A stretch of 64,000 nt of DNA from an uncultured Candidatus Saccharibacteria bacterium (GTDB taxonomy: Bacteria; Patescibacteriota; Minisyncoccia; Phycocordibacterales; UBA918). The notes beneath the pieces were generated by a model, which had not been told where the DNA came from, did no database searches, and was given only the letters and a program-made list of their open reading frames with translations. How positions within the stretch are numbered: position 1 is the first letter of the stretch; every line of letters begins with the position of its first letter. Positions 1 to 64,000 of this stretch are shown here, piece by piece. The stretch covers positions 96,679-160,678 of the forward strand of contig CAYOAM010000001.1 of assembly GCA_964402035.1 (NCBI GenBank). The letters run 5' to 3'. The position numbers were made by a program, and so were the translations under genes.

Positions 1-1
1 G

Positions 2-532
2 GTACAGCTGACTGTTACATCATTTCCTAATATGCAACCACTTGAAGCGTCGGTTGTCGAGATTAGCTCTTTACCCGATGAGAGCGGTGTTGCGCAGTAT
101 GGCGTGAAGGCGCTCATACATGCAGAGGGTGAGACACTACTATTGTTGCGAGAGGGTTTAATAGCGGACGTCCTCATTGTTAACGACGAAAAAAAGCAAG
201 CTCTTCGTGTTCCCGTTGCTGCACTTTCATATATCGATGGTACACCAAAAGTAACAGTCGTGGATGCGTTGACAGAGGAACAAAAAAAACAAGTAGCATC
301 GCAGGGTATTGTGCGTACTGATACTGCTGCGCTGGCAACGTATGTGACTCCAGTTGAACTCGGCATTATTGGAAAATTCTATGTGGAGATTATGAGTGGC
401 GTTACGGAGAATACATATTTACTCACTACTGGCACCGTGGGAACGAGTACAGGATCAGTTGTAGGTCAAGCAAATTTTGGGCCACCACGAGAGCGTACCT
501 CTTCTCCCCAAACTACGGGAGCGCGTAATTGA
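2..532 (+). CDS. C-terminal fragment of a probable periplasmic adaptor / membrane-fusion protein (MacA/HlyD-like), 5'-truncated by the window edge
   Basis: Frame is open from the window start. Gly/Thr-rich C-terminal region lies directly upstream of a MacB-type ABC ATPase and FtsX permease, the usual efflux-operon order. No diagnostic motif was seen, so the call rests on context. Confidence 0.35.
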   Translation, partial: VQLTVTSFPNMQPLEASVVEISSLPDESGVAQYGVKALIHAEGETLLLLREGLIADVLIVNDEKKQALRVPVAALSYIDGTPKVTVVDALTEEQKKQVASQGIVRTDTAALATYVTPVELGIIGKFYVEIMSGVTENTYLLTTGTVGTSTGSVVGQANFGPPRERTSSPQTTGARN

Positions 533-545
533 TCGCAGGGTCCTT

Positions 546-1262
546 ATGGAATCTAACAAAACACAGACTGACATTGTACGACTGCTTGATGTCTCAAAAA
601 GTTTTTATATGAGTGGTGGACTTGAGGTGCCGGTACTTCACCATATAAATCTCACCATACGTGATGGTGAGATGGTAGCAATTTTGGGTCAATCTGGTTC
701 AGGAAAATCTACATTAATGAACATCATTGGTGGACTTGATGTAGCAAGTCAGGGTGACTATTATTTTGCGGGAAAGCACGTCAATGGGATGTCCTCAAGT
801 GAACTGGCGGAGCTGCGCTCACGAGATATCAGTTTTGTATTCCAAGCGTTTCATTTGTTACCACAGAAAAATGTTTACCAAAATGTGCAGTTGCCACTTT
901 TATATCAGCGCGGATTTATTGGTGATGCAGATGAATACGTGACGCATGCCTTAAAGCGAGCGGCACTTGAAGAAGAGCACTGGTACAAGCGACCCAACCA
1001 GCTATCGGGTGGTCAGCGGCAGCGTGTAGCGATTGCTCGCGCACTAGTTGCAAGACCGAAGCTCTTGCTTGCGGATGAGCCCACAGGAAATCTTGATTCA
1101 AAAACCGGAGGCGCGATTATTGAGGCACTTAAATACCTCAACCAACACTACGGGACGACGATCGTCATTGTGACGCACGATGAGTCACTCTCGAGTATCG
1201 TCGATCGCGTGATCCACATCAAGGATGGAAATGTTGCAGAAGAACCTAAACGAACATCATGA
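546..1262 (+). CDS. ABC transporter ATP-binding protein, MacB/LolD-like
   Basis: Walker A GQSGSGKST, ABC signature LSGGQRQRVAIARAL, Walker B LLLADEPTGNLD, and H-loop VTHD. Start taken at MESNK rather than the upstream ATG, to avoid overlap with the preceding stop. Confidence 0.9.
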   Translation: MESNKTQTDIVRLLDVSKSFYMSGGLEVPVLHHINLTIRDGEMVAILGQSGSGKSTLMNIIGGLDVASQGDYYFAGKHVNGMSSSELAELRSRDISFVFQAFHLLPQKNVYQNVQLPLLYQRGFIGDADEYVTHALKRAALEEEHWYKRPNQLSGGQRQRVAIARALVARPKLLLADEPTGNLDSKTGGAIIEALKYLNQHYGTTIVIVTHDESLSSIVDRVIHIKDGNVAEEPKRTS

Positions 1263-2443
1263 AATTTAGATTTCTTTTACGAGAGTCAGTACAAGCTTTG
1301 CGTGGCAATATGCTGCGGTCATTGCTCACTATCGTAGGTATTGTGGTGGGTATTTTTTCTGTGACTGCCATGCTCGCACTAGGGCAGGGACTTTCAGGAA
1401 ACATTCTTGATAGGTTCAATTCCTTCACTGCAGGAGATATCACGGTCGCTGGTTCGCTGACGCAAACAGATCTTGCATGGATAAAAAACCAAAGCTATGT
1501 GTCTGCAGCGCTCGGTTCACAGAGTATCCAGAACGCCAAGGTCATTGCATTGGGTAGCGAGTTTTCACCAAGTATTCAAATGAGTTTGGGAGACTATACG
1601 TCGGTTAAAACTTTGACCATGGTCAGCGGTGCAATTTTTGATTTTAACGATGCTGCCTTCAAAGATCGAGTGGTACTCGTTGATCAAGGTTTTGTGGCGG
1701 CAGTACTGGCAGAGACGGGGCGCGATGTATCGACAGGGTCTATAACACTGAATGGCAAAGAATTTACCATAGTGGGAGTTTTTGAGGGTGGCGCTGGGGG
1801 ATTTGGGCGGCGTAATGACGGTACGGTGATTGTGCCGTATGCAGCTGCAGTCGGAGTACTGACCAACACAACAACATTTTCATCTATTGGTATTCGTCTC
1901 AAAGATACGCAATATTTTGAAGCTGCAGGTAAGCACATTTTGGAGTCACTCAATGTGTCACGCGCCGCAGAAAAGGATAGTGAAGATTATTTTAGCGTCA
2001 CCACAGCACAAGATGCGATAAAAACCGCACAAGAAACAACCTCCATGATTAGTATCTTTTTGGGTATTGTGGGTGGAATCGCGCTGTTTGTTGGTGGTAT
2101 TGGAACTATGAATATGATGCTGACGACCGTGACGGAACGCACAAGAGAAATTGGTCTTCGAAAAGCAATTGGTGCTCGGGATAGCGATATACTCCTCCAA
2201 ATACTTTTAGAAGCCGTGATGCTGACCATTATTGGAGGTGCTATTGGTATTATACTGACCTATGGTGCATCGAATATAGCGAATAGGATTTTAACAGCAG
2301 ACTCAATTATTAGTGTGGTTATGTCAGGCAGCGTTGTTGCGTATGCAACCGGTATTGCAATCGTAGTCGGCATCGTCTTTGGCCTGTATCCAGCTCAGAG
2401 AGCATCCAAGTTGCAGCCTGTCGATGCCCTTCGCGCAGAATAA
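1259..2443 (+). CDS. ABC transporter permease, FtsX/MacB-type, with a large periplasmic domain
   Basis: N-terminal TM helix, about 250-aa extracytoplasmic domain, then three C-terminal TM helices with the FtsX-like GxxxxxxxERxxEIGLxKAxGA motif (ERTREIGLRKAIGA). ATGA overlap with the upstream ATPase. Confidence 0.85.
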   Translation: MKFRFLLRESVQALRGNMLRSLLTIVGIVVGIFSVTAMLALGQGLSGNILDRFNSFTAGDITVAGSLTQTDLAWIKNQSYVSAALGSQSIQNAKVIALGSEFSPSIQMSLGDYTSVKTLTMVSGAIFDFNDAAFKDRVVLVDQGFVAAVLAETGRDVSTGSITLNGKEFTIVGVFEGGAGGFGRRNDGTVIVPYAAAVGVLTNTTTFSSIGIRLKDTQYFEAAGKHILESLNVSRAAEKDSEDYFSVTTAQDAIKTAQETTSMISIFLGIVGGIALFVGGIGTMNMMLTTVTERTREIGLRKAIGARDSDILLQILLEAVMLTIIGGAIGIILTYGASNIANRILTADSIISVVMSGSVVAYATGIAIVVGIVFGLYPAQRASKLQPVDALRAE

Positions 2444-2498
2444 GGGCTGTACAGGCGTTCAGTAAATCTTCAGCATCGTAGTGTACCCTTAAGACAAT

Positions 2499-3179
2499 AT
2501 GAAAGTAGTACTTGTTGAAGACAATAACGTTTTGCAGAAAAGTATCGAGAAGGTCTTAATACAGGAAGGGCATGCAGTCCGCTGTTTTTCTGATGGAGAA
2601 GAGGCGCTAACTTTTTTGTGTGAAGAAAAAGCAGCTGTCGATGTTGCCATCATTGATTACATGCTTCCTGGCATGGACGGCGTGACGCTGATTTCACACA
2701 TGCGGAAAGAGCATGTCGCTACACCGGTCTTAATGTTGACTGCTCGTAGCGAATTGAGTGATAAAGTGCATAGTCTTACGAGTGGAGCAGACTATTATCT
2801 TACGAAGCCTTTTGAATTTGATGAATTGTTGGCTTGTCTCACCGCACTCTATCGTCGACCAAAAAACTATCAACCACGCGTGGTAGACGTCGCTTCAGGA
2901 ATCTCATTTAATACAGATACTCGCGTGATTCGTGGAGAGAAGAAAAGTGTCTTATTGACGCCTGCAGAAGCGGGAATACTTGAGCATTTACTGCGAAATC
3001 GTGGTACAACTCTTTCGCAGCATGACCTCTATGAACATGTGTTTGATTTTGCAAAAGAAAATTGGAGTAATACGATTGAGGTCCATATCAAAAATCTACG
3101 CAAGAAATTAACACCTATAGCACATGAAAATCTTATCAAAACTGTTCGCGGTATCGGTTACCGAATGGAAATACAATGA
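2499..3179 (+). CDS. OmpR-family two-component response regulator
   Basis: Receiver-domain acidic pocket (VEDN, IIDYMLPGMDG, K at LTKP) and a C-terminal winged-helix trans_reg_C domain (TVRGIGYR). Confidence 0.9.
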   Translation: MKVVLVEDNNVLQKSIEKVLIQEGHAVRCFSDGEEALTFLCEEKAAVDVAIIDYMLPGMDGVTLISHMRKEHVATPVLMLTARSELSDKVHSLTSGADYYLTKPFEFDELLACLTALYRRPKNYQPRVVDVASGISFNTDTRVIRGEKKSVLLTPAEAGILEHLLRNRGTTLSQHDLYEHVFDFAKENWSNTIEVHIKNLRKKLTPIAHENLIKTVRGIGYRMEIQ

Positions 3180-4140
3180 ATTCTTTAAGGCCCGGGTGCA
3201 GCTGACGCTGCTGTACACGAGTATTCTCGCGGGTATACTTTTTTTGTTCTCCAGTTTTCTCTATATCACCGTTGATCGCAATTTTGAATCTGATGATAAA
3301 AATGTGGAAGAGGAGCACACTGAGTACCATGAGCAATTCGAACTGGAGTTTCTAGAGGAATTTTGGGAGAACCTCATTATCGCAAACATCATCTTGCTTG
3401 CACTCTCAACGATCCTCGGTTTCTTGTTGGCGGGAAAGACCCTTGCACCTATTCAGCGGAAAATGCGACAGCAGGAGCAGTTTAGCCAGGACGTAGCGCA
3501 TGAATTACGTACGCCACTTTCTGCACTTTATGCATCCGTTGGTGCTACCTTGCGTAACCCGTTGCTGCAGAGCGAGGCTCGAGAAACGTTTCAGGATGTG
3601 CAGCAGGAGACAAAACGCCTTATCGAACTATCAGAACGATTGCTTGCAAGTGCGCGTGGCGAACCCGCAGTGCAACATACGCTACCAGTATCGCTTGCTG
3701 ATGTAATTCGAAATGTACTAGTGAGACTAAAGGGTAGTATTGATGAAAAACAACTAACTATAGCGGCCGATTATTCACAGGATTTTGCTGTGTCGGGTGA
3801 TCCTGTACGGCTGGAAGAAATGTTTATCAATATTGTGCACAATGCGATAAAGTTTTCACATAGACGTGGGACAATTGAAATACAGATTCAAGCAGGTGGT
3901 GTTGTGGAAGTAACTGATCACGGTATGGGTATTACAAAAGAAAACCTCGATCGAGTATGGAATCGTTTTTTTACCACCAATACAGCGCGCGATGAGCGCG
4001 GCGTGCGCGGTGCTGGCCTTGGACTTGCTATTGTGCGTGAAATAGCAAAGGAGCATAGCGCGGAGATTTCACTTGATAGTGAGCTTGGCTCAGGGACAAC
4101 TATTCGAGTACATTTTTTGCAACTTGCAAAGACGATTTAA
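3124..4140 (+). CDS. Sensor histidine kinase
   Basis: TM helix, HisKA H-box HELRTPL, and HATPase_c N/G boxes (HNAIKFS, DHGMGI, GLGLAIV). Overlaps the response-regulator 3' end, typical of an operon. Confidence 0.85.
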   Translation: MKILSKLFAVSVTEWKYNEFFKARVQLTLLYTSILAGILFLFSSFLYITVDRNFESDDKNVEEEHTEYHEQFELEFLEEFWENLIIANIILLALSTILGFLLAGKTLAPIQRKMRQQEQFSQDVAHELRTPLSALYASVGATLRNPLLQSEARETFQDVQQETKRLIELSERLLASARGEPAVQHTLPVSLADVIRNVLVRLKGSIDEKQLTIAADYSQDFAVSGDPVRLEEMFINIVHNAIKFSHRRGTIEIQIQAGGVVEVTDHGMGITKENLDRVWNRFFTTNTARDERGVRGAGLGLAIVREIAKEHSAEISLDSELGSGTTIRVHFLQLAKTI

Positions 4141-4835
4141 TGGAATGCTTCGACAAAGAATGAACAATTGTGCGGGTTGTGCGTGCCAATTTTTTCTTGT
4201 AGCGCATCACAGGCTTTCACTTGGCCACACATATAAATATCTGCGTCACTAAAATCTAATGTTGATACATGATCCTGAATATAGCCTTTCCATGCATAGT
4301 CTTGCGCAATTGGATTTGATACTACATAGGTGGCGGTTACTTTTGGGTTCTTTGCGAGTAGTTCAAAGTACTCTTTGTAGATTATGTCATCTTCTGCTCT
4401 ACTGCCGGTCACGATGACTATTTTTTCAACAACCGGATTATCTATGGCGTATGCAGCGATTGATTTTATAACACCGGCACCAATTCCGAAACCAAAAAGG
4501 AATAGGTTGGGTTTACTGAGTTTGTCTCCAGTATTGCTTCCAAATGGACCCATAACAGTTACCGAATTTCCTAGTATCGAGTCTTTCCAAAATTGAGGGG
4601 TAACCTTTCCTGTTGGTGTCAGACGGACTGCTATCGTAATTGTTTTTTGTTCAACATTTGCAGAGACAACTGAATATGCTCGTCGTAGTGTCTCACCTTC
4701 AATCGATATAAATAGATTGATGAATGATCCAGGCGGGCACTCAAACAGAGACTCAAGCGAGATCGTCACTTCTTTTGCTGTGGGTGATAGTGGTGTGACA
4801 CGCGTGATGGTACCACTGCTTTTAAATATCTTCAT
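4137..4835 (-). CDS. FNR-like FAD/NAD(P)-binding oxidoreductase (ferredoxin-reductase-type)
   Basis: RAYS (RxYS) FAD-binding motif, glycine-rich GFGIGAGV nucleotide-binding loop, and C-terminal CG motif (MCGQ). ATGA-coupled to the upstream heme membrane protein. Confidence 0.6.
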   Translation of the reverse strand: MKIFKSSGTITRVTPLSPTAKEVTISLESLFECPPGSFINLFISIEGETLRRAYSVVSANVEQKTITIAVRLTPTGKVTPQFWKDSILGNSVTVMGPFGSNTGDKLSKPNLFLFGFGIGAGVIKSIAAYAIDNPVVEKIVIVTGSRAEDDIIYKEYFELLAKNPKVTATYVVSNPIAQDYAWKGYIQDHVSTLDFSDADIYMCGQVKACDALQEKIGTHNPHNCSFFVEAFH

Positions 4836-5452
4836 ATATGTTGGGTGTTATGTTCATACCGTTTTAAGGTATTGATAGTAAAAGCCAAGATGGTTAGTGA
4901 AGCCACAATGTACATGTAGTAGGCTACGGTCATATCGTGGTAGGCGAGGTAGACAAAGAGCGCGCTTGCAAAGAAATATACATAGGAAAGTCTCTGTATT
5001 CGTTTCCACCACTTTCCCAAGATTCTTTTAGAGAAATTATTTGATGTTATAAGCAGTAGTAGGGCACTTATGTCTGCAAGGTGTGCGAGCAGTGCATACC
5101 CTTCGAGTGACCAATAGTGCCATGCAAGGACGCTACCAAAAAATCCACTTGGATCAATGATTATTTTTGCAAAGGTGAACGATATAACGATTGATGCTGA
5201 AAGTACCCCAACTCCTTTTCGTAGTATAACGAGCGGACGCACGACAGGGATGCTCGGCAACATATCTGCAAGTGGACGAATGGTCATCACAAACAGTGCT
5301 GCAATGTGTGCAATGCTATAGAGAGCTGTCGCATAGCGGTTTACGGAATCTGGGTAGAATACAATTAAGACAGGCAGCGTGCCCATAATTGTAAGTGAAA
5401 TCGCTAGAAATATTTTTTGTAGATAGCGGATTATGGTGAGGTATATTTTCAT
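4832..5452 (-). CDS. Ferric-reductase-like transmembrane (di-heme b) component, MsrQ/YedZ-like
   Basis: Six predicted TM helices with paired His residues spaced for heme ligation (HIAALFVM..., HYWSLEGYALLAH). Gene order is ApbE, then TM, then FNR. Confidence 0.5.
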   Translation of the reverse strand: MKIYLTIIRYLQKIFLAISLTIMGTLPVLIVFYPDSVNRYATALYSIAHIAALFVMTIRPLADMLPSIPVVRPLVILRKGVGVLSASIVISFTFAKIIIDPSGFFGSVLAWHYWSLEGYALLAHLADISALLLLITSNNFSKRILGKWWKRIQRLSYVYFFASALFVYLAYHDMTVAYYMYIVASLTILAFTINTLKRYEHNTQHI

Positions 5453-6336
5453 ATATATGTATGTACCAATCCTGATTGAGTAATCGTGAATCCACGCACA
5501 TGTTCACCGACAGTTTTTTCAACCTCATCAATGGTGAGCGCCATCAATATCTTTGTGTACGCGTCTGATGGTGCGCCATGTTCGTGTATGACACTAGCTG
5601 AAACAATAGGTGTTGTTGGGTTATGTTGACCATTTTGATCAAGGATATGGTGTATGGTGTCACCGTCCGAAATCCAAGTCCGTTTGTATGTCCCACTTGT
5701 TGCAATACTTCTGTCGAGGAGCGGTATTGCTATGGTCTCAAGTGTTACCGGGTTCGCAATTTCAAATATAAATGGCTCGTTTACAGCGTCGACTCCGCGA
5801 GCGTGTATATCGCCACCAATATTTACTATGACTCCTTGGATTGTGGGGTGTGAATCTTGGATCCGTCGCGCCTCGATTTCAGCGAGATGTCCCTTTAAAA
5901 AACCTCCAAAATCGAGCTTCTGGTCTTCTATGAGTGTGACTGTGCGATTCTCAGTATCTACTTCTATATCATCAATACAAATATTGTAAGTACCTTGTTG
6001 TGACTTTTGTGCAGTACCCTTTATTTTGTCAAACGTAGCGGTGTATCCGAAACGCTCAATCTGAAAGAGCGGATTAAAGTACCCCCTTGTCTTCTTTGAA
6101 AGTGAAATCCCCAGCTGCAGTATTTCAAGGAATAGAGAGGTGACGCGGAGAGTTCTTTTTTGATTGAGTTGTGAGAGTTCACTTTGAGGATCAAAACGAG
6201 AAAATTGTTTTTCATACGCTTGCAGGTTTTTCCATGTCGCCTCGAAACATTGATCTGCTGTATGCTGATGTTCTGTCACGATAGATACCGACAAATCGGT
6301 ACCCATAATTTTTTTCTGAAACTCAAATTCTTGCAT
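5449..6336 (-). CDS. apbE: FAD:protein FMN transferase (ApbE family)
   Basis: ApbE-like motifs: SRFDPQSELSQLN, DFGGFLKG, NIGGDI, and a C-terminal Thr/Ser-rich FAD-binding region. No lipoprotein signal, so possibly cytoplasmic. Confidence 0.75.
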   Translation of the reverse strand: MQEFEFQKKIMGTDLSVSIVTEHQHTADQCFEATWKNLQAYEKQFSRFDPQSELSQLNQKRTLRVTSLFLEILQLGISLSKKTRGYFNPLFQIERFGYTATFDKIKGTAQKSQQGTYNICIDDIEVDTENRTVTLIEDQKLDFGGFLKGHLAEIEARRIQDSHPTIQGVIVNIGGDIHARGVDAVNEPFIFEIANPVTLETIAIPLLDRSIATSGTYKRTWISDGDTIHHILDQNGQHNPTTPIVSASVIHEHGAPSDAYTKILMALTIDEVEKTVGEHVRGFTITQSGLVHTYI

Positions 6337-6453
6337 TGCTCAAGTATCGTATAGATCGCTGAAGAAAGACTGAAGATTGGCCGTACTCAATCTTCAGACT
6401 TTCTTCAGTTGTGTCGGTCATACTGGCGTCATTATCTATTAATAGAAAACAAT

Positions 6454-6624
6454 ATGTCTCAATATGTATGTTTGGAGTGTGGATGGATCTACGACGAAGC
6501 TCTGGGTATGCCGGAGAGAGATATTGAGCCTGGAACGTTGTGGCATGAGCTACCTGATTCTTTCAAGTGTGGAGAATGTGAAGTATTGAAAGGTGAAACA
6601 CATAAATGGCAACGATTGGACTAA
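6454..6624 (+). CDS. Rubredoxin-like protein
   Basis: Two CxxC knuckles (CLECGWIY ... KCGEC) with the intervening rubredoxin-type G-P...W motif. Start chosen at MSQYVC. Confidence 0.7.
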   Translation: MSQYVCLECGWIYDEALGMPERDIEPGTLWHELPDSFKCGECEVLKGETHKWQRLD

Positions 6625-6659
6625 AGGTAATTATTTATTTTGATTAACATACATTACAT

Positions 6660-7184
6660 ATGAACACCGATCTCAGGAATGTACTGTTCTCATTTGGTGC
6701 AGTATTTCTGGTACTGTTTGGTACCAGCGATATCTATATGCGCACGCAGTTGCAGCAGGTCATATTGGAAAATGAGCAGATTCAAGAGGAACTTACAAAA
6801 CAAACTGAGCTCATCGAGCTTAATACAGATGATCCACTGGCTACCATGGACGACGTCAATGATGCTCTCACGGACACGCCAGTACCAGTGGTACAAAAAG
6901 CTCCTGACGTCGTAGTGCCAAGCAAAGATATCGTGGAAGTCTCAAAGAAGGCTAGCCTTCCTGCAGTACCGAAGCCTGTTTCTGTAGATACCACAGCAGC
7001 CGATGCCGCTTTAGTTGCACGTCTCAAGGCTGAAGCGCAATTGGCAGCAGAAAAGCAAAAGGCCATTGATGCGGCAAAAATAAAAGCTCAAGAATTGGCA
7101 AAATCTATCGCCGCAGAGAAGAAAAAGATAGACCAAGCTGCTGCAGCGAAAAAGAAGAAAAGTCGCCAGTCACGAGCGAGTTAG
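6660..7184 (+). CDS. Membrane-anchored coiled-coil protein, Ala/Lys-rich, hypothetical
   Basis: N-terminal TM helix followed by a low-complexity AEKQKAIDAAKIKAQE-type coiled coil. No catalytic motifs. Confidence 0.4.
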   Translation: MNTDLRNVLFSFGAVFLVLFGTSDIYMRTQLQQVILENEQIQEELTKQTELIELNTDDPLATMDDVNDALTDTPVPVVQKAPDVVVPSKDIVEVSKKASLPAVPKPVSVDTTAADAALVARLKAEAQLAAEKQKAIDAAKIKAQELAKSIAAEKKKIDQAAAAKKKKSRQSRAS

Positions 7185-7275
7185 TGCGAGATTATCGTAC
7201 TATGGCAGCACACTATGTATCCAAGATTCTTGCTATTGCATTTTTTTTAGAAAAGCTTAGTATGCTTTAAAAAAA

Positions 7276-8979
7276 ATGAAAAAAGTAGTTTTTAGTGTTG
7301 CCATTATTTGTCTCGTCCTGGTCCTTCCTAAATGCTCTATAGCTGCAGGGAATCTCATTGGTAACCCATCTGTTGAACAAAAGACAGGGCCCGGTCCCAC
7401 TGACTGGTTACGCACAAAAAAGGGTAATAACGTCTCTGTGTTTGCCTATAAAACAGATGGTTATGGGGGTGGTAAAAGCCTCTATATTAACGTCACAAAG
7501 TACATAACAGGGGAGTCATACTGGTACTTTAAGGATGTGCCAGTTGTACCGAATGCTACGTATACGTATAGCGAATATTACAAGTCTTCGATGTCAACGA
7601 AGCTGTATGCGCGAGTGCGTACAGCAGCAGGTGTCGAGACGACGATATTTTTGAAAGACGTACCTGCGGCGTCTGCGTGGACGGAAGTTTCTGCAGAAAT
7701 AGCAACACCATCAGACGCACAATTAATTACTGTATATCATGCTGCCAGCGCGCTCGGCTTTCTACAGACCGACAATTTTTCTCTTAATGAAAAGATCGTG
7801 GTGCCACAACCCGAGCCACCAATTGATCCGCCCCCACCGCAGGGTTCCCCTGACAATCCTATACCGAACCCTTCGGTTGAAGAAGTTTCAGATTCGGTAC
7901 CTACATTGCCGGCTCATTGGACGAAAGTAAAAACAGGAAACAACAATGCAGTGTTTACCTATCAAAACACCGGGCACACAGGAGAGCGGAGTTTGAAAGT
8001 GGCGATAACCCGGTATACGAGTGGGCTCGCGTATTTTGCATTTGATACGGCACCCGTCACTGGGGGTACAACATACGACTACTCTTTTTTCCAAAAGTCA
8101 GATGTGTATACAGAAGTTGATGCAGCGATCACGCTATCGAGCGGGGAAGTAGTATATCAATACCTCGGTGTTACATTTCCATCATCTGATTGGACAAAGT
8201 TTTCCACGAGGATTCGTATGCCCGAAGGGGCGGTACATGTCTCGATATACAACATGCTCTATTCAAAGGGGTATTTGGTGAGCGACGACTTTGCACTGAC
8301 TCCCGTACAGGTCGTACCTCTTGCACGACCACTCGTCTCGGTCACCTTCGATGACTTTTTTGATGCCCTCTACGACACGGTCTATCCCATGATGCAAGAA
8401 CATGGCTTTGCAGGGACGGCATACCTCCTGTCACAAGATCTCGGGAAGTCAGAAACGTTGACGCCAGACAAGATCATCGAAATGTCGCATCATGGTTTTG
8501 AGATTGGTGGTCATACCGTGACCCATGCACATTTACCATTTATCACTCCCCAAGAAGTCGACTATGAATTAGCACAATCAAAAACGGACATAGCAGCTTT
8601 TACTGGTATTACTCCAATAAACTTTGCTTCACCGTATGGTGAGTACAATGATGCAGTAAAAGAACAGATCAAACAGCAGTATCGCTCGCACCGGTCGGTT
8701 GATGTCGGCTATAACACCAAGGACAATTTTGATATGTACAACATCAAAGCAATGAGTACGATTAACACGACGACTCCTGAGACCGTGCTTGAGTGGGTGG
8801 ATGCTGCTATTGCGGATCGTGGGTGGCTTGTGCTCGTTTACCATGACATTATCGATAATGGGGCTACGTTTACCAATACTCCAGCACACCTTCAAGCTGT
8901 GCTCGACGGTATAGCTTCGCGCGGTGTTACGGTAAAGACCGTGGATAAAGCACTTGATGAGATTGTTCCGCAGATATAG
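7276..8979 (+). CDS. Secreted polysaccharide deacetylase (CE4/NodB domain) with two N-terminal beta-sandwich (CBM-like) repeats
   Basis: Signal peptide. Two about 170-aa repeats, each starting NLIGNPSVEQ / PNPSVEE. NodB motifs TFDD and HTVTHAHL in the C-terminal domain. Confidence 0.8.
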   Translation: MKKVVFSVAIICLVLVLPKCSIAAGNLIGNPSVEQKTGPGPTDWLRTKKGNNVSVFAYKTDGYGGGKSLYINVTKYITGESYWYFKDVPVVPNATYTYSEYYKSSMSTKLYARVRTAAGVETTIFLKDVPAASAWTEVSAEIATPSDAQLITVYHAASALGFLQTDNFSLNEKIVVPQPEPPIDPPPPQGSPDNPIPNPSVEEVSDSVPTLPAHWTKVKTGNNNAVFTYQNTGHTGERSLKVAITRYTSGLAYFAFDTAPVTGGTTYDYSFFQKSDVYTEVDAAITLSSGEVVYQYLGVTFPSSDWTKFSTRIRMPEGAVHVSIYNMLYSKGYLVSDDFALTPVQVVPLARPLVSVTFDDFFDALYDTVYPMMQEHGFAGTAYLLSQDLGKSETLTPDKIIEMSHHGFEIGGHTVTHAHLPFITPQEVDYELAQSKTDIAAFTGITPINFASPYGEYNDAVKEQIKQQYRSHRSVDVGYNTKDNFDMYNIKAMSTINTTTPETVLEWVDAAIADRGWLVLVYHDIIDNGATFTNTPAHLQAVLDGIASRGVTVKTVDKALDEIVPQI

Positions 8980-9019
8980 CTTTAGATCGTTTTCTGTATG
9001 TTTTAAGGTAGAATAGAGT

Positions 9020-9577
9020 ATGAAAAACATATTACTCATAGTTGTTCTTGTTGGATTAGGGGTCATTATTGGGTATCGCTATGGTGCGGGGCGAGGCGTA
9101 GCTGTGTCAGATACTCAACTTACTCCGGCCAATACTTCATCTGAAACTGCAACATCGACAACAAAACCACGACAGACCGTGACGACATCTGTCCCGATAG
9201 GTAAGGTACTCGATCTACATCAAAAGGGATTGACTATTGTGCCTGCCGATATTTTTAATAAAACAGATATAGAAGAGTTGGATTTATCGGACAATAACCT
9301 TTCTGGAACATTGCCTGCAGAAGTTCGTCATTTACAGAATCTCAAGGTCTTAGACCTGAGCAACAATAACTTCACTGGCGTGCCGGCTGAAGTGGGTCAG
9401 CTTAAAGACTTGCAGCTTTTGAATCTTGCAAACAATAAGATCACCGGTCTTCCGCATGAAATTGGAAATCTAAAAAAATTACAAGTTCTGGATCTCTCTG
9501 GCAATGAGTATTCTGTAGTAGATCTGGAGGTAATAAAGAAAGCTTTGCCACCTAATGTGCTCATAAAGACGCGATAA
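9020..9577 (+). CDS. Leucine-rich-repeat surface protein with N-terminal membrane anchor
   Basis: Signal-anchor helix, then four consecutive LxxLxLxxNxL repeats (LDLSDNNLSG, LDLSNNNFTG, LNLANNKITG, LDLSGNEY). Confidence 0.75.
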   Translation: MKNILLIVVLVGLGVIIGYRYGAGRGVAVSDTQLTPANTSSETATSTTKPRQTVTTSVPIGKVLDLHQKGLTIVPADIFNKTDIEELDLSDNNLSGTLPAEVRHLQNLKVLDLSNNNFTGVPAEVGQLKDLQLLNLANNKITGLPHEIGNLKKLQVLDLSGNEYSVVDLEVIKKALPPNVLIKTR

Positions 9578-9614
9578 AATAATCGCGGTACAGGGGTGAT
9601 ATACTTTTGTATAC

Positions 9615-10118
9615 ATGGATACACTTTCACATGGGCTCTATGGTGGTATCGCATTTGGTCGTACGTCGAAAATCCGCTATGGGATTGCATTTCTCTTTGG
9701 CATTATGCCGGACATGCTTTCGTTTGGGATACTGTTTGCTCTTACCATCCTTGGCTTTGTGTCAGGTCCAGAGTTTGCTTCGGGTCCGCCACCGATGTCA
9801 TCTATTCCCGAGTATGTACATCATCTCTACAACATCACGCATAGTTTTTTTGTCGCTGGGGCAGTCATCGCTCTTGTGTGGTGGTGGCATGAGGCACCGC
9901 TCATGGAAATGTTTGCGTGGCCACTCCATATACTGGTTGATATCCCAACGCATTCGACAAAATTTTTTGCGACACCATTTCTCTGGCCAGTGTCTGACTT
10001 TAAAATTGACGGCGTGAGTTGGAGTCATCCATATATTTTTATTCCGAATGTTATTTTTTTGTTAGGTCTCCACTTATGGTTTTATTTTAAACGTAGAGGA
10101 CGACAACGTAGCGTATGA
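9615..10118 (+). CDS. Membrane-bound metal-dependent hydrolase, DUF457/YdjM-like
   Basis: Polytopic membrane protein with His/Asp cluster HILVDIPTH and an N-terminal MDTLSHGL motif resembling the DUF457 family. Family-level only. Confidence 0.45.
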   Translation: MDTLSHGLYGGIAFGRTSKIRYGIAFLFGIMPDMLSFGILFALTILGFVSGPEFASGPPPMSSIPEYVHHLYNITHSFFVAGAVIALVWWWHEAPLMEMFAWPLHILVDIPTHSTKFFATPFLWPVSDFKIDGVSWSHPYIFIPNVIFLLGLHLWFYFKRRGRQRSV

Positions 10119-10139
10119 TGCCAAAAATCTAAAACTATT

Positions 10140-10508
10140 ATGAACATAAAAGAAATATTAAAACTTAGCAGCATTCCCGTTGTGCTCGCGTCGTTGTGCT
10201 GTCTCTCGCCAGTCATCCTTGTGCTCCTGGGTCTCGCTTCAGTGAGTTTTGCTTCCTCACTTGCAGATACGTTTTATGGGGAATACAAGTGGGTCTTTCG
10301 TATGGTGGGACTCATAGCCCTTTTAGGATCCCTCGCGTACTACTTACGCCGCACAAAAGGTATTTGCACGATCGATGATGTAAAGCGAAGACGAAATGAA
10401 ATATTAAACTACATTGCACTCACGGTCATTGCGGGGGTTGTGGGGTACATTTTTTTCCTCTATGTTGTGGTGCACTATGTAGGTGTGTGGCTAGAGATTT
10501 GGAAGTAG
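10140..10508 (+). CDS. Small MerT-like membrane protein with vicinal Cys pair in TM1
   Basis: LASLCCLSPVILVLLGLAS resembles the MerT TM1 CC motif. Three TM helices, 122 aa. The 3' end is duplicated as a 39-bp repeat at 11503-11541. Confidence 0.35.
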   Translation: MNIKEILKLSSIPVVLASLCCLSPVILVLLGLASVSFASSLADTFYGEYKWVFRMVGLIALLGSLAYYLRRTKGICTIDDVKRRRNEILNYIALTVIAGVVGYIFFLYVVVHYVGVWLEIWK

Positions 10509-10518
10509 TTGGTATTCT

Positions 10519-10821
10519 CTAACCCGTGACGTTAATATTTTGAGATGATGGGTGAGGTTTAGCTTTTGGATCCGATTGGTTTGCTGTGTTTATAGCATCC
10601 TTTATGATGGGTAAAAAGAAATAGATACTTGTCGCCATAGCAATGGAAGCGACAGTGAGAAGTAGATACGCTGCTTGCTTTTCATTTCCAACAATATGCT
10701 TCCTGACTAAAAATGCCGCCATGCCCCGTCGGAGACGTTGATGTTGTCCGTGTGAGACTTGTATATTTTCTTCTTGAAATGTGACTAATGTCATAAATGC
10801 TGGTCTAATTTTAACACACAC
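10519..10821 (-). CDS. Small membrane protein, hypothetical (pilin-module partner)
   Basis: Single TM helix. Positional paralog of 11633..11839, each lying immediately downstream of a pilin gene. Confidence 0.3.
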   Translation of the reverse strand: MCVKIRPAFMTLVTFQEENIQVSHGQHQRLRRGMAAFLVRKHIVGNEKQAAYLLLTVASIAMATSIYFFLPIIKDAINTANQSDPKAKPHPSSQNINVTG

Positions 10822-10872
10822 GGTATGCCTTTATATTAGGGAGTGAGATCTTGCTTTAGTACTGTACTACGG

Positions 10873-11475
10873 TCATGGTGACGAATATATGCACGCGCTA
10901 TCATCTGGTGCTCGGTTGAATACTACGTTGCCACCCCACGCCTCAATTCCACCAGGATCTATACCCCCGTCGTTCATGGTTGCATGGTATCTTTTACCCG
11001 CCCAACGGAATGTCATCCAGTATCCACCATCATAGACATGTACGCATCCAAGCCTCATGCCAGTGTATGCGTCGGTATAATTCATACCTATGTAGCTTGG
11101 TCCTATATGCTTTAGATATAAATAACCACTATATGCGCCTGGAAATGGGACTTGGGGGTAGTTCGGGTACGGTATATTAGCTAGATAGGGTAATAAAATG
11201 TTTCCAAGATCGTCCCACTCTGCCGGGTAGTAACTCTGACGTCTGAATGGTGCAATAGTGACAGGATAATATCCGTTTGTGTCATGATATAACTCCACAG
11301 CATTTTGTACGGCTCGCAGGTCAAGTGCTGCTTTTGCAATAGACGTCGCTTCACGCGACTTTGTAAGTGAAGCGAGTACCACACTTGCCAAAAGTGAAAT
11401 AATAGCAATGACTACCATAAGCTCAATAAGTGTAAAGCCGTAAACATGATTCAGCTTTTTCAGTAGTCTCTTCAT
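10873..11475 (-). CDS. Type IV pilin-like protein (prepilin-type N-terminal cleavage/methylation domain)
   Basis: MKRLLKKLNHVYG|FTLIELMVVIAII: short basic leader, G-1, F+1, E+5, hydrophobic helix. Start chosen at MKRLL. Confidence 0.8.
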   Translation of the reverse strand: MKRLLKKLNHVYGFTLIELMVVIAIISLLASVVLASLTKSREATSIAKAALDLRAVQNAVELYHDTNGYYPVTIAPFRRQSYYPAEWDDLGNILLPYLANIPYPNYPQVPFPGAYSGYLYLKHIGPSYIGMNYTDAYTGMRLGCVHVYDGGYWMTFRWAGKRYHATMNDGGIDPGGIEAWGGNVVFNRAPDDSACIYSSP

Positions 11476-11632
11476 GTGCATCATTATAGGATACAAAGTT
11501 CTTTCCTCTATGTTGTGGTGCACTATGTAGGTGTGTGGCTAACCATTTGGAGCTAGTCTCTAAAGGGTGGCATTGCTTTTCTGGAAGCATAATCCATCCC
11601 TATAATTCTCTTTTTGGGTCCTATTTCGTGTG

Positions 11633-11839
11633 TTATGTAGTCTTTATTTTAACAAAATTGGGATCGTCGGGGTGAAATAATCTGGGGGCAAACGTAGTGT
11701 ATAAAATATAGCCACTGAGAGCGAGGCAGAAAAAAATTACTACAAAAAACACTAGTATCTCTTTTTTTGAGTGTTGTGCTTTTGCCGATGTTCGGCGCAC
11801 TTTTGTAACACTCTCTTCTTGAAATTGAATAGTGCTCAC
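11633..11839 (-). CDS. Small membrane protein, hypothetical (pilin-module partner)
   Basis: Single TM helix ILVFFVVIFFCLALSGYILY. Paralogous position to 10519..10821. Confidence 0.3.
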   Translation of the reverse strand: MSTIQFQEESVTKVRRTSAKAQHSKKEILVFFVVIFFCLALSGYILYTTFAPRLFHPDDPNFVKIKTT

Positions 11840-11841
11840 AG

Positions 11842-12474
11842 TTAATTGTTTATGAATATGTGACCGGGGTGACAGCCGGTGGGATCTGAAACCATGTCTA
11901 CTGATCCTCCTGCCACCTCAAAGGCTTCTGGATCTGCACCACCATCATGTGTAGAGATATAAGATGGGCGATTTACCCACGCGCCATATAAATAATAGCC
12001 GTTTCTAATATAGACACACCCTACAGTGCCGGCGCTGATAGTACTTATGTTCAATGCTAGGTCTCCCATACCTGCAGACTGTTTGACATAATAATAGTGT
12101 GAGGTTGCTGTCGATGGATATGGGGGGTAGGGCATTGCCGATAAGTATGGTTGTAATAAGGTCCCAATACTATTTAGATACACATAACCCCAGAAATTGT
12201 AAATGACACCTAATTCAACGCGAGTCGAAGCGTCCCGTCTAGAGCTAATTGGTGGGTAATCGCCGTGGTCCTCTTTGTATTGTTCAAGTGCAAGCTGAAT
12301 ATTTTTTATATCTTGCATAACTTTTACCCACGTCGCTTTTTCTCTTGCCGAGCTTACTGAAGCAAGTACCGTACTTGAGAGTACTGAAATAATAGAAACC
12401 ACTACCATAAGCTCAATCAGCGTAAAACCATACGCATATTTGTACTTTTTAAGATGTTTCTTCATCTTCGTCAT
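11842..12474 (-). CDS. Type IV pilin-like protein, paralog of 10873..11475
   Basis: KKHLKKYKYAYG|FTLIELMVVVSII prepilin motif. C-terminal DGGADPEAFEVAGGSV region is similar to the first pilin. Alternative start at 12465. Confidence 0.8.
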   Translation of the reverse strand: MTKMKKHLKKYKYAYGFTLIELMVVVSIISVLSSTVLASVSSAREKATWVKVMQDIKNIQLALEQYKEDHGDYPPISSRRDASTRVELGVIYNFWGYVYLNSIGTLLQPYLSAMPYPPYPSTATSHYYYVKQSAGMGDLALNISTISAGTVGCVYIRNGYYLYGAWVNRPSYISTHDGGADPEAFEVAGGSVDMVSDPTGCHPGHIFINN

Positions 12475-12775
12475 TATATCTAACTATTAGGCGTTATCAA
12501 AGAAATAATTATTACCGTCTTTGCCCGGTATTTCTGTTATACTCTCTGTATGTTGATATCCTTATTGGTAGGAATTTTATTGATGTGTCTCTTCTACTTT
12601 GGGTACACCACAAATGTTAAGGATGCTACTACAGAGACACCTCCGTCAGTGACCATTGAAAATTATGATACCTTCATCGACAAGGCACATACAGCTACTG
12701 ATCAGATTGAATCGAAGGCTGATCGCATGGAGGAGGTAGAGTAGCACTCGATGTGCTAGGCTAGTCTGTATCCAT

Positions 12776-14029
12776 ATGAAAACGACTGCAGAAAAGCACT
12801 TTGATGTCATCGTCATTGGGGGAGGAGCGGCCGGGATGATGGCTGCCGGCCGCGCCTCTGAGCGCGGCCGGCGTGTGCTTCTGCTCGAAAAAAACAAAAA
12901 ACTCGGAGAGAAGTTGAGAATCTCTGGTGGTGGACGGTGCAATATCACCAATGCCGAGTTTGACGAACGAACACTTTTAAAAAACTACGGAGCAGGGGAG
13001 CAGTTTCTCTATTCACCCTTTTCACAATTTGGCGTACAGGATACCTTTGATTTTTTTGCATCGAGAGGGTTGTCGCTTGTCGTACAAGAAGGGAGACGTG
13101 CATTTCCACACACAGAAAAAGCAATTGATGTGTACACAGTACTTTATGACAATCTGGTAAAGACAGGAGTTGTAATCAAAACACATAGTCCCGTAACACA
13201 CATCGAGAAAAATGGAGATACTATAGTGTCGGTTAGTGTGGGTGAGGAAACCTATACTGCAGATTCCTACATCCTCGCAACTGGTGGAGTCTCGCATCCG
13301 GAAACAGGTTCAACGGGGGATGGCTTTGCGTGGCTTCGAGGGCTTGGACACACCGTTTCAAAACCAACACCAAGTGTGGTACCGCTGGCGGTTTCGGATT
13401 CATGGATACGGTCGCTCAGTGGAAAGTCACTGCCTGACGTCAAGATCACATTTTTTCAACATCAAAAAAAACAGTTTACAAAGACAGGGAAAATACTCTG
13501 TACGCATTTTGGCGTTTCAGGTCCTATGATTTTAAATAGTGCGCATTTAGTCGCTGATCTTTTGCATGGAGGTGTGGTCACGGCATCAGTCGATCTGTTT
13601 CCAAAAGTCGATATGGGTGAATTGGACAAAACGCTCATTGCGCAATTTGAAATACACAAAAATAAAGCATTCAAAAATGTATTGCGCGAACTAGTCCCAC
13701 CGGGGACAACATCAGGTATCATGATGGCTTTTTCTGATCGTATCGATCCGGAGATAAAAGTGCACAGCGTAACAAAAGAGCAGCGCAGGGCGGTCGCACA
13801 CCTGCTCAAGGCACTACCGCTCACGATCACGGGTCTTATGGGTTTTGATCGCGCGGTCGTCGCCGACGGTGGTGTGCCACTTTCAGAAATCGACACCCGT
13901 ACCATGTGTTCAAAAAAAATTAAAAATCTTTACATCATTGGCGACTTGCTTGATATCAACCGTCCCTCTGGTGGCTACTCACTCCAACTTTGTTGGACCA
14001 CTGGCTTTGTGGCAGGAGATCACGTGTAG
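12776..14029 (+). CDS. HI0933/BaiN-like NAD(P)/FAD-dependent flavoprotein oxidoreductase
   Basis: Rossmann motif DVIVIGGGAAGMMAA and the GGGRCNITN signature typical of the HI0933-like family. Confidence 0.85.
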   Translation: MKTTAEKHFDVIVIGGGAAGMMAAGRASERGRRVLLLEKNKKLGEKLRISGGGRCNITNAEFDERTLLKNYGAGEQFLYSPFSQFGVQDTFDFFASRGLSLVVQEGRRAFPHTEKAIDVYTVLYDNLVKTGVVIKTHSPVTHIEKNGDTIVSVSVGEETYTADSYILATGGVSHPETGSTGDGFAWLRGLGHTVSKPTPSVVPLAVSDSWIRSLSGKSLPDVKITFFQHQKKQFTKTGKILCTHFGVSGPMILNSAHLVADLLHGGVVTASVDLFPKVDMGELDKTLIAQFEIHKNKAFKNVLRELVPPGTTSGIMMAFSDRIDPEIKVHSVTKEQRRAVAHLLKALPLTITGLMGFDRAVVADGGVPLSEIDTRTMCSKKIKNLYIIGDLLDINRPSGGYSLQLCWTTGFVAGDHV

Positions 14030-14044
14030 GTTTCGAACACGAAC

Positions 14045-14104
14045 ACCACTTTGAAGTCCGGCTTCCAAGTTAGAAAATCTTACTCGGGAGTTCAACTCCC
14101 AAGT
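14045..14104. repeat. Short palindromic hairpin repeats (two adjacent copies) of a local REP-like family
   Basis: TTGAAG-TCCGG-CTTCCAAG and CTCGGGAG-TTCAA-CTCCCAAG. Family consensus (C)TTGGRAG-5nt-CTYCCAAG. Confidence 0.5.
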
Positions 14105-14145
14105 GAGCTTATTGTGCATATTTTTGGCGTGCTAATATATAGTGT

Positions 14146-14859
14146 ATGCATGCTCCAATATCTCCAAGAACATTACTTATCACGGGGCTTTTATTGGCTT
14201 TCTTCTCGGCGTTGCTCATGTTTGGGTATTCGTATCTGCTCAATTGTATCGTTACCTCGACAGATTTCTCTTTTGTAGATTACATGAGTTTTGTGTATGG
14301 GAAATCGATGCTCCCGCTTGCAATATTTATACTAATTGGAGTTATATGTGCGGTGGTGGGATACGTGTCGGGAGCATCAAATAAATGGCTCGCAGTTATG
14401 GTGGTGTTCTTAGCTATTTATCTAGTTTCTTCCATAACCTTATCTTTGCTTTCATTTTTTAGCCCACACAGTAGAGCGCCGACCGCAGCAATAAAAGCTG
14501 GTGTCTCTGCCCTTCGCGCACATGCAGAAGATTATTTTAATGTTCATGGAAACTATGGACCCTATGCGACGTCGTGCACACAATCCGGCTCTATGTTTGC
14601 AGAGACCGCTATGGTAGCAGGTATTACGAGAGCTGAGAAAAGTGCTAAGTTTAGCGCAGAGTGTTTTTCTGATGGAAAGACTTTTGCTGTCGCTGTCCCC
14701 ATTGCACCAGGACTTTATAAGGAACAAGGACTATTTTGTCCGCAAGTACCAGAAGTAGATCGTAGTGGTCTAGAACATTATTGTGTCGATAGCACAGGAT
14801 TCGCAGGTACTATCATGGGACCATTGACTTCGACGCAGTGTCCGGGAGTGCGACAGTGA
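14146..14859 (+). CDS. Polytopic membrane protein with a C-terminal pilin-like globular domain
   Basis: Four to five TM helices, then ...AIKAGVSALRAHAEDYF...HYCVDSTGFAG. The C-terminal CVDS motif is shared with the pilins at 29703 and 30573 (KWFCVDSTRNQ, RWCVDSKGNS). Confidence 0.5.
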   Translation: MHAPISPRTLLITGLLLAFFSALLMFGYSYLLNCIVTSTDFSFVDYMSFVYGKSMLPLAIFILIGVICAVVGYVSGASNKWLAVMVVFLAIYLVSSITLSLLSFFSPHSRAPTAAIKAGVSALRAHAEDYFNVHGNYGPYATSCTQSGSMFAETAMVAGITRAEKSAKFSAECFSDGKTFAVAVPIAPGLYKEQGLFCPQVPEVDRSGLEHYCVDSTGFAGTIMGPLTSTQCPGVRQ

Positions 14860-14865
14860 ATCACT

Positions 14866-14912
14866 TGGACTCAGAACTTGGAAGCCGGACTTCCAAGTGC
14901 TAGAAAATATTG
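14866..14912. repeat. Short palindromic hairpin repeat copy with TAGAAAAT tail
   Basis: TTGGAAG-CCGGA-CTTCCAAGTGCTAGAAAATAT. The CCAAGT..TAGAAAAT tail is a direct repeat of 14064-14082. Confidence 0.5.
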
Positions 14913-15370
14913 CGTACCACAACAAATAGTGCAGCAAGTTTTTCAGGCTTTAAGGTCATGAGCAGTGTGCCGCCGATGATCAGGATTGCACCCGAGAATT
15001 TTGCCCAGGTAAAGGATTCTCCCAGGAAAAAGATTGCCAGAAAAACAAGCATGATAAGCGAGAGTCGGTCGATGGCGTTTACCGCTGTGGCATCACCACC
15101 TGCTTTGAGTGCCATAAAGCCCCAGAGCCAGGAGAGACCTCCGGCAACACCCGTGAGGATGATAAAAACCCAGGTCTTTGTGGGTACTGAAGACATGCTG
15201 GAAAGTTTGCCGAGGATGATGCTTGCAAGTCCCATGAAGAGTGCAATCGAAAGTCCTCGCACGGCAGTCGCCAGTGTAGGATCGATGCCAGAGATGCCAA
15301 TTTTTGAAAATACACCGACAGCCGCAGCAGAAACGGCAGCGAGAAATGCGTAGATAATCCAGGGTTCCAT
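14900..15370 (-). CDS. Small DMT-superfamily (EamA-like) transporter
   Basis: About 156 aa, five TM helices, with the conserved glycine pattern of half-size EamA proteins. Start chosen at MEPWII. Confidence 0.55.
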   Translation of the reverse strand: MEPWIIYAFLAAVSAAAVGVFSKIGISGIDPTLATAVRGLSIALFMGLASIILGKLSSMSSVPTKTWVFIILTGVAGGLSWLWGFMALKAGGDATAVNAIDRLSLIMLVFLAIFFLGESFTWAKFSGAILIIGGTLLMTLKPEKLAALFVVVRNIF

Positions 15371-15416
15371 AATAGATGTATAATACCACGTACATAAAAG
15401 CGATAACAAAATACCT

Positions 15417-15824
15417 ATGAATCAACCAAAACGAGGATACATTGTTGCTATGGAAGATGAGACGAAAGCAAATACCGACTATCGTCGCGTGCTCTTTACG
15501 GCTCGCTACATGCAGCTAGTCCTCATGTCGATCGCGGCAGGGGATGACATTGGGGAAGAGACGCATACTCTTGATCAATTCATACGTATCGAGGATGGGG
15601 AAGCAAAAGTATATTTAAATGATGAAGAATTTCCACTGCATGATGATCATGCGGTTATCATTCCTGCGGGCACCAAACACAACATTGTAAACATTGGCAC
15701 AACACCACTCAAGCTTTATACATTGTACGCACCGCCAGAACACAAGGACGGCATTGTCGAAAAGACAAAGGCAGACGTGATCGAAGAACACTTTGATGGG
15801 ATGGTAAGTCCTGGCGCTGAATAA
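15417..15824 (+). CDS. Cupin-domain protein
   Basis: Cupin motif 2 PAGTKHNIVN, with an upstream His/Asp cluster (HDDHAV). Confidence 0.7.
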   Translation: MNQPKRGYIVAMEDETKANTDYRRVLFTARYMQLVLMSIAAGDDIGEETHTLDQFIRIEDGEAKVYLNDEEFPLHDDHAVIIPAGTKHNIVNIGTTPLKLYTLYAPPEHKDGIVEKTKADVIEEHFDGMVSPGAE

Positions 15825-15836
15825 TTTTAAAATTTA

Positions 15837-15865
15837 GCTACTTGGGAGTCCGACTCCCAAGTAGC
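15837..15865. repeat. Short palindromic hairpin repeat copy (12-bp perfect stem) at the 3' end of the cupin gene
   Basis: GCTACTTGGGAG-TCCGA-CTCCCAAGTAGC. Confidence 0.5.
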
Positions 15866-16004
15866 TGTGCACATGCGTTGTGACCGCACGTATTCTCTAG
15901 GTGATACAGTTGAAGTATTATCATCTTAGAAAAAATATATGGCCAAAGGAGTCACTCATAGAAAAGAAAAAAAGAAACCAAAAAAGAAGAAATAGTTAAA
16001 AGTA

Positions 16005-16040
16005 CAAACATAAAACCCCCGCGCATCGCGTGGGGGTTTT
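16005..16040. terminator. Bidirectional rho-independent terminator hairpin
   Basis: AAAACCCCCGCGCATCGCGTGGGGGTTTTATGTTTT: GC stem flanked by an A-run and a T-run. Confidence 0.6.
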
Positions 16041-16169
16041 ATGTTTTGAATTTCAAGAGAGACTATCTAGCAGGCTTGACCTTTTGTGTTTTGACATATA
16101 AAGATTTATATGGTTTGATGCTCGTGGCGAATCTGCCTATCGGTGGGTGCCATACGGAAGGAAGTTGTT

Positions 16170-16943
16170 ATGCGTTTCAGTGGAGAAACTACTGGCGAGA
16201 TGACTATCCGTCTTGTCTACAAGACCAAGGACGAGAAACCTTGGATTGACGGCAGCACACGTAGATTAACCTGCACGTACGAGAAGAAAGTTCCTTATAA
16301 ACATATTAAGCGGCGCAAAGACGCAATTCAGATGCTCCTTTCCCCGGATATGGAGAACGGAGGGCCGAATTTTCCCAAGATCTTTTCGAGGCAGTCTCCT
16401 TGGTGGGGGATTGCACTTGGTAATCTGACGCAAGTCTCTTGGCATCGTGAAGTCACTGATGCGATGGTTTACTCATATTTGAAGGAGATGGTGTACGAAG
16501 ATTCTGACGTCCAGGTGGATGATCGATTGCTCCACCGTCATACCGACCTCGAAGGAGAAACGGTTGACGGGGTGGAAATAGAGTCAGTCTGTGATCCTTT
16601 GATGTCGAGGGCAGGATTACTGGTTCCTGTGTGTCTCAAGGATGGGTCGTACAGGCTAATGTTCTATCGGCGGAAGGAAGGCTTCAAAGAGTTCCCCTAC
16701 TGCGATCTGAGTACTCATGGGGCTCGTGCTCAAGAAATCATCAATAGCGCCAATTGGGTTTCGCCGCTCATTGTGTGGCCACATTCGCATGGTGCAAAAG
16801 TGCTCATTGAGACGACTACAACAGGTAGGGAGGGTGAGGGTCATTTGATCACGCTTTGGTTCCATGATGGCGATGATTTTTCCAGGGAGGCGATCTGGAT
16901 TGATCGCATGATTCCTGAAGCCCGAGAGTCAGCGTCTCGATAG
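16170..16943 (+). CDS. Hypothetical protein, monocistronic, flanked by terminators
   Basis: RBS GGAAGGAAG lies 7 nt upstream of ATG 16170. No recognisable domain. Terminators at 16005-16040 and 16953-16991. Confidence 0.5.
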   Translation: MRFSGETTGEMTIRLVYKTKDEKPWIDGSTRRLTCTYEKKVPYKHIKRRKDAIQMLLSPDMENGGPNFPKIFSRQSPWWGIALGNLTQVSWHREVTDAMVYSYLKEMVYEDSDVQVDDRLLHRHTDLEGETVDGVEIESVCDPLMSRAGLLVPVCLKDGSYRLMFYRRKEGFKEFPYCDLSTHGARAQEIINSANWVSPLIVWPHSHGAKVLIETTTTGREGEGHLITLWFHDGDDFSREAIWIDRMIPEARESASR

Positions 16944-16952
16944 ATCGATTGG

Positions 16953-16991
16953 GCGCTTCCTTTTCCGAGGGGAAGCGCTTTTTTCTTTTTA
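16953..16991 (+). terminator. Rho-independent terminator
   Basis: GCGCTTCC-loop-GGAAGCGC followed by TTTTTTCTTTTT. Confidence 0.6.
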
Positions 16992-17016
16992 CTGGTAGGA
17001 GCTATACTATGCGCAT

Positions 17017-17502
17017 ATGCAAGAAAATAAACCAGACACTACTGTAGAAACAAAGACAGAAATACCAGAGATTATTAAAGAGACTGTTTCACCAATAGAT
17101 ACAGTGAAGGAAACGGCGATCGTAGCGCGAGCACAGAGTTTTGTGCATGCGGGGCGAGGGCTGAAGCTTTTTTTTAAGACAACACCCAATGCGCTTATAC
17201 ATCTCGCTATTTTTGTATCAGCACTGATGTTTGGTTTTGTATTCCATATTACCTACATCGAGTGGGTGCTGATTGTACTCGCCGCAGCACTTGTGTTTGT
17301 GGCAGAAGCGTTTAATACCGCTATCGAAATTGACATTGATCTCACGTCACCAGAATTTCACCCATACGCGCGCGACACCAAAGATGTAGCGGCAGGAGCG
17401 GTACTCCTCGCCTCGATATTTGCGGCCGTGGTGGGCTTAATTGTGTTTGGGCATCATTTATCGCTCTACTTTGGTATCAAGAGTATTGCTGCCTTATTTT
17501 AG
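17017..17502 (+). CDS. dgkA: Diacylglycerol/undecaprenol kinase (DgkA family)
   Basis: Three TM helices and the DgkA signature EAFNTAIEIDIDL. Confidence 0.75.
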   Translation: MQENKPDTTVETKTEIPEIIKETVSPIDTVKETAIVARAQSFVHAGRGLKLFFKTTPNALIHLAIFVSALMFGFVFHITYIEWVLIVLAAALVFVAEAFNTAIEIDIDLTSPEFHPYARDTKDVAAGAVLLASIFAAVVGLIVFGHHLSLYFGIKSIAALF

Positions 17503-17518
17503 GATTTAGAATAAGCTA

Positions 17519-17547
17519 TTGCCAAGGATAGCTTTCCATGCTATACT
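17519..17547 (+). promoter_or_regulatory. Sigma70-like promoter for the DEAD-box helicase gene (TTGCCA-17-TATACT), implying a roughly 310-nt leader
   Basis: -35 TTGCCA at 17519-17524, 17-nt spacer, -10 TATACT at 17542-17547. Confidence 0.4.
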
Positions 17548-17861
17548 CTTAGAGTAACTGTATCTCATAGGTTTTTGTCGGAGGAAATACCTCAGATTTG
17601 AAGAAGCCATTTTTGGCACTAAAAACTCGCGAGAACTGGTCAGTCTTTTATTTTAAAGACCAGAAAGAGTTATAAAAGCTTGCGAGAGCATGCCTAAAAT
17701 CCTCACCTACATCGTTGTCTTCGTCGTTCAAACAGAGGATTGAGAAATATGCCCCCGGCATATTTCTCTGCCTCGGATTTTCGCTCCAAGACGCCTCGTA
17801 ATTGAGTCTTTTTGACACGCTCTTTCTGAAGTGCACAGGGCTTTTTCAAATATAAACAATT

Positions 17862-19457
17862 ATGGAACAACGCAGATTTAGTAGTGCAAAAGGAAGAAGT
17901 TTCGGAGGTGCTCGAGGCGGTTCACGCTTTTCACGTCCGACACAAGGTGGATCACGAAGTGCGGCTCCTCGCGGAGACGGACATCGAAGTGCATCACATA
18001 CGGGCGGGGCGCAAAGTCCTCGTTCATACGGCCGCAGTGATAGTGCGCACGGATCACGAACGGGTGGTCATTCGTCATATCGAGGTAGCAATACCGGTAG
18101 TTTTAGTGCACGTAGCAGCTACAGCCCACGTCCAAGTACGGGCCATACTACTCATGGATCCGCTACTGGCGGAAGTTATCGCGGTGGTGATTCCCAGGGG
18201 GGTTACCGATCATCAGGATCACGCCCTACTTCCGGATATCGAGGTAGAAGTAGTTTTGGCTCACGACCAAGCTATAGCGCCAGTCGTGGCGGTTCACGCT
18301 TTGGCGGAGGACGCAGCGGTGGTGGTCGCCGAGGTGGCGGATCACGTGATGAGCGCATTGATGCATCACGCTTTATCAACAAAGCGGTCATCACGGAAGA
18401 GATTGAACACTTTACGCCAGAGCACGCATTCACCGATTTTAAAATCGGTGAGGGTTTGAAGAAAGCAATTACTGCCAAAGGATTCAAGAATCCAACACCG
18501 ATTCAGGATCGAAGTATTCCGCATATTTTGCAGGGCGCTGACGTTGTTGGTATCGCAAATACCGGTACCGGAAAAACAGGAGCATTTTTGATTCCTCTCA
18601 TTCATAAGGTGCTCGAAAATCCACGTGAGGGGGTGCTGGTGGTCGTGCCTACACGCGAACTTGCAATGCAAATTGATGAGGAGCTCCAGGGATTTGTTCG
18701 TGGTTTGCAGGTACGAAGTGTGTGTTGCTTTGGTGGCGCAAACATCAGTCGACAGATTGAAGCGTTGCGCCAACACCGACACTTTGTGATTGGTACACCA
18801 GGACGTCTCAAGGATCTTATTGAGCGCCGAAAGCTCAATCTCTCGGGCTACAAGACTGTGGTACTTGATGAGGCTGATCGTATGCTCGACATGGGATTTG
18901 TGCACGATATGCGTACCATCATGGCGCAGCTATCGAAAGAACGTCAGACATTATTTTTCTCAGCAACTCTTTCGCCTGATATTGAGAAATTGATTGGTGA
19001 GTTCTTGAAAGAGCCAGTACGGATTTCAGTAAAGACGCGTGACACATCAAAAAATATTGACCAAGATGTAGTTCGTGTACCACGTGGTGGATCGAAATTC
19101 GATATCTTGGTAGATCTACTCAAAAAGACTGATTTCACTCGTGTGCTTGTCTTTGGTCGCACAAAGCATGGCGTTGATAAACTGACAAAGTTGCTCTTAA
19201 AAGCAGGAGTGTCAGCAGAATCTATTCATGGTAATAAAAACAATGCGAAGCGTCAGCAGGCTTTGAAACTCTTTAAGGCTGGACGTATTCGCGTAATGGT
19301 TGCTACCGATGTTGCGGCTCGAGGTCTTGATATTGCTGACGTAAGTCACGTGATCAACTTTGACGTACCAGCAACCTACGATGATTATGTGCACCGTATT
19401 GGCCGCACAGGTCGTGGTGAAAAGAAGGGAACTGCACTTACTTTTATTGAAGAATAA
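17862..19457 (+). CDS. DEAD-box ATP-dependent RNA helicase with a 170-aa N-terminal RG/RS/GY-rich disordered extension
   Basis: Q-motif region; Walker A ANTGTGKTGAF; VLDEADRMLDMGF (DEAD); SAT; HRIGRTGRG. Residues 1-170 are low complexity (GGSRFS, SYRGG, GGRSGGGRRGGGSRDE). Confidence 0.9.
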   Translation: MEQRRFSSAKGRSFGGARGGSRFSRPTQGGSRSAAPRGDGHRSASHTGGAQSPRSYGRSDSAHGSRTGGHSSYRGSNTGSFSARSSYSPRPSTGHTTHGSATGGSYRGGDSQGGYRSSGSRPTSGYRGRSSFGSRPSYSASRGGSRFGGGRSGGGRRGGGSRDERIDASRFINKAVITEEIEHFTPEHAFTDFKIGEGLKKAITAKGFKNPTPIQDRSIPHILQGADVVGIANTGTGKTGAFLIPLIHKVLENPREGVLVVVPTRELAMQIDEELQGFVRGLQVRSVCCFGGANISRQIEALRQHRHFVIGTPGRLKDLIERRKLNLSGYKTVVLDEADRMLDMGFVHDMRTIMAQLSKERQTLFFSATLSPDIEKLIGEFLKEPVRISVKTRDTSKNIDQDVVRVPRGGSKFDILVDLLKKTDFTRVLVFGRTKHGVDKLTKLLLKAGVSAESIHGNKNNAKRQQALKLFKAGRIRVMVATDVAARGLDIADVSHVINFDVPATYDDYVHRIGRTGRGEKKGTALTFIEE

Positions 19458-19475
19458 AGTCTAAAAATAGACAGC

Positions 19476-19507
19476 AAAAATGCGCCGATGGCGCATTTTT
19501 GCTGTTT
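19476..19507. terminator. Bidirectional rho-independent terminator
   Basis: AAAAATGCGCC-GAT-GGCGCATTTTT: perfect 6-bp GC stem with A/T flanks. Confidence 0.65.
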
Positions 19508-19611
19508 TACGATGCACACCGTACCTCCTTGCCAAAAGTAAAGTAGAGGAGCATGATAAACGGCGGTGTCTCAAAGAGAGACGTCGCCGTTTTGCAAATG
19601 GGGAGAATGCA

Positions 19612-19788
19612 ATGAAAAGGGAACCCTGTACTCGTTGTGATCCAAAAAAAGGAAGCAATGACGAGAGGTGTAACTACTGCAAGGGTGCAGGTAAGGTGGA
19701 TCCTGTCCCAGGGACTCGCAAAATTCGCCCAGTGTTCAAATGCACAGGACCCAAGATGGCGAATCGATCTCCAAGACTTGTTCCTTAA
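19612..19788 (+). CDS. Small zinc-ribbon protein, hypothetical
   Basis: MKREPCTRCDPKKG...CNYCKGAGK: two CxxC pairs. The larger ORF start at 19480 lies inside the terminator hairpin and is rejected. Confidence 0.3.
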   Translation: MKREPCTRCDPKKGSNDERCNYCKGAGKVDPVPGTRKIRPVFKCTGPKMANRSPRLVP

Positions 19789-20072
19789 GGGGTGAAAATG
19801 AATTGAAGTGCGTGTTTCTTTTGGGAACCCATAGAGCGCAGTGTTTTTAGCGAACGGAGTACTTGTGCCATTTGTACCAGAGTATCACTGGGTCCTAGAT
19901 TCCATTGAGGCAAGAGCGTTGCACACAGATTTTTCTGCTGCTGCAGATGTAATGGAGAAATTTAACGGTCAACACTGAGCTCGTCCGACGATAATACCCG
20001 CGGTCGCTCTTTCTGGAGTGATCGTGGGTATTTTTATGCAAAAAAATAGAAATACGATACAATCAGCTGATT

Positions 20073-21059
20073 ATGGAAACGACTGCAAAAAAACCGCGAC
20101 TCTTTACCGGCATTAAGCCTACTGGTGACATTCATGTTGGCAACTACTTTGGCGTTATGCGCCAGCTGTTGGATATGCAGGATTCTTACGAATCCATTAT
20201 TTCAGTCGTTGACCTTCATGCATTAAACCAAGTGTGGAATGCGGAAGCACTTAACAGCCAGTCGCTTGATATTGCAAAAGCATATCTTGCGGTAGGCCTT
20301 GATCCAAAGAAAGTCACGCTCTTCCGTCAGTCAGATGTGCCTGAGCATGCGGAGCTCTGTTGGATTTTTAACACCATTACTCCCATGGCGACTTTGGAGC
20401 TCGCGCATGCATATAAGGACGCAATGGCAAATGGCAAACCAGCAAATGTAGGACTTTTTGACTATCCAGTCCTTATGGCGGCTGATATTCTGCTTTATGA
20501 TACACAGATCGTACCAGTAGGCAGCGACCAAAGACAGCACGTGGAGATTGCGCGAGAGGTTGCGCGAGATTTTAATCGCATATTTGGAGCGACGTTTGTA
20601 GAACCTAAAGAATTGATAAAAGATGACGTTGCGGTTGTGCCGGGTACTGATGGCAGAAAAATGAGTAAGAGTTATAAAAATGTGATTGGACTTTTTGATA
20701 CGCCAGAAGCCACAAGAAAGATGGCAATGTCAGTCGTTACCGACTCAAAGGGAGTATCAGAGCCAAAAGATCCAACAACCTGCAATGTTTTTGCGCTCCA
20801 TAAGCTCTTTAGTGGTGTGATGCTGCCGGATTTAGAAAAGCGATACCGAGAAGGAACTATTTCATACAAAGAGTCAAAAGAAATACTTGCTGAGAATATC
20901 AATAGTTTTCTCGCACCAATGCGTGAACGCAAAATTGCACTCGACCAAGATTCTGCATTTGTTGCATCGGTCCTCAAGGAGGGTAAAGAAAAAGCATCAG
21001 CGCTCGCAATGGCAAAAATGCAGGATGTGCGTTTACGATGCGGATTTAATACTCGCTAA
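20073..21059 (+). CDS. trpS: Tryptophan--tRNA ligase
   Basis: Class I HIGH-type motif TGDIHVGNYFG, KMSKS motif, and a TrpS-like length of 328 aa. Confidence 0.93.
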   Translation: METTAKKPRLFTGIKPTGDIHVGNYFGVMRQLLDMQDSYESIISVVDLHALNQVWNAEALNSQSLDIAKAYLAVGLDPKKVTLFRQSDVPEHAELCWIFNTITPMATLELAHAYKDAMANGKPANVGLFDYPVLMAADILLYDTQIVPVGSDQRQHVEIAREVARDFNRIFGATFVEPKELIKDDVAVVPGTDGRKMSKSYKNVIGLFDTPEATRKMAMSVVTDSKGVSEPKDPTTCNVFALHKLFSGVMLPDLEKRYREGTISYKESKEILAENINSFLAPMRERKIALDQDSAFVASVLKEGKEKASALAMAKMQDVRLRCGFNTR

Positions 21060-21555
21060 TTCCGCAGGCGTTATCCCCACTGCTCCAGAGTGGATGCGTT
21101 TAGGTTGATACACTAACTACGTGAGTCATTTCTATATAGGGTGGCAAGAGGCTACGCGTAATTCCATAGTGGCTTGTGTGATGTCGTTTGTGCTCCTTGC
21201 TTCTTTTGGATTGCATATGGTGGGTATACCACATGTGCATCATCATGGGAGCGACACTCATGCTGATTCAAGGGTTATGATTGCCGAATATGCGCATACG
21301 GCCGACAAGAAACTTTTTATATTTGCTCCGCTACTGGTATTCTTTTTCTTTAAAATACGGTTTGTTGCAGCTCAAGAAATACGTGCGGTTCTCTATGCTC
21401 GCTTCTATTTTTATCGTCAACGATGGTTCAACTTTTGTACGCGCTTGTCGCGGCTGTATTTAATCGGCAATGCTCATGTTCTGATCTTTGGATGAGGACT
21501 ATGATTCAGGGTGCGCAATGGATGCTTAATATTATTCTCAATAACATAGGTACAT

Positions 21556-21975
21556 ATGAAAAACCTTTTGACATTTATCGCAGTACTTTCTCTCGTAATT
21601 GTCATGCCGACGTCTGTTGCTTTAGCAAATCATAGCGGCGAGGAGACCGAAGAGGCGAGCCATGCAACAACTCATGATGATGAAGCGACTCATGACGATG
21701 ATACTACCCCTATTACCATCAGTGCAGTTTCTGGCGCCACCGAGGTACAGATCAAACAGCTGCAGACGCTTATCACGCTCTTGCGTCAGCTTTTGGAGCT
21801 CATGAATCACCAATCTGAACACGCAACGATAGAACATACTCACGATGCCGATGATGCTCATGACGATCATGATGATGATTCAAACGATGATGATAGTAAT
21901 GATGACGCAAACGATGATCACGATGATGATAGCAATGATGACCATGATGAAAGCAATGACGACGATGATGCATAA
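21556..21975 (+). CDS. Secreted His/Asp/Asn-rich acidic repeat protein, possible metal-binding
   Basis: Signal peptide; IKQLQTLITLLRQLLEL helix; HDDHDDDSNDDDSNDDAND repeats. Paralog of the N-terminus of 43236..44138. Confidence 0.55.
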   Translation: MKNLLTFIAVLSLVIVMPTSVALANHSGEETEEASHATTHDDEATHDDDTTPITISAVSGATEVQIKQLQTLITLLRQLLELMNHQSEHATIEHTHDADDAHDDHDDDSNDDDSNDDANDDHDDDSNDDHDESNDDDDA

Positions 21976-21977
21976 TT

Positions 21978-22709
21978 TTGGATTACGGTCTTATGAAATA
22001 TAATTTTTGGGCTTATGGTGCTATTGCAGTACTTGCTCTAGTAGGTATCGGGTCACCCGTCACATGGGTTTCGGCCCACGAGGAACACGCCTATGAAATA
22101 AAGGGTGTTCCTTATGAGATTATTGTAGGGTCGCTTGGTGAACCAGTGATTGTGGACGATAAAACAGGTGTTGATCTTGAAATTGTCCGGAAAGGTACGC
22201 CGCTTGTTGGAGCGAATAATACATTACAGGTGGAGCTGATCGCGGGAGACACAAAGCGCACGCTTTCCCTGAATCCTGTATGGGGAAGTGAGGGAAGATA
22301 CAAGGCAAACTTTATTACGACGGTTGCGACCACCATCTCGTATCGGTTCTTTGGAACGCTTGAGGGGGTGCCGATTGATCTTACGTATACCTGTAATCCC
22401 GCGGGACATCCGCAGTCAGAAGAAAACAAAGAGCGCGTCACGATATCACCGGACGTCGTTCAGACATTAAAAAGTGGAGCATTCGGTTGCCCGCAGTCAA
22501 AAGCTGCTTTTGGTTTTCCTGAACCAGCGTCAGAAATACATCTGTTAGCACAAGATGTAAAAGCACAAAGTGCCGAGGTTCCGGTCAATACAGCACCAGC
22601 AGCAGACGAGAGTAGTTCACTTATTACCACGCTCTTAGGATTTCTATCAGTCTCCGTGTTGGTACTGCTATTTCTAGTCGTACGACTCTACCGCAAGCCC
22701 ACGCTCTAG
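21978..22709 (+). CDS. YcnI-like (DUF1775) membrane-anchored copper-binding protein
   Basis: Signal peptide ending VSA, so the mature protein starts with His (His-brace style). Beta-rich domain and a C-terminal TM anchor. Immediately upstream of a CopC-CopD gene, as in the B. subtilis ycnI-ycnJ pair. Confidence 0.5.
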   Translation: MDYGLMKYNFWAYGAIAVLALVGIGSPVTWVSAHEEHAYEIKGVPYEIIVGSLGEPVIVDDKTGVDLEIVRKGTPLVGANNTLQVELIAGDTKRTLSLNPVWGSEGRYKANFITTVATTISYRFFGTLEGVPIDLTYTCNPAGHPQSEENKERVTISPDVVQTLKSGAFGCPQSKAAFGFPEPASEIHLLAQDVKAQSAEVPVNTAPAADESSSLITTLLGFLSVSVLVLLFLVVRLYRKPTL

Positions 22710-22744
22710 AACCTGTTCTAGCCTACGTTCTAATACACTAATAT

Positions 22745-24844
22745 ATGCGCTTTCTGGCAGGAATAGGGTTGATGATTGTTCTAAGCATGCTACCCATGCA
22801 GGTTTTTGCGCATGCAACACCTATAACCTATACTCCTGCCGCGGGCGCATCAGAAACAAGCACACCGCAGATGATAGCGATCTATTTCAGTGAACGTATT
22901 GAACCTGATGCAAGCAGCATAAAGGTCTTAGGCCCCGACGGAAAAAGCGTAGCATTGGGTGCTGCGACATTGGCAGAGGATGATCCGCGACGTTTTGTGG
23001 TTGCGGTGTCGAACGCAGGAGACGGAATATACACGGCTCTGTGGCAAGTGGTGTCCGTTGACGATGGACATTTTACGAAAGGATCCTTTTCTTTTCTGGT
23101 GAGTAGTAGCGGAGAGCAATTTACCGGGAATGCTGAGTCGGTGCAGGTGATCTACGTCACACGCATCTCCGAGGCATTCCTTCATACATTAGGATTGATT
23201 GGTGAAAGTATTTTTATCGGCGTGTTGCTTGTCTATGCATGGGTTATACGCCCCTATTTTAAAGGTGTACTGTCGCCAGCATACACGAGTGCTGCGCGCG
23301 CCACAGAAAACATCTTGGGGTATGTGATGCTTGGGGGTGGTTTTGTGTTTGTACTCTCGACTCTTGTTGTCTACATAAAAAAGAGCATTGAGCTTGGAGG
23401 TCTGCGTGATGATAGTTTTTTGACCGCCAGTGCGCTTTTTTTCTCATCTGCTAGTGGAGGCGCGATGGTTATAAAAATGATACTCGGACTGCTGATTGCG
23501 GGTATGTGGTACTTCTTCCGTCGTCGTATCTTTGCTGCTCCGCGTCTGTCGATAGTTGAAGGGATCTTATTTTGTTTTGTTGTCGTACTCATATTCTTGC
23601 AGTCATATGTGAGTCATGCCGCCGCATCCTTCTTCTACCCCATACTTAGTGTTGCTATTACGATCTTTCATCTTTTTTTCAAGGAGCTTCTCGTCGGGGG
23701 GATTTTTGTGCAGTTCTTGTTTTTTGGCGTACTGTATCGCTATGGACTGTTACATACTGCGCGCCGCGCATCACTTGCGTATGATCAGTTGGTTGCGTTG
23801 GCAATTTTTTGTGGCGGCACCTCGGGTGCGTACATCACATGGCTACACCTAAAGCGATTTGAAAATCTTTTTAGAACTGAGTGGGGAGAGCGTTTTGTTT
23901 TGCTCTTGATTTGGGGAGGCATTTTCTCCTGCTTCTTGTTGTTGCGCCAGTTTTATCTAACGCCACGACTCACACGCACTGGCACAACCTTTTCTTTGCT
24001 GCGTTTTTGTATGGTGATTGAGATAGCCTGTGGCATCATGCTACTTTTTTATTCTGCGTATATCTCCATTACGACACCACCGTTTTTGGTTGAGCAATTT
24101 GCGTATCACTCAGAGACTCGTGCTCAAGATTTGGTCGTGCATCTTGAGCAGCATCCACTTGAACGCGATATGCTACGCGTGCGCTTTGTTTCACTAAAAG
24201 GCGATCCCGTCCCGGCAGACTCGCTCACCGTTGTCTTGGGGAGCGGGGCGTATGGTATCGAAGGTAATGTCGTATCTCCGCAGGCGCGAGGGATAGGGAG
24301 TTATGTAATACCAAAATCTGCATTCACTCCCTCGGGTTCTTGGAATGTTGCTCTCACTGCCCAGCATGCACATGGGTATGATACGCGCGCCGCATTTACA
24401 CTCACCATGCCCGATGATGTTGTGGCGACTCGGTATTCTGATGAAGTGCGCAGCATGGATCGTTTTGCAAAAATCCTCATGCTTGTCGCGCTCGCGCTTG
24501 CGCTCGGGTCATGCGGACTTCTTCTCTATGCAAGCATGTTGAAGAAACGGGTACCGCAAGTATCCCAAGACCCATGTGTCGCGCAGACACCATTTCCGCT
24601 CATGGGTGTGTCGGTTGTCGCAGTATTTATTTTGGTGGCACTTGTCTTTGGTATACACGGCAGGCTTCTCACTTCATCGCTTGAGTCTGCGTGTCTCGCA
24701 CAAGGTTTTGCGTGGAAGCAGGCGTTACCGGCGCGTGATATGGAAGTAGTTTCACCAAATGCCACATTGGGATGCTTTATGCATGATGGACACTATCATC
24801 TCGCAGATCCAGCAGAATTTGATTTTGTGGTGCAGACATTTTGA
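22745..24844 (+). CDS. CopC-CopD fusion copper transport protein with C-terminal YtkA-like domain (YcnJ-like)
   Basis: Signal peptide plus CopC fold (HATPITYTPAAG...WQVVSVDDGHFTKGSFSFLV), eight TM helices (CopD), and a C-terminal beta domain. Confidence 0.8.
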   Translation: MRFLAGIGLMIVLSMLPMQVFAHATPITYTPAAGASETSTPQMIAIYFSERIEPDASSIKVLGPDGKSVALGAATLAEDDPRRFVVAVSNAGDGIYTALWQVVSVDDGHFTKGSFSFLVSSSGEQFTGNAESVQVIYVTRISEAFLHTLGLIGESIFIGVLLVYAWVIRPYFKGVLSPAYTSAARATENILGYVMLGGGFVFVLSTLVVYIKKSIELGGLRDDSFLTASALFFSSASGGAMVIKMILGLLIAGMWYFFRRRIFAAPRLSIVEGILFCFVVVLIFLQSYVSHAAASFFYPILSVAITIFHLFFKELLVGGIFVQFLFFGVLYRYGLLHTARRASLAYDQLVALAIFCGGTSGAYITWLHLKRFENLFRTEWGERFVLLLIWGGIFSCFLLLRQFYLTPRLTRTGTTFSLLRFCMVIEIACGIMLLFYSAYISITTPPFLVEQFAYHSETRAQDLVVHLEQHPLERDMLRVRFVSLKGDPVPADSLTVVLGSGAYGIEGNVVSPQARGIGSYVIPKSAFTPSGSWNVALTAQHAHGYDTRAAFTLTMPDDVVATRYSDEVRSMDRFAKILMLVALALALGSCGLLLYASMLKKRVPQVSQDPCVAQTPFPLMGVSVVAVFILVALVFGIHGRLLTSSLESACLAQGFAWKQALPARDMEVVSPNATLGCFMHDGHYHLADPAEFDFVVQTF

Positions 24845-24874
24845 TTTCCCGGCATTTCGCGTACAATCATCTCT

Positions 24875-26437
24875 ATGACACAGGCAGAAGCACTTACTAT
24901 ACTCAAAACCGGTGCGAATGTATTTCTGACAGGTGAGCCGGGCTCAGGAAAAACACATACGGTCAATCAGTACATTTCGTATCTTCGCGCGCATGAAGTC
25001 GAGCCATCCATCACCGCGTCGACTGGTATTGCCGCAACCCATGTTGGCGGCATGACGATACATTCATGGAGTGGTATTGGTATCAATCGCTCGCTCTCGC
25101 CATATGACCTTGACGCGCTCTCGGGGAAGGAGGCCTTGGTAAAACGTGTGACAAGTGCTCGGGTGCTGATTATTGATGAGATCTCGATGCTCGACGCCGC
25201 GGTTCTTAATTTGGTTGAAATGGTAGTTCGGACCTTGCGGCAGCGGCCCGAACCATTTGGTGGCCTACAAGTCATTTTTGTCGGAGATTTTTTTCAATTG
25301 CCGCCGATTGCTGAACGAGGGGGAGAACCAGCGCGATTCGCGTTCGAATCTGAAGCGTGGAGAAAACTCAACCCAATCGTCTGTTATCTCTCTGAACAAC
25401 ATCGCCAAGAAGATACAACATATCTGGGGGCACTCACTGCTATTCGCCACGGCGAAATCGAGGATTCTATTCACGAACTTTTGAAAACGCGTTTTGATGT
25501 TGAGATTACTGATGAAGAGGTCACGCGCCTCTACACTCACAATGCCGACGTTGATCGGATGAATACTGATGCACTCGCACGCATCAAGGGCGATGCACGA
25601 ACCTTTGTGATGGAAGGAGTGGGCAACGCTCGACTGCTCGAAGGGTTGCGCAAGAATTGTATTTCACCGGAAACGCTGACGCTCAAGATTGGTGCGACGG
25701 TGATGTTTACCAAAAACAATTTTGAGGCAGGGTACGTCAATGGGACATTGGGAATGGTGGTGAATTTTGACTCAATGTCGGGACGGCCTGTTGTGAAGAC
25801 GCGTAGTGGGCGAGTTGTTGGGGCGGAACCTATGGACTGGTCGGTCGAGGATTCGGGGAAAATTCTGGCGAAAATCACCCAGATACCATTGCGTCTTGCA
25901 TGGGCGATCACTGTGCATAAGAGTCAAGGTATGAGTCTTGATGCAGCACACATGGATCTTTCGCGCGCATTTGAATATGGACAGGGGTATGTGGCGCTTT
26001 CGCGCGTGCGCTCCCTTTCCGGTCTGTATCTTGGGGGCATCAATACGCGTGCACTTGAGGTACATCCACAGGTGCTCGCTACGGATACATCGCTTCGAGA
26101 AAAGTCTGAAGCTGCTGCAGAAAGTTTTGAAGAAATGGACGCTGCTGAGCTTTTAAAACTGCAGCGTGATGCATTGTTGTGGATGGGAGGAACGCTTGAA
26201 GAAAAAAAGAAGGTGATAAAAAGTGTTGTCGGAGCAGATGGGAAACCTAAAAAAACGATGGCGGACATTCGTCAAAAGTTCCCGAACGCCGGTCGGCCGT
26301 GGTCAGGCGACGATAGTGACGAAATGGTGCGACGTTTTGAGAAGGGAGAAAAAAAAGCTGCGATTGCAAAACACTTTGGACGCAAACCGTCCGCAATTCA
26401 TGCGCGACTTGTGCATCTTGGGATTATTGAGGAGTAG
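24875..26437 (+). CDS. Pif1/RecD-family SF1B DNA helicase with C-terminal HTH-like extension
   Basis: Walker A GEPGSGKTH; LIIDEISM; VGDFFQLPPI; SEQHRQ; AITVHKSQGMSLD. Roughly 100-aa C-terminal tail ending in the HTH-like AIAKHFGRKPSAIHARLVHLG. Confidence 0.8.
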   Translation: MTQAEALTILKTGANVFLTGEPGSGKTHTVNQYISYLRAHEVEPSITASTGIAATHVGGMTIHSWSGIGINRSLSPYDLDALSGKEALVKRVTSARVLIIDEISMLDAAVLNLVEMVVRTLRQRPEPFGGLQVIFVGDFFQLPPIAERGGEPARFAFESEAWRKLNPIVCYLSEQHRQEDTTYLGALTAIRHGEIEDSIHELLKTRFDVEITDEEVTRLYTHNADVDRMNTDALARIKGDARTFVMEGVGNARLLEGLRKNCISPETLTLKIGATVMFTKNNFEAGYVNGTLGMVVNFDSMSGRPVVKTRSGRVVGAEPMDWSVEDSGKILAKITQIPLRLAWAITVHKSQGMSLDAAHMDLSRAFEYGQGYVALSRVRSLSGLYLGGINTRALEVHPQVLATDTSLREKSEAAAESFEEMDAAELLKLQRDALLWMGGTLEEKKKVIKSVVGADGKPKKTMADIRQKFPNAGRPWSGDDSDEMVRRFEKGEKKAAIAKHFGRKPSAIHARLVHLGIIEE

Positions 26438-26501
26438 ACTTTTCACTCACGCAACTCTGTAACAACGCAAAAAAATGACCCACTCCTTTCTTGGTGGATA
26501 G

Positions 26502-27161
26502 CTAGTTAGCAGTGTTTTCTTTTTTTGCAAAATAGAGAAACAGTGCTCCACTTATGAGCATGACAGAACCTGCTATGGCGGGGATACCGATAGAAACCAG
26601 TAGTGACTTGTCTCCAAAATCAAAGCTCGCTCCAATAAGAACAAGTATTGATGAGGCTATCGCTGATAACGGCAAAAGAATACTGATAAAGGTGAGATAG
26701 GGAAGTTTTGTGAGTCCTGCGCCATATGAGAGGAGTTCGGGGACGGGGAAGAAGGTCATGCACGCAAAGAAAAATCCTTTTGGTGTGTTGATTTGCGCCA
26801 TAATTTTTGCGAGCATGCCGCCTTCCTTTTCTGCGATCATACGGAGGACTATTTTTTGTCCCAAAAATCTGCTCAACATAAATGCCGTCGTGTACCCGAC
26901 AAAATCAGCCAATACCACATAGAGGACACCGGGCCAAAATCCAAATACAATGCCAGCGAGCGGATATAGTGGTCCTCCAGAAATCGGTGCAATAACGATC
27001 GTGGAGACTTTGAGGAGGATAAATATAAGTGGTGCCCAAAAGCCTGCCTGCTCCACCCACGTTTTGAGCGCATTGATATCGATGATGAGTGACAGCAATA
27101 CGATAGCGACAATGGCGATACCGATGCCGAGTGGGTGGATTTCGGGAAGTTTTGGAAACAT
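26502..27161 (-). CDS. DedA/TVP38 family membrane protein
   Basis: Polytopic membrane protein with the DedA-type GYTTAFMLSRFLGQ motif. Start chosen at MFPKLPE. Confidence 0.65.
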   Translation of the reverse strand: MFPKLPEIHPLGIGIAIVAIVLLSLIIDINALKTWVEQAGFWAPLIFILLKVSTIVIAPISGGPLYPLAGIVFGFWPGVLYVVLADFVGYTTAFMLSRFLGQKIVLRMIAEKEGGMLAKIMAQINTPKGFFFACMTFFPVPELLSYGAGLTKLPYLTFISILLPLSAIASSILVLIGASFDFGDKSLLVSIGIPAIAGSVMLISGALFLYFAKKENTAN

Positions 27162-27206
27162 AGTGGCATTGTAGCAGTTTTTTAGAAGTACGGTATGTGG
27201 GCGTAA

Positions 27207-27420
27207 GGCAGAGGTTCTTTGTCTGCGGGAGACAGTGTAAGGACTTCCACTCCCACATGTTCCGAGCACCTACTTTTCTCTTTAGAAAAGTAGGTGCTCG
27301 GCCATTCCGCTCGAAAAACAATTTGTTTTGTGGAAAATATTATACAAAACAAATTGTTTTCCTGTGCGAGGGTCGTGAAAATCCTTACACTTTCTCCCTC
27401 CTACGCGGACGTCGCCAAAA
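27207..27420 (+). repeat. Structured intergenic repeat element, copy A (candidate ncRNA or MITE-like element)
   Basis: Closing stem GGGAGACAGTGTAAGG (27227-27242) pairs with CCTTACACTTTCTCCC (27383-27398). Internal perfect hairpins at 27264-27300 (15 bp) and 27315-27360 (17 bp). Conserved single-stranded blocks CTCCCACATGTTCC, GCCATTCCGCTCG and TCCTGTGCGAGGGTCG are shared with copy B. Confidence 0.55.
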
Positions 27421-27454
27421 AACACATCTCCCGTTCTGGGTGTAGAATACCCAT

Positions 27455-28600
27455 ATGGAACCACTAGCAAGTCGCATGCGGCCAACGTCACTTAAAGACT
27501 TTGTGGGGCAGGAGCATTTGGTGGGGGTGGGCAAACCACTCTTTGAAGCGATCAAAGGTAAGCATCTCTTTTCTTTTATCCTCTGGGGTCCTCCTGGTAC
27601 CGGGAAGACGACACTGGCACGTATTTATGCACAAGCGCTCAATGCTGAGTTTTATGAACTCTCGGCTGTGTCGGCAGGCAAGGAAGATGTTCGTGAGATT
27701 ATTAAAATGGGAACGTTGGGAAAACCGAAAGTATTATTTCTTGATGAGATCCATCGGTTTAATAAAGCACAGCAGGATTTCCTTTTACCTTATGTTGAGA
27801 TGGGTACACTCTCGCTCCTCGGTGCCACTACCGAAAATCCGTCTTTTGAAGTCATACCTGCACTACTTTCTCGTTGCAGGGTTTTTATTCTCAATTCTCT
27901 CACCGAGAAAAATATTCATACGATACTCAAGCGTACAAAGGTCAAGATTCCAAAAGATGCTGAGGCGTGGCTTACGCGTGTCGCTGATGGAGACGCACGC
28001 CAAGCACTCACGATTATAGACGCCGCACTTTCTCTCTATGGTGCCGTGACCTTAGAGACACTCAGGGAGGCAGTTCAATCGACACATATTCGGTACGATA
28101 AAAAAGGTGAGGAGCACTACAACACTATTTCTGCTTTTATAAAAAGCATGCGCGCAGGACACGCAGATGCTGCGCTCTACTATCTCGCACGAATGGTTGC
28201 CGCAGGCGGGGACCCCAAGTTTATTGCGCGTCGCATGGTCGTGTTTGCGAGCGAGGATGTGGGGCTTGCACAGCCGACAGCACTCGTAGTTGCAAACGAA
28301 GTTTTTCGAGCGGTCGAGATGATTGGGTATCCCGAATGTGCTATCAATCTTGCGCATGGTGTTGCGTATCTATCACAGTGTAAAAAAGATCGTTCCGCGT
28401 ATGATGCGTATCTTGCCGCGCGCGCAGATGTTGAGGCACATGGTGCGCTCCCCATACCAATGAAACTTCGCAACGCTCCAACAAAACTTATGAAAGTGGT
28501 GGGGTATGGTAAGGGATATGAAATGTATGATAGTGAGAGCTATCTACCAGAGAAATTGAAAGGGAAGAAGTATTTGCCACCGAAGGGATCGGGTGGCTGA
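27455..28600 (+). CDS. rarA: Replication-associated recombination protein A (RarA/MgsA AAA+ ATPase)
   Basis: Walker A GPPGTGKTT, Walker B FLDEIHRFNK, sensor and arginine-finger regions, and a C-terminal MgsA helical domain. Confidence 0.9.
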   Translation: MEPLASRMRPTSLKDFVGQEHLVGVGKPLFEAIKGKHLFSFILWGPPGTGKTTLARIYAQALNAEFYELSAVSAGKEDVREIIKMGTLGKPKVLFLDEIHRFNKAQQDFLLPYVEMGTLSLLGATTENPSFEVIPALLSRCRVFILNSLTEKNIHTILKRTKVKIPKDAEAWLTRVADGDARQALTIIDAALSLYGAVTLETLREAVQSTHIRYDKKGEEHYNTISAFIKSMRAGHADAALYYLARMVAAGGDPKFIARRMVVFASEDVGLAQPTALVVANEVFRAVEMIGYPECAINLAHGVAYLSQCKKDRSAYDAYLAARADVEAHGALPIPMKLRNAPTKLMKVVGYGKGYEMYDSESYLPEKLKGKKYLPPKGSGG

Positions 28601-28617
28601 TTCTGAGGAAGTAACAC

Positions 28618-28739
28618 GGCAGAGCTTTCTGCTCCCACATGTTCCCGGCCTTAAAAAAGTGCTGGGCCACTCCGCTCGGAAGGTAAAATTTTTAAAGAAA
28701 ATTTTACCTTCCTGTGAGAGGGTCGCCAAAAGCTCTGCC
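28618..28739 (+). repeat. Structured intergenic repeat element, copy B (same family as 27207-27420)
   Basis: Terminal inverted repeat GGCAGAGCTTT ... AAAGCTCTGCC. Internal 15-bp perfect hairpin GGAAGGTAAAATTTT/AAAATTTTACCTTCC. Same conserved blocks as copy A (CTCCCACATGTTCC, GCCACTCCGCTCG, TCCTGTGAGAGGGTCG), with different, compensatory stem sequences. Confidence 0.55.
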
Positions 28740-28820
28740 GCGCTACTTCTACTGTTACTTCTGGATTAGAAGCTTTACGCTTCTCCCGGCGATGGACATT
28801 TGGTGTATAATGAAACTTAT

Positions 28821-29558
28821 ATGGAACAGAATAAAAATAAAAAAGTGATGGTGGGGGTTGGGCTCGCAGTTGCATGTGTTGCGATTGCAGCATTTGTATA
28901 TTCGTCAAAAGTAGATGCTCCGACGGAGGTAATGGTTGATGGAACAGTGCAGGATCAGCGAGCTACCGCAAAAAAGGGCAACACACTTCGTGACCTTTTG
29001 GCGCTTGGTCAAAGTCAAAAGTGTACCTATAGCTCTACGATTGAAGGAACGACAAGCGATGGAACCATGTATATTTCAGGAGCAAAAATGCGCGGTGATT
29101 TTGCAACAAAGACAACCGTCAACGGTACGACCGTGTCGACTGAATCACACATGATCACCGATGGCAAAGAAATGCGTATGTGGACCGAGGGCGAGAGTAT
29201 GGGAATACTGATGGAAAATATCGACGCGCAAACGGATACCAAAAATCCAAATACGCCCGTGAAAAATGATATGGTCGACCTCGACACAGACATGAACTAC
29301 AACTGTGAGCCATGGACGGCACGCAGCTCGTTTTTTGAAGCACCAGGAACGGTGACGTTTCATTCAATGACCGATATGATGCAGATGAATATGCCGAAGA
29401 CAGCACCAGTCACGGATGTGGGTGGCGATGTAGGTATGGGAGCGGGGATGGAAGCGGGTGGAATGGCAGATATGAAAGCGATGCAGTGTCAGATGTGCGC
29501 TCAAGCTCCTGACGCAGCAAGTAAAGCGCAGTGTTTGAAAACCTTTGCGTGTGAATAA
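28821..29558 (+). CDS. Membrane-anchored hypothetical protein with Cys-rich C-terminus
   Basis: N-terminal TM helix and C-terminal MQCQMCAQAPDAASKAQCLKTFACE. No known domain. Confidence 0.4.
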   Translation: MEQNKNKKVMVGVGLAVACVAIAAFVYSSKVDAPTEVMVDGTVQDQRATAKKGNTLRDLLALGQSQKCTYSSTIEGTTSDGTMYISGAKMRGDFATKTTVNGTTVSTESHMITDGKEMRMWTEGESMGILMENIDAQTDTKNPNTPVKNDMVDLDTDMNYNCEPWTARSSFFEAPGTVTFHSMTDMMQMNMPKTAPVTDVGGDVGMGAGMEAGGMADMKAMQCQMCAQAPDAASKAQCLKTFACE

Positions 29559-29702
29559 ATACCCTGAAGTACAAGGGTGAGGTGCGATATCATGACGAGA
29601 AACAACATGCTCGGTAATTTTCTGTTCATATGAGTATGCTTGCTGTAAATAGAGAAGCCGGCTTTACTTTGGTTGGTATGTATGCAGTCCTGTTACAGCG
29701 CT

Positions 29703-30269
29703 ATGATAAAAACGCTTAGACAAAAGTTAGAAAAAGTCTTCGATAAAAAAAGCGAGGGGCAGGATGCTGGCTTCATGCTTACTGAGTTGTTGGTGGTGAT
29801 CGCGATTGTCACTATTTTGTCTTCAGTTGCGTATGCTGCGATTAGTGGTGCACGAGATAAGGTAAAGGATAAGGCGATTATGGCAACCATGCTGGGTATA
29901 CAACTTCGCGCCGCAGCGCTTTACGAAAAAAATGGATGTTACTTGACAACCAGCAGTTGTGCGCTTGTTTCGTCGGTAACATCAGTGGGATCGTATGCTG
30001 GTTTTCTTGATCGGTCTATATCAAAAGACCCAGATATAGCTAATGCGCTTATCTATGTTGATCAACAGACCAGGTTTTCGATGAGTGTACCGATTGTGGG
30101 TTTTTCTGGGGATTGGAAAAGATGGGTTGTGTCTGCTCCCTTAAGGAGTGATCGGACAAAATGGTTTTGCGTAGATAGTACCCGAAACCAACGAATCGTC
30201 AGCGTCCCACTAGGCTCTTTCCTAAATTATGGATTCAATACGATTTCTTTACGCTGTAGGGATTCATAA
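29703..30269 (+). CDS. Type IV pilin-like protein with long (about 23 aa) leader
   Basis: MIKTLRQKLEKVFDKKSEGQDAG|FMLTELLVVIAIV: G-1, F+1, E+5. C-terminal CVDS motif. Confidence 0.75.
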   Translation: MIKTLRQKLEKVFDKKSEGQDAGFMLTELLVVIAIVTILSSVAYAAISGARDKVKDKAIMATMLGIQLRAAALYEKNGCYLTTSSCALVSSVTSVGSYAGFLDRSISKDPDIANALIYVDQQTRFSMSVPIVGFSGDWKRWVVSAPLRSDRTKWFCVDSTRNQRIVSVPLGSFLNYGFNTISLRCRDS

Positions 30270-30572
30270 CCTACCGTCATTCGATGATTGTGAAAGTCCA
30301 AAGGTCAACTGCTGATAGCTATTAATTGAGTTGCGTTGATAGTCAGCACATTCAAGCAGAAGTTACTTTGTTTCGTTTCTGTCTAATCATAAACGTATGT
30401 TGGTATTTATAGAGTCAGCACAAGCTATTCAAGGATTGCTGCTTAAAGATTTTATGGAATATCATGTAGGTAATGATATTTCTTGAGGGGTAGTGTGTAC
30501 AGATCAAGTCTTTTTAGTTATTGCGTGCTAGTATTGAATTAGTAGGTTCGTATGCTGTCTTGGTACAGCGCT

Positions 30573-31223
30573 ATGATAAAAAAGATTAGACAAAAGTTAA
30601 AAAAATTATCAAAGAAAAAAGGTGAGGAGCAGGATACTGGCTTCACGCTTATTGAGATGTTGGTCGTGATCGCTATTATCGCTATCTTATCTTCGGTTGC
30701 GTATACTGCGGTTGGTAGCGCGCGTGCAAAAGCGACAGATAAGGCAATTATTGCGTCACTCGAAGGAATGAGACTGATAGCAAGATCAATATATGAAAAA
30801 AATGGGTGTTATGCCGCAAGCGTAGAAGCATGCACGGGCTTTTTGGAGCGTGGTGTACTTGTAACGATTGATGGACACGGAGCGTACGATTGTCGTAATG
30901 GCTCTACAATGTCGGCGTACGCAGGTACCCATTATTTTGATAGTGATCCAAAAATCAAAGCCGCATTAAGAGCAGTAGCAGATCATGTGGGCAATGTTCC
31001 GTATTCTGTGTCTTGCAAATCAAGCGTTGGTGGTGCAGATTGGGTTATTTCTGCTACTTTGAAATCTGATCCGTCTAAGCGATGGTGTGTGGATAGTAAA
31101 GGAAATAGCAGGCTCGTAACACCTGGTACGTTTGCTTATCCACCAATTCTTGCAATACCTCCTAGTGATTTTGGTTTTACAAATCCAGGGTTTGATGGAA
31201 TTTCGCATTGTAAAAGCAGTTAG
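30573..31223 (+). CDS. Type IV pilin-like protein, tandem paralog
   Basis: MIKKIRQKLKKLSKKKGEEQDTG|FTLIEMLVVIAII. Nucleotides around the start codon are near-identical to the upstream paralog. Confidence 0.75.
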   Translation: MIKKIRQKLKKLSKKKGEEQDTGFTLIEMLVVIAIIAILSSVAYTAVGSARAKATDKAIIASLEGMRLIARSIYEKNGCYAASVEACTGFLERGVLVTIDGHGAYDCRNGSTMSAYAGTHYFDSDPKIKAALRAVADHVGNVPYSVSCKSSVGGADWVISATLKSDPSKRWCVDSKGNSRLVTPGTFAYPPILAIPPSDFGFTNPGFDGISHCKSS

Positions 31224-31295
31224 TGTTTATCAAGCCCCGAGCATCTGTTCAGCTAGCTATTTTTTGATTTGTGTTGTAATATAGCCTCTATTCGG

Positions 31296-31320
31296 GGAGC
31301 CCGCGATGCGGGCGTTTTTA
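31296..31320 (+). terminator. Rho-independent terminator after pilin pair
   Basis: GCCCGC-GAT-GCGGGC followed by GTTTTTA. Confidence 0.5.
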
Positions 31321-31370
31321 GTCACTTTCGCCGATTTATTTGTTGTTTTTGTTTTATTACCTCAATTTTT

Positions 31371-33155
31371 ATGGAAATACGCAATATCGCTATTATCGCG
31401 CACGTGGACCACGGCAAGACCACCCTTACGGATGCCTTAATGCGTCAAACAGGTGCGGTCACCGATGCGTCAGTATCTATGGACTCAAACGCTCTTGAGC
31501 TTGAGCGCGGTATTACGATTTATGCGAAAAATGCGTCAGTAAACTACAAGGGTACAAAAATCAACATCGTTGATACTCCTGGTCACGCTGATTTTGGAAG
31601 TGAAGTTGAACGTGTGCTTCGATCCATTGATTCAGTGCTCCTTGTCGTCGATGCACAGGAAGGGCCCATGCCCCAGACACGCTTTGTACTCAAAAAGTCT
31701 CTTGAGCTCGGTCTCAAGCCAATTGTCGTCATCAACAAGATCGACAAACCTGCAGCAAATCCTGATCTTTGTGAAGAGCAGGTGCTTGAACTCTTTATTG
31801 AACTTGGGGCAAATGACGCACAGGCAGATTTCCCCGTGATCTATGCGATCGGCAGACAAGGGATTGCAAAAAAGAAGTTGACGGACGAATCAAAAGATCT
31901 CTCACCACTCCTTGATCTCGTTTTGGAGCACGTACCGCCTGCAGTCGTGTACAAAGACGGTGATCCATTGCGCATGCAGGTTTTTAATCTCGCATACGAC
32001 AACTTTGTGGGACGCCTTGCAGTTGCTCGCATCTATGAAGGGAAAATAAAACAAGGACAGTCGGTCTTTATACGCAAAGCTGATGGTACGGTACGTACGG
32101 GAAAAATCACCAAACTCCAAGCCTTTCAAGGGGTCACTCGCAGTGATGTAGCCGAGGCTACGGCTGGCGATATTGTGATGATCGCAGGTATTAGCGACAT
32201 TTATATCGGAGAAACGGTATCCGATAGTGCTGACGCAGCACCACTACCTACTATTGCTGTTGATGAGCCGACGATCGCACTCAATTTTGTGGTCAACAAT
32301 TCGCCTTTTGCCGGACGAGAAGGGAAATTTGTAACTTCAAGACAAATTCGTGATCGACTTGAGCGTGAGCTTGAAATCAATGTAGGGTTGCGTGTGACAT
32401 TTGGATCAGGAGATATTTTTAATGTATTGGGGCGCGGTGAACTCCATGTCGCTATTCTCCTCGAAAACATGCGCCGCGAAGGATATGAACTACAGGTCTC
32501 ACAGCCACAGGTTATTATCCGTGAAGAAAACGGTGTAAAGCTTGAGCCGTACGAAGAAGTAGTGATCGATACACCAAGCGAGTATCAGGGAACCATTATT
32601 GAGAGACTTGGTCAGCGTGCCTTTATCATGTCTGATATGCGTGTGCATGATAACTCCGTACGCATTGTTCTTAAGGGTCCAACGCGTGGACTTTTGGGAT
32701 ATAGAGGGCAGTTTGTGATTGATACAAAGGGTGAGGGGATCATGTCGTCACGAGTTCTTGGTTTTGAACCGTATGCAGGGGAGATAAAGAAGAAACAAAC
32801 AGGATCCATGATCTCGATGGCGACCGGAAAAGCGCTTGGTTTTGCACTATGGAATCTCCAAGATCGCGGTGTGCTCTATATCACTCCAGGAACTGAAGCG
32901 TATGAGGGAATGGTGATCGGAAACACATCAAAAGGTGAAGAAATGCCGGTAAATCCTACTAAAGGAAAGAATCTTACTAATGTGCGATCATCATCTTCTG
33001 ATGAAGCAATTACGCTCGTGCCACCATGGGAACTCACCATCGAACGTGGGCTTGAAATTATGGCAGGTGATGAATATCTCGAAATAACTCCAAAATCAGT
33101 GCGATTGCGTAAACAACACCTCACTGAGTCTGATCGCGCAAAATCTCGCCGCTAG
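31371..33155 (+). CDS. typA: Translational GTPase TypA/BipA
   Basis: G1 AHVDHGKTT, G3 DTPGHADF, G4 NKID, and an EF-G-like domain order ending in a BipA-type C-terminal domain. Start chosen at MEIRN. Confidence 0.93.
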   Translation: MEIRNIAIIAHVDHGKTTLTDALMRQTGAVTDASVSMDSNALELERGITIYAKNASVNYKGTKINIVDTPGHADFGSEVERVLRSIDSVLLVVDAQEGPMPQTRFVLKKSLELGLKPIVVINKIDKPAANPDLCEEQVLELFIELGANDAQADFPVIYAIGRQGIAKKKLTDESKDLSPLLDLVLEHVPPAVVYKDGDPLRMQVFNLAYDNFVGRLAVARIYEGKIKQGQSVFIRKADGTVRTGKITKLQAFQGVTRSDVAEATAGDIVMIAGISDIYIGETVSDSADAAPLPTIAVDEPTIALNFVVNNSPFAGREGKFVTSRQIRDRLERELEINVGLRVTFGSGDIFNVLGRGELHVAILLENMRREGYELQVSQPQVIIREENGVKLEPYEEVVIDTPSEYQGTIIERLGQRAFIMSDMRVHDNSVRIVLKGPTRGLLGYRGQFVIDTKGEGIMSSRVLGFEPYAGEIKKKQTGSMISMATGKALGFALWNLQDRGVLYITPGTEAYEGMVIGNTSKGEEMPVNPTKGKNLTNVRSSSSDEAITLVPPWELTIERGLEIMAGDEYLEITPKSVRLRKQHLTESDRAKSRR

Positions 33156-33281
33156 TAGCACATAAGCCAAACCGTTATCATCCAAGGTCCGGCCTTGGCT
33201 TGGATAGATGGCCTTGTGGCCTTGGATTTAGAATTTTGCTTTATGCTTTGCGTGAAAAGTCTTTGAAATTATTTCTAGTTT

Positions 33282-33312
33282 AAAAATGTCAAGGTTTAAC
33301 CTTGACATTTTT
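33282..33312. terminator. Bidirectional terminator-like perfect palindrome
   Basis: AAAAATGTCAAGGTT-T-AACCTTGACATTTTT: 15-bp perfect arms with A/T flanks. Confidence 0.5.
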
Positions 33313-33657
33313 AAAATGAAAATCGCATTGCGTGTTTTTATTTTTTGTTTTGGGGTAAAAATCAATATTGCATTTCTTTTATTTTATTTTCTGATGATGA
33401 AGAAGCGTAACTTCTGCACATAGTGTGCACAGTTTATGCAGTAGTTTTCCACACCACTTTTTTATATTTTCTGGCTTAGTTATTTACTAGGCTTAAAAGT
33501 TTTCCACAGAAATGTTTGTCAAGAACATATTTTTTGACAGTGTGACGATGTAATGGTTTTAGATTGTTGACGGTCTATGATGTATAGACGAATGCACTCG
33601 TCATGCATGAGAGCTTCGATCTTTATACATTTGTTATTAATAAGTTGTTCATTGAAA

Positions 33658-35088
33658 ATGAAAAGAATAATCACAAGTATCGGTATGATCGTCTTTGTTG
33701 GGGCGATGATATACGGAGGTACCGGCGCGTTTTTTAACGATACCGAGACCTCAGTCGGCAACGTCTTTACTGCGGGAGCTATTGACCTCAAGGTTGATAG
33801 CCAGCAGCATTACAACAACATGATCTGTGTTGAAAATCCGTCACCAGCTGAAGGAGACTACTACTGGCAGCCAGAAGTAGGATTTACTCCAGGTGTTGGA
33901 CATTACCCAGCGACGGGTACTGTTTGCGATGGTACCTGGACACTTACTGACCTTGGCGCAACAAACAAGTTTTTTAATTTTAGCGACGTAAAGCCAGGTG
34001 ATCAGGGCGAAAACACCGTTTCACTTCATATTGACAACAACCCAGCATGGGCATGTGTCAACATCAAGACGACTGCAAATGACGAAAACACTAATATTGA
34101 GCCTGAAGTAACTGCAGGTGATAACACCACTGGCCCAATCGGAAACGGTGAGCTTGCGGGAAATATTAATTTCCAAGTATGGCTTGACGATGGTGCTATC
34201 GATGGTTTTGGGGGTGAGGACGTAGGAGAAGGTGACAATATCTGGCAGGTAGGTGAACCGGCACTCGCAAGTGGCGCCATGAGCGACATTGTGGGAAATG
34301 GTCTTACGCTCACACTTGCTGATGGTGGTACTGGTAATCCTCTTCCTCCAACAGTAACCGACTATATTGGTATGTTCTGGTGCGCAGGTGATGTAACAGG
34401 TGGTGCAGGAAATCTCGGTTGCGACGGATCAACGATGGATAATACTTCACAGACAGACTCGGTGACCGCTGAAGTTACATTTATGGTTGAACAAGCTCGC
34501 AACAATGCAGCGTTCCGTTGTGTTCCACCGGTAGTTCCTCCAACGGCAACTACAACCATTACGGTTAATAAAGTAGTTGTTAACGACAACGGTGGTACTG
34601 CGGTAGTGGGAGATTTTGCTCTCACTGTGAGTGGTATCGGAGCGGTTGTTTCTGGAGCAGCAAATGTTGTTGCAACAGGTACCTATGATGTCAATGAGAC
34701 GGGAATTGGTGGATACGCAGCAACATTTGGTGGCGACTGTGATGTTGATGGAAACGTGACCGTTACGTCAGGGCAAAATGCTGTCTGTACTATTACCAAT
34801 AATGATATTCCAGCAAGCATCACGCTCAACAAGGTGGTCATCGGAGGTAATGCAACGACTACTGACTTTACACTCCGTGTAAATGGAAACGTAGTTCCAT
34901 CGGGCGGATCAGTGTCAGTCAATGGAAACAGTACACATACGATTAATGAAGATGCACTCGCAGGATACAACTTCACTTCAATAACAGGTGATGCGAAGTG
35001 TCCAGCAGTACTAGGCGGCGCAACATCGGTGTTGAATCTTGCAGAATCAATAACCTGCACGATCACAAACACAGCAGAAATATTCTAG
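33658..35088 (+). CDS. TasA/camelysin-like secreted protein with SipW-cognate signal peptide and C-terminal Ig-like (SpaA/Cna-B-like) repeats
   Basis: MKRIITSIGMIVFVGAMIYGGTGAFFNDTETSVGNVFTAGAIDLKVD matches the SipW-cognate (AFFSDTE...FTAGTLDL) class. Repeated VCTITNND / ITCTITNT beta-domains. Confidence 0.75.
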   Translation: MKRIITSIGMIVFVGAMIYGGTGAFFNDTETSVGNVFTAGAIDLKVDSQQHYNNMICVENPSPAEGDYYWQPEVGFTPGVGHYPATGTVCDGTWTLTDLGATNKFFNFSDVKPGDQGENTVSLHIDNNPAWACVNIKTTANDENTNIEPEVTAGDNTTGPIGNGELAGNINFQVWLDDGAIDGFGGEDVGEGDNIWQVGEPALASGAMSDIVGNGLTLTLADGGTGNPLPPTVTDYIGMFWCAGDVTGGAGNLGCDGSTMDNTSQTDSVTAEVTFMVEQARNNAAFRCVPPVVPPTATTTITVNKVVVNDNGGTAVVGDFALTVSGIGAVVSGAANVVATGTYDVNETGIGGYAATFGGDCDVDGNVTVTSGQNAVCTITNNDIPASITLNKVVIGGNATTTDFTLRVNGNVVPSGGSVSVNGNSTHTINEDALAGYNFTSITGDAKCPAVLGGATSVLNLAESITCTITNTAEIF

Positions 35089-35168
35089 TCCTCTCTAGCC
35101 GTTCAAAGCACCATTCGTGGTGCTTTGCGGGCTGCAGAGAACAGCACTTATATATTTAATAACTTTAT

Positions 35169-36920
35169 ATGCCGCGCATACTATTAAGCCTTGCTCTCAT
35201 CGCTCTTGTCGGTGGATCGCTCGTGTTTGGAGGCACGACTGCATTTTTTTCGGATACTGAATCGTCCGCAGCAAACGTCTTTACGGCGGGTGCTATCGAT
35301 CTTCAAATCGACAATGCGAGCTACTACAACGGTGTGTTTAATGAGGGGACATCGTGGGCGATGACGGATCTAACAGAGACTGAAAAGTTTTTTGATTTTG
35401 CTGACTTAAAACCTGACGACTACGGTGAAGACACCATATCGATTCATGTCGATAGCAATGATGCATATCTCTGCGCGGATGTGACCTTGACCACAAATGA
35501 TGACAATGGTCTCACGGAACCAGAAGTTGATGTTGATCCAAATGGTGACGGAGCTGGCAACGGTGAACTTGCGGATTTGGTGAATTTTATATGGTGGGCA
35601 GATGATGGGGACAATGTACTTGAGGACGATGAACATGCAATATCAAATGGACCATTGGGCGCCCTCGCACTCGGTGAGGTGAACACTATCCCACTTGCAG
35701 ATACGGAGAATAACATTTGGACCGGTACAGCGGGTCCTATCGCTGGTGGTGTAACTAAGTTTATTGGCAAGGCATGGTGCTTTGGTACGCTAGGAACTAC
35801 AACGATCATCGCTCAGGACGGCGTGGGAGATGTGCGCACACCAGCGGATGATAACAACGGAGACCTTGTTGCAGGTACCCCTGAGGATGGAGGTTATACC
35901 TGTGACGGCTCAACGTTAGGTAATGAAAGTCAGACAGATTCTTTGACGGCAGATATCAGTTTTGACGCCGTGCAGGCTCGACACAATCCAAATTTCACCT
36001 GTCTGGGGCCAACAGGCGGGTCAGTGACGACACTTACGTTGGTGAAACTTGTGATCAATGATGATGGTGGTACAGCGTCTTCATCAGCGTGGACGCTTCA
36101 AGCCGATGGTCCGACTGACATTTCAGGCACTTCAGGTAGTGTAAGTGTTACGAATGCACCGGTCGTACCCGGAGCATATACACTCTCTGAACTCAATGGA
36201 CCTGCGGGATATGTTGCTTCGCAATATAGTTGTATCGTAAACGGTGGAGCACCGGTAGTTGGGAATGCAATCAATATTGCGGAAGGAGAATCGGCGGTCT
36301 GTACTATCACAAATAACGATGAGAATGTGAGCTGTGAAATATCAGAAGTGCAGACCCTCATTCCTGACAGTGGCTTTGAAAACCCTGAAGTGACAGCGGG
36401 AGCGCAATGGGATGTCTTCAATTCTCCTGCGGGCGCATGGAACGTGTTATGGCGCGATGACATACCTGCAACCTTTGGATCACAAAATCGCCCAAATCCT
36501 GCACGTCTAGAGATCCATGAAGGTGTGCTTGGTGCCGCCTTTGAAGGAAATCAATACACCGAGCTTGATAGTGATTGGGGTGGACCATTGGATAGCGGTA
36601 ATGGCGAACCAGCATCCGTCACCATATATCAAGACATTCCGACAACACCAGGGAACACGTACAGAATCAAGTTTGCCTTTGCTCCTCGTCCAAATACCGT
36701 AGCGGCTGAAAATAAACTCGAAGTCCGTTGGGGAGGAGACCCTGTGTTTGATAGCGGTAATGTTGCTGATCCAAATGGAGGTATTGAGTGGCAGCCAATG
36801 ACCTTTGATGTCCTTGCTACGACAACAACAACACGACTTCAGTTTACGGATCTTGGCACTGCAAATTCGCTTGGTACATTCCTCGATGACATAAAGCTGT
36901 TTGGTGAAGTGTGCCAGTAG
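35169..36920 (+). CDS. TasA/camelysin-like secreted protein paralog with C-terminal DUF642-like beta-sandwich domain
   Basis: GGTTAFFSDTESSAANVFTAGAIDLQIDN. The C-terminus has GFENPEV...WDVFNS...NQYTELDSDWGGP, shared with 36955, 44488 (twice), and 7276-like modules. Confidence 0.75.
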   Translation: MPRILLSLALIALVGGSLVFGGTTAFFSDTESSAANVFTAGAIDLQIDNASYYNGVFNEGTSWAMTDLTETEKFFDFADLKPDDYGEDTISIHVDSNDAYLCADVTLTTNDDNGLTEPEVDVDPNGDGAGNGELADLVNFIWWADDGDNVLEDDEHAISNGPLGALALGEVNTIPLADTENNIWTGTAGPIAGGVTKFIGKAWCFGTLGTTTIIAQDGVGDVRTPADDNNGDLVAGTPEDGGYTCDGSTLGNESQTDSLTADISFDAVQARHNPNFTCLGPTGGSVTTLTLVKLVINDDGGTASSSAWTLQADGPTDISGTSGSVSVTNAPVVPGAYTLSELNGPAGYVASQYSCIVNGGAPVVGNAINIAEGESAVCTITNNDENVSCEISEVQTLIPDSGFENPEVTAGAQWDVFNSPAGAWNVLWRDDIPATFGSQNRPNPARLEIHEGVLGAAFEGNQYTELDSDWGGPLDSGNGEPASVTIYQDIPTTPGNTYRIKFAFAPRPNTVAAENKLEVRWGGDPVFDSGNVADPNGGIEWQPMTFDVLATTTTTRLQFTDLGTANSLGTFLDDIKLFGEVCQ

Positions 36921-36954
36921 ATGTCTTAAGTCCTCGTCGATCGCGAGTGCACAT

Positions 36955-38433
36955 ATGTCACGCACCTACATAAAAATAGGAGTACGCACAACCCTCATAG
37001 TGGGGGTTGTCGCGTTACTGGTGTATGCACTCGGTGTACGAGGATCTTCTGTTGGGGCAACATTTGCAACGGGGTCAGGCACCGGTGGTCTTGAGATGAA
37101 AATTGATAGTCGTACGATCTATAATGGCGTCTTGCAACCAGCGCTCTCGTGGGCACTCAAGGACCTCACTCCGTGGGCAGACCACTTCTTTAACTTCGGT
37201 GACGTAAAGCCCGGAGATCACGGTACCAACACGATCTCAATTCACATCAAAAAGAACCCAGCATGGGTATGCCTTGATTTTGTGAACCTCAAAGACAAAG
37301 AAAACGGCAAAAATGAACCAGAATCACAGGTTGATGGAACAAGTGATGGTGAGCTCTCACATGAGCTTGAGTTTTTCTCGTGGATGGATGATGGGGATAA
37401 TAAGTACGAAATAGGGGAGCGCGCCCTGTTTGGGACATCCACGCAATCTGCGTTTGAGGTGCTCAAAGGAAAGAGCTATGCACTCGCGGATGCACATACT
37501 GGCACAGCTTTTCCTGCGGGACAAACAAAGTATGTGGGTGTGGTGTGGTGTGCGGGTGATCTCAGTGTCAGTACGACGACGGCCTCTATAGCATGTAATG
37601 GTGAGGCGATGGGTAACGAGGCGCAAACTGACTCCATGAGCCTTGATGTGGCGCTCCGTGCAGTCTCATCAAAAGATCAAAAAAGGTTTTCGTGTACCAA
37701 CGATACACCTGAACCGGCGTTGTGTTTGGCGCGTGGCAACCTCCTCAAGAATGGTAGCTTTGAAAAACCAAAAGTGGGGAGAGCAAAGTGGGACGTATTC
37801 CCTTCAGTTGTGGGCGGACTCGAATGGACGGTCGCTTGGGTTACTCCTGCAACCAATTCTCCTACGGTACCACTCTTGGAATTGCAGCGAGGACTTCCTG
37901 CGTTCGAGGGCAAACAGTTTGCAGAACTCGATTCAGATTTCTATGGACCTCCGGGCGGCAACTATAAAGGCGAAAAAACGTCTGTCGCGATTTCGCAGCT
38001 TGTCGACACAACTCCCGGCGCTCGGTACACACTGACCTTTGCTTTCTCTCCATTGCCGAAAACAAATGCTGCGGACAATGCGGTGCAGGCAGTGATCGGT
38101 GGAGTAGCGCATGGCGCGCCAATCTCACGCAATGGTTCAGCGCTTACGACAACATCATGGACCGAACATACCTTCTCGTTTGTGGCGACGAGTACCAAGA
38201 CCCGGGTAGCGCTCGTTGATGTAGGCAAGACCACTTCGTTTGGAACACTCGTGGATGATGTCTGGTTCGGATGCAAGAATCAGCGAGAGGATGATGCAGA
38301 CGATCATAATGATCATAACGACGACTATGATACGCCGTGGCATGAGGAGCATACGCGTGGTGGCTGGACGTCTGTTGTTGGGTACTGCAAAGAACTTTGG
38401 GATGATATAAAAGGTAAGGGAAAACGCGTATGA
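36955..38433 (+). CDS. TasA/camelysin-like secreted protein, third paralog, with DUF642-like C-terminal domain
   Basis: N-terminal domain paralogous to the two above (FNFGDVKPGDHGTNTISIHIKKNPAWVC). C-terminal NGSFEKPKV...GKQFAELDSDFYGPPGG. The signal-region motif is degenerate. Confidence 0.65.
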   Translation: MSRTYIKIGVRTTLIVGVVALLVYALGVRGSSVGATFATGSGTGGLEMKIDSRTIYNGVLQPALSWALKDLTPWADHFFNFGDVKPGDHGTNTISIHIKKNPAWVCLDFVNLKDKENGKNEPESQVDGTSDGELSHELEFFSWMDDGDNKYEIGERALFGTSTQSAFEVLKGKSYALADAHTGTAFPAGQTKYVGVVWCAGDLSVSTTTASIACNGEAMGNEAQTDSMSLDVALRAVSSKDQKRFSCTNDTPEPALCLARGNLLKNGSFEKPKVGRAKWDVFPSVVGGLEWTVAWVTPATNSPTVPLLELQRGLPAFEGKQFAELDSDFYGPPGGNYKGEKTSVAISQLVDTTPGARYTLTFAFSPLPKTNAADNAVQAVIGGVAHGAPISRNGSALTTTSWTEHTFSFVATSTKTRVALVDVGKTTSFGTLVDDVWFGCKNQREDDADDHNDHNDDYDTPWHEEHTRGGWTSVVGYCKELWDDIKGKGKRV

Positions 38434-39995
38434 AAGTCTTCTACGCCTTATGCCGAGGTTTGTTTATATTCCTATTGCTCGGGGTTGCTGCACTCTTTTT
38501 GGTACCGGTACTTCCTATAACGGGTAATATTGATATCAAGATTGTGAAGTCAGGTTCTATGGAACCTGCGATTATGACCGGGGCGGTTGTTGTGGTACGG
38601 CCACAAGGGGACTATCATATTGGGGATGTGGTGACGTTTCAGAGCGCTTCAGCGGATATTCCGACTACGCACCGGATAGTGGAGCAGCGTGCAGAAGGAA
38701 ATGCGCTTTTTTATACAACCAAAGGAGATGCCAATGAAGAAGCTGATACAGAAGAGTCGCCAAAAACCGCGGTTATTGGAAAGGTTCTGTTTTCTATACC
38801 GTACGCAGGATATATTCTCGATTTTGCACGACAGCCATTGGGATTTATGGTCCTTATTGTACTCCCGGCGTTTTTGATAGTTTTTGATGAAATAGAAAAA
38901 ATCTGGCGAGAGTTTAAAAAATTGCGCAGCAAAAAAGAAATTGTCGGTGTTGCTGACCTAAATTCGAATAGCGCAGTATCACAAGAGACGGCAGTTGATA
39001 CGCGACCGCCGCTGCGTATGATGGAGATTAATGTGCCAGTGTATCCGCGGGGATACGGCAACAAAGCACTAAATGCCTATGGCCACACCGCTATCTTGTC
39101 CCTTCCACAAAAGCGCTCACTCCCTGCGTATGTTGAATGGTGTATGGCAGCATTGTTTTCTGTTGTTGTGTCCGTAGCACTCGTTGGTGTAGGTTCTGTC
39201 GGATCGACGGTCTCATATTTCAGTGACACCGAGGGGACTATTGCCAATGCACTCATGGCGCGTTTTCTAGATTTTACTGCTAGTGCGGATGCGCAAACAC
39301 TCACGTTTATTGGTACGGAACTTGCCGATAATAGTGCCGTCGCGTCAATGATTGTACCCTTGTCTGGGAGCGCTGATGTGCTCTACACCATGCACGTAGA
39401 AACGGCGACCGGTACTGATGCATTTTGTGGTGCGATTTTGACGCATCTTGATTCACCGATTAGCTATGATGGTCCACTTCGTGACCTTTCATTTGACGAA
39501 GCGCTATTGCTTGGTGACGATTGGCAAATGTTCCCGACACTTGCGCCCGATGCGGTCTTTGTCCCTGGGGAGATATGCGTGCTCGATATTGTCTATCAAG
39601 GGCGTGATAGTGATAGTCCGGTTGGTGGGTACAGTGATGAAGAACGGGTGAGTCTACAATTTACCGCACCTATCGATATTAGTGGCGCAATCGTAGAACC
39701 GTTTGCTGCACCAGCATTTCTGATATTTTCTGAACATGGAGAAGCTGAGTTACCTACTGAAGAAGCTACAACAACAGAAGATGAGCATGCGTCGTCAACT
39801 CCACCTAGTGAAGTCTTGGACATCGTGTCACCTGAGGCAGTGGTGCCAGAGGATATACCATCTGCGAATACGGTCGAAATTGAGGATGAGGAAGTGACGG
39901 AAGAAACGGAGGAAGTGGAACTCCCGATTGACGTGGAAGAGGAAACAATACAAGAAGAGACGGTAACTGAACCTGTCGTGACGGATACTGTATAA
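38430..39995 (+). CDS. sipW: SipW-type (S26B, archaeal/ER-type) signal peptidase I fused to a C-terminal TasA-like/acidic domain
   Basis: SGSMEP catalytic Ser motif, H at TTHRI, TKGDANEE box, and N- and C-terminal TM helices like B. subtilis SipW. Then about 330 extra aa carrying a second TM plus a SipW-cognate-like motif (VGSTVSYFSDTEGTIANALMA) and an acidic E/T/V-rich tail. Confidence 0.8.
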   Translation: MKVFYALCRGLFIFLLLGVAALFLVPVLPITGNIDIKIVKSGSMEPAIMTGAVVVVRPQGDYHIGDVVTFQSASADIPTTHRIVEQRAEGNALFYTTKGDANEEADTEESPKTAVIGKVLFSIPYAGYILDFARQPLGFMVLIVLPAFLIVFDEIEKIWREFKKLRSKKEIVGVADLNSNSAVSQETAVDTRPPLRMMEINVPVYPRGYGNKALNAYGHTAILSLPQKRSLPAYVEWCMAALFSVVVSVALVGVGSVGSTVSYFSDTEGTIANALMARFLDFTASADAQTLTFIGTELADNSAVASMIVPLSGSADVLYTMHVETATGTDAFCGAILTHLDSPISYDGPLRDLSFDEALLLGDDWQMFPTLAPDAVFVPGEICVLDIVYQGRDSDSPVGGYSDEERVSLQFTAPIDISGAIVEPFAAPAFLIFSEHGEAELPTEEATTTEDEHASSTPPSEVLDIVSPEAVVPEDIPSANTVEIEDEEVTEETEEVELPIDVEEETIQEETVTEPVVTDTV

Positions 39996-40027
39996 AAACG
40001 CCCACGAGTATTGCTCGCAGGCGCGTG

Positions 40028-40447
40028 TTAATGGAGTGTTCTGTACTCGAGGGGTTCCTCATCGTTGTTTTCGTTTGGTAGCTCCTCCTCCGTGATAATC
40101 TGCCACTTATGATTGATGTTTATTATATTTTCGAACGGTATCTGGTACGTTAGATGTGTTTCTATGCCGAGCATATTTTGGGTCAGTTCAAGGACACGCT
40201 CACATCCTTCTTCGTCAAGCTCATTTCCGTCGATGACGCCGGGAATTTTCTGGTCGAGCGCATGTTGCATCTGCATGTACAGTGTAAATACTCTTTTGAT
40301 ATCGTCCGTTGCTGGACCCCAGACGTACAATCCGTCTCCCTCAAGTTCAGGAGTAATGAATTCAGAAGGCACAAGTGCGCTCAGGTGAGACGCTATCATC
40401 GTGAGAAGGTCGGGGAGGCCTATGTGCTTGGACATCTTCTCCTCCAA
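40028..40447 (-). CDS. Hypothetical acidic protein
   Basis: ORF with a GGAGGA RBS upstream. No recognisable domain. Confidence 0.35.
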   Translation of the reverse strand: MEEKMSKHIGLPDLLTMIASHLSALVPSEFITPELEGDGLYVWGPATDDIKRVFTLYMQMQHALDQKIPGVIDGNELDEEGCERVLELTQNMLGIETHLTYQIPFENIININHKWQIITEEELPNENNDEEPLEYRTLH

Positions 40448-40635
40448 TAGGAACGGGAAACCTGCTGCATTTGTACCATGTTAGATTTTTGCCGGCAAAT
40501 GAGGCTGTGTACGGTGCGGTTGACTCTTTTTTGCATCTATGCTTGAATACTGGGTACCAAGGACACTAGCACTACAAGGTGGTCGGAGTTGCATAGGTTT
40601 CGTTGGTTTATTTAGTGGTTATCTTAAGAAAGTAC

Positions 40636-40833
40636 ATGAAGGGAACTATTGCACGTTTGACAGATCGAGGGTTCGGCTTTATCACTCCAGAGTCAGGGGA
40701 AAAGGATGTCTTTTTCCATGCTCGTGAGCTCCAGGGCGTTGCATACAACGACCTTAAGGAAGGTGATATGGTGACATTCGAAGTCTCAAACACCGATCGC
40801 GGACCTGCTGCAACAAACGTTGCACGCGCGTAA
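40636..40833 (+). CDS. cspA: Cold-shock protein (CspA family)
   Basis: MKGTIARLTDRGFGFITPE...DVFFHA: RNP1/RNP2 motifs. 65 aa. Confidence 0.9.
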   Translation: MKGTIARLTDRGFGFITPESGEKDVFFHARELQGVAYNDLKEGDMVTFEVSNTDRGPAATNVARA

Positions 40834-40840
40834 TCTAGAG

Positions 40841-40880
40841 AAAATAGCCCCGACCTCAATGAGGTCGGGGCTATTTTCGT
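40841..40880 (+). terminator. Rho-independent terminator after cspA
   Basis: AAAATAGCCCCGACCTC-AAT-GAGGTCGGGGCTATTTT: 17-bp perfect stem plus T-run. Confidence 0.75.
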
Positions 40881-40897
40881 GCCAGATACGGCACCAT

Positions 40898-41380
40898 CTA
40901 TAGAACGGTGTATCGTCGCATGACGAGATGAAATGCGAGACTGATCGCGATGCCAAGTGTGCTACCTGCAATCACATCAATTGGTTCGTGGACCTGCAAC
41001 ATCAGTCGGGTGTAGGAGACACCCGCAACGACACAGAGAGCCAGGAGCAACGATAGCACGCGTATTTTTTTTGATGCATAGTGTGTCCATACATACCAGA
41101 CGATAGTTGTTGCAGCTGCTGCAACAAGTGACGCATGCATACTCGGGAATCGATAGCCACTAATAGCTACTAGTGCATCCTGGGGTCGTGCGATATGGGT
41201 AAGTGATTTGATGATTTGGGTGATGCCTGCAGTCATACCCATGACCATGAGAAAAATGATGCCGTACTGCTTCTTTAGGAGGCTCAGTACTACGCTGCCA
41301 ACAGCAATGAGCACAACCATAAGCCATGGATTTTCAAATCGGTTGAGCAGTAGTGCTACAAAGTACAGAGACGTCTCCAT
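40898..41380 (-). CDS. PAP2-family phosphatase (undecaprenyl-diphosphatase-like)
   Basis: PAP2 motifs KSLTHIARP (KxxxxxxRP), PSMH (PSGH), YTRLMLQVHEPID (SRxxxxxHxxxD). Multiple TM helices. Confidence 0.75.
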   Translation of the reverse strand: METSLYFVALLLNRFENPWLMVVLIAVGSVVLSLLKKQYGIIFLMVMGMTAGITQIIKSLTHIARPQDALVAISGYRFPSMHASLVAAAATTIVWYVWTHYASKKIRVLSLLLALCVVAGVSYTRLMLQVHEPIDVIAGSTLGIAISLAFHLVMRRYTVL

Positions 41381-41385
41381 GATCG

Positions 41386-41937
41386 TCAGTTGGTTTCAGC
41401 AAGTCTCGACTTGAGGTCCCCAACTTCACTCGGATTCAATCTGAGCGGTTTTTTAAATCCCGGTCCTGAAAGCGGCAGATCTATTATGCGAAGTCGCGCC
41501 TCATCACTCTCTCGTGATCCAGCAAATGCAGTAAGCAGGGTAAAGGTTCGTCGTTCGCCTTTTGGAATACGGTATGCAGCACTAGTCGAACCATAATCAG
41601 GGATGATTATTGCTGCGGCAAATCCATCTGTAAGCACTTCTTTGTTTCGTGATTCGAAGAGATAACGGAGCGGGTAATTGATGATCACCGAGTCGTCGCG
41701 CTGTGCGATCCCCGGTATCAGCATGTCCGTTGTAAACGCTTCAAGCGAGAATGTAATGCCTAAAATAGTGATAGGTTTTCCGTTTGCATCCATGGTAATC
41801 GTCTCTGTCGTGTCTTCGAGCGTGATGCTGTTTATGGTATCAATCGTGCTTGGTGTGACCGTAGCTCCATAGCTGTACGAAACACCACCAAAGACGAGGG
41901 ACAACGCAATAACAAGCCGTAACATTGTAGTATACAT
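41386..41937 (-). CDS. Secreted hypothetical protein
   Basis: Signal peptide. No known motif. Confidence 0.4.
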   Translation of the reverse strand: MYTTMLRLVIALSLVFGGVSYSYGATVTPSTIDTINSITLEDTTETITMDANGKPITILGITFSLEAFTTDMLIPGIAQRDDSVIINYPLRYLFESRNKEVLTDGFAAAIIIPDYGSTSAAYRIPKGERRTFTLLTAFAGSRESDEARLRIIDLPLSGPGFKKPLRLNPSEVGDLKSRLAETN

Positions 41938-42067
41938 AAAATATAGTTAGTGAGTTATATTTTACACTATTATTGATAGATCAGGGGTGTGGATTTTGCG
42001 CAGTCCGCGGCATCATAGATATTTGTCTTTTGGCACGGTATACTCTCTTTATATGCAAACGGGAGAT

Positions 42068-43123
42068 ATGGAAACGCACGATGAGCTAGAGTTAGTTGAA
42101 GAGACACGCTTTCCAACGAAGGTCGTGGTATCTATTGTTGTGGGGTTATTGGTCATTTCGGGGCTCGTATTTTTCTATTTTGCGAACCAGGTCGGTACCA
42201 AAGCCAATGTTGAATGTGCCTATCGCGGTGGAACGTGGTTAGGTGACAAAGCGGAATGTATTTTTGATGATACGGCAGGGGGAAAGCAACAGCGTGTTGG
42301 TATGGTAGTTGCATCCATCGAGATTTTAGTACCAGAATCCAAAGAAACAGTAAGGTTTCTAAATGTTGAAATTGGAAAGGCAGGAGCCGCATCACAGACG
42401 TTTGCAATACCACAGGCTTCAAACGGCGTCATTTCAATCATTGATAAGCTGGGTCGGGTGCATACAGCGTCAGGAGACCTCGTATTGCCTTTTGTTGTGC
42501 AGTATGGTGGATCTGGAACATTTAACTATCTGGGGCTATTTGAAAAAATGGATCGCACGTATGTGTTGCGTGACTCACTACTTATTGGTGATAGGGTTGC
42601 GCCCGAAGCGCTCGTGATACTTGCTAATACTCAAGGGGAAGTAGGGGAATTCACTGCTCGTTTGTCGTACCGCGACCGCAAACTGGATGAGCCTATGTCG
42701 GCTATTCCTACGGAACCACGTACCATGTCTGTATCCGTAAAAAATCACCGGAGCGATAGCGTTGCTATCCTGTCTCGCGATGGGCATCATTATAAAGATC
42801 TGCTGATTGTGAAAACTCCACTTGTTGATGAAGCAATAGCTACACCACTCTCGGTTGTCGGTATGGCTCGTGGGTCGTGGTTTTTTGAGGGAAGTTTCCC
42901 TATCACTCTTGTTGATGCTGCAGGCAAGACGCTGGCAGATGGGCAGGCGACAGCATCGGGAGAATGGATGACTGCAGAGTACGTGCCTTTTTCGGCAACG
43001 CTTACGTTTACGTTGCCATCAAGTATGACTGAAAAGCGGGGGAGACTCATATTAAAAAAGGACAATCCTTCAGGTTTAAAGGAACATGATGATCAGTATG
43101 AAATCCCAATAACGTTTAAGTAG
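42068..43123 (+). CDS. Membrane-anchored hypothetical protein (extracytoplasmic beta-rich domain)
   Basis: GGGAGA RBS lies 7 nt upstream of METHD. One N-terminal TM helix. Confidence 0.4.
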   Translation: METHDELELVEETRFPTKVVVSIVVGLLVISGLVFFYFANQVGTKANVECAYRGGTWLGDKAECIFDDTAGGKQQRVGMVVASIEILVPESKETVRFLNVEIGKAGAASQTFAIPQASNGVISIIDKLGRVHTASGDLVLPFVVQYGGSGTFNYLGLFEKMDRTYVLRDSLLIGDRVAPEALVILANTQGEVGEFTARLSYRDRKLDEPMSAIPTEPRTMSVSVKNHRSDSVAILSRDGHHYKDLLIVKTPLVDEAIATPLSVVGMARGSWFFEGSFPITLVDAAGKTLADGQATASGEWMTAEYVPFSATLTFTLPSSMTEKRGRLILKKDNPSGLKEHDDQYEIPITFK

Positions 43124-43235
43124 TGTTTTTGAAACGAGTGTCTACTGATTATTGTTAGTGGTGCATACGGTTGCACATGCACATATAAAAAAGAGCCACG
43201 CGGGGCATCCCCGCGTGGCTCTTTTAACCGTCCTC

Positions 43236-44138
43236 TTAGTTACTTATCGTGATGTCAATAACTTCAGATACTTCATCTTCTGAAAGTCCAGTGCGATCGA
43301 CAATTTCAGCAATGATCTCATTTTCATCGGTGAGATCAAGAGTGAAACTCTGGTGAGAGTCATCCTCGTAACTGATTCGAACGCTTGCTTCACCATCTTC
43401 TATTTCAACTTCAATCTCGAGCTCTCCGTCTTCAAAGCTGATAAGGTCCCGTACGGTATCTTCATCAATATCAAGCTCTTCGGCAATACCCTCAATGACT
43501 TCGTTGTGTTTGGTGGTATCAAGTGAGAAAGAATCCTCCGTTCCGTCAGCAAATTCAACCGTAACCTCAGAATCTCCCCCATCAAATTCGACGCTAATAT
43601 CTTCCACTTCATCTGCTAGGTCAACAAATTCGATCAGGTCATCGACATCTTCGCGGTCCATGTTTAGCTCGTCCGCAAGCTCGTCTATGATGTCATTTCT
43701 ATCGGTGGTATCGAAACTAAATGTCTCGGTGTCACCATCTTCGAACGTGACCACTGCTTCGGCTTCGTCTTCCTCCTCGTTCAGCGTCACTTCAACCTCA
43801 TCTACTTCTTCGGAATCTTCATCGTCGTTTGAATCGTCGTGATCATCATTTGACTCATCTTCATCATGATTTGCGTCGTCATGGTCGTCATTTGATGCAT
43901 CATCATGACTGTGACCTCCTTGCTGTTGCAGTATGCTGAGGAGCTGTCTCAAAAGTGTTATCAGTGCCTGCATCTGCTTTATTTGAGCAGATTCAGCGGT
44001 ACCAAGTGTAACAGTAGCAGAGTGGGTTTTTGCGTGACTTGCTTCACCTTCATCTATGCTGTGGTCGGCGGCCACTCTTCCGAGCGGGAGAGCAATAAAT
44101 GCAAGGATGACCAACAATGTTAACGATGTTTTTTTCAT
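43236..44138 (-). CDS. Secreted acidic repeat protein (paralog of 21556..21975) with three 45-aa internal repeats
   Basis: Signal peptide; IKQMQALITLLRQLLSIL; HDDASNDDHDDANHDEDESNDDHDD; three repeats of FSxDTTxxNxxIxExAxEL..D.EDV.DLIxF. Confidence 0.6.
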   Translation of the reverse strand: MKKTSLTLLVILAFIALPLGRVAADHSIDEGEASHAKTHSATVTLGTAESAQIKQMQALITLLRQLLSILQQQGGHSHDDASNDDHDDANHDEDESNDDHDDSNDDEDSEEVDEVEVTLNEEEDEAEAVVTFEDGDTETFSFDTTDRNDIIDELADELNMDREDVDDLIEFVDLADEVEDISVEFDGGDSEVTVEFADGTEDSFSLDTTKHNEVIEGIAEELDIDEDTVRDLISFEDGELEIEVEIEDGEASVRISYEDDSHQSFTLDLTDENEIIAEIVDRTGLSEDEVSEVIDITISN

Positions 44139-44487
44139 ACGATTAAGTTCAAGTTAAGCGGCCAAAAGGTCCCATAGCTAATAATAGAGTACTACACAAG
44201 AATCCGCATAAAACTCCACACGACGTTGGAGTACTGGGTCCTTATGGATACAGTATACGGACAAAAGCACTTTGAAGCGTGCTTTTGTCCACAGCATGGA
44301 GACTTCTTTTTTGAAGTATTTGTTTCTGAAATATGGGAACATATATACCATCGATATAGGGTGTTGTTAGGGGGGTGCCCTTTACAGACCCTAGTATGTC
44401 CTGTATGATTTTTTTAAACTTTGTCGTCCACGAAGAAGGGTCCGATTTCTCGGTATTTTATTGATATAACACGTTTTAGATAAACCT

Positions 44488-47400
44488 ATGAATAGCCTCA
44501 CAAAATTGGGCTTTGCGGTAGAAAAAACACTTGCTGTGCTGCTGCTTTTGAGTATGGTATTTGGGCAGTATGCATTGGTATTTGCTGAAATTGAAGGGGA
44601 GACTATTCCCCCTGTAGAAGAGGTTGTCAATGAACCGGATACACTAGGCGATGCTCCGGTTTCAAATGAAGAGACAGCGACCGATGAGGAGACACCTCCA
44701 CCCGTGCCTGCGGACGAGTCGTTTAAAGAAGAGACTGAAGAATCGTCCCTTGCACCTGCTACTTTCGCTGCAGTGGTGCCACTCTCTACGATATCCGGGT
44801 TCAAATTTGATGATGTTGATGCTGACGGTGTGTGGGATGCATCTGAAGCTGGTCTTCCTGGTTGGACGATTGAATTGCTTGATACAGACAGCGAAGTAGT
44901 GGGCTCGGATGTCACAGACACAACAGGGCAGTACTCATTTGATGTCGCTCCTGGCATTTTTACCGTTCGTGAGGTCGCACAATCTGGATATATACAGACT
45001 GCACCCGCGGATCATACTTGTTTTTTTAACGTAGAAGAGGATCCGGTTTTGGATCAAAATGAAGGCGCAAAATTTGCTGCAGCACCACATGGTTATATCT
45101 GTAATTTTGGTAATCACCAGATTGAGGTCCCGGACGACACCATGGGGCAATGTATTGGTGAAAATTTGCTTGCAAACGGCAGTTTTGAGAATCCTGATGT
45201 TGTCGATGGTGCTGGGTGGGATATCTTTACTTCCGGAACTTCGGGCCTTGCGTGGGTTGTTTCGTGGGTCAGTGCATTTGTCGGGGCACCGTCTGTAGCA
45301 AATATTGAGTTTCATGGAGGAGTTAATGGCTGGTTGGCAGAAGATGGAAGCCAATATGCTGAATTAGATTCCGATTGGGCGGGGCCAACCAGTAATCAGG
45401 CTGGTGAACAGGCATCATCACGCATTAGTCAAACAGTCCCAACTATTCTTGGGGGAACATACCAACTTACCTTTGATTTTTCTGCGCGTCCTAACTATGG
45501 AACAAGCGAAAATCGCGCTGGTGTGTACATTGATGGCGTACTTACCGATACAGTGTCTGCAAACGGTACCGCTCTTTCAAATACAAGCTGGACCGAGCAC
45601 AGCTACTCATTTATCGCGGATACCTCAACGGAGATTGCGCTTGCTGACGCTGGTACACCAAACTCAGTCGGTTCATTTGTGGATAATGTCTCACTATGCC
45701 TCATTGAGCGGCCAGTAGTACCACAGTGTGCACCGGAACTAAATGGTGGATGGGCAGATCATGTTGTGGGGACACCATCTCAGGGCGATAGAAAAGACGG
45801 ATCCGATGTCTTGGGGTCCCGTTCTGACGCCACCGATGCACTTGATGCTTCAGATTGGGAGCCAGGAGATACTGATGGCTTTTATAGCCTCGGTTTTGGT
45901 GGATCGATCGTAGTGTCTTTTGACAGTTTTGTGCCAGATATCGCTGGAAACGATATCTCGATCCATGAGGCAACAAACGGAGCATTTCCAGCTGGATACC
46001 CTGAAGAAAAGGCATTGATAGAGGTAAGTCAAAATGGTACCAATTGGTTTGCCGTTGGCACTGCAACAAATCTTGTTGCCGCTGATCGTGTGAGTTATTT
46101 TGATGTTGCAAGCACAGGACTCTCGTGGATCAAATTTGTACGTATAACAGATACGTCAGACACGGCACTATACGCTCAATATCCTGACGCTGACGGTTTT
46201 GATCTTGATGCTGTTGATGCAACACAAACCGTGTGCGATGAGCCTGAAGACCACGAACATGACACCGCGACGCTCTATGGATATAAATGGAATGACCTAA
46301 ATAACAATGGTGTAGAGGATGAAGGTGAGCCAAAACTTTCAGGATGGACCATTACCGCCACCGTTGGAACCACAACGTATGTTGATGTGACTGACGCACA
46401 AGGTGCGTATAGTTTAGAGGTGCCGGCAGGGTCAGTGGGTAGTGTGGATGAGACTGCACAGGCAGGATGGTTGCAGACGTATCCACTTGAAAGTGGTGTA
46501 TGCAATTTTGAAGTTGGTGAAGGGGCAGAATTTTTCTGTAAATTTGGAAATTACCATCTTCCCACACAGACTACCTGCGATGCCGAGGTAAATCTCTTGG
46601 GTAATGGAAGTTTTGAAGCACCCGCCGTTGGTGAGGCGCTGTGGGATGTATTTCCTTCTGAGCTGGATGGACTGGTGTGGACTGTTGCATGGCTCGATAC
46701 GACCGGAGCGCCAGAAGTACCACTCCTTGAATTGCAAAGTGGGCGTACGCCAGCAGATGGGTTGCAGTTTGCAGAACTTGACTCAGACTTTTATGGTCCG
46801 CCCGGTGGCCCATACAGTGGAGAGCATACCTCAGTGAAAATATCACAAGCCGTATCCACTATCCCAGGATATCTATACAAGCTTTCATTCCAGTTTTCTG
46901 CGCTGCCATACTCAGCCTCGTCTGATAATGCAGTAGCGGTTAGATTGGGAGGGGTTCAGCAGGGGGCACCGGTCACTAGTGATGGTTCCTTAAGTCCTGA
47001 TACCGTATGGTCAACCTATACCTATAACTATGTTGCTACAGGGTCTACGACAGAAGTTTCTCTTGCTGATGCAGGATTAACAAATTCGTTCGGTACATTG
47101 GTAGATGATGTCGCCTTTACATGTCTGGGCGCGAATCAGGGCGATGGACCAGAGGGAAGTGGTGATAATCCGAACCCTGACAATACCGACAATGGTGGAG
47201 GCGGTGGCGGAGGTGGCGGTGGTAGCCGTATAAGTCTCTCGGGAGGAGGAGGTTCGTCACAAGGTGGAAATAATAATAGTTCTGACGGGGAAGTGCTTGG
47301 CGACAGTGACCACAAATCTGTACCTGAAGTTGCTGGCGCTCAGACCGCCATCTTGCCTACCGGCGCTCCTAATACTGGTTTTGGTGGTACATCTGACGCA

Positions 47401-47490
47401 GCAACAACTACGGCACTTGAAATAATTGCCTTTATGTCGTTTCTTCTTATGCTCGGGGGTATTGTCGTGTTGCGACGCATGGACGCATAA
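44488..47490 (+). CDS. Giant cell-surface protein: signal peptide, 2x SdrD/Cna-B-like domains, 2x DUF642-like domains, Gly-rich linker, C-terminal LPXTG-like sorting signal
   Basis: GFKFDDVDADGVWD...VREVAQSGY (Cna-B-type) twice. NGSFENP...AELDSDWAGP twice. G10 linker. C-terminus ILPTGAPNTGFGG + hydrophobic helix + RRMDA. Confidence 0.8.
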   Translation: MNSLTKLGFAVEKTLAVLLLLSMVFGQYALVFAEIEGETIPPVEEVVNEPDTLGDAPVSNEETATDEETPPPVPADESFKEETEESSLAPATFAAVVPLSTISGFKFDDVDADGVWDASEAGLPGWTIELLDTDSEVVGSDVTDTTGQYSFDVAPGIFTVREVAQSGYIQTAPADHTCFFNVEEDPVLDQNEGAKFAAAPHGYICNFGNHQIEVPDDTMGQCIGENLLANGSFENPDVVDGAGWDIFTSGTSGLAWVVSWVSAFVGAPSVANIEFHGGVNGWLAEDGSQYAELDSDWAGPTSNQAGEQASSRISQTVPTILGGTYQLTFDFSARPNYGTSENRAGVYIDGVLTDTVSANGTALSNTSWTEHSYSFIADTSTEIALADAGTPNSVGSFVDNVSLCLIERPVVPQCAPELNGGWADHVVGTPSQGDRKDGSDVLGSRSDATDALDASDWEPGDTDGFYSLGFGGSIVVSFDSFVPDIAGNDISIHEATNGAFPAGYPEEKALIEVSQNGTNWFAVGTATNLVAADRVSYFDVASTGLSWIKFVRITDTSDTALYAQYPDADGFDLDAVDATQTVCDEPEDHEHDTATLYGYKWNDLNNNGVEDEGEPKLSGWTITATVGTTTYVDVTDAQGAYSLEVPAGSVGSVDETAQAGWLQTYPLESGVCNFEVGEGAEFFCKFGNYHLPTQTTCDAEVNLLGNGSFEAPAVGEALWDVFPSELDGLVWTVAWLDTTGAPEVPLLELQSGRTPADGLQFAELDSDFYGPPGGPYSGEHTSVKISQAVSTIPGYLYKLSFQFSALPYSASSDNAVAVRLGGVQQGAPVTSDGSLSPDTVWSTYTYNYVATGSTTEVSLADAGLTNSFGTLVDDVAFTCLGANQGDGPEGSGDNPNPDNTDNGGGGGGGGGGSRISLSGGGGSSQGGNNNSSDGEVLGDSDHKSVPEVAGAQTAILPTGAPNTGFGGTSDAATTTALEIIAFMSFLLMLGGIVVLRRMDA

Positions 47491-48162
47491 ATGAACCCAC
47501 AGCAAAAAAAAGAAAACATAGGTCGCCACCGTCGTGTGGCGACCTATGTTGTAATGGGGCTTGCATGCATAGTGTATCTAAGCGCAAGTTACCTTTTGTG
47601 GAAACAGCGGGCTCCTCTGGCCGAAACCATCGTACAAGAATCAATACCCACAGCAACAACATCGCTTGGAATATCTTTGCCTCGTGCAATACCAATACGT
47701 CTTCATATACCGAAAATAGGGATTGATGTACCATTTGCGGCTCCGCTTGGTGTAAAAGAGAACGGGGAAGTTGAAGTGCCGAAAACATATGATGAAGTTG
47801 GGTGGTATCAACATGGTCCAACGCCGGGTGAGCGAGGTCCATCGGTCATCTTTGGCCATGTTGATTCGAAAGCAGGACCTGCAGTGTTTTATTCGCTAGG
47901 ACAGGTTGCTCCAGGTGATGAGGTGGTCGTCGATCGCATCGATGGGACGAGTGCAACATTCATCATTCATAAACTGGAACGGGTTCCTCAAGGTTCGTTT
48001 CCTACTGAATCGGTGTACGGAGACGTCGATCAATCTGAATTGCGACTCATAACATGTACTGGTACGTATGATCGCGGAGTATTGCGCTATAGTCACAATC
48101 TTATTGTATACGCAACGCTTGCAGGCAATATTTCTGCAACGACGTCACCGGTTAGTTTCTAG
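47491..48162 (+). CDS. Sortase (class E/F-like transpeptidase)
   Basis: N-terminal TM anchor; His motif VIFGHVD; catalytic LRLITCTG (TLxTC); downstream conserved Arg (RGVLRYS). Starts one nt after the stop of the sorting-signal protein. Confidence 0.8.
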   Translation: MNPQQKKENIGRHRRVATYVVMGLACIVYLSASYLLWKQRAPLAETIVQESIPTATTSLGISLPRAIPIRLHIPKIGIDVPFAAPLGVKENGEVEVPKTYDEVGWYQHGPTPGERGPSVIFGHVDSKAGPAVFYSLGQVAPGDEVVVDRIDGTSATFIIHKLERVPQGSFPTESVYGDVDQSELRLITCTGTYDRGVLRYSHNLIVYATLAGNISATTSPVSF

Positions 48163-48225
48163 TTTCGTACACCTATAGCGCGGGTGGAATCTATGTGTCG
48201 TCAAGGTTATACTATTCATTAATAT

Positions 48226-49419
48226 ATGATGAAGTTTCTTGGAAAGCTGTTTATCCCACAAGAGTCGAATAACTATCAACCTACTATTCTGGAGAAGGCT
48301 GCTGCTCTAGGTATACTCTTGTTGATTTTTCTGAGTTTTACGGTCGTCAATATCCAGTCATTGGTCTTGGTGAGTTCTGATTGGTTTGCTTCGGCTATTC
48401 TCCCGTCTGTGCTTATTGATCTCACCAATGATTCAAGAAAGGACGAAAAGATGTCGTTTTTAACTCGAAGTGCCGTCTTGGACGAAGCGGCATCACTCAA
48501 AGCGCGAGATATGGCAGAGCATGAGTATTTTGCTCATGATAGTCCGCTTGGCATAACACCGTGGTATTGGTTCGAGCGAGCAGGTTATGACTATGTTTAT
48601 GCGGGTGAAAACCTTGCAGTACATTTTACTGATTCTGACCAGGTCGTGGATGCGTGGATGAAGTCGCCCGGGCATCGAGCAAATATTTTGAATGAACATT
48701 ATACCGAAATTGGCATAGGTACTGCGCGTGGTACCTATAAAGGTGCACCCACTATTTTTGTGGTGCAACTTTTTGGGCATCCTATGACTGAAGCGGAGAA
48801 AAGTCGCGTTGCAGCTCTTACAAGAGCACCTAAACAGGCTGCGACCATTGTCGCATCATCTACGACAATCCCCAAAGCTTCTTCAAGCGCATCAGTTCTT
48901 GATGCGCAGGATGAGCAAGCGGTGCCTGTTGAAGAGGTTCAGATAACAACGGTTGCCGGTACAACATCACCAAAGATTACTCGCATGGAGCCAATTCAGG
49001 ATAACGTTCCCACTACTACACAGGCGACTGCAACGAGGCCTGAGCTTGCTAGTGTTAAGGATACATCACCGACGATTTCTCAAACGCAAACGTTCATGAC
49101 ACTTTCTGATGTTGCAACAATCTCCCCGTTCGTCGGGCGCGGCATCTTATCGTCAGACATTGGTGAAACGAGTGGAAATACAGCAGAAATACGCCAAAGT
49201 ACACCGCTCTATGCTGCGGCTACGCGACCACACCTGGTGTTATCAATCATATACTCACTTCTCGCACTCTTTGTCTTTTGCTCGCTAGTACTTTCGATTA
49301 TTGTGGAATGGCGTCGTCAACATCCTACACAACTTATGTATGGTATTGGACTTATGGTTGCTCTCTGGATTGCACTTTACGTGCACTCTGCACTAGTTTC
49401 AGGTGTACTCATTGTCTAA
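48226..49419 (+). CDS. CAP/SCP (PR-1-like) domain membrane protein with Thr/Ser-rich linker and C-terminal TM
   Basis: CAP motifs HEYFAHDSP and GHRANILNEHYTEIGIG. N- and C-terminal TM helices. Confidence 0.7.
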   Translation: MMKFLGKLFIPQESNNYQPTILEKAAALGILLLIFLSFTVVNIQSLVLVSSDWFASAILPSVLIDLTNDSRKDEKMSFLTRSAVLDEAASLKARDMAEHEYFAHDSPLGITPWYWFERAGYDYVYAGENLAVHFTDSDQVVDAWMKSPGHRANILNEHYTEIGIGTARGTYKGAPTIFVVQLFGHPMTEAEKSRVAALTRAPKQAATIVASSTTIPKASSSASVLDAQDEQAVPVEEVQITTVAGTTSPKITRMEPIQDNVPTTTQATATRPELASVKDTSPTISQTQTFMTLSDVATISPFVGRGILSSDIGETSGNTAEIRQSTPLYAAATRPHLVLSIIYSLLALFVFCSLVLSIIVEWRRQHPTQLMYGIGLMVALWIALYVHSALVSGVLIV

Positions 49420-49764
49420 ATTGCACATGACGTCACGTTCTTTAAGACATTTTTTCATATGTCGCATATATTTTCTAACGGTCGCTAATTATGTCCGTAA
49501 GAAACTTTTTGCTTGTGAGATTTGTTTGACAGTTATCAACACATAGTGTCACACAAAAAGTCAATGTCCTTGTACAATAGATATTGGGTCGGTCGAAGTG
49601 GGTACTGGTATTGTCCTTGATTAAAACGGCTGCATCATATTTTGATGCGTATCGAGAACGATATCTCTCCACACACCTTGCTTCGGTCCGGACTACAAAA
49701 CAAAAATATAAAAACAAAAAAATGTTTTGTATGTATAGTTATTTAAAAATAATATTAAAAGTAC

Positions 49765-50919
49765 ATGTACGTTCTACACAACAAAGAAGCGCATAACGCG
49801 CTCCGAGCAATCGCGATGCTCGTTGTGGTAACACTGATGCTCTGGATCGTTGGTGCGAGCCCCTTCTCCCAGAAGGCGGACGCGTCTAACGTGACAAGCT
49901 TCAGTGATACACTCAGTGATTCTGACATGAATGTGGGATCAGACCACACAATCAGATTCACGTTGCCAAACGGAGCGGTAGCAGGTGCATCCATTACTGT
50001 TACATTTCCTGCAGGTTTCAGTCTTGGCACAAATACCGCCACCGGTCTTGACTTCAATGATATGGATCTCAAAGATGACGGAGTAAACCTTACATTGGAC
50101 TCGTCCCCGGCAGGTGCAACATGGGGTGTTGCAACCACAACGTCAACTATTACATTTACGAGCGGTACCGATGTTATTGCATCGAGCTCCGTGGTTCAAA
50201 TATTGGTCGGAACGCATGCATCTTCAGGTTCAACGGGAGATACACGAATCATTAACCCAAACAATGCTGGGTCATATGAAATAAACATTTCGGGTGGTAC
50301 GATTCAGGATTCTGGTGCAACAAACGTAGCAATTCTGGATAACGTTGTTGTAACAGCATCTGTTGATACTAGTTTCACCTTTACGGTGAACGGTATTGCA
50401 ACGAGTAGCGCCGTAAACGGTACGACGACGACTCGCACGGCAACAGCAAGCACAATTCCTTTCGGTCTCTTGACTAACAGCGTCATACAGACACTAGGTC
50501 AGCAGTTGCACGTCTTGACGAACGCCGCACAAGGATTTACGGTAACAGTGTACCAAGACCAAAATCTTCTATCGTCAACAGGAGCCGACATTGATGGTTT
50601 TGCAAACGGAAACTACTTGGATACACCTGGTGCTTGGTCTCATCCAACCAACAGTATTTCGGATGAAAAGACATGGGGCCACTGGGGTCTTACGACGGAG
50701 GACGATGTAGTTGCAGGTGGTGGTGCATTCGGCTCAAATCAATGGATTTCAGCAAGTACGACACCACGCGCCATCTTCCATCACAGCGGTCCTGCCGATG
50801 GTACGACTGCAGACATTGGATCAACAACGGTTGGTTATCAGGTAGAAATAACCTCCCTCCAGGAAGCTGCTGACGACTATACGACGACACTTACATACAT
50901 TGCAACTCCTATTTTCTAG
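49765..50919 (+). CDS. Secreted Thr/Ser-rich surface protein (N-terminal module paralogous to 54234..56117)
   Basis: Signal anchor. NVTSFSDTLSDSDMNVGSDHTIRFTLP aligns with NITTFSDTLTDSAPGEYSNHTIEFQLD in the dockerin protein. Confidence 0.5.
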   Translation: MYVLHNKEAHNALRAIAMLVVVTLMLWIVGASPFSQKADASNVTSFSDTLSDSDMNVGSDHTIRFTLPNGAVAGASITVTFPAGFSLGTNTATGLDFNDMDLKDDGVNLTLDSSPAGATWGVATTTSTITFTSGTDVIASSSVVQILVGTHASSGSTGDTRIINPNNAGSYEINISGGTIQDSGATNVAILDNVVVTASVDTSFTFTVNGIATSSAVNGTTTTRTATASTIPFGLLTNSVIQTLGQQLHVLTNAAQGFTVTVYQDQNLLSSTGADIDGFANGNYLDTPGAWSHPTNSISDEKTWGHWGLTTEDDVVAGGGAFGSNQWISASTTPRAIFHHSGPADGTTADIGSTTVGYQVEITSLQEAADDYTTTLTYIATPIF

Positions 50920-51036
50920 GACACGCGATATGTTCAAAAAAACTCCCAGACGGGGAGTTTTTTTGTTGATTAGTTTTATTTTATTGTACCGCTTAATGTT
51001 ATGATAGATGGGTTATTTATTCGTAGTATTTTATAC

Positions 51037-52101
51037 ATGCGTCGCATAGCATTTTTTTTAATTCTATTTGTCTGTGTTGTTTTTTTTCAGATTCATGATG
51101 TGTATGCACAAGAGTCTGCTGGTGTTGAACTCAAACCTTCGACGATTGAGCGCGGAGCCAATCCAGGAGAAGTTTTTGAAGAGATGCTCACCGTTACAAA
51201 CATCAGCGATCTTGAGCAGACGTATTTTCTTCTGAGTAAAGACATTAGTGGTGTAACGGATACCGGTGCCCCTATTTTTGCTGACGCAGGAGCAGAAGTG
51301 ACGGGTTTTGAATTGAGTACGTGGTTGTCGTACTCAAGTGAAGGCATTGTATTGCCTCCTCGGGCCTCGGTGCAGGTGCCACTAAAGGTGACGGTACCAG
51401 AAAATGCTTCACCAGGTAGTCATTTTGGAGGAATTTTTATAACGGTACAACCACCGAAGTTGCGTGAACTTGGTGCTGGAGTAAGCTACCAAGTAGGAGC
51501 TATTGTAAGTATTCGTATTGCGGGCGATGTCATTGAATCAGCACGCATCAGAGAGTTTTCAACGGAAAAATTGGTCTATAGTGAACCTCGTGTGACATTT
51601 CTTGCACGAGTAGAGAATCCAGGAAATGTACTCATTCGCCCTCGAGGACCGCTTGAAATAAATAACATGTTGGGTAAACGCGCTGGGTATGTCTCCGTAA
51701 ACGATCAGAAGTCAGGTGTCTTTCCTGGTACAACACGGGCGTTCGATATTAAGTGGGAAGGGACAGGACTTGCTTTTGGTCGCTACCAAGCGATCATTGG
51801 GCTTGTCTATGGTGAGTCGGGACGACAATCTACCGTATCGGGTACCGTTTCGTTTTGGATATTACCAATAAAAATAATTTTGCCGGTACTTGGAGTACTG
51901 TCACTCGCTGTACTCGTCGTCTACCTCGGTATCAAGTTGTATATACGCCGTACACTGGATCAATTGTCTACTACGCAGGGTAAGCGCATGGTCGTTCGAC
52001 GCCGCCGCGATGCGCAAATGTCTCGACTTATGGTTACTGCAGTGACCTTACTCATCGTAACCACACTGTTCCTCATCGGTCTATTGTTCTTGTTCGCATA
52101 A
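51037..52101 (+). CDS. Cell-surface protein with Ig-like extracytoplasmic domains and two C-terminal TM segments
   Basis: Signal peptide; beta-rich domains; TM; RRTLDQ...RRRRD; second TM. Confidence 0.45.
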   Translation: MRRIAFFLILFVCVVFFQIHDVYAQESAGVELKPSTIERGANPGEVFEEMLTVTNISDLEQTYFLLSKDISGVTDTGAPIFADAGAEVTGFELSTWLSYSSEGIVLPPRASVQVPLKVTVPENASPGSHFGGIFITVQPPKLRELGAGVSYQVGAIVSIRIAGDVIESARIREFSTEKLVYSEPRVTFLARVENPGNVLIRPRGPLEINNMLGKRAGYVSVNDQKSGVFPGTTRAFDIKWEGTGLAFGRYQAIIGLVYGESGRQSTVSGTVSFWILPIKIILPVLGVLSLAVLVVYLGIKLYIRRTLDQLSTTQGKRMVVRRRRDAQMSRLMVTAVTLLIVTTLFLIGLLFLFA

Positions 52102-52528
52102 ATATCTATTGCTAACAGTATAGCTACGCAGTAGGATTAGGGTATGTACAGCGACTCTCTCTACCATAAATGTTTGCGTGCGTCCGCACTCGTTGTTGCT
52201 TTTCTGCTCACGATGCAGAGTGGGATTATTGTCCCAGAAACGACGTTATTCACCATGCAGGCACGTATGTATATGGCAAACGTGATAGGTATCACCGCCT
52301 CAGTGGTGCCAAATGAAATAAATACTTTAACGGGTGAACTTACAAAGAGGCAAAAAGAGCTTGATGAACGTGAACGTCTTATTGATGCGCGAGTGCGCGA
52401 CAGCGAACTACAGTCATTTCGTTTTTCAGACTATATATTGAGTAGCATACTACTGCTGCTCCTCATACTCATCACAACAAATTATTTCCTTGATTATATG
52501 CGTGCTCGTAAAAATGAGCGGTTAGACT

Positions 52529-53362
52529 ATGCGGCGACATCTTAAAGCTGGTCTTATTGGTCTTTCTGCTGTGATACTCACAACGTTGGGTATCTCTGCG
52601 TCCGATACCCTCGAAGGCGTTTCGGGCTCACTCCTAAGCATGGCATTAAAAAGTGAGGAGATTAGAACAGGGTGCCCGTCTGATATGGCTGAGGTGACGG
52701 TTGGCTCTCGAAGAATATGTGTTGATGTGTTTGAGGAGAGCGCGGCACCGGTGTGTCCGCATCGTGACCCACAAAATGTACAGGAAACAGAACGAAATAT
52801 TGGTGGTGCGGGGTGTATTCCTGAAGCAAAAAAGGACACTAAGCCGTGGAGATTTATAAGTATGAGTCAAGCGCAACGCGCATGTGCGAGCGCTGGTAAG
52901 CGTTTGCCAACCAACGAAGAATGGTATCGTGCGGCGCTCGGTACGCCTACAAATAACGACAGGTTATGCAATCTCCATACACCACAGACGCAAGAGCCTC
53001 GAAATGCTTCGGAAACTGCTTGCAAATCAACCGTCGGGACATACGATATGATTGGCAACGTATGGGAATGGGTTGATGAATCTGTTACGGAGGGTTCGTA
53101 CAGAAACCGTCAAATACCGCAAACAGGGTACGTGTCCGGTGTTGATGCAGACGGTGTTGCATTGCTTTCGGCGACGGTAGAGGACGCACTGTATGGTAAT
53201 GATTATGCATGGTCTACTCCTACAGGGGTACGCGGTATGATACGTGGCGGCTTTTATGGTAGTGGTGAAGACGGTGGTCTCTATACATTGAATGCATCGA
53301 TTGATCTTGCTTTTAGCAGTACTGGTGTCGGTTTTCGCTGTGTACGAGATTACGAAAAATAA
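52529..53362 (+). CDS. Membrane-anchored FGE-sulfatase (SUMF1/DUF323) domain protein
   Basis: N-terminal TM; NVWEWVDES; RGGFYGSG; GFRCVRD: hallmarks of the formylglycine-generating-enzyme fold. Confidence 0.7.
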   Translation: MRRHLKAGLIGLSAVILTTLGISASDTLEGVSGSLLSMALKSEEIRTGCPSDMAEVTVGSRRICVDVFEESAAPVCPHRDPQNVQETERNIGGAGCIPEAKKDTKPWRFISMSQAQRACASAGKRLPTNEEWYRAALGTPTNNDRLCNLHTPQTQEPRNASETACKSTVGTYDMIGNVWEWVDESVTEGSYRNRQIPQTGYVSGVDADGVALLSATVEDALYGNDYAWSTPTGVRGMIRGGFYGSGEDGGLYTLNASIDLAFSSTGVGFRCVRDYEK

Positions 53363-53389
53363 AGCGAGTATCAGCTATACTATAAGGTA

Positions 53390-54232
53390 ATGAAACGCGT
53401 CATGAAAAGTGCGCGGTGGATTTTTGTCACCGTTGGTGTCATTGCTCTTACGAGTATCACGGTAGATGCTACCTTGAGTGGACATTCGCTATCACAATCT
53501 GCTCTAGGAATATTAGCGACATCGGTAACGGAGACCAATACTGGCTGTAGTGATGGTATGGCGCTCATTGGCGGTGATTTTAATGCCGTGTGTGTAGACA
53601 TATATGAGGCGTCGCCAGGCGCAACCTGTCCAAGCAAGGAGGTAGCGAATGTAAACGATACACGTACCAACATAAACACAGGCAGTTGTCTCCCGGCATC
53701 AACAGCCTCTGCAAAACCGTGGACGTATGTGACGTTGAATCAAGCGCAAGAACTCTGTGGTAGGGCAGGTAAGCGACTGTTAAGTAATGCAGAATGGTAC
53801 CGCGCGTCGTTAGGTTCTCCCGATATCGGAGGAGAAGTAGCATGTAATATTAGAACAGATGGCGCTATGCAGACGGGCAAGTACCCACAATGCGTCTCAG
53901 GTATGGGTGCTTTCGATATGATAGGGAACGTATGGGAATGGGTTGATGGGTCGGTAGAAGAAGGAAAGTATCGGGATCGTATGCTACCGACAAGTGGGTA
54001 TGTTATTGAAACCGATGCTGATGGTGTTGTTACGAAGACACAGGGGTCCGCTTCGTCCGATTTTCATGAAGATTATTTCTGGTCTGAAGCTTCTGGTGTG
54101 TATGGTATGCTGCGCGGCGGGTTTTATGGGAGCGGAAGTGATGCAGGGGTGTATAGTCTCCATGCAAAAACAGCAACATCGTTTGCAGGCGCCGCAATCG
54201 GTTTTCGCTGCGCACTTGATTTGAAACGTTAA
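53390..54232 (+). CDS. Membrane-anchored FGE-sulfatase domain protein, tandem paralog
   Basis: NVWEWVDGS; RGGFYGSG; GFRCALD. Same architecture as the upstream gene. Confidence 0.7.
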   Translation: MKRVMKSARWIFVTVGVIALTSITVDATLSGHSLSQSALGILATSVTETNTGCSDGMALIGGDFNAVCVDIYEASPGATCPSKEVANVNDTRTNINTGSCLPASTASAKPWTYVTLNQAQELCGRAGKRLLSNAEWYRASLGSPDIGGEVACNIRTDGAMQTGKYPQCVSGMGAFDMIGNVWEWVDGSVEEGKYRDRMLPTSGYVIETDADGVVTKTQGSASSDFHEDYFWSEASGVYGMLRGGFYGSGSDAGVYSLHAKTATSFAGAAIGFRCALDLKR

Positions 54233-54233
54233 T

Positions 54234-56117
54234 ATGCAGTATTTTGCACTTTTACGCACAACAATGTTCGCACGTATGAGATTTGGTATCTCTACTGCTC
54301 TCGTGTACGGCGTTTTTTTCTTGCTTGGGATCTCTATCATTAGCGGTTTCTTATTTATATACAACAATCAATCACAAGCACGCAATATCACGACCTTTAG
54401 TGATACCTTGACTGATTCGGCGCCGGGTGAGTACTCAAATCATACGATTGAATTTCAGCTGGATGTTGCTGTCCCAGCAGGCGGATATATTCGTATTACA
54501 CCCGAAGATGGAGCCTTTACCATCCCGGCCGTCGATTTTGACATTGATCAAGTTGAACTTTTCGTTGCCCCACCATCCTTGGGCTATACCGTACGAGCCG
54601 CATCAAGTACTGCTGACGCTACGTATGATGGTATTGCTATAACAACCGGTACATCGGGCAATGTGCTCTATACATTGAATGCATCCGCAGGTATTAGTGC
54701 AGGAAGCGACGTGCGAATAAAGATAGGTACACACACCACAAACTCCACTACCACGGATGTTGGTGTGTTGAATCCTGTAGCAACAGGCACGCGTCAAATA
54801 CTCATAGAAGCTGGCGGTGGTGCGAGTGATGCAACAGCTCGAGCTCTTGTTGCAATTATTGATTCAGTTGGTGTTGGCCCAGTGGATACGACAGAAGAGA
54901 TACCGCCTGTGCGCTTCAATGGAGCGCCAACGGGGACGCTGTCAGGAACTGTAACCGGCGTTGAGATTTCCCTTGAAACAGATGAATTTGCACGCTGTAG
55001 ATTCTCTACTGCTTCAGGGACGCCCTTTTTGTCCATGACCGATGAGTTTACCGTGACGGGGTCTATTTTTCATTCCTTGGTGCGAACTGGGTTATCTGCA
55101 GATACTACGTATACATTTTTTGTGCGTTGTATAGATGATGAGAACAACTACAATATCGATGACTACGAGATAACGTTTACCATTCCACCACCTCCCGAAG
55201 GAACCCCAGGTGATGGAGATGATGGGAGTGATGGCGAAGACGATGGTTCAGGTTCTGGTGATGATGGTTCGGGGGATGGTACGACAGGTGGCGATGAAGA
55301 TAGCGATGAAAGTGGTGGTGGAACACGAGGCGGCGGCGGCGGTGGTGGTGGAACAAACAGCGATGATGATGTGTACGAAAGTGGTGACGCAACTGTCATT
55401 ATAAGCGGTTATTCATTTCCAAGTAGCAAGGTGTCGATTTTAGTCGATGGCGATATTGCAGATACAGTGACCGCAAATAGTGCAGGTGTGTTTTCTGTCA
55501 CGCTTGATGCCATAGCGAGGGGTGTCTACAGCTTTGGTGCATACGCTACCGATCGCAGCAATGTTAAATCTTCGACTTTTTCAACGACATTTACGGTTAC
55601 CGGTTCTCGTGTCTCTACACTCTCGAATATTAATCTCATGCCGTCGATATCTGTTGCTCCAAATCCCGTTGATGTCGGAGCGACAGTCACATTTTCTGGC
55701 TATGCAATAGCAAATAGCACCATCACGATTGAAACACAGCAGGACAAGAATGGTACGTCCCCAAAAACGCTTACCGCAACGTCAGATGGTATCGGTAAAT
55801 GGTCTGCAACGCAGTCCACGGCAGGTTTTGCCAAGGATAAGTGGAAGGTGCGCGCTAAGTCCGCGCAAATTGAGGGCAGTATATCTACAAATTTTTCGCA
55901 GTACACATACTATGCTGTGGGTACTGCAGCGGTGCCACCAACGGGTAACAATTCTGACCTAAATCGTGATGGAAAAGTAAATTTGATTGACTTTTCCATC
56001 CTGCTTTTCCATTGGAACACGAATGGTGGTGCGTCTGACCCTCCTGCGGACATCAATCGCGATGGTCGTGTTAGTTTGACTGACTTTTCGATCATGATCT
56101 TCAACTGGACCGGCTAA
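54234..56117 (+). CDS. Surface protein with Ig-like domains, Gly/Asp-rich linker and C-terminal dockerin-like Ca-binding repeat pair
   Basis: C-terminus DLNRDGKVNLIDFSILLFHW and DINRDGRVSLTDFSIMIFNW: two DxNxDGxVxxxD F-hand segments, 31 aa apart. Confidence 0.6.
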   Translation: MQYFALLRTTMFARMRFGISTALVYGVFFLLGISIISGFLFIYNNQSQARNITTFSDTLTDSAPGEYSNHTIEFQLDVAVPAGGYIRITPEDGAFTIPAVDFDIDQVELFVAPPSLGYTVRAASSTADATYDGIAITTGTSGNVLYTLNASAGISAGSDVRIKIGTHTTNSTTTDVGVLNPVATGTRQILIEAGGGASDATARALVAIIDSVGVGPVDTTEEIPPVRFNGAPTGTLSGTVTGVEISLETDEFARCRFSTASGTPFLSMTDEFTVTGSIFHSLVRTGLSADTTYTFFVRCIDDENNYNIDDYEITFTIPPPPEGTPGDGDDGSDGEDDGSGSGDDGSGDGTTGGDEDSDESGGGTRGGGGGGGGTNSDDDVYESGDATVIISGYSFPSSKVSILVDGDIADTVTANSAGVFSVTLDAIARGVYSFGAYATDRSNVKSSTFSTTFTVTGSRVSTLSNINLMPSISVAPNPVDVGATVTFSGYAIANSTITIETQQDKNGTSPKTLTATSDGIGKWSATQSTAGFAKDKWKVRAKSAQIEGSISTNFSQYTYYAVGTAAVPPTGNNSDLNRDGKVNLIDFSILLFHWNTNGGASDPPADINRDGRVSLTDFSIMIFNWTG

Positions 56118-56188
56118 TGATGTGGGTAAATCATGGCAGACGTTATGCGTTTGTATCGTATAATGGTGCTATGTAGTTTCGGCACTAT

Positions 56189-56650
56189 ATGTCCTTTCTT
56201 CAACGTCTAAAAGGTAAAGGGGTCCACGCGCAGAAATTGCAATCTGCCGAGGAGGAAACTGCACTTGATAAAATAGTGCAGCTGGATGTTGATGTATTTC
56301 AGACCGATGACACGATCGTCGTGTATGCACAGGCAGCTGGAGCCGAGCTTGCGGATATTAAGGTTTCAATTGAAGGGGATGCTGATATTGTGCTTATAGA
56401 AGGAAAACGTTTACGTCCTGATCGCATAGCATTTCCTAAAATAAAACCTGAAGGCGCTTTTTTTACGGAAGAGTGTATTTGGGGAGATTTTTACCGACGG
56501 ATCATTTTGCCAGAAGGTGTTGACATAGCACATGCTGAAGCAAAGGTAAAAAATGGTGTTTTGATACTCATTTTGCCACTCCTGCGGTCAGAAGAACGTG
56601 AGAAGGTGCAGCTGCATGTAAAAAATGCCGAAAAAGGTCGCAAATCATAA
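56189..56650 (+). CDS. Hsp20/alpha-crystallin small heat-shock protein
   Basis: ACD motifs: VDVFQTDDTIVVYAQAAG, GEF.RRIILPEGVD, AKVKNGVLILILP. Confidence 0.8.
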   Translation: MSFLQRLKGKGVHAQKLQSAEEETALDKIVQLDVDVFQTDDTIVVYAQAAGAELADIKVSIEGDADIVLIEGKRLRPDRIAFPKIKPEGAFFTEECIWGDFYRRIILPEGVDIAHAEAKVKNGVLILILPLLRSEEREKVQLHVKNAEKGRKS

Positions 56651-56651
56651 T

Positions 56652-58172
56652 ATGGCGTCACGTATTAAGTTAAAACTACTACTGGCAAGCCTCGGCTTCG
56701 TCGTCTTTAGTTTTTTTGGTTTTATGACGACCACGTACGCAGCGGAGGTTCTGATTGCACCAGCGTCAGGAACCTATACTGCAGGGCAGACATTTACAGC
56801 AGCTATACGTGTCAATCCACAGGGCAAAAGTGTCAACGCCGTGGAATCAAAACTTGCATTTGATACTTCAAAACTATCGGTGGTGAGCTTAAGTAAAACA
56901 GGGTCCGTCTTTTCACTATGGACAACAGAACCGACTTTTTCTAATAGCGCAGGTACTATCGAGTTTGGCGGAGGGAGTCCTACACCTTTTACCTCACAGT
57001 CGACATTGGTGACGGTGACCTTCAGGGCTGTTGCTGAAGGTTCAGTTACGGTTGATTTTAAAAATGCATCGGTGCTCGCTGCTGACGGCCTTGGAACAGA
57101 CGTTTTTTCAGCATCAGTGAAGGGTGCGTATATCATTACTGCGGCTGCTACTCCTACGACACCAACTGAAACACCAACAGATGAAACGCCAAAACCTGAG
57201 CAAGAGGAGGAGAACAACGATGCAGCGATAACCTTTGGTGATCCTCCATTGCCACCTGAAGTAGGTTCCAAGGTATTTCTTGATTCGGATCTTTGGTATG
57301 CAACATCAACAGGACTCTTTACCTGGGAGATACCATTTGATGTGAATGGACTGGCGGTTGATGTATCAACGTCTTCGGATTTTGCACCGGTAACCAAAAT
57401 CGATCCTCCTGTGGCGGAGATGCTCTTGACGGAGAAGGAATTGATGGACGGTGTTCAGTACCTAAACGTACAGTTTAAAAACCAAGTGGGTTGGGGAGGC
57501 ATCACGCACCGTCTCATAAAGATAGACACGACTCCTCCTGAGCAATTTACGATAAATGTACGCGCTGGTAATACCCCAAAAACATTTCCGATATTGATTT
57601 TTGAAGCAAAAGACCCAACCTCAGGGGTCCAGAAGTATGAGTTATTTATCGCTGATCGTGAGCCAGTTACCGTCACACCAGATGAGGCACGCTTGGGCTA
57701 TTTGCTCACTGACCTCGTCGATGGCACGTATACCGTCAAGGTTATCGCCCATGACAATGCGGGCAATATCCGAGAATCATCAACACCACTCCTTATTACC
57801 GCAGGCTGGCAGCCGAAGGCTGCCGAAGACAAAGGTTCTGCATTGTGGGCTCTCTTTACATTTACCAACGTATTTATACTTCTACTCATAGCGCTCATTG
57901 TTGCTCTTACGGCATATATTTTCTACGAACGAAAGCAGTTTGGACGCAAAGAAACAAAATTGCGCAAGGAAACCAAGGAAATTCAAGATCAAATGGAGAA
58001 AATATTTTCGGCCCTACGTGACGAGATCCAAGATCAAATTAAGTCTATTACCAAGAAGCCGCGACTCTCAAGAAGTGAACGCGAAGCGGTTGAAAATCTC
58101 GGAAATGCACTCGAAGTATCTGAAACCTTGATCGAAAAAGAGATTGTAGACGTACAAAAAATACTTAAATAG
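56652..58172 (+). CDS. Cohesin-domain surface protein with C-terminal TM and coiled coil
   Basis: Signal anchor. The cohesin-like beta-sandwich pattern is PASGTYTAGQTFTAAIRVNPQGKSVNAVESKLAFDTSKLSVVSLSKTGSVFSLW...GTIEFGGG...TLVTVTFRAVAEGSVTVDF. C-terminal TM plus KQFGRKETKLRKETKEIQDQMEK coil. Confidence 0.55.
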   Translation: MASRIKLKLLLASLGFVVFSFFGFMTTTYAAEVLIAPASGTYTAGQTFTAAIRVNPQGKSVNAVESKLAFDTSKLSVVSLSKTGSVFSLWTTEPTFSNSAGTIEFGGGSPTPFTSQSTLVTVTFRAVAEGSVTVDFKNASVLAADGLGTDVFSASVKGAYIITAAATPTTPTETPTDETPKPEQEEENNDAAITFGDPPLPPEVGSKVFLDSDLWYATSTGLFTWEIPFDVNGLAVDVSTSSDFAPVTKIDPPVAEMLLTEKELMDGVQYLNVQFKNQVGWGGITHRLIKIDTTPPEQFTINVRAGNTPKTFPILIFEAKDPTSGVQKYELFIADREPVTVTPDEARLGYLLTDLVDGTYTVKVIAHDNAGNIRESSTPLLITAGWQPKAAEDKGSALWALFTFTNVFILLLIALIVALTAYIFYERKQFGRKETKLRKETKEIQDQMEKIFSALRDEIQDQIKSITKKPRLSRSEREAVENLGNALEVSETLIEKEIVDVQKILK

Positions 58173-58268
58173 GCAGGTAGTGGTTCATATACACATCTGT
58201 CATACGATGACTGATGGAAGGGTAGGCTATAATTTATAATAGCCCCAATTTTAACCAATTTTTGGGGC

Positions 58269-61200
58269 GTGGTTTTGACGTATATAGTGCCATACATTAA
58301 TTTTCTCAAACGCCATACCGTGGTTCTGCTACTCTGCGTGAGTGTAGTTGTTTTGGTATGTGTCTCTGTGGTCCATGGTGATGAAACTCCATATTCACTT
58401 CGAACGCTCTACGTCTTTCCAAGCTCCGTCACCACGACGTCGTGGGTTGGAGTCGAGAAGATATATTCGCAAGAATATGACGATCATGCGTTGTACCAAG
58501 ATTTTAGAAAAAGTGGTGCTGCGTATCTTGATACAACACCGGTGTATGTCGTGCCCGCTCCCGTCCCGGAATCAACGACTGATACTGTAGGTACCGATCG
58601 AACGGACGCGGTTTCCGACCCAGAGACATCTTCGACCGATGCTATAGATATTCAGGCTCCATCATCAGATAGCGAAATTAGTGACGCTCCTATTGATGCC
58701 GAGGTCGATGCTCCGGTCGCGCCACCGGTTGCACCCCCATCCACTTCAGAAGATGAGACATCGACGCCCGAACCTTTACCGGAAGCAGCAACAGAACCTG
58801 CCGCTCAAACCGAGTCGAGCGAACCTCCCGCTGTCGAGCCTCTAACAAAAGCTGAAGGGAAGTGGTCCTTGGTATTTGCGCAAGTATTTGAGCGCGCATT
58901 GTCGGTATTTGCAAGCACAGAAACTGAAATTACGTCTTCAACGAGTGATCCTACGCAAGGAAGTGCAAACGTCGCTCTACCGCAAGATGAACCAACGTCA
59001 GATATACCCACAGTAGTGGAGAATGAACTACCTGTGGTGCCGGAGAATGTACCCGACCTGAGTCCAATCGCAACGTCAACATCGGATGTTCAGACGGATG
59101 CTGTTGAGTCAGACAGTCAAACTGCTGAACCGTCGAATGACCTAGCAGAAAGTGTGTCACCGTATTTTTGCGAGGGACAGGAAGGTTGTGCGGTGTCACC
59201 GATCGTATTTGATGGATTTGCATTACCTGAGCTTGGCTCTGGTGAGTTTATTGAAGATGCGCAGTTGCGACTTTCGTTTGCGGGTAAACCAAAGAAAGAT
59301 TTTGCAGGAGAAGATCAGGGACTCGTGATTGAATATATGTTGGACGGAGCGTGGAATGAAGCGGGTACGGTACCACTCAATGAAGAGGTGTCAAATGCTA
59401 TTAATGGTGGATACTATCTTTTTGCATTACCAGCCATCGATAGTGTCGCACGACTCAGTAATCTCCATGTGCGTGTTACCTACTATGGCAATCCAGAAAA
59501 CCTAGAAGGAATCTATGTCGATAGTTTGTGGCTGGAGCTTGGAGTGCAGTCAATAGATGAAGCATCACTTCGTGCCCATGTATTACCAGACGCCCTGGAA
59601 GAGCTAAAAAAACCTGCTGAGCATGAGTTGTTGAGCACTGAGCTTGATTTCACGCTTGATGAATTGCCGAATTTTACGCTCAAATACATCGAGCAGCGTA
59701 ATGCCATCATTCAGTTTTTCCGCAGTATTTTTGCGGACAAAATAGCTGAAGTAACGCACGTGATATTGGTACATGAGGACTTTGGTGATGTGGGTGTAGA
59801 GCCAGAACTCTTTATGACCGATGAAGGCTTGTGGACCATCAAGATTCCTGAAAGTGAACGAGAAAAAATGCGTCCAGGTCTCTACAGTTTGCAGATTGAG
59901 GTTGCAGAAGGCAACGCGCTCTATCGAGACTCATTTGAATTCCAATGGGGACTTTTGGCACTCAATGTAAACAAAAGTGAATATGTAGTCGGGGAAACAG
60001 CGCGTATTTCGCTTGCTGCACTTTCTCAAAATGGAAATACGATTTGTGATGCGAGTCTGTCACTGTATGTTATTGCTCCCGATAATTTTATACAGAAAGT
60101 GCCGGTTGTGGAGTCTGGTCTATGTAAAGGAAACAACGTAGTCGATGTTCCTGACTATGCGGGCACCTTTGTGACATCCTTGCCCGGCACCCATACATTT
60201 TATGTAGAACGACTGGATCCTTCTGGCGATGTTATTGCGCACACCGAAGACACATTTGAGGTGGTTTCTGATGCGCCTATTTCGATTGAACGATCGGGAC
60301 CAACGCGTATTTATCCTGTTGCTCCGTACACCATGTCAGTAACCGTTTCTGCACGAGCAGCGTTTACGGGCACATTTGTAGATATTGCACCACATGACTA
60401 TGAGATTAGTAATACTGATGCGATTATCACTGTTGAGGACGATAAGAAAAAATTGACATGGGACATTGCACTTTTGGCAGGTGAATCAAAAACATTTACG
60501 TACACATTTGATTCCCCAGACATAAGTCCCTATCTCTACATGCTAGGGCCGGCGTCAGTTTTGCTTGATGGAGATATTTCAACAATGTCAGAAGCGACAC
60601 CGACAGATAGAGTGGAGCCGCAGATGACCGAAGAGATTCCAATATTCGATGATGTAGCAAGTACATCTGCACTCGATAGTGTGGTACCGGTGGAGCCACT
60701 CGCTGAACCAACGCCTGTCGAGCAGTCAAATGCTGAAAACGTAGACGTCCCCGTCACTCCTCTTGAGCCGACGTTGTCTGTGCCTACTGAAAGTGAAAAT
60801 ACCGTCGTAGCGCCAAGTGCGGAAACAGATACCACTCCAGAATCTGCTCCACTGGAAGCTGAGGTCATACCCGAAGATGCGAGTTTATCAGAGACCCCGC
60901 CACTTATATTGCCTTCTGATACTGAGACATTGTTCCAAAGTACCTACGTTGAAGAGATGGGAAGTACGACCGGAGCACTCGTCGATGCTGTAGATACCGG
61001 TAGAGATGCTGTGGCTGTTGTTCGGTCATTTACGGAACATCGCCGCTGGCAAATAGCGTCAGATGCCACCGGGAGCATGATTGTACTCTGGACTGACGGC
61101 GCTAGTATTCCATCGGGGTGGACCTGTATTTCATGTAATGCTACGCAGACGGCATTTCAGCGTTTTCCAAAAGGTGGAGCAACGTATGGTACAACGGGTG

Positions 61201-64000
61201 GCGTTTCGACAAGTACGCATACGGCAAGTGGTACCGTAGCCGCTTCCGCAGCGGTTTCATCAGAAAACAGAGCTGGTACCGAGGTAGCAATTAGTTCGCA
61301 TGCCCACACGTACGATCCCGTGATTGTGGCGACTTCAACATTACCTGGATATCGCCAATTGCGACTCATACAAAACAATAGTGCGGGTCAACCGGCATCT
61401 CTTCCTGCAGGTGTTGTCTTGATGTTTGACTCAACGGTACCTTCTGGGTGGGCACGGTACTCGCAACTTGATGATCGTTTCCCCTATGGAGAAAATACTA
61501 TATTGACCGCTGGAACGAGCACACATAGACACAGCGTAATAGGTACTACTACGGGTGCCAGTGGATCAACAGTTGATGGTCGTACCTTAGGTACGCAGGT
61601 AAAAAGTGCTTTAGCTGGTCACCAGCATATCGTCAATGGTACGACGACTGCATCGAGCAATGAACCTCCTTTTATTACGGTAATTTATGGCACAACCACC
61701 GTTGCAACGACGACACCCGTGAATGCCATCACGATGTGGACCGATACACCACCTGCGGGCTGGCTCAATCGTTCAGCGACGGCTGGTGATCCGTTCTATG
61801 ATGTGTACCCTAAAGGTTCTGCTTCCTACGGTTCAACGGGGGGGTCGTTGACACATAGTCATAGTGATCTTGTTATAACTTCCAGCACATCGACCGAAGG
61901 CTCTGTCTCGCGTGTCGGTACTGCTGGAACTCCTGCCACAAGTACACATGATGTAACGATCAGTAATATTGCGTACACAGACCACCAACCGCCATACGTA
62001 ACCGCTATTTTTGCAAAATATTTAGGCGCAAATCCAACATATACGCAACTCGCATACCGATGGTTTGCAAATCTGGCAACATCCACAACACCAACGGATG
62101 CTTGGCCTGCTGGGTCTGAAGACTTGATTACCAATGAACAAATTGGTGCAACAAATACACCGGTAAAGAGCGGTGATGTGGTGAGGTTGCGCATGCAAGT
62201 AGGCGTCTCGGTGTCAACATCGACGGCTGTTGCGTTTAAATTACAATTTGGTTCAACGACCGCAGAATGTAGCGCAATTACAACATGGACTGATGTGGGT
62301 GCTTCAACATCAACGGTGGAATGGCGTGGTTATGACAATGGTTCACTCTCAGATGGCGCCGTACTTTCTTCTTCAACAATACTTGGCACCGATACTCTAG
62401 AGTCCTATGAGGAAAATAATCCCTCGACTACGACTCCAAATGATATTGGTATTGGTGAAGAAGGGGAGTGGGATTTTGTATTAGAGCAAAACGGAGCATA
62501 TGAAGGTTCCACGTACTGTTTCCGTATGGTGAAATCAGATGGCACTGTATTTTTTGCCTATGACAATTATCCAAGTCTATGGACGAATGAGGCACCAGAT
62601 CTGCCGACTCAAGCAGTGCCATTTAATAATGAAAAAGTTTCATCAACGACCCCTCTCTTTGAGTTTTCTGGGGGTGACACGGAAAGTGACACACTCACGT
62701 ATCAGATACAGGTCGATGATGATTATGCTTTTACATCAGTCACAGTAGATAGGAATAGTGTTTCTCATGGATCCCAATTTGAAGACCTGACCTTGAGTTC
62801 AAATAAGGATCCGTTTCCTGCTGGGGATGATATTGAATTTCATCTGACGTCAGCACTAACTAACGGGACCACATATTACTGGCGCGTGCGTGCGAAAGAT
62901 CCTACAGGGTCAAATCAATGGGGAAGCTGGTCGACGATTCGCAGTTTTACCATCGACACGACCGTCACTATTTCAACCTGGCATCAGACCATGGAGGAGC
63001 AATTTGATACTGACACGCTCTATGGAACAGACGCTCTAGCGGCGGATACTGTAGAGCTTATTGTCGGATCAACAACAGGAACAACGACTTCCTCGGCCAT
63101 CACCTTCTCTGAAGGCTCGATCGGTAATGCGTGGGGGTCTCTTTCATTCAATGATACTGAAGCGACCGGTGATATAAAATATCATATTGAGTATTTTGAT
63201 AGTACGACGGCTACCTGGCAGTTGGTGCCTGATGGATCACTCTCGGGAAATGCCGCGGGCTTTGATGCAACACCCGTGAGTCTGTTAGGAGTTGATGTTG
63301 AGACGTACCCCATTATTCGGGTTGCTGCTGATTTTACCAATATTGCTGGAACACCCACATTGTCAGACTGGACCGTCGCATGGGGGTATCGTGTGGAAAC
63401 TCCAACAATAAACTCACTCTTTTCCCATGAAAAAACGGCTACGACGACACCAACATTTGAGTTTTACACAACCGATCCTCAGAATGACGATTTGCAGTAT
63501 GAATTTCAATGGTCAACAACGTCAGCTTTTACGTCATCAACGACGCGTACATCAGGTGTTGATTCAGGGTTTGTCAATATAACGACGGCGACAGATACAT
63601 CATCATTTATTTCTGGGGACATCATCCAGTTTACTATTCAACCAGCTGACGCACTCCAAAACAATCAAACATATTGGTGGCGCGTGCGCGCACGTGATCC
63701 TGCACCAGGAGCCAATGTGTATTCATTTTATACCGACGCTCGGAGTGTTACTGCTTCAACATCGGTCACGGTCTCGACATGGTTTCAGACAACAGTCGAA
63801 CAGTTTAGTGTCAATACCAATGTCGGTATTGGGTCAGTCAGTACCACAACCGCCACCGTTTCTACGACGACTGATGATGCCCTCGTTGCATATGCGGAGG
63901 GCGCTGTTACCACACCTCGCTATCGCACATGGGACGGGACGACATGGTCGGCCGAAGGTACCGCTGTTGATGTGGGAGCTACGATAAACTGGGTCGTGAC
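58269..64000 (+). CDS. Giant cell-surface protein (over 1900 aa within the window), 3'-truncated by the window edge
   Basis: By manual translation, one frame is open from 58233 to the window end (no + ORF with a stop is listed there). Signal anchor VVLLLCVSVVVLVCVSVVHG; Pro/Glu/Thr-rich spacer; beta-rich domains; triplicated His-motif repeat; two FN3-like repeats with YYWRVRAKDP / YWWRVRARDP. Start is ambiguous (GTG 58269, TTG 58275 or GTG 58287). Confidence 0.7.
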   Translation, partial: MVLTYIVPYINFLKRHTVVLLLCVSVVVLVCVSVVHGDETPYSLRTLYVFPSSVTTTSWVGVEKIYSQEYDDHALYQDFRKSGAAYLDTTPVYVVPAPVPESTTDTVGTDRTDAVSDPETSSTDAIDIQAPSSDSEISDAPIDAEVDAPVAPPVAPPSTSEDETSTPEPLPEAATEPAAQTESSEPPAVEPLTKAEGKWSLVFAQVFERALSVFASTETEITSSTSDPTQGSANVALPQDEPTSDIPTVVENELPVVPENVPDLSPIATSTSDVQTDAVESDSQTAEPSNDLAESVSPYFCEGQEGCAVSPIVFDGFALPELGSGEFIEDAQLRLSFAGKPKKDFAGEDQGLVIEYMLDGAWNEAGTVPLNEEVSNAINGGYYLFALPAIDSVARLSNLHVRVTYYGNPENLEGIYVDSLWLELGVQSIDEASLRAHVLPDALEELKKPAEHELLSTELDFTLDELPNFTLKYIEQRNAIIQFFRSIFADKIAEVTHVILVHEDFGDVGVEPELFMTDEGLWTIKIPESEREKMRPGLYSLQIEVAEGNALYRDSFEFQWGLLALNVNKSEYVVGETARISLAALSQNGNTICDASLSLYVIAPDNFIQKVPVVESGLCKGNNVVDVPDYAGTFVTSLPGTHTFYVERLDPSGDVIAHTEDTFEVVSDAPISIERSGPTRIYPVAPYTMSVTVSARAAFTGTFVDIAPHDYEISNTDAIITVEDDKKKLTWDIALLAGESKTFTYTFDSPDISPYLYMLGPASVLLDGDISTMSEATPTDRVEPQMTEEIPIFDDVASTSALDSVVPVEPLAEPTPVEQSNAENVDVPVTPLEPTLSVPTESENTVVAPSAETDTTPESAPLEAEVIPEDASLSETPPLILPSDTETLFQSTYVEEMGSTTGALVDAVDTGRDAVAVVRSFTEHRRWQIASDATGSMIVLWTDGASIPSGWTCISCNATQTAFQRFPKGGATYGTTGGVSTSTHTASGTVAASAAVSSENRAGTEVAISSHAHTYDPVIVATSTLPGYRQLRLIQNNSAGQPASLPAGVVLMFDSTVPSGWARYSQLDDRFPYGENTILTAGTSTHRHSVIGTTTGASGSTVDGRTLGTQVKSALAGHQHIVNGTTTASSNEPPFITVIYGTTTVATTTPVNAITMWTDTPPAGWLNRSATAGDPFYDVYPKGSASYGSTGGSLTHSHSDLVITSSTSTEGSVSRVGTAGTPATSTHDVTISNIAYTDHQPPYVTAIFAKYLGANPTYTQLAYRWFANLATSTTPTDAWPAGSEDLITNEQIGATNTPVKSGDVVRLRMQVGVSVSTSTAVAFKLQFGSTTAECSAITTWTDVGASTSTVEWRGYDNGSLSDGAVLSSSTILGTDTLESYEENNPSTTTPNDIGIGEEGEWDFVLEQNGAYEGSTYCFRMVKSDGTVFFAYDNYPSLWTNEAPDLPTQAVPFNNEKVSSTTPLFEFSGGDTESDTLTYQIQVDDDYAFTSVTVDRNSVSHGSQFEDLTLSSNKDPFPAGDDIEFHLTSALTNGTTYYWRVRAKDPTGSNQWGSWSTIRSFTIDTTVTISTWHQTMEEQFDTDTLYGTDALAADTVELIVGSTTGTTTSSAITFSEGSIGNAWGSLSFNDTEATGDIKYHIEYFDSTTATWQLVPDGSLSGNAAGFDATPVSLLGVDVETYPIIRVAADFTNIAGTPTLSDWTVAWGYRVETPTINSLFSHEKTATTTPTFEFYTTDPQNDDLQYEFQWSTTSAFTSSTTRTSGVDSGFVNITTATDTSSFISGDIIQFTIQPADALQNNQTYWWRVRARDPAPGANVYSFYTDARSVTASTSVTVSTWFQTTVEQFSVNTNVGIGSVSTTTATVSTTTDDALVAYAEGAVTTPRYRTWDGTTWSAEGTAVDVGATINWVV

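What the first reader, a model, noticed from the sequence alone, without database searches (positions are those of the whole stretch)
33515..39995. tapA-sipW-tasA-like extracellular fibre island: three TasA/camelysin-like SipW substrates plus a SipW signal peptidase
Four co-directional genes end-to-end (33658-35088, 35169-36920, 36955-38433, 38430-39995). Three encode proteins whose N-termini carry the SipW-cognate signal class (GGTGAFFNDTETSVGNVFTAGAIDLKVD; GGTTAFFSDTESSAANVFTAGAIDLQID) and share a TasA/camelysin-like N-terminal domain. Each then diverges into a different C-terminal beta-domain set (SpaA/Cna-B-like VCTITN repeats, DUF642-like NGSFE...ELDSD domains). The fourth is the dedicated S26B peptidase (SGSMEP). 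In Bacillus this module builds biofilm amyloid-like fibres. Here it sits in a CPR/Saccharibacteria-like genome and is expanded to three structurally distinct substrates, suggesting a modular surface-fibre or adhesin system distinct from the type IV pili also encoded here.
Basis: partly seen in the sequence, partly recalled or inferred. Interest (0 to 1): 0.8.

Follow-up and report, generated by a model that had tools for sequence, protein, structure and literature searches.

The report
TasA-like fibre operon with fused peptidase
A four-gene operon of an ultra-small (Patescibacteria/Parcubacteria) bacterium encodes three TasA-like surface proteins and a SipW-type signal peptidase that is itself fused to a fourth substrate-like module; this is most likely a kit for building a strand-swapped surface fibre, and is a new variant of a known kind of system.

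Summary
The four co-directional genes are real and at the stated coordinates. They sit on a 453-kb contig, and the same module recurs in dozens of Patescibacteria genomes.

It shares the domain but lacks the ~11 residues equivalent to the TasA donor strand. None of 120 C-type homologues has the motif, against 119 of 120 B-type.

Gene D is an ER/archaeal-type (S26B) peptidase. It continues through a basic cytoplasmic linker and a third membrane helix into a conserved cleavage-site/donor-strand motif, an Ig-like domain and an acidic tail. In most relatives this module is a separate gene just downstream of the peptidase.

Best reading (inferred, not shown): a SipW-dependent donor-strand-exchange fibre. 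A and B would be adhesin-bearing shaft subunits, C a strand-less end subunit, and the D C-terminal part a TapA-like initiator.

TasA homologues in Patescibacteria and multi-paralogue TasA/BsaA operons are already published. The fusion and the strand-less paralogue appear new: a new variant of a known kind.

The parts
33658..35088 (+). Gene A (476 aa): signal peptide, cognate/donor motif, TasA-like N-domain, two SpaA_2 (prealbumin/Cna-B-like) domains; no LPXTG
   Evidence: ORF. TIGR04088 20.0 bits against a cut-off of 19; PF12389 29.4 bits over residues 12-50; PF19403 in two stretches. C-terminus has no sorting signal. A-type orthologues are 32-51% identical in the syntenic loci L002, L005, L007 and L008.
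33730..33762 (+). A residues 25-35 (FFNDTETSVGN): predicted mature N-terminus, equivalent to the TasA donor strand
   Evidence: Aligned by motif to TasA residues 28-38, the donor strand. Cleavage after GGTGA is inferred from the TasA site. -3 T and -1 A are conserved in the family.
35169..36920 (+). Gene B (583 aa): signal peptide, cognate/donor motif, TasA-like N-domain (residues ~26-285), SpaA_2 (287-380), DUF642/choice-of-anchor-C domain (C-terminal ~190 aa)
35244..35276 (+). B residues 26-36 (FFSDTESSAAN): predicted donor strand
   Evidence: F1, F2, D4, E6, S8 and N11 of the mature protein are >=90% conserved. These residues are disordered in the monomer model (pLDDT <50). -3 T in 117/120, -1 A in 116/120, P2' F in 120/120.
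36955..38433 (+). Gene C (492 aa): N-terminal TM/signal, TasA-like N-domain without the donor/cognate segment (GATFATGSG...LEMKIDS), DUF642/choice-of-anchor-C domain, His/Asp-rich tail
   Evidence: No TIGR04088 or PF12389 hit. Alignment with A and B. C-type orthologues sit immediately upstream of the peptidase in 15 of the 81 loci (L001 = the window, plus 14 others); 2 further listed rows lie elsewhere. 0/120 homologues have the motif and 97/120 have G-x-TFAT.
38430..39995 (+). Gene D (521 aa): fusion of a SipW-type peptidase with a substrate-like module; its start overlaps the stop of C by 4 nt
   Evidence: ORF. 239 homologues; almost all of the 120 listed are 410-600 aa long and cover most of the query. 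10 fused and 58 split arrangements among 83 peptidase genes in 81 loci.
38430..38939 (+). D residues 1-170: TM1 (~9-31), catalytic domain (S43, H81, D100, D106), TM2 (~137-155)
   Evidence: TIGR02228 106.7 bits (cut-off 51.85); NF046067 SipW 111.9 bits (below 190). SEC11A/C at about 2-5e-8. S43, H81, D100 and D106 are invariant in 61 sequences. TM segments.
38895..39134 (+). D residues 156-235: K/R-rich linker, predicted cytoplasmic, with the conserved motif R-M-[MI]-[DE]-I-x-x-P (residues 196-203)
   Evidence: 13 K/R against 7 D/E. M197 in 94/120, D/E199 in 116/120, P203 in 111/120. Function unknown.
39135..39203 (+). D residues 236-258: third TM helix, acting like an internal signal peptide (N-in, C-out)
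   Evidence: Hydropathy. In split relatives the equivalent segment is the N-terminal signal peptide of a separate protein.
39204..39275 (+). D residues 259-282 (STVSYFSDTEGTIANALMARFLDF): internal SipW-cognate/donor-strand-like motif
   Evidence: TIGR04088 14.9 bits, below the cut-off. T260 in 113/120, S262 in 106, Y263 in 106, D266 in 116, E268 in 117, N273 in 119. -3 T in 86/95, -1 S in 84/95, P2' F in 77/95.
39276..39674 (+). D residues ~283-415: Ig-like beta-sandwich domain
39675..39992 (+). D residues 416-521: acidic low-complexity tail (about 26% Glu)
   Evidence: Composition. Tails of fused relatives are 20-38% D+E.
39998..40024 (.). G+C-rich hairpin between the end of D and the convergent gene 40028-40447(-): probable end of the operon
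   Evidence: Terminator-like site with 11 pairs, scored on the - strand.

Best explanation
The locus is a SipW-dependent, TasA/BsaA-type surface-fibre (or fibre-displayed adhesin) operon of a Parcubacteria-like bacterium.

Shown by sequence and comparison:
- D is an ER/archaeal-type signal peptidase.
- A and B have a signal peptide followed by a cleavage context (T at -3, A at -1, aromatic residues at P1' and P2').
- Next comes a nearly invariant segment homologous to the TasA donor strand, then a jelly-roll domain whose closest solved structure is the TasA fibre subunit.
- They end in variable adhesin-like C-terminal domains.

Inferred mechanism:
- After Sec export the pre-proteins are held in the membrane by their signal peptides.
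- The peptidase cuts before the FF/YF pair and frees the N-terminal strand.
- That strand inserts into the groove of a neighbouring subunit, giving a polymer of A and/or B decorated with SpaA-like and DUF642 lectin-like modules.
- The C-terminal part of D has the same cleavage/donor motif but a complete Ig-like domain instead of the jelly roll. It would be a donor-only subunit that starts the fibre, as TapA does, and it would be made in a 1:1 ratio with the peptidase at the same place, probably released by self-cleavage after TM3.
- C keeps the acceptor domain but has lost the donor strand. It can therefore only accept a strand and would occupy the opposite end of the fibre as cap, terminator or anchor.
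- Which end faces the cell is not determined.
For: - Peptidase type.
- Cognate motif in A and B.
- The TasA donor strand is residues 28-38, directly after the SipW cut (PMC9674648). An aromatic P2' residue is the feature that makes TasA a SipW substrate rather than a LepB substrate (PMC10269814 abstract).
- hhalign aligns the signal plus donor segment with a Firmicute TasA homologue that sits next to sipW.
- D C-terminal part: the motif is conserved in 120 homologues, the domain is Ig-like, and the topology puts it on the same side of the membrane as the active site.
- In 58 of 83 cases this module is a separate gene, adjacent to the peptidase gene and often overlapping it, with its own N-terminal signal peptide.
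- Three fusions (L011, L017, L034) keep only the TM helix plus motif, without the Ig domain.
- TapA is a complete Ig fold with an unstructured donor N-terminus. It acts only at initiation, and its gene overlaps sipW (PMC10151520).
- C-type paralogue: 0/120 carry the motif against 119/120 for B-type. It sits immediately upstream of the peptidase in 15 of the 81 loci, and the core residues invariant in A and B are kept in C.
- The A-B-C-D order is conserved in L002, L005, L007 and L008.
- A model in which a membrane-anchored monomer accepts a strand before SipW cleavage has been proposed for C. perfringens BsaA (PMC11580942).
Against: - No filament has been seen and no expression data exist for this organism.
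- Sequence similarity to TasA is limited to the signal and donor segment: PF12389 matches residues 12-50 only, and hhalign aligns 34 columns at 88% probability.
- Conservation of the motif could reflect peptidase recognition alone rather than strand donation.
- The D C-terminal domain matches no TapA structure or model; it is a generic Ig-like fold.
- Self-cleavage of D, polymerisation, and the roles of C and the D C-terminal part are untested.
- No multimer prediction could be run.
Confidence: 0.6

Rival explanations
1. A, B and C are monomeric secreted or cell-surface adhesins/lectins (jelly-roll carbohydrate-binding-like domain plus SpaA and DUF642 modules). They merely depend on a dedicated SipW-type peptidase for export, and no fibre is formed.
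Against: The best structural match is the TasA fibre subunit. The segment after the cut is nearly invariant and disordered in the monomer model. A paralogue that lacks exactly that segment, and a partner that has only that segment plus an Ig domain, are conserved next to the peptidase. Monomeric adhesins would not easily explain this.
Confidence: 0.2
2. The C-terminal half of D is not a released fibre subunit. It would be a permanently attached part of the enzyme, either a pseudo-substrate that regulates the active site or a membrane-tethered docking platform or anchor for the other proteins.
For: The fusion is stable in >100 homologues. A conserved cytoplasmic linker motif, R-M-[MI]-[DE]-I-x-x-P, suggests a function for the intact protein. 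Three fusions keep only the TM helix plus motif.
Against: In most genomes the same module is a separate protein with an ordinary N-terminal signal peptide and the same -3/-1/P2' cleavage context as bona fide substrates. Cleavage is therefore the simplest expectation.
Confidence: 0.12
3. The proteins form a two-dimensional surface coat (S-layer-like) or a matrix, rather than discrete fibres or pili.
For: TasA and BsaA are matrix components in Firmicutes. The family is very abundant in Parcubacteria.
Against: Known members polymerise linearly by donor-strand exchange. End-specific paralogues (donor-only, acceptor-only) fit a linear polar polymer.
Confidence: 0.06
4. The locus is an artefact: a chimeric contig from a Firmicute, or a frameshift-generated false fusion in D.
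For: None found.
Against: The contig is 453 kb with even GC. The flanking genes are typical CPR genes. Ten fused loci occur in different GTDB species, and independent assemblies give >100 fused proteins. The identical protein is recorded from NCBI, ENA and Logan.
Confidence: 0.02

Closest known systems
Bacillus subtilis tapA-sipW-tasA operon (TasA fibre, PDB 8AUR; TapA, PDB 6HQC/8AIF)
   Same: A dedicated ER-type signal peptidase is encoded with its substrates. The mature N-terminus carries the F-x-D...F-x-x-G-x-L-D-L motif, which in TasA is the donor strand. The subunit is a jelly roll. There is a donor-only accessory protein with a complete Ig-type fold, encoded next to or overlapping the peptidase gene.
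   Different: The gene order is [three TasA-like genes]-sipW-[TapA-like]. The TapA-like module is fused to the peptidase here. The subunits are twice as long and carry SpaA and DUF642 domains. The N-domain is 265 aa with four invariant Cys and an invariant W-x-D-D-G-D-N, and no sequence similarity to TasA is detectable beyond the first ~40 residues. The Ig domain does not match TapA. A strand-less paralogue has no B. subtilis counterpart.
Clostridium perfringens sipW-bsaA-bsaB-bsaC (BsaA exchange-and-lock polymer; PMC11580942)
   Same: SipW is encoded with several TasA-family paralogues and an accessory secreted protein. The proposed assembly takes place at the membrane, with cleavage after strand acceptance. 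Family operons often contain SpaA and choice-of-anchor domains.
   Different: Whether the N-E-K isopeptide triad exists here is unknown. There is no VWA protein. Dependence on type IV pili is not indicated: pilin genes are near the module only in this window and 2 of 80 other loci.
Bacillus cereus sipW-calY1-bc1280-calY2 (camelysins; CapP/BC1280 chaperone)
   Same: Several camelysin/TasA paralogues are encoded with SipW, and one paralogue is proposed to take over the TapA role.
   Different: B. cereus has no fusion and no adhesin domains on the subunits. No BC1280/CapP-like gene was noticed in this operon, though none was specifically searched for.
Archaeal donor-strand filaments (Pyrobaculum AbpA bundling pili 7UEG; Sulfolobus thread 7PNB)
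   Different: No dedicated peptidase is encoded with the AbpA operon (not checked for the Sulfolobus thread), and the structural similarity is much more distant.
Chaperone-usher pili (FimH tip, FimA shaft, FimI terminator)
   Same: The logic matches: a polar polymer with shaft subunits that both donate and accept, plus end subunits that can do only one of the two. The D C-terminal Ig domain weakly resembles chaperone-usher pilins and chaperones.
   Different: There is no homology, no usher and no periplasmic chaperone. The organism has a single membrane, and the donor strand is exposed by signal-peptide cleavage.

Membership tests
ER/archaeal-type signal peptidase I (MEROPS S26B; SipW-like) | Scores above the curated cut-off of the archaeal/ER-type SPase I model | tested here: met
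   TIGR02228 106.7 bits against 51.85. The bacterial-type model TIGR02227 gives only 18.8 against 47. Best PDB relatives are SEC11A/C.
ER/archaeal-type signal peptidase I (MEROPS S26B; SipW-like) | Ser-His(-Asp) catalytic residues instead of the Ser-Lys dyad | tested here: met
   S43 (SGSMEP), H81 (TTHRI), D100 (KGDAN) and D106 are invariant in 61 aligned homologues. The catalytic assignment is by alignment to SEC11 and established knowledge of S26B.
ER/archaeal-type signal peptidase I (MEROPS S26B; SipW-like) | Equivalog of Bacillus SipW | tested here: not met
   NF046067 gives 111.9 bits against a cut-off of 190. The protein is SipW-like, not an orthologue by NCBI's criterion.
ER/archaeal-type signal peptidase I (MEROPS S26B; SipW-like) | Cleaves the neighbouring cognate pre-proteins | not testable with these tools
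   Only gene linkage and the cleavage context (-3 T, -1 A/S, aromatic P2') were observed.
SipW-dependent-type signal peptide proteins (TIGR04088) | N-terminus scores above the model cut-off (19 bits) | tested here: met
   A scores 20.0 and B 25.9.
SipW-dependent-type signal peptide proteins (TIGR04088) | The same test, applied to protein C | tested here: not met
   No hit at E<=0.1. 0/120 C-type homologues carry the motif.
SipW-dependent-type signal peptide proteins (TIGR04088) | The same test, applied to the internal segment of D (residues 247-268) | tested here: inconclusive
   14.9 bits, below the cut-off. However, the motif G-S-T-V-S-Y-F-x-D-x-E-S-S-x-x-N-x-L-x-A-x-x-L-D-F is conserved in 120 homologues.
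TasA/camelysin family (Pfam PF12389 Peptidase_M73) | Pfam hit above the gathering score | tested here: met
   A scores 29.4 and B 25.4 against 22.5, but only residues 12-50 match profile positions 13-51 of 196. C has no hit. 31 of 48 family members hit.
TasA/camelysin family (Pfam PF12389 Peptidase_M73) | Jelly-roll fold of the TasA subunit | tested here: met
TasA/camelysin family (Pfam PF12389 Peptidase_M73) | Equivalog of B. subtilis TasA | tested here: not met
   NF046066 gives 14.8-19.5 bits against a cut-off of 450. A profile search of PDB sequences finds nothing.
TasA/camelysin family (Pfam PF12389 Peptidase_M73) | Polymerisation by donor-strand exchange | not testable with these tools
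   Indirect evidence only: the donor segment is conserved and is disordered in the monomer model.
TapA (TasA anchoring/assembly protein) | SipW-type signal followed by an unstructured N-terminal segment resembling the TasA donor strand | tested here: met
   The D 259-282 motif parallels that of A and B. Its first ~20 residues have low confidence in the model (pLDDT 53-57).
TapA (TasA anchoring/assembly protein) | Complete Ig-type domain that cannot accept a strand | tested here: inconclusive
TapA (TasA anchoring/assembly protein) | Sequence homology to TapA | tested here: not met
   No Pfam or NCBIfam TapA hit, and no PDB sequence hit outside the peptidase part. It is therefore a functional analogue at most.
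BsaA-type exchange-and-lock polymers | Asn (donor strand), Lys and Glu (acceptor) triad forming an intermolecular isopeptide bond | not tested
   An invariant Asn is present (N11 of mature B; N273 of D in 119/120), and an invariant Lys sits in D-[LV]-K-P. Equivalence to BsaA N35/K74/E56 could not be established without the BsaA sequence or a multimer model.
Sortase-assembled Gram-positive pili (SpaA type) | C-terminal LPXTG sorting signal on the subunits, with a pilin motif | tested here: not met
   A, B and C end without LPXTG or a TM segment. The nearby sortase (47491-48162) follows a different protein that does carry LPTGA. A sortase-motif (TLxTC) regex found no hit in any of the 81 loci, but the check was weak and would probably have missed the window's own sortase, which is cut off at the edge of L001.

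The most novel reading that the evidence does not exclude
Parcubacteria build a chaperone- and usher-free, polar donor-strand-exchange pilus.
- Its initiator (donor strand plus Ig domain) is physically fused to, or translationally coupled with, the signal peptidase that creates every donor strand.
- The peptidase would then be the assembly platform.
- A dedicated strand-less paralogue (C) closes or anchors the other end.
- The shaft subunits display interchangeable lectin and adhesin modules.
- This could be the main non-type-IV attachment organelle of these episymbionts.
Probability: 0.3. Interest if true: 0.8.

Novelty: new variant of a known kind. Interest (0 to 1): 0.58.

Why it matters
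Patescibacteria are thought to live attached to host cells, but apart from type IV pili their surface organelles are almost unknown.

This module is very common in Parcubacteria: more than 2,400 clusters of the B-type protein, 59-69% identical among the best 120. It is therefore probably a major surface structure.

The fusion of the peptidase to a TapA-like donor module is natural 'Rosetta-stone' evidence for a functional coupling of SipW and the fibre initiator. In Bacillus that coupling has only been suspected, from the overlapping tapA and sipW genes.

The conserved donor-less paralogue gives a concrete, testable prediction of fibre polarity and termination in the TasA superfamily, for which no terminator is known.

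The proteins are small and soluble enough for heterologous expression and cryo-EM.

Tried and rejected
- **PDB sequence searches.** Single-sequence and profile searches with B and its family found nothing. The relationship to TasA beyond the N-terminus therefore rests on structure prediction only.
- **hhalign against a Firmicute TasA homologue.** Only 34 columns aligned.
- **D C-terminal domain as a TapA homologue.** Not supported by sequence or fold search; kept only as an analogy.
- **C-terminal membrane or cell-wall anchor on the split homologues of the D C-terminal module.** None found. There is no terminal TM segment; 'LPxT' strings occur in 5 of the listed proteins (4 split, 1 fused), with no terminal TM helix and so no sorting signal.
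- **Conserved linkage with type IV pilin or sortase genes.** Not found: pilin genes in 3 of 81 loci, sortase in none.
- **Rfam.** No RNA family anywhere in the window.
- **Sigma-70 promoter scan.** No more sites than in shuffled sequence, and none upstream of A.
- **Organism name.** The exact proteins are in NCBI, ENA and Logan but carry no name.
- **RiPP reading.** IMG names these proteins 'ribosomally synthesized peptide with SipW-like signal peptide'. Rejected, because they are 450-580-aa folded multidomain proteins.
- **Metalloprotease reading ('camelysin M73').** Not pursued. The 2025 preprint calls the peptidase assignment a likely misidentification.


Full report
**1. Observation**

The window holds four co-directional ORFs at exactly the coordinates given:
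- A, 33658-35088 (476 aa)
- B, 35169-36920 (583 aa)
- C, 36955-38433 (492 aa)
- D, 38430-39995 (521 aa)

The gaps between them are 80 nt and 34 nt, and C and D overlap by 4 nt. A G+C-rich hairpin at 39998-40024 and a convergent gene follow D. About 500 nt of AT-rich spacer separates A from typA/bipA upstream.

GC content is even across the window. The identical D protein lies on a 452,957-bp ENA metagenome contig, where an independent gene caller gave the same four genes. The chimeric-contig objection therefore fails.

**2. What the four proteins are**

*Proteins A and B.* Both pass the SipW-cognate model TIGR04088 (20.0 and 25.9 bits, cut-off 19). Both also pass Pfam Peptidase_M73/camelysin, but only over residues 12-50.

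*Shared N-domain.* A, B and C share an N-terminal domain of about 270 residues. C-terminal to it:
- A carries two SpaA_2 stretches.
- B carries SpaA_2 plus a DUF642/choice-of-anchor-C domain.
- C carries a DUF642/choice-of-anchor-C domain and a His/Asp-rich tail.
- None of the three ends in LPXTG or a TM helix.

*Protein D, N-terminal 170 residues.* This part is an ER/archaeal-type signal peptidase:
- TIGR02228 scores 106.7 bits against a cut-off of 51.85.
- The bacterial-type model fails.
- The best solved relatives are human SEC11A/C.
- S43, H81, D100 and D106 are invariant.
- It scores below NCBI's cut-off for a Bacillus SipW equivalog (111.9 against 190).

**3.

(a) *C has no cognate signal.* Where A and B read GGT-x-A|FF-x-DTE-x-S-x-x-N-x-FTAG-x-IDLKID, C reads ...VRGSSVGA-TFATGSGTGGLEMKID. 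It lacks about 11 residues.

This is not an accident of one gene:
- 14 loci from other species, plus the window itself, have the same motif-less paralogue immediately upstream of the peptidase. Two further listed rows lie elsewhere.
- Among the 120 best C-type homologues, none has the motif and 97 have G-x-TFAT.
- Of the 120 best B-type homologues, 119 have the motif.

(b) *D is a fusion.* After the catalytic domain and TM2 comes a K/R-rich linker (13 K/R against 7 D/E). A third hydrophobic helix follows (residues 236-258), and then STVS|YFSDTEGTIANALMARFLDF.

- This segment scores below the cut-off on TIGR04088 (14.9 bits).
- It is nevertheless highly conserved in 120 homologues: T260 in 113, S262 in 106, Y263 in 106, D266 in 116, E268 in 117, N273 in 119.
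- It has the same cleavage context as the B family. B-type has -3 T in 117/120, -1 A in 116/120 and P2' F in 120/120. The D-internal site has -3 T in 86/95, -1 S in 84/95 and P2' F in 77/95.
- By the positive-inside rule, TM3 places the C-terminal part outside the cell, on the side of the active site.

**4. Structure predictions**

*B residues 26-290,* modelled with 47 homologues, gave pLDDT 86 and pTM 0.82. The first 15 residues (FFSDTESSAANVFTA) are disordered.

Sequence methods see no similarity to TasA beyond the N-terminus. PDB phmmer and hmmsearch found nothing. hhalign against a Fictibacillus TasA homologue, which lies in a tapA-like/sipW/tasA-like locus, aligned 34 columns at 88% probability.

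**5. Relatives and gene order**

*Family sizes.* The B-type N-domain has more than 2,400 cluster representatives. The best 120 are 59-69% identical and carry Parcubacteria/Paceibacterota names where any name is given. The fused D architecture is found in 239 proteins. Almost all of the 120 listed are 410-600 aa long and cover most of the query, and they are named Kaiserbacteria, Nomurabacteria or Paceibacteria.

*Gene order.* A scan of one genome per GTDB species returned 80 loci. I searched these with my own HMMs for the N-domain, the peptidase and the D C-terminal domain. Of 83 peptidase genes:
- 10 are fused to the Ig module.
- 58 are followed directly by a separate gene for it, often overlapping by a few nucleotides.
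- 15 lack the Ig module. Three of these (L011, L017, L034) are fusions that keep only the TM helix plus the motif.
- 50 have two to four N-domain paralogues directly upstream.

In the split form, the D C-terminal-type protein begins with an ordinary signal peptide. The motif, the Ig domain and a variable tail of about 40 to 1,244 residues follow, and there is no C-terminal anchor.

The order A-B-C-D is conserved in L002, L005, L007 and L008. Identities there are A 32-51%, B 60-66%, C 46-73% and D 34-38%. The C-terminal add-on domains vary between orthologues: C-type proteins have a median length of 340 aa, and DUF642 is present in only a few.

Pilin and sortase genes are not linked to the module elsewhere.

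**6. Mechanism (inference)**

*What is known in Firmicutes.*
- In B. subtilis, SipW cuts TasA before A28. Residues 28-38 are the donor strand that completes the next subunit (PMC9674648).
- A Phe at P2' is what makes the site unsuitable for LepB (PMC10269814).
- TapA has a complete Ig fold and an unstructured donor-like N-terminus. It can act only at the start of a filament, is as scarce as SipW, and its gene overlaps sipW (PMC10151520).
- For C. perfringens BsaA, a model has been proposed in which the newest monomer, still held by its signal peptide, accepts the strand of the oligomer before SipW cuts it (PMC11580942).

*Mapping onto this locus.*
- A and B are subunits that both donate and accept a strand. 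They would form the shaft and display SpaA-like and lectin-like modules.
- The D C-terminal part can only donate. It is a TapA analogue, made 1:1 with the peptidase and probably released by self-cleavage at S262|Y263.
- C can only accept. It would sit at the opposite end as cap, terminator or anchor.
- Which end is proximal to the cell cannot be decided. If growth is at the membrane as proposed for BsaA, the D C-terminal part, with its variable tail, would be distal and C proximal.

*Status of each step.* Shown: domain identities, motifs, their conservation, gene order, and the fused or split state. Inferred: cleavage, self-cleavage, polymerisation, and the roles of the end subunits.

**7. Comparison with what is known, and novelty**

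Already published:
- Wang et al. (PMC9245690) reported that PF12389 homologues occur in Patescibacteria.
- The Melville-lab preprint noted that TasA/BsaA-family operons often hold several paralogues together with signal peptidase, SpaA, choice-of-anchor and sortase genes, and suggested heteropolymers. It does not mention Patescibacteria.

The general reading is therefore a member of a known kind. Five literature searches found no description of:
- the peptidase/TapA-like fusion, or its split form as a conserved gene pair;
- the conserved strand-less paralogue;
- this enlarged N-domain, with four invariant Cys and an invariant W-x-D-D-G-D-N.

I rate it a new variant of a known kind, with moderate-to-good interest.

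**8. Limits**

- No multimer prediction was possible, and the model coordinates could not be inspected.
- The TasA fold match is modest.
- The library of papers is incomplete.

Noticed in passing
window 44488-48162: A 1000-aa surface protein (SdrD_B, CarboxypepD_reg-like and DUF642 domains) ends in ILPTGA followed by a hydrophobic helix and RRMDA. A sortase gene (47491-48162) follows immediately. This is a separate, classical sortase-substrate pair 4.5 kb downstream of the operon.
   Followed up: partly
window 29673-31223: Two paralogous type IV pilin-like genes are present; only 30552-31223 matches the Pfam N_methyl model (motif GFTLIEMLVV), the other has GFMLTELLVV but no Pfam hit. They lie upstream of typA. 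A pilin motif near the module was seen in only 3 of 81 loci, so the adjacency looks incidental.
   Followed up: partly
window 39015-39038 (D residues 196-203): The predicted cytoplasmic linker of the fused peptidases holds a conserved motif, R-M-[MI]-[DE]-I-x-x-P (M197 in 94/120, P203 in 111/120). Similar M-D-[DG]-[IV]-F-x-P strings occur in the long N-terminal regions of some split homologues (L010, L017, L034, L037). Its function is unknown; a relic or alternative start codon is possible.
   Followed up: partly
window 35244-36038 (N-domain of B, also in A and C): Residues invariant across 48 family members include four Cys (C77, C179, C220, C253 of the modelled segment) and W-x-D-D-G-D-N (118-124). 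These suggest two disulfides and a Ca2+-type loop. There is also an invariant D-[LV]-K-P-x-D-x-G and an Asn in the donor strand, which might allow an Asn-Lys isopeptide lock as in BsaA.
   Followed up: no
window 54234-58172: A 627-aa protein has a C-terminal type I dockerin domain, and a neighbouring 515-aa protein has a cohesin domain. These are cellulosome-style docking modules in a CPR genome.
   Followed up: no
window 43236-44138 (- strand): A 300-aa secreted, extremely acidic protein is built of three or four repeats of a ~60-residue unit (…VEFxDGxxExFSxDTTxxNxIIxxIAxELxxDxxxVxxLIxF…). It has no Pfam hit.
   Followed up: no
window 33283-33311 and 33517-33541: A perfect hairpin (AAAATGTCAAGG-TTTAA-CCTTGACATTTT) followed by a T-run lies downstream of typA. 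A second TGTCAAG...TTGACA inverted repeat lies about 120 nt upstream of gene A. This is read from the sequence only; they may be a terminator and an operator.
   Followed up: no
L043 7914-12780 and 15251-16412: One genome locus carries two peptidase/D-C-terminal-type gene pairs about 7 kb apart. The first D-C-terminal-type protein is 1,440 aa long.
   Followed up: no
L011 4440-5603, L017 4408-6237, L034 7974-8999: These peptidase fusions keep the third TM helix and the donor/cognate motif but lack the Ig-like domain. The motif is followed by a low-complexity acidic tail or another domain.
   Followed up: partly
window 22745-24844 and 48226-49419: A CopC-CopD fusion protein (699 aa) and a secreted CAP (cysteine-rich secretory protein) domain protein (397 aa) are also encoded in the window.
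   Followed up: no

Follow-up and report, generated by a model that had tools for sequence, protein, structure and literature searches.

A putative dedicated pair of class F sortase and giant surface protein with an extended, non-LPXTG sorting signal in a CPR genome

The window, which is the whole 64-kb stretch of DNA analysed here, carries on its forward strand a gene for a secreted surface protein of 1000 aa (the cargo; C-terminus ...AGAQTAILPTGAPNTGFGGTSDAATTTALEIIAFMSFLLMLGGIVVLRRMDA), followed by a sortase gene encoding 223 aa and containing IFGHVD and LRLITCTG. Direct reading of the codons placed the cargo stop codon TAA (47488-47490) against the sortase ATG at 47491, bearing out the original prediction of a sortase directly 3′ of a surface protein that ends in a motif, a transmembrane (TM) segment and Arg-Arg. 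Stop and start codons abut or overlap again in other loci of the candidate phyla radiation (CPR, Patescibacteria). Next to the sortase gene lies the gene of a CAP/YkwD-domain membrane protein; in loci L099, L103, L106 and L108 the class F sortase is likewise followed directly by a CAP gene, and in L107 one gene stands between the two. The cargo gene is single, and its neighbours in the window are the CAP-domain gene and an acidic repeat protein. Proteins from organisms labelled Kaiserbacteria, Pacebacteria, Parcubacteria, Paceibacterota or Patescibacteria are the nearest relatives of the cargo and the sortase, which fits a CPR origin. Because promoter-like sites were rarer in the region (5) than in shuffled sequence (8.8), the one upstream of the cargo is a candidate only. 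The features are as follows.

44381-44409, + strand: candidate promoter TTTACA-17-TATGAT, 79 nt 5′ of the cargo start, 10/12 consensus match
44488-47490, + strand: cargo gene, secreted surface protein, 1000 aa (ORF and domain profiles)
44488-44586, + strand: predicted Sec signal peptide, residues 1-33, MNSLTKLGFAVEKTLAVLLLLSMVFGQYALVFA with putative cleavage before E (hydrophobic 19-mers; similar N-termini in homologues)
44794-45006, + strand: SdrD_B/Cna-B-type stalk domain 1, residues 103-173 (best stretch of PF17210; 47.5 bits as a separate segment)
45163-45693, + strand: DUF642/choice-of-anchor C module 1, residues 226-402 (TIGR04362 stretch; DUF642 25.4 bits on the segment)
45700-46290, + strand: central domain with a galactose-binding-like (discoidin/CBM32/F-lectin) beta-sandwich fold
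46621-47127, + strand: DUF642 module 2, approximately residues 712-880, boundaries approximate (PF04862 best stretch 783-876; 27.8 bits as a segment)
47356-47388, + strand: sorting motif P957-T-G-A-P-N-T-G-F-G-G967 (codons read directly; fits the motif of 56 class F-adjacent tails)
47410-47478, + strand: C-terminal TM, about residues 975-995, then Arg-Arg tail 996-997 (hydropathy up to 2.47 over 977-995)
47491-48162, + strand: class F sortase gene, 223 aa (NF033748; PF04203)
47515-47550, + strand: 15-bp RNA hairpin AACAUAGGUCGCCAC-CGUCGU-GUGGCGACCUAUGUU, codons 9-20 of the sortase ORF (folding, conservation, covariation)
47857-47859, 48055-48057 and 48085-48087, + strand: sortase catalytic residues His123, Cys189 and Arg199 (alignment with relatives)
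48226-49419, + strand: gene for a 397-aa membrane protein with a CAP/YkwD domain, by synteny the probable third module gene (PF00188, 62.9 bits)

The cargo is built, in order, of the signal peptide, an SdrD_B domain, a DUF642 module, a discoidin/CBM32-like domain, a second SdrD_B, a second DUF642, a Gly-rich linker and the sorting signal. Hydrophobic 19-mers occur at two places only, residues 7-35 and the C-terminal TM (approximately 975-997). Pfam SdrD_B matched in two stretches (65.1 bits), as did DUF642 (PF04862; 43.6 bits, above its 27-bit cutoff) and the choice-of-anchor C model TIGR04362 (92 bits, below its 120-bit cutoff); the two Cna-B-like and two DUF642-like modules originally proposed were thus borne out. 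The central galactose-binding-like domain is the most conserved cargo module among homologues. Three of the cargo modules, the two DUF642 and the discoidin/CBM32-like one, are galactose-binding-like beta-sandwiches, carried on two Cna-B-type stalks; this architecture makes the cargo a probable lectin or adhesin, most likely a glycan-binding adhesin.

By the curated cutoff, the sortase belongs to class F. The class F model NF033748 matched with 178.6 bits (E = 6.3e-53; cutoff 166 bits), and Pfam Sortase PF04203 with 84 bits (E = 9e-24). The next-best class model, class E, reached only 24.6 of the 160 bits that its cutoff demands, so the enzyme does not group with the class E sortases of LAXTG signals; other classes were weak, and the class C (pilus) model gave no match at E ≤ 0.01. 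The protein consists of an N-terminal membrane anchor (approximately residues 17-39) and a catalytic domain (63-216). In the alignment with relatives His123 and Cys189 were invariant (36/36), while Arg199, present in the window sortase, was found in 26/36. An AF2 model (pLDDT 90.8) predicts a helix at residues 3-39 and a beta-barrel; Foldseek with this model returned more than 100 sortase structures at E ≤ 1e-3, the best being of classes E, C, A and D at 16-24% identity. Among the six standard sortase classes (A-F), none is less well understood than class F. The physiological role of class F enzymes is still called unknown in a 2026 study, in which Actinoplanes lacking all four of its class F genes showed no phenotype (PMC13251363).

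The stretch of the cargo spanning the sorting motif is AILPTGAPNTGFGGTS. The motif conserved in the family, as derived from the 56 tails, is P-x-G-[AG]-x-x-[TA]-G-x-G-G, with [VAP] at position 5 of those tails; the G two residues past [TA]-G was present in 51/56 tails, although the search pattern did not demand it. P957, G959 and A960 are conserved positions of this motif. L956 and T958 are not: homologue motifs start with VP-L-GA, VP-A-GA, IP-T-GA, AP-V-GA or MP-L-GA, the residue before the Pro being V, I, A, M or Y and that after it L, A, V, F, Y, Q or N. The original prediction of an unusual, non-LPXTG signal therefore stands, but its delimitation as LPTGA does not, since conservation runs seven residues beyond LPTGA and the LPXTG-equivalent xPxTG pentapeptide, A960-P-N-T-G964 (APNTG), had been overlooked. 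The Thr position of the motif is Ala in most CPR relatives, and a Thr-Gly scissile bond would therefore not be universal.

The signal type is also less singular than had been supposed, having a precedent in the GVDTG sorting domain of NCBIfam (NF058571), below whose cutoff the CPR versions score. The cargo reached 22.1 bits at full length and 26.7 bits as an isolated tail (cutoff 29). Profile positions 2-43 aligned to cargo residues 957-997, with the profile TG on T963-G964 and not on T958-G959, and the cargo tail has the GVDTG-type tripartite layout of motif (957-967), spacer, TM and basic tail. The LPXTG anchor model TIGR01167 did not match the cargo at E ≤ 0.01, and LAXTG is absent from its tail. 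When a tail HMM built only from other class F loci, with the window excluded, was run on all window ORFs of 40 aa or more in six frames, it picked the cargo at 27.6 bits (E = 5.5e-8; next best window ORF, E = 0.7). Because a model from other loci singles out the cargo, its tail is more than a chance resemblance. The same search found no further substrate with such a C-terminus within the 64-kb window.

To survey the neighbours of class F sortases, we took 85 loci from Actinomycetota and CPR with enough upstream sequence and searched by a heuristic for ORFs ending in G[AGVS]xx[TA]G, a TM and a basic tail. A signal-bearing neighbour was found at 58 of the 85 loci, and in 53 of these it immediately preceded the sortase on its own strand, against a background of 9 among 3083 ORFs elsewhere in the same loci; about a third of the class F loci had no such neighbour under this heuristic. 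None of 90 class F loci adjoined a canonical L[PA]xT[GAN] cargo. On NF058571 (29-bit cutoff), the Actinobacterial tails adjoining class F sortases scored 36-46 bits, and all of the 12 other CPR tails tested fell below the cutoff (0-26 bits).

Homologous cargo proteins in CPR provide a natural experiment. Paralogues ending in LPRTG are followed by non-class-F sortases (3/3; 24-34 bits on the class F model), and those ending in GAPNxG or GAANTG by class F sortases (3/3; 165-176 bits). In held-out CPR loci, a GAPNxG-type cargo lay beside a class F sortase in 4/4 cases, and the tail HMM matched all four held-out cargo proteins (E = 2e-7 to 3e-10). Across the loci compared, the sorting signal was thus shown to co-occur exclusively, and to co-vary, with class F sortases. 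These sequence comparisons, namely the locus survey and the switching of the signal with sortase class, support the dedicated sortase/substrate pair that had been predicted, and indicate that the cargo and the sortase are a real, dedicated pair with a non-LPXTG signal. They also indicate that the pair is a variant of a system already in databases (class F plus GVDTG). Our literature search found no publication describing the pairing of a class F sortase with a GVDTG-type signal, and the searchable literature held no cleavage, scissile-bond or acceptor data for any enzyme paired with the signal. After a common VLGE linker, members of the cargo family carry a class F signal, an LPXTG signal or a PG_binding_1 domain interchangeably; this interchange at the same position suggests a role in cell-wall attachment.

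The reading that we favour, and consider likely, is a two-gene, probably three-gene, surface-display module of CPR in which the class F sortase recognises the extended motif and anchors the adhesin cargo covalently to the wall. The 1000-aa cargo would be exported, presumably by the Sec route, through its N-terminal signal peptide, and the C-terminal TM helix and Arg-Arg tail would hold it in the membrane with motif 957-967 at the outer face. There the membrane-anchored sortase (His123/Cys189/Arg199) would recognise P957-TGAPNTGFG-G967 and, by analogy with LPXTG, in which cleavage falls between T and G, most likely cleave between Thr963 and Gly964. A thioacyl intermediate would then transfer the cargo to an amino group, putatively that of a cell-wall precursor, leaving the cargo covalently joined to the wall. 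As a glycan-binding adhesin, it could plausibly attach to a host cell or polymer.

Alternatively, the sortase may process the signal with an outcome other than peptidoglycan attachment, either releasing the ectodomain by hydrolysis or using an S-layer component, a glycolipid component or the CAP-domain membrane protein as the acceptor. In favour of this, most CPR loci keep the gene of a CAP-domain membrane protein in synteny with the pair, and the Actinoplanes deletion described above had no phenotype. However, the swap of the signal for LPXTG or a peptidoglycan-binding domain at the same position in paralogous cargo points to the same destination, the wall, and the characterised sortase classes all carry out transpeptidation on wall precursors or pilins (PMC8225981); we regard a non-peptidoglycan outcome as unlikely. 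Recognition of L-P-T-G-A itself, as an LPXTG-like pentapeptide with a shifted or altered last position, is very improbable: the conservation of P957, G959 and A960 would fit it, but L956 and T958 vary, conservation continues through x-x-[TA]-G-x-G-G, and the curated GVDTG profile sets its TG elsewhere, as described above. Slightly less probable still is a pilus-type polymerase with the Cna-B/SdrD_B protein as its polymerised pilin or fibre subunit. The class C model found no match, only one cargo gene is present with no minor-pilin genes alongside, and a 1000-aa multi-lectin architecture is typical of monomeric wall-anchored adhesins; SdrD_B/SpaA-like stalk domains do occur in pilins, and class C pilus sortases are among the closest solved structures, but the similarity to class E, A and D structures is equally strong. 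The least probable reading is that adjacency reflects co-regulation only, the tail either simply fixing the protein in the membrane or serving as the substrate of an unrelated enzyme: the roughly one third of class F loci lacking a detectable signal-bearing neighbour would agree with it, but the enrichment of the signal over background, its switching with sortase class among homologous cargo and the invariant catalytic His and Cys would not, and a plain TM anchor needs no conserved P-x-G-A-x-x-T-G-x-G-G 7-12 residues before the TM.

The 15-bp hairpin in the sortase gene begins 24 nt past the cargo stop codon. In a 101-nt context its minimum free energy was -39.6 kcal/mol (z = -4.8), and none of 200 shuffles folded as well. 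Of about 15 CPR class F genes, 12 have it at this position, as do 4/4 held-out loci; in two phyla it is kept within the first ~20 codons of the class F sortase gene. The stem covaries, and codon bias was also seen. The hairpin constrains the encoded peptide to R-R-[YH]-x-x-[VI]-A-A-[FY], U-rich sequence often follows 3′ of it, and no Rfam family matched it. We hypothesize that the hairpin probably lowers sortase output relative to cargo. A broader proposal is that extended signal, class F sortase and hairpin form a co-evolving three-part module over two phyla, with the hairpin throttling the sortase and shaping its N-terminal peptide, and with CPR using the module to display giant lectin-like adhesins for host attachment; we offer it tentatively and think it doubtful as a whole. 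Under this three-part proposal, tolerance of Ala at the Thr position would imply a recognition mode unlike that of LPXTG enzymes.

The extended motif gives class F sortases a concrete substrate rule, with natural controls in the switching of the signal with the neighbouring sortase class. NCBI's curated signal model NF058571 misses the CPR versions, so that such cargo currently carries no annotation beyond hypothetical or DUF642 protein. A giant multi-lectin surface protein that is putatively covalently anchored is a candidate host-attachment factor of CPR, the conserved hairpin within the sortase reading frame is a candidate for a new cis-regulatory RNA, and protein ligation could profit from a sortase whose 11-residue recognition motif is orthogonal.

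Several known systems can be set beside the pair. SrtF of Propionibacterium (Cutibacterium) acnes, the only biochemically studied 'class F' sortase, is reported to be a housekeeping enzyme on LPXTG (PMC8225981). In the literature it shares with the window sortase the class label, and it too is a membrane-anchored Cys transpeptidase; in contrast to its reported use of LPXTG, none of the 90 class F loci here adjoins LPXTG cargo. SrtA of Staphylococcus aureus (class A) has in common the tripartite signal, a His-Cys-Arg enzyme, the N-terminal anchor and presumed thioacyl transpeptidation. In contrast to its LPXTG, APNTG lies within an 11-residue motif with an obligatory P-x-G before and x-G-G after, and the window sortase appears dedicated and operon-linked whereas SrtA is of housekeeping type. 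Among solved structures, those of the class E enzymes SrtE1 of Streptomyces coelicolor and SrtE of Thermobifida fusca come closest (Foldseek E = 4e-9, 22-24% identity). These enzymes likewise use a non-LPXTG motif (LAXTG), in high-GC Gram-positive bacteria, but the cargo motif is different and longer, and the class E HMM stays far below its cutoff.

For the cargo, the DUF642 modules match Haft's choice-of-anchor domains (TIGR04362/DUF642), and homologues end in a class F signal, LPXTG or PG_binding_1; the match to choice-of-anchor C is below the cutoff, and a class F-type tail as a 'choice' is supported here by sequence comparison only. Hairpins within operons that make the expression of their genes unequal, by programmed mRNA decay or attenuation (PMC5927463; pilus-operon attenuator, PMC3894217) likewise place a stable stem-loop between a much-needed structural gene and a downstream enzyme gene; unlike them, the sortase hairpin sits inside the downstream coding sequence (codons ~9-20). 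The Actinobacterial pairs of class F sortase (NF033748) and GVDTG signal (NF058571) share with the window the sortase family, the gene order of cargo then sortase, the tripartite tail and the register P-x-G-[GA]-[VAP]-x-T-G-x-G-G. Compared with them, CPR tails have a VLGEQVS-[IV]-VP linker before the motif, usually Ala for Thr, and shorter, less Ala/Gly-rich TM segments. Stop and start abut or overlap in CPR, whereas the median gap in Actinobacterial loci is ~200 nt, measured to the start of the tblastn match, and the CPR cargo proteins are giants of 600-1800 aa, compared with mostly 120-330 aa for the Actinobacterial ones.

The analysis was computational throughout. Two ORFs lie in tandem on the + strand, the first encoding a surface protein (the cargo) and the second a sortase:

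44488-47490, + strand, cargo, 1000 aa
47491-48162, + strand, sortase, 223 aa

The TAA stop of the cargo (47488-47490) and the ATG of the sortase (47491) have zero bases between them. The cargo ends in ...AILPTGAPNTGFGGTSDAATTTALEIIAFMSFLLMLGGIVVLRRMDA, and its strong hydrophobicity is confined to residues 7-35, predicted to be the signal peptide, and 975-997, predicted to be the C-terminal transmembrane segment that precedes RR. In the cargo, Pfam recognized SdrD_B (Cna-B-type) and DUF642, two stretches of each; the 223-aa protein matched its Sortase domain. ORFs, codons and Pfam thus agree with the original prediction of a sortase start abutting the stop of a surface protein with a motif-TM-RR tail, two Cna-B-like and two DUF642-like modules.

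The sortase is an ordinary member of the curated class F family (NCBIfam NF033748; 178.6 bits, curated cutoff 166). Among the other NCBIfam class models, D and GN gave about 20 bits and class C no match. A class E enzyme recognizing LAXTG, which the original prediction had held open as the unfavorable outcome, is rejected by a class E score of 24.6 bits against a cutoff of 160. The nearest relatives, at about 45-57% identity, come from metagenomes and CPR assemblies, the latter already named 'class F sortase [Candidatus Kaiserbacteria / Pacebacteria]' by NCBI; Actinomycetota sortases are next in line (about 40-50% over the catalytic domain). An AlphaFold2 model based on 36 sequences (pLDDT 90.8) has an N-terminal helix (residues 3-39), a low-confidence linker and a beta-barrel. 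Foldseek matched it to class E, C, A and D sortases at 16-24% identity, with no close class F structure among the matches, and a PDB sequence search with the sortase gave no match. His123 and Cys189 are present in 36/36 aligned sequences and Arg199 in the window sortase and 26/36 aligned relatives, while Arg185 (in LRLITC; 48043-48045), which precedes the catalytic Cys by four residues, does not vary across the class F sortases (36/36). Residues 12-16 (47524-47538) belong to an almost universal pattern, a twin-arginine and then hydrophobic residues (RR-x-x-[VI]-A-A), with a superficial likeness to a Tat motif.

To define the sorting signal, C-termini of ORFs were taken around 94 class F loci (80 from genome contigs and 14 from metagenomes). 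Neighbors, detected by simple ORF, hydropathy and regular-expression heuristics, were counted at the 85 loci that had over 800 nt of sequence upstream. At 58 of these 85 phylogenetically related loci, a neighboring ORF ended in G-[AGVS]-x-x-[TA]-G, a hydrophobic segment and a basic tail, and in 53 of the 58 it lay upstream on the same strand; the background rate elsewhere in the same loci was 9 of 3083 six-frame ORFs, spurious frames included. Motif-anchored alignment of 56 tails gave P-x-G-[G27/A25]-[V23/A15/P13]-[A/D/E/N]-[T36/A20]-G-[G/A/D/F]-G(51/56)-[G/S], and tails of the CPR relatives read VLGEQVS-[IV]-VP-x-GAP-[ND]-AG-AGG. The window motif, P957-T-G-A-P-N-T-G-F-G-G967, agrees with the 56-tail pattern at each position. 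When an HMM trained on those 56 tails, the window's own not among them, was run against all window ORFs of at least 40 aa, it found the cargo (27.6 bits, E = 5.5e-8) and no other ORF, the next best having an E of 0.7. The motif originally proposed, LPTGA (residues 956-960), was discarded: homologues differ at L956 and T958, and conserved positions extend as far as G967. The conserved core is P957-G967, and the pentapeptide equivalent to LPXTG is A960-P-N-T-G964.

The search for substrates covered 64 kb of the genome. Within this window, neither the hydropathy/regex scan nor the signal HMM found further substrates, and a class F-derived HMM found no second sortase. An ORF at 21978-22709 (+ strand, 243 aa) has the C-terminus ...EVPVNTAPAADESSSLITTLLGFLSVSVLVLLFLVVRLYRKPTL, that is, 'PVNTAP' followed by a transmembrane segment and a basic tail; having no match to the signal HMM, it was rejected as an extra class F substrate.

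Homologues of the cargo, all from CPR, share a (Q/E)VLGE linker followed by one of three endings: a class F-type signal (for example GAPNAG, GAPNTG, GAPGTG, GAADAG or GAANTG), a canonical LPRTG or LPVTG signal, or a PG_binding_1 domain. We compared the genomic contexts of seven homologues, six of which have a sortase gene directly downstream, and classified all six. The sortases behind three GAPNxG/GAANTG paralogues (loci L099, L103 and L104) are class F (165-176 bits), and those behind three LPRTG paralogues (L098, L100 and L101) score only 24-34 bits on the class F model. An LPVTG-ending homologue, P0150 (L102), has no sortase gene within the 13.6 kb examined. No canonical L[PA]xT[GAN] cargo adjoins any of 90 class F loci. 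Four further CPR loci, L105-L108, were held out and examined afterwards. In 4/4, a protein of 1056-1303 aa is encoded just upstream of the sortase gene, and all four proteins end in the signal (VVPFGGAAAGAGG, VVPAGAPNAGAGG, VVPYGGAAAGAGG and IVPLGAADAGAGG; tail HMM E = 2e-7 to 3e-10). The cargo gene overlaps the sortase start by 8 nt in three of them (L105, L107 and L108). At L106 the called genes are 60 nt apart, and the sortase start is probably mis-called because the match to the RNA hairpin described below lies upstream of it. The co-variation of signal type with sortase class is the strongest evidence that class F sortases, not other classes, would handle this signal.

The sortases beside the LPRTG cargo are about 200 aa long (L098:14392-14997, L100:9981-10592 and L101:7808-8413). 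They fall below all curated class cutoffs (best class D, 45-51 bits vs 140-165) and score about at the cutoff of the generic sortase model, and may represent an unclassified CPR sortase lineage.

From the N-terminus, the cargo consists of the signal peptide, an acidic linker, SdrD_B, DUF642, a central discoidin-like domain, SdrD_B, DUF642, a Gly-rich linker and the signal. A PDB sequence search with the central domain found nothing significant. With DUF642 also taken to be a galactose-binding-like module, the protein resembles a trivalent lectin or adhesin on a stalk. About 6 kb upstream, a second DUF642 protein (492 aa, ~36955-38433, + strand; weak Pfam mark), in which no C-terminal sorting signal was detected, may be a paralogue with another anchor or a secreted protein. 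Three other features flank the pair:

43236-44138, - strand, secreted, extremely acidic 300-aa protein, divergent from the cargo gene
48226-49419, + strand, CAP/YkwD-domain protein with N- and C-terminal hydrophobic segments, following the sortase
~52529-58172, + strand, downstream gene run with Pfam marks

The acidic protein, for which Pfam gave nothing significant, contains three ~55-aa repeats (E-V-x-F-x-D-G-x-x-x-x-F-x-[LF]-D-T-T-D-x-N-x-I-I-x-x-[IL]-A-x-E-L...). The downstream run encodes two proteins with FGE-sulfatase domains, one of 627 aa with a dockerin domain, HSP20 and one that matches cohesin faintly, making a cohesin-dockerin surface assembly possible in this CPR genome. In L099, L103, L106 and L108, too, the class F sortase gene is immediately followed by a CAP gene, and in L107 one other gene intervenes; Peptidase_S24 and GH18 genes often come next. 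The CAP protein could belong to the module as its third component, or it may just be a conserved neighbor. Rfam had no match in the window at gathering level. In L104, tandem c-di-GMP-II riboswitch aptamers (10833-10915 and 10965-11048, - strand; 65.5 and 56 bits, above the gathering score) adjoin the CPR class F sortase module, lying between two small opposite-strand CAP-domain genes and directly upstream of one (10205-10723), which suggests c-di-GMP control of CAP proteins in that genome.

A terminator scan located an inverted repeat in the sortase gene, and hairpins were found at other loci:

47515-47550, + strand, perfect 15-bp inverted repeat, codons 9-20 of the sortase gene
L099:12819-12881, L103:8008-8070, L104:9155-9217, hairpin in other CPR loci
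L105:5103-5165, L106:4959-5018, L107:5028-5084, L108:5031-5093, hairpin in the held-out loci
L006:~489-548, L011:~6767-6826, actinobacterial examples

The 101-nt context in the window folds at -39.6 kcal/mol (z = -4.8), which was equalled by 0/200 shuffles. A 10-16-bp hairpin occurs at +15 to +40 nt in 12 of ~15 CPR class F genes with a defined 5' end and is missing from three non-class-F CPR sortase genes. The peptide encoded at this site, R-R-[YH]-x-x-[VI]-A-A-[FY], covers the basic anchor and the first part of the TM helix. In a structure-blind MAFFT alignment of 11 sequences, helix columns paired in 82.5% of cells, compared with 29-56% when the partner column was slid, and double-sided changes numbered 12 vs 4.3 +/- 1.4 after shuffling (12 reached in 0/500). 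Covarying pairs include U-A (8) / C-G (3) and C-G (7) / U-A (4); at the codon level, Tyr-UAC occurs with Val-GUA, His-CAC with Val-GUG and Tyr-UAU with Ile-AUA. The held-out loci L105-L108 each gave one strong covariance-model match, in sense orientation at the sortase 5' end (E = 3e-12 to 9e-8). Ala codons in the hairpin are GCG in 19/27 (20% in the same genomes) and Arg codons CGC or CGT in 22/22 (53%), for which p-values are optimistic because the sequences are related. Actinomycetota class F genes appear to have a hairpin at the same peptide position; that of L011, GGTGACCGCCGCGGCAGC-ATT-GCCGCGGCGGTCACC, codes for G-D-R-R-G-S-I-A-A-A-V-T. Across 73 Actinomycetota loci, the minimum 60-nt folding energy was below all four control blocks in 56% (20% expected), a signal to which codon bias may contribute, Arg CGC and Ala GCG being reverse complements. 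The hairpin is conserved and covarying in CPR, and is apparently present in Actinomycetota.

Most economically, the hairpin would reduce the amount of sortase made relative to cargo, whether through attenuation, through slower early translation or as a stabilizer of the cargo mRNA at its 3' end. CPR genomes, in which stop and start codons abut or overlap, leave no room between the two genes to house such an element. A role as DNA palindrome or operator is disfavored by G-U pairs on the sense strand, by variable stems and by covariance-model scores 20-50 bits higher in sense than in antisense. Stimulation of frameshifting or readthrough at the cargo stop is disfavored by a 24-nt spacer, which is too long. 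As for a canonical + strand intrinsic terminator, the window scan flagged the - strand only; a U-rich tail after the hairpin is common in relatives and weak in the window. A dispersed repeat was rejected, since in 1.28 Mb the covariance model had no matches other than at sortase 5' ends. No Rfam family matches the hairpin. The analysis brings to light a conserved RNA structure inside a coding sequence that Rfam does not describe.

What sequence comparison establishes is the gene arrangement, the family assignments, the signal and the fact that this signal is associated exclusively with class F sortases. By analogy with the established sortase mechanism, the cargo would be exported by Sec and held in the membrane by its TM segment and RR tail; Cys189 would then attack the T963-G964 bond within QTAILPTGAPNTGFGGTSD, and the cargo would be transferred to a cell-wall amine. 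The interchange of the signal with LPXTG and PG_binding_1 in paralogues argues for the wall as the destination. Because Ala is frequent at the Thr position in CPR relatives and the flanking P-x-G and x-G-G are obligatory, the mode of recognition may differ from that of LPXTG enzymes.

NCBIfam contains a model, NF058571 ('GVDTG sorting domain'; 44 positions, cutoff 29 bits), on which four of six actinobacterial tails adjoining class F sortases scored 36-46 bits and two about 20. Since four exceed the cutoff, the signal derived here is the one that NF058571 describes. The cargo reached 22.1 bits at full length, and its tail on its own 26.7 bits; the register is the same, with residues 957-997 aligned to profile positions 2-43. 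None of 12 other CPR tails tested reached the cutoff, Thr-bearing tails scoring 0-26 bits and Ala-bearing tails 0-16 bits. Because the CPR tails fall below it, the CPR form is a divergent variant overlooked by current annotation. Our literature search found no paper naming GVDTG as a sorting signal, and class F specificity is not addressed in the CPR pilus preprint, the Tat tail-anchor paper or Haft's myxosortase paper. The signal type is known to NCBIfam curators but, as far as we found, unpublished and experimentally untried. Reviews and a 2026 study describe class F roles as unknown (PMC13251363, PMC8225981), and the only characterized class F enzyme, from P. acnes, is reported to use LPXTG (PMC8225981). 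The present results recast class F specificity, so far an open question, as a set of peptides that can be tested directly and for which natural controls exist. Judged from the tails compared here, what appears new in the CPR form is its position outside the curated model, its giant lectin-like cargo and the frequent replacement of Thr by Ala.

What the first reader, a model, noticed from the sequence alone, without database searches (positions are those of the whole stretch)
61080..63760. Giant surface protein carries a triplicated His-motif repeat and FN3-like YWRVRA repeats
Within the over 1900-aa ORF (58269-window end) three consecutive units share (P/A)xGW ... (F/Y)P.G ... YG(T/S)TGG(V/S)xT(S/H)xH ... 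H(A/Q)H: IPSGWTCISC...YGTTGGVSTSTHT...SSHAHTYDP; VPSGWARYS...HRHSVIG...GHQHIVNG; PPAGWLNRS...YGSTGGSLTHSHSD...STHDV. Each ends with PP(F/Y)(I/V)T(V/A)I(Y/F), reminiscent of phage tail-collar/MdpB-like fibre domains. Two approximately 250-aa repeats follow, with TP(L/T)FEF and YYWRVRAKDP/YWWRVRARDP (FN3-like). This may be a fibre or adhesin used for host attachment, relevant for an episymbiont.
Basis: seen in the sequence. Interest (0 to 1): 0.5.

Follow-up and report, generated by a model that had tools for sequence, protein, structure and literature searches.

The report
Single-chain triplet of phage fibre-tip units
A giant surface protein of a Patescibacteria-type (CPR) bacterium carries three fused, diverged copies of the histidine-rich tip domain that phage tail fibres normally build from three separate chains, so one chain probably imitates a trimeric, metal-stapled phage receptor-binding knob; the downstream YWRVRA repeats are ordinary FN3-like domains.

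Summary

The new point is that the three units form one fixed module. An exhaustive profile search found 5,662 protein clusters. Among the best 150, 122 have 3 units, 23 have 6 and one has 9. In 445 of 477 cases a unit's nearest relative in another protein sits at the same position. AlphaFold models the triplet as one compact all-beta body (pLDDT 89, pTM 0.85) with no solved-chain match.

The units link to Collar-type proteins (hhalign 98%) and through them to homotrimeric phage fibres (Pa223 gp60, JUB59 RBP), where HxH pairs bind Fe2+. Twelve histidines per module are 85-97% conserved; the window keeps ten. Phage tail proteins such as phiAsp2 Pas28 and Pas29 carry the same triplet.

Best reading: a single-chain pseudo-trimer of a metal-stapled fibre tip, used as a rigid recognition knob. 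I could not verify the geometry, metal binding or function.

The parts
58287..64000 (+). 5' third of a giant (5,621 aa) secreted or N-terminally anchored surface protein. The N-terminus is KRH followed by a hydrophobic stretch ending VHG.
   Evidence: Open frame. Gene call and length on contig SRR7369911_110376. Identical in independent assemblies.
61062..61394 (+). Unit 1 of the triplet (aa 932-1042): IPSGWTCISC ... YGTTGGVSTSTHT ... SSHAHT ... LPGYRQLRLI
   Evidence: Unit HMM score 105.7 bits. Matches the position-1 consensus.
61395..61706 (+). Unit 2 (aa 1043-1146): VPSGWARYS ... TAGTSTHRHS ... GHQHI ... PPFITVIY
   Evidence: Unit HMM score 88.1 bits. Matches the position-2 consensus.
61707..62027 (+). 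Unit 3 (aa 1147-1253): PPAGWLNRS ... YGSTGGSLTHSHS ... STHDV ... PPYVTAIFAK
   Evidence: Unit HMM score 103.2 bits. Matches the position-3 consensus.
61212..61220 (+). Motif A of unit 1 (S-T-H984): degenerate HxH with one His
61299..61307 (+). Motif B of unit 1 (H1011-A-H1013)
61524..61532 (+). Motif A of unit 2 (H1086-R-H1088)
61620..61628 (+). Motif B of unit 2 (H1118-Q-H1120)
61854..61862 (+). Motif A of unit 3 (H1196-S-H1198)
61941..61949 (+). Motif B of unit 3 (S-T-H1227): degenerate HxH with one His
62028..62585 (+). 'YRW...CFRMV' beta-rich domain (aa 1254-1439) of unknown family. It is the most widely shared part of the downstream region among Patescibacteria homologues.
   Evidence: No Pfam hit.
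62586..62963 (+). Repeat 1, FN3-like domain (TPLFEF ... YYWRVRAKDP)
62964..63383 (+). Repeat 1, second ('X') domain (STWHQT..EQF ... WGSLSFNDTE ... LSDWTVAW); family unknown, poorly modelled
63384..63761 (+). Repeat 2, FN3-like domain (TPTFEF ... YWWRVRARDP)
63762..64000 (+). Repeat 2: first strands of the X domain, then the start of a nested 'WxGxxW' propeller-like insertion that runs past the window end

Best explanation
Nucleotides 61062-62027 encode one structural module made of three diverged copies of a phage tail-fibre tip unit. Each unit has a beta-strand, PxGW, TGG-x3-HxH, a variable loop, a second HxH and a PPY-strand. In phages and in small single-unit proteins this unit is supplied by three identical chains of a homotrimer. 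Here the three copies are fused in one chain and fold together into a compact pseudo-threefold all-beta body.

The two HxH motifs of each unit are inferred to meet on the pseudo-axis. They would form two stacked sites of up to six His (five each in this protein) that hold a divalent metal (Fe2+ or Zn2+), as in T4 gp37/gp12 and the JUB59 receptor-binding protein. That would staple the knob. The poorly conserved loops between the two HxH layers would be the exposed, specificity-determining surface.

The module sits about 930 residues from the N-terminal anchor of a 5,621-aa surface protein. It is followed by beta-sandwich, FN3-like, propeller-like and beta-helix-like regions. It most likely acts as a rigid recognition or adhesion knob on a long cell-surface fibre.

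Shown here: the repeats, the triplet rule, position-specific conservation, His conservation, the compact confident model, homology to phage fibre tips, and presence of the triplet in phage tail modules. Inferred: the pseudo-threefold geometry, metal binding and the adhesive role.
For: 1. Triplet rule. An exhaustive hmmsearch of the unit profile gives 5,662 clusters at E<=1e-3 and 449 at E<=1e-30. Among the best 150, the number of units per protein is 3 (122), 6 (23), 9 (1) or other (4). Tandem runs are 3 (156) and 6 (6). The same holds on viral contigs: 72 of 84 ORFs have 3 units and one has 9.
2. Fixed positions. In 445 of 477 cases a unit's nearest unit in another protein occupies the same position, and each position has its own consensus.
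3. One body. The AF2 model of aa 930-1257 has pLDDT 89.1 and pTM 0.85 and is all-beta, with low confidence only in the loops between the two HxH motifs.
4. Homology to homotrimeric fibre tips. The unit profile reaches Collar-type single-unit proteins and hhalign gives 98%, E 2.7e-13. One of these, P0028, matches Pa223 gp60 (9nxk, E 2.4e-12), the JUB59 RBP (6ov6, 8.4e-10) and 9qgo; each is deposited as 3 identical chains. The unit profile also hits 9qgo directly at E 8e-4.
5. Histidines. The four His columns are 85-97% conserved at every position, 132 of 159 modules keep 11 or 12 of 12, and none loses a whole layer. HxH pairs bind Fe2+ and stabilise the fibre in T4 and JUB59 (PMC9509320, PMC11705849).
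6. Matched layers. HxH counts per unit are matched within modules, falling into 2/2/2-type and 4/3-4/3-4-type classes.
7. Phage context. Triplet proteins sit in phage tail-tip modules: tape measure, hub, small fibre-like ORFs, triplet protein, endolysin. phiAsp2 Pas28 and Pas29 each carry one triplet and belong to PHROG tail families.
8. Surface context in the window: sortase, SdrD_B, CAP, cohesin and dockerin proteins.
Against: - I could not see the model's coordinates, so neither the threefold arrangement nor the His geometry was measured.
- The hhalign link to Collar-type proteins covers only the first 52 columns.
- Pfam Collar and PHROGs do not hit the window protein directly.
- His losses are not correlated between units of the same layer.
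- The matching of HxH counts is mostly a between-clade effect; within each source group rho is 0.1-0.5.
- Each unit has four His of its own and could in principle form an intra-unit site.
- The module lies in the middle of the protein, not at a tip.
Confidence: 0.62

Rival explanations
1. Beads on a string. The three units are independent small domains, each chelating its own metal with its four His (an intra-unit His4 site). Their number is a matter of spacing rather than co-folding.
For: Each unit has two HxH motifs of its own. His losses in different units are statistically independent. No fold match to a trimeric fibre was obtained.
Against: The strict 3/6/9 rule with almost no 4 or 5. Position-specific signatures are conserved across hundreds of proteins. 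pTM 0.85 for the whole 328-aa stretch. The single-unit relatives belong to fibres solved as homotrimers.
Confidence: 0.15
2. The whole giant protein trimerises like a phage fibre. Each unit pairs with the same unit of two other chains, giving three successive homotrimeric knobs.
For: All solved relatives are homotrimers (bioRxiv 10.1101/2025.06.11.659172). Phage proteins with the triplet sit where trimeric fibres are encoded.
Against: Homotrimerisation would put no constraint on unit number, yet the number is a multiple of three. Positions 1, 2 and 3 have diverged in a fixed way. AF2 packs the three units of one chain together with high confidence. The other domains of the protein (FN3-like, propeller-like) are typical of monomers.
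Confidence: 0.13
3. The His-rich units are primarily a metal-capture device (iron or zinc scavenging, or a catalytic metallo-site) rather than a structural or recognition knob.
For: 12 conserved His per module. Phage HxH fibres have been proposed as iron ligands (PMC11705849).
Against: In solved relatives the metal is buried and structural (PMC9509320). No hydrolase or transporter family hit. No metal-uptake genes among the neighbours scanned at 44.5-58.2 kb.
Confidence: 0.1

Closest known systems
Homotrimeric phage tail-fibre tips with HxH metal sites: T4 gp37 and gp12 tips, JUB59 receptor-binding protein (PDB 6OV6), Pa223 gp60 (PDB 9NXK), 9QGO 'tail fiber protein'
   Same: Same order of motifs within a unit: hydrophobic strand, PxGW, Gly-rich turn, HxH, second HxH, PPY-strand at the end. 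Sequence homology is shown transitively and directly to 9qgo at E 8e-4. The conserved His pairs bind Fe2+ in these fibres (PMC9509320).
   Different: Those are three identical chains. Here three diverged copies lie in one chain with fixed positional identities. The units are shorter (~105 aa) and the Collar 'CDG..TPDLR' segment is reduced. There is no significant chain-level fold match. The module is embedded in a cellular 5,621-aa protein, not in a virion.
Pfam PF07484 Collar / MdpB ('microcystin-dependent protein') family
   Same: The N-terminal strand plus PxGW and the C-terminal PPY-strand. Distant single-unit relatives of the window units pass or approach the Collar threshold.
   Different: The window units and 44 of 45 triplet proteins give no Collar hit. 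In the relatives the Collar match covers only profile positions 1-22.
phrog_5795 'tail protein', e.g. Actinoplanes phage phiAsp2 Pas29 (annotated 'possible receptor recognizing protein; contains HXHY motifs') and Pas28
   Same: Exactly one triplet of the same unit per protein, so the same single-chain architecture. These are the nearest described proteins that share the triplication.
   Different: The phage units are longer (~133 aa) with 3-4 HxH layers instead of 2. They are encoded in tail modules. The window protein does not hit any PHROG at E<=0.1 and has no tblastn match among 50,697 deposited phages.
FN3-like N-terminal domain of alpha-L-rhamnosidases (Pfam PF25788 Ig_Rha78A_N) and classical fibronectin type III domains
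   Different: Below the Pfam gathering score (23-24 bits against 27.4). Here the domain is paired with an uncharacterised ~140-aa domain in a 266-aa super-repeat.

Membership tests
Pfam PF07484 Collar (phage tail collar / MdpB) | Match to the PF07484 profile at or above the gathering score (24 bits) | tested here: not met
   No hit at E<=10 for each unit or for the whole module. None in 45 triplet proteins at E<=0.01.
Pfam PF07484 Collar (phage tail collar / MdpB) | Profile-level homology to proteins that are members | tested here: met
   The unit profile finds P0026 (Collar 25.8 bits, above the gathering score) at E 1.1e-4 in 5.8e9 sequences. hhalign unit profile against Collar-type proteins: 98%, E 2.7e-13, 52 columns.
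Trimeric HxH metal-binding fibre tip (T4 gp37/gp12, JUB59 RBP, Pa223 gp60) | Sequence relationship to solved members | tested here: met
   Direct: 9qgo_A E 8e-4. Transitive through P0028: 9nxk 2.4e-12, 6ov6 8.4e-10.
Trimeric HxH metal-binding fibre tip (T4 gp37/gp12, JUB59 RBP, Pa223 gp60) | Conserved HxH pairs | tested here: met
   Four His columns per unit are 85-97% conserved. The window keeps 10 of 12.
Trimeric HxH metal-binding fibre tip (T4 gp37/gp12, JUB59 RBP, Pa223 gp60) | Built from three identical chains (homotrimer) | tested here: not met
   Three diverged units in one chain, with fixed positional identity.
Trimeric HxH metal-binding fibre tip (T4 gp37/gp12, JUB59 RBP, Pa223 gp60) | Six His around a metal ion on the threefold axis | not testable with these tools
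Trimeric HxH metal-binding fibre tip (T4 gp37/gp12, JUB59 RBP, Pa223 gp60) | Fold similarity to solved structures | tested here: inconclusive
phrog_5795 phage tail protein (phiAsp2 Pas29-like) | Match to the PHROG profile | tested here: not met
   The window protein hits 0 PHROG families at E<=0.1. Viral triplet proteins and P0003 do match.
phrog_5795 phage tail protein (phiAsp2 Pas29-like) | One triplet of HxH units in a single chain | tested here: met
   Pas29 units at 373-511, 516-646 and 653-787; Pas28 also has three. The window has three.
phrog_5795 phage tail protein (phiAsp2 Pas29-like) | Encoded in a phage tail gene module | tested here: not met
   The window neighbours are sortase, SdrD_B, CAP, FGE-sulfatase, dockerin, HSP20 and cohesin proteins. 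There are no phage genes in the flank scanned (44.5-58.2 kb).
Fibronectin type III-like domain (PF25788 Ig_Rha78A_N / fn3) | Pfam gathering score | tested here: not met
   21.7-24.4 bits against a cut-off of 27.4. Close homologues have PF25788 on record.
Fibronectin type III-like domain (PF25788 Ig_Rha78A_N / fn3) | FN3 beta-sandwich fold | tested here: met

The most novel reading that the evidence does not exclude
The triplet is a true single-chain pseudo-trimer. A homotrimeric, metal-stapled viral receptor-binding tip was converted by tandem triplication into a monomeric module. It then spread among phage tail proteins and the giant surface proteins of Patescibacteria (and some Bacteroidota- and Chloroflexota-type proteins). 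It would be an uncurated domain family of several thousand clusters in which the three positions have specialised. It would be a natural template for monomeric, engineerable receptor-binding knobs, and a marker of exchange between CPR cells and their phages.
Probability: 0.5. Interest if true: 0.68.

Novelty: new variant of a known kind. Interest (0 to 1): 0.55.

Why it matters
Phage fibre tips of the gp12/gp37 type are obligate, intertwined homotrimers, which makes them hard to express and engineer. A natural single-chain version with the three positions free to diverge would explain how cells can insert such a knob into a monomeric multi-domain surface protein. It would give an asymmetric binding surface and offer a scaffold for designed binders.

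For CPR/Patescibacteria biology, it identifies one concrete, phage-related candidate recognition element within giant surface proteins that are otherwise almost unannotated. It also defines a large family (thousands of clusters) that Pfam and NCBIfam do not cover.

The FN3-like repeats themselves are ordinary.

Tried and rejected
- Self-BLAST of the whole protein printed no off-diagonal rows (I assumed the full-length self-hit masks them). I replaced it with Smith-Waterman on segments with shuffles.
- The word-indexed homologue search with the module found only 3 proteins and badly understated the family. The exhaustive profile search corrected this.
- The His co-loss test asked whether the three copies of one motif are lost together. 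Losses are rare, scattered and not associated (one nominal p of 0.02 among the six same-layer unit pairs), so it is uninformative.
- The test of matched HxH counts and unit lengths is positive overall (rho ~0.7-0.78) but weak within each source group, so it is confounded by phylogeny.
- Model coordinates are not exposed, so symmetry and His distances could not be measured.
- The search for related loci with the 45-sequence alignment failed for lack of conserved stretches. The 4-sequence alignment worked but used narrow patterns, so the genome survey (7 loci) is not a census.
- tblastn of the window module against 50,697 deposited phages found no match.
- Literature searches for a single-chain or pseudo-trimeric fibre tip, for phiAsp2/HXHY, and for giant Patescibacteria surface proteins found no prior description. 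This is absence in an open-access library only.
- I considered and rejected a sequencing artefact or split ORF.
- I considered and rejected a phage or prophage origin for the window locus itself, because of the cellular surface-protein neighbourhood.

Full report
**1. The observation**

The frame starting at 58269 is open for 1,910 codons to the end of the window.

On a 53-kb Logan contig the gene is called from the GTG at window 58287 and encodes 5,621 aa, with DUF2341 on record. Assemblies from three other runs are identical over 5,714 nt with no stop. A fourth has one mismatch in 1,823 nt.

The three His-motif units are aa 932-1042, 1043-1146 and 1147-1253. They align pairwise with z = 8.2, 13.2 and 9.6 against 300 composition-preserving shuffles, and no shuffle reached the real score. 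The two large repeats have a 266-aa period and z = 28.8.

Small corrections apply. Only units 2 and 3 end PP(F/Y)xT. Unit 1 ends LPGYRQLRLI. Two of the six HxH motifs are degenerate (TSTH, STH), so the window has 10 of the 12 canonical histidines.

**2. The triplet is one fixed module**

No Pfam, NCBIfam or PHROG model hits the window units. The PDB sequence search with the module finds nothing, and the word-indexed homologue search found only three proteins. Each of those three again has exactly three units.

I aligned the 12 units (A1) and ran the profile exhaustively against 1.84 billion cluster representatives. It found 5,662 proteins at E<=1e-3, 1,676 at E<=1e-10 and 449 at E<=1e-30.

Re-scanning the best 150 locally gave this distribution of near-complete units per protein:

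| Units per protein | Proteins |
|---|---|
| 3 | 122 |
| 6 | 23 |
| 9 | 1 |
| other | 4 |

Tandem runs are 3 (156 runs) or 6 (6 runs). Ranking by summed score favours multi-unit proteins, but that cannot explain the near absence of 4 and 5.

In 159 triplets, a unit's nearest unit in another protein lies at the same position in 445 of 477 cases. Each position has its own consensus; for example, position 1 ends lPpYR.LkvI and positions 2 and 3 end PPYi.Vi. The triplication is therefore old and fixed, not a recent local expansion.

**3. Structure**

I modelled aa 930-1257 with a 45-sequence alignment of triplet proteins (A3). AlphaFold2 gives mean pLDDT 89.1 and pTM 0.85. The model is all-beta, and low confidence is confined to the loops between the two HxH motifs of each unit. 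A pTM this high for 328 residues argues that the units pack in a defined way rather than as loose beads.

The pseudo-threefold arrangement is therefore an inference.

**4. What the unit is related to**

The unit profile reaches small proteins of 110-240 aa with a single unit. Many look like CPR proteins, with an N-terminal TM segment, a stalk and then one unit; one is labelled Nealsonbacteria.

At the weak end are typical phage-fibre C-termini of the form 'GMIMMWSGSI.SIPSGW.LCNG..TPDLR..F..G....GGTGG....H.H....NLPPYYALAYIMK'. One of these passes Pfam Collar (P0026, 25.8 bits) and one is named microcystin-dependent protein.

hhalign between the unit alignment and four such proteins gives 98% probability and E 2.7e-13, but over only the first 52 columns.

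One of these proteins, P0028, matches three solved structures by phmmer, each deposited as three identical chains:
- Pa223 gp60 (9nxk), E 2.4e-12
- the JUB59 receptor-binding protein (6ov6), E 8.4e-10
- 9qgo, E 5e-7

The unit profile itself hits 9qgo at E 8e-4, with the HxH...PPYY end also aligned.

According to the literature, Pa223 gp60 is a trimer whose tip resembles the T4 gp37 tip (bioRxiv 10.1101/2025.06.11.659172). 6OV6 resembles the T4 gp10 and gp12 tips (PMC10097599). HxH pairs bind Fe2+ and stabilise the fibre in T4 and JUB59 (PMC9509320), with six His per ion (PMC11705849).

**5. Histidines**

The four His columns of the unit are 85-97% conserved at each of the three positions. They rank with W19, G46 and P96 as the most conserved columns.

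Of 159 modules, 76 have all 12 His and 56 have 11. None loses all three HxH copies of a layer.

His losses are not correlated between units, so that test does not discriminate between models. HxH counts per unit are matched within modules, with 2/2/2-type and 4/3-4/3-4-type classes and rho ~0.76. Within each source group the correlation is weak, so the signal is largely phylogenetic.

**6. Phages carry the same triplet**

A scan of IMG/VR found 76 loci. Of 84 ORFs with hits, 72 have three units and one has nine. Many are ~425-aa proteins that consist of a single triplet, with longer units (~133 aa) and extra HxH layers.

These proteins match phrog_5795 'tail protein' and, more weakly, 'tail collar fiber' and 'tail fiber' PHROGs. 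In locus L016 the gene order is tape measure, minor tail/hub, small fibre-like ORFs, triplet protein, endolysin.

The only deposited phage found is Actinoplanes phage phiAsp2. Its Pas29 is annotated 'possible receptor recognizing protein; contains HXHY motifs', and both Pas28 and Pas29 carry one triplet.

The window module has no tblastn match in deposited phages.

**7. Distribution and context**

Close relatives of the window module lie in Saccharimonadales, Paceibacteria and other Patescibacteria genomes. There is also one in a Dehalococcoidales MAG. All of these have 3 or 6 units. Some triplet proteins carry T9SS sorting domains.

The window neighbourhood at 44.5-58.2 kb encodes an SdrD_B/DUF642 protein, a sortase, a CAP protein, two FGE-sulfatase-domain proteins, a dockerin protein, HSP20 and a cohesin protein. 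It is a cellular surface-protein island with no phage genes in that flank.

**8. The downstream repeats**

Each 266-aa repeat consists of an FN3-like domain followed by an uncharacterised domain of ~140 aa.

The FN3 call rests on three results:
- sub-threshold Ig_Rha78A_N and Pur_ac_phosph_N hits
- PF25788 on record for close homologues

The second domain is poorly modelled.

**9. Interpretation**

The best-supported reading is a single-chain pseudo-trimer of a metal-stapled phage fibre-tip unit, serving as a rigid recognition knob in a giant surface fibre (confidence about 0.6).

The rivals are:
- three independent metal-binding beads (0.15)
- homotrimerisation of the whole protein (0.13)
- a metal-capture role (0.1)

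The unit belongs to a known superfamily. The fixed triplicated single-chain form is not covered by Pfam or NCBIfam and was not found in the searchable literature. I therefore rate it a new variant of a known kind, of moderate interest. The FN3-like repeats are ordinary.

Noticed in passing
window 63762-64000 and beyond (L001 17156 onward; P0146 aa ~1850-2650): The second copy of the ~140-aa 'X' domain is split just after its first strands by a ~600-aa region of 'WNGSSW'-type repeats. That region looks propeller-like and gives a weak Kelch_1 hit. The X domain resumes afterwards ('...YWQEMSWTDTE...SDWTITW'). Homologues P0051 and P0057 have other insertions at the same spot, so this looks like an insertion hot-spot or nested domain.
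   Followed up: partly
window 62028-62585: A ~185-aa 'YRW...RLR...FKLQ...YEE.N.S...P..I..G..GEWD...YCFRMV' domain has no Pfam hit. It is the most widely shared part of the downstream region: most of the 46 homologues cover only this ~28% of the query, and some carry peptidase S8 or T9SS domains.
   Followed up: no
window 44488-58172: A surface-protein island lies upstream: a 1,000-aa SdrD_B/DUF642 protein, a sortase, a CAP-domain protein, two adjacent FGE-sulfatase-domain proteins, a dockerin-bearing 627-aa protein and a cohesin-like 515-aa protein separated by an HSP20. The cohesin and dockerin proteins could be an interacting pair.
   Followed up: no
L026 4962-11063 (IMG/VR contig 3300010429_001930) and L005 3-4151 (Saccharimonadales MAG): A viral ORF of 2,034 aa carries three complete triplets (9 units). 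A Saccharimonadales ORF carries two (6 units). Several viral loci (L027, L030, L037, L046, L067, L070) have two adjacent triplet-bearing genes, as phiAsp2 has Pas28 and Pas29.
   Followed up: partly
alignment A3 (one member): One triplet protein matches Pfam YmaF (PF12788) at E 4.8e-7. From memory, YmaF is an uncharacterised His-motif family, so it may be another curated relative of the HxH core.
   Followed up: no
P0006, P0008, P0009, P0012: Small proteins of 190-230 aa have an N-terminal TM segment with '..VVAWT(E/G)P', a short 'GNVGIG...KL.V.G...' stalk and a single HxH unit ending 'LPPYL.VVWCKK'. One is labelled Candidatus Nealsonbacteria. They may be the homotrimeric cellular counterpart of the triplet.
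   Followed up: no
window 1-64000: GC skew is positive in every 2-kb bin across the whole window and most long ORFs are on the + strand. No tRNA genes were found.
   Followed up: no
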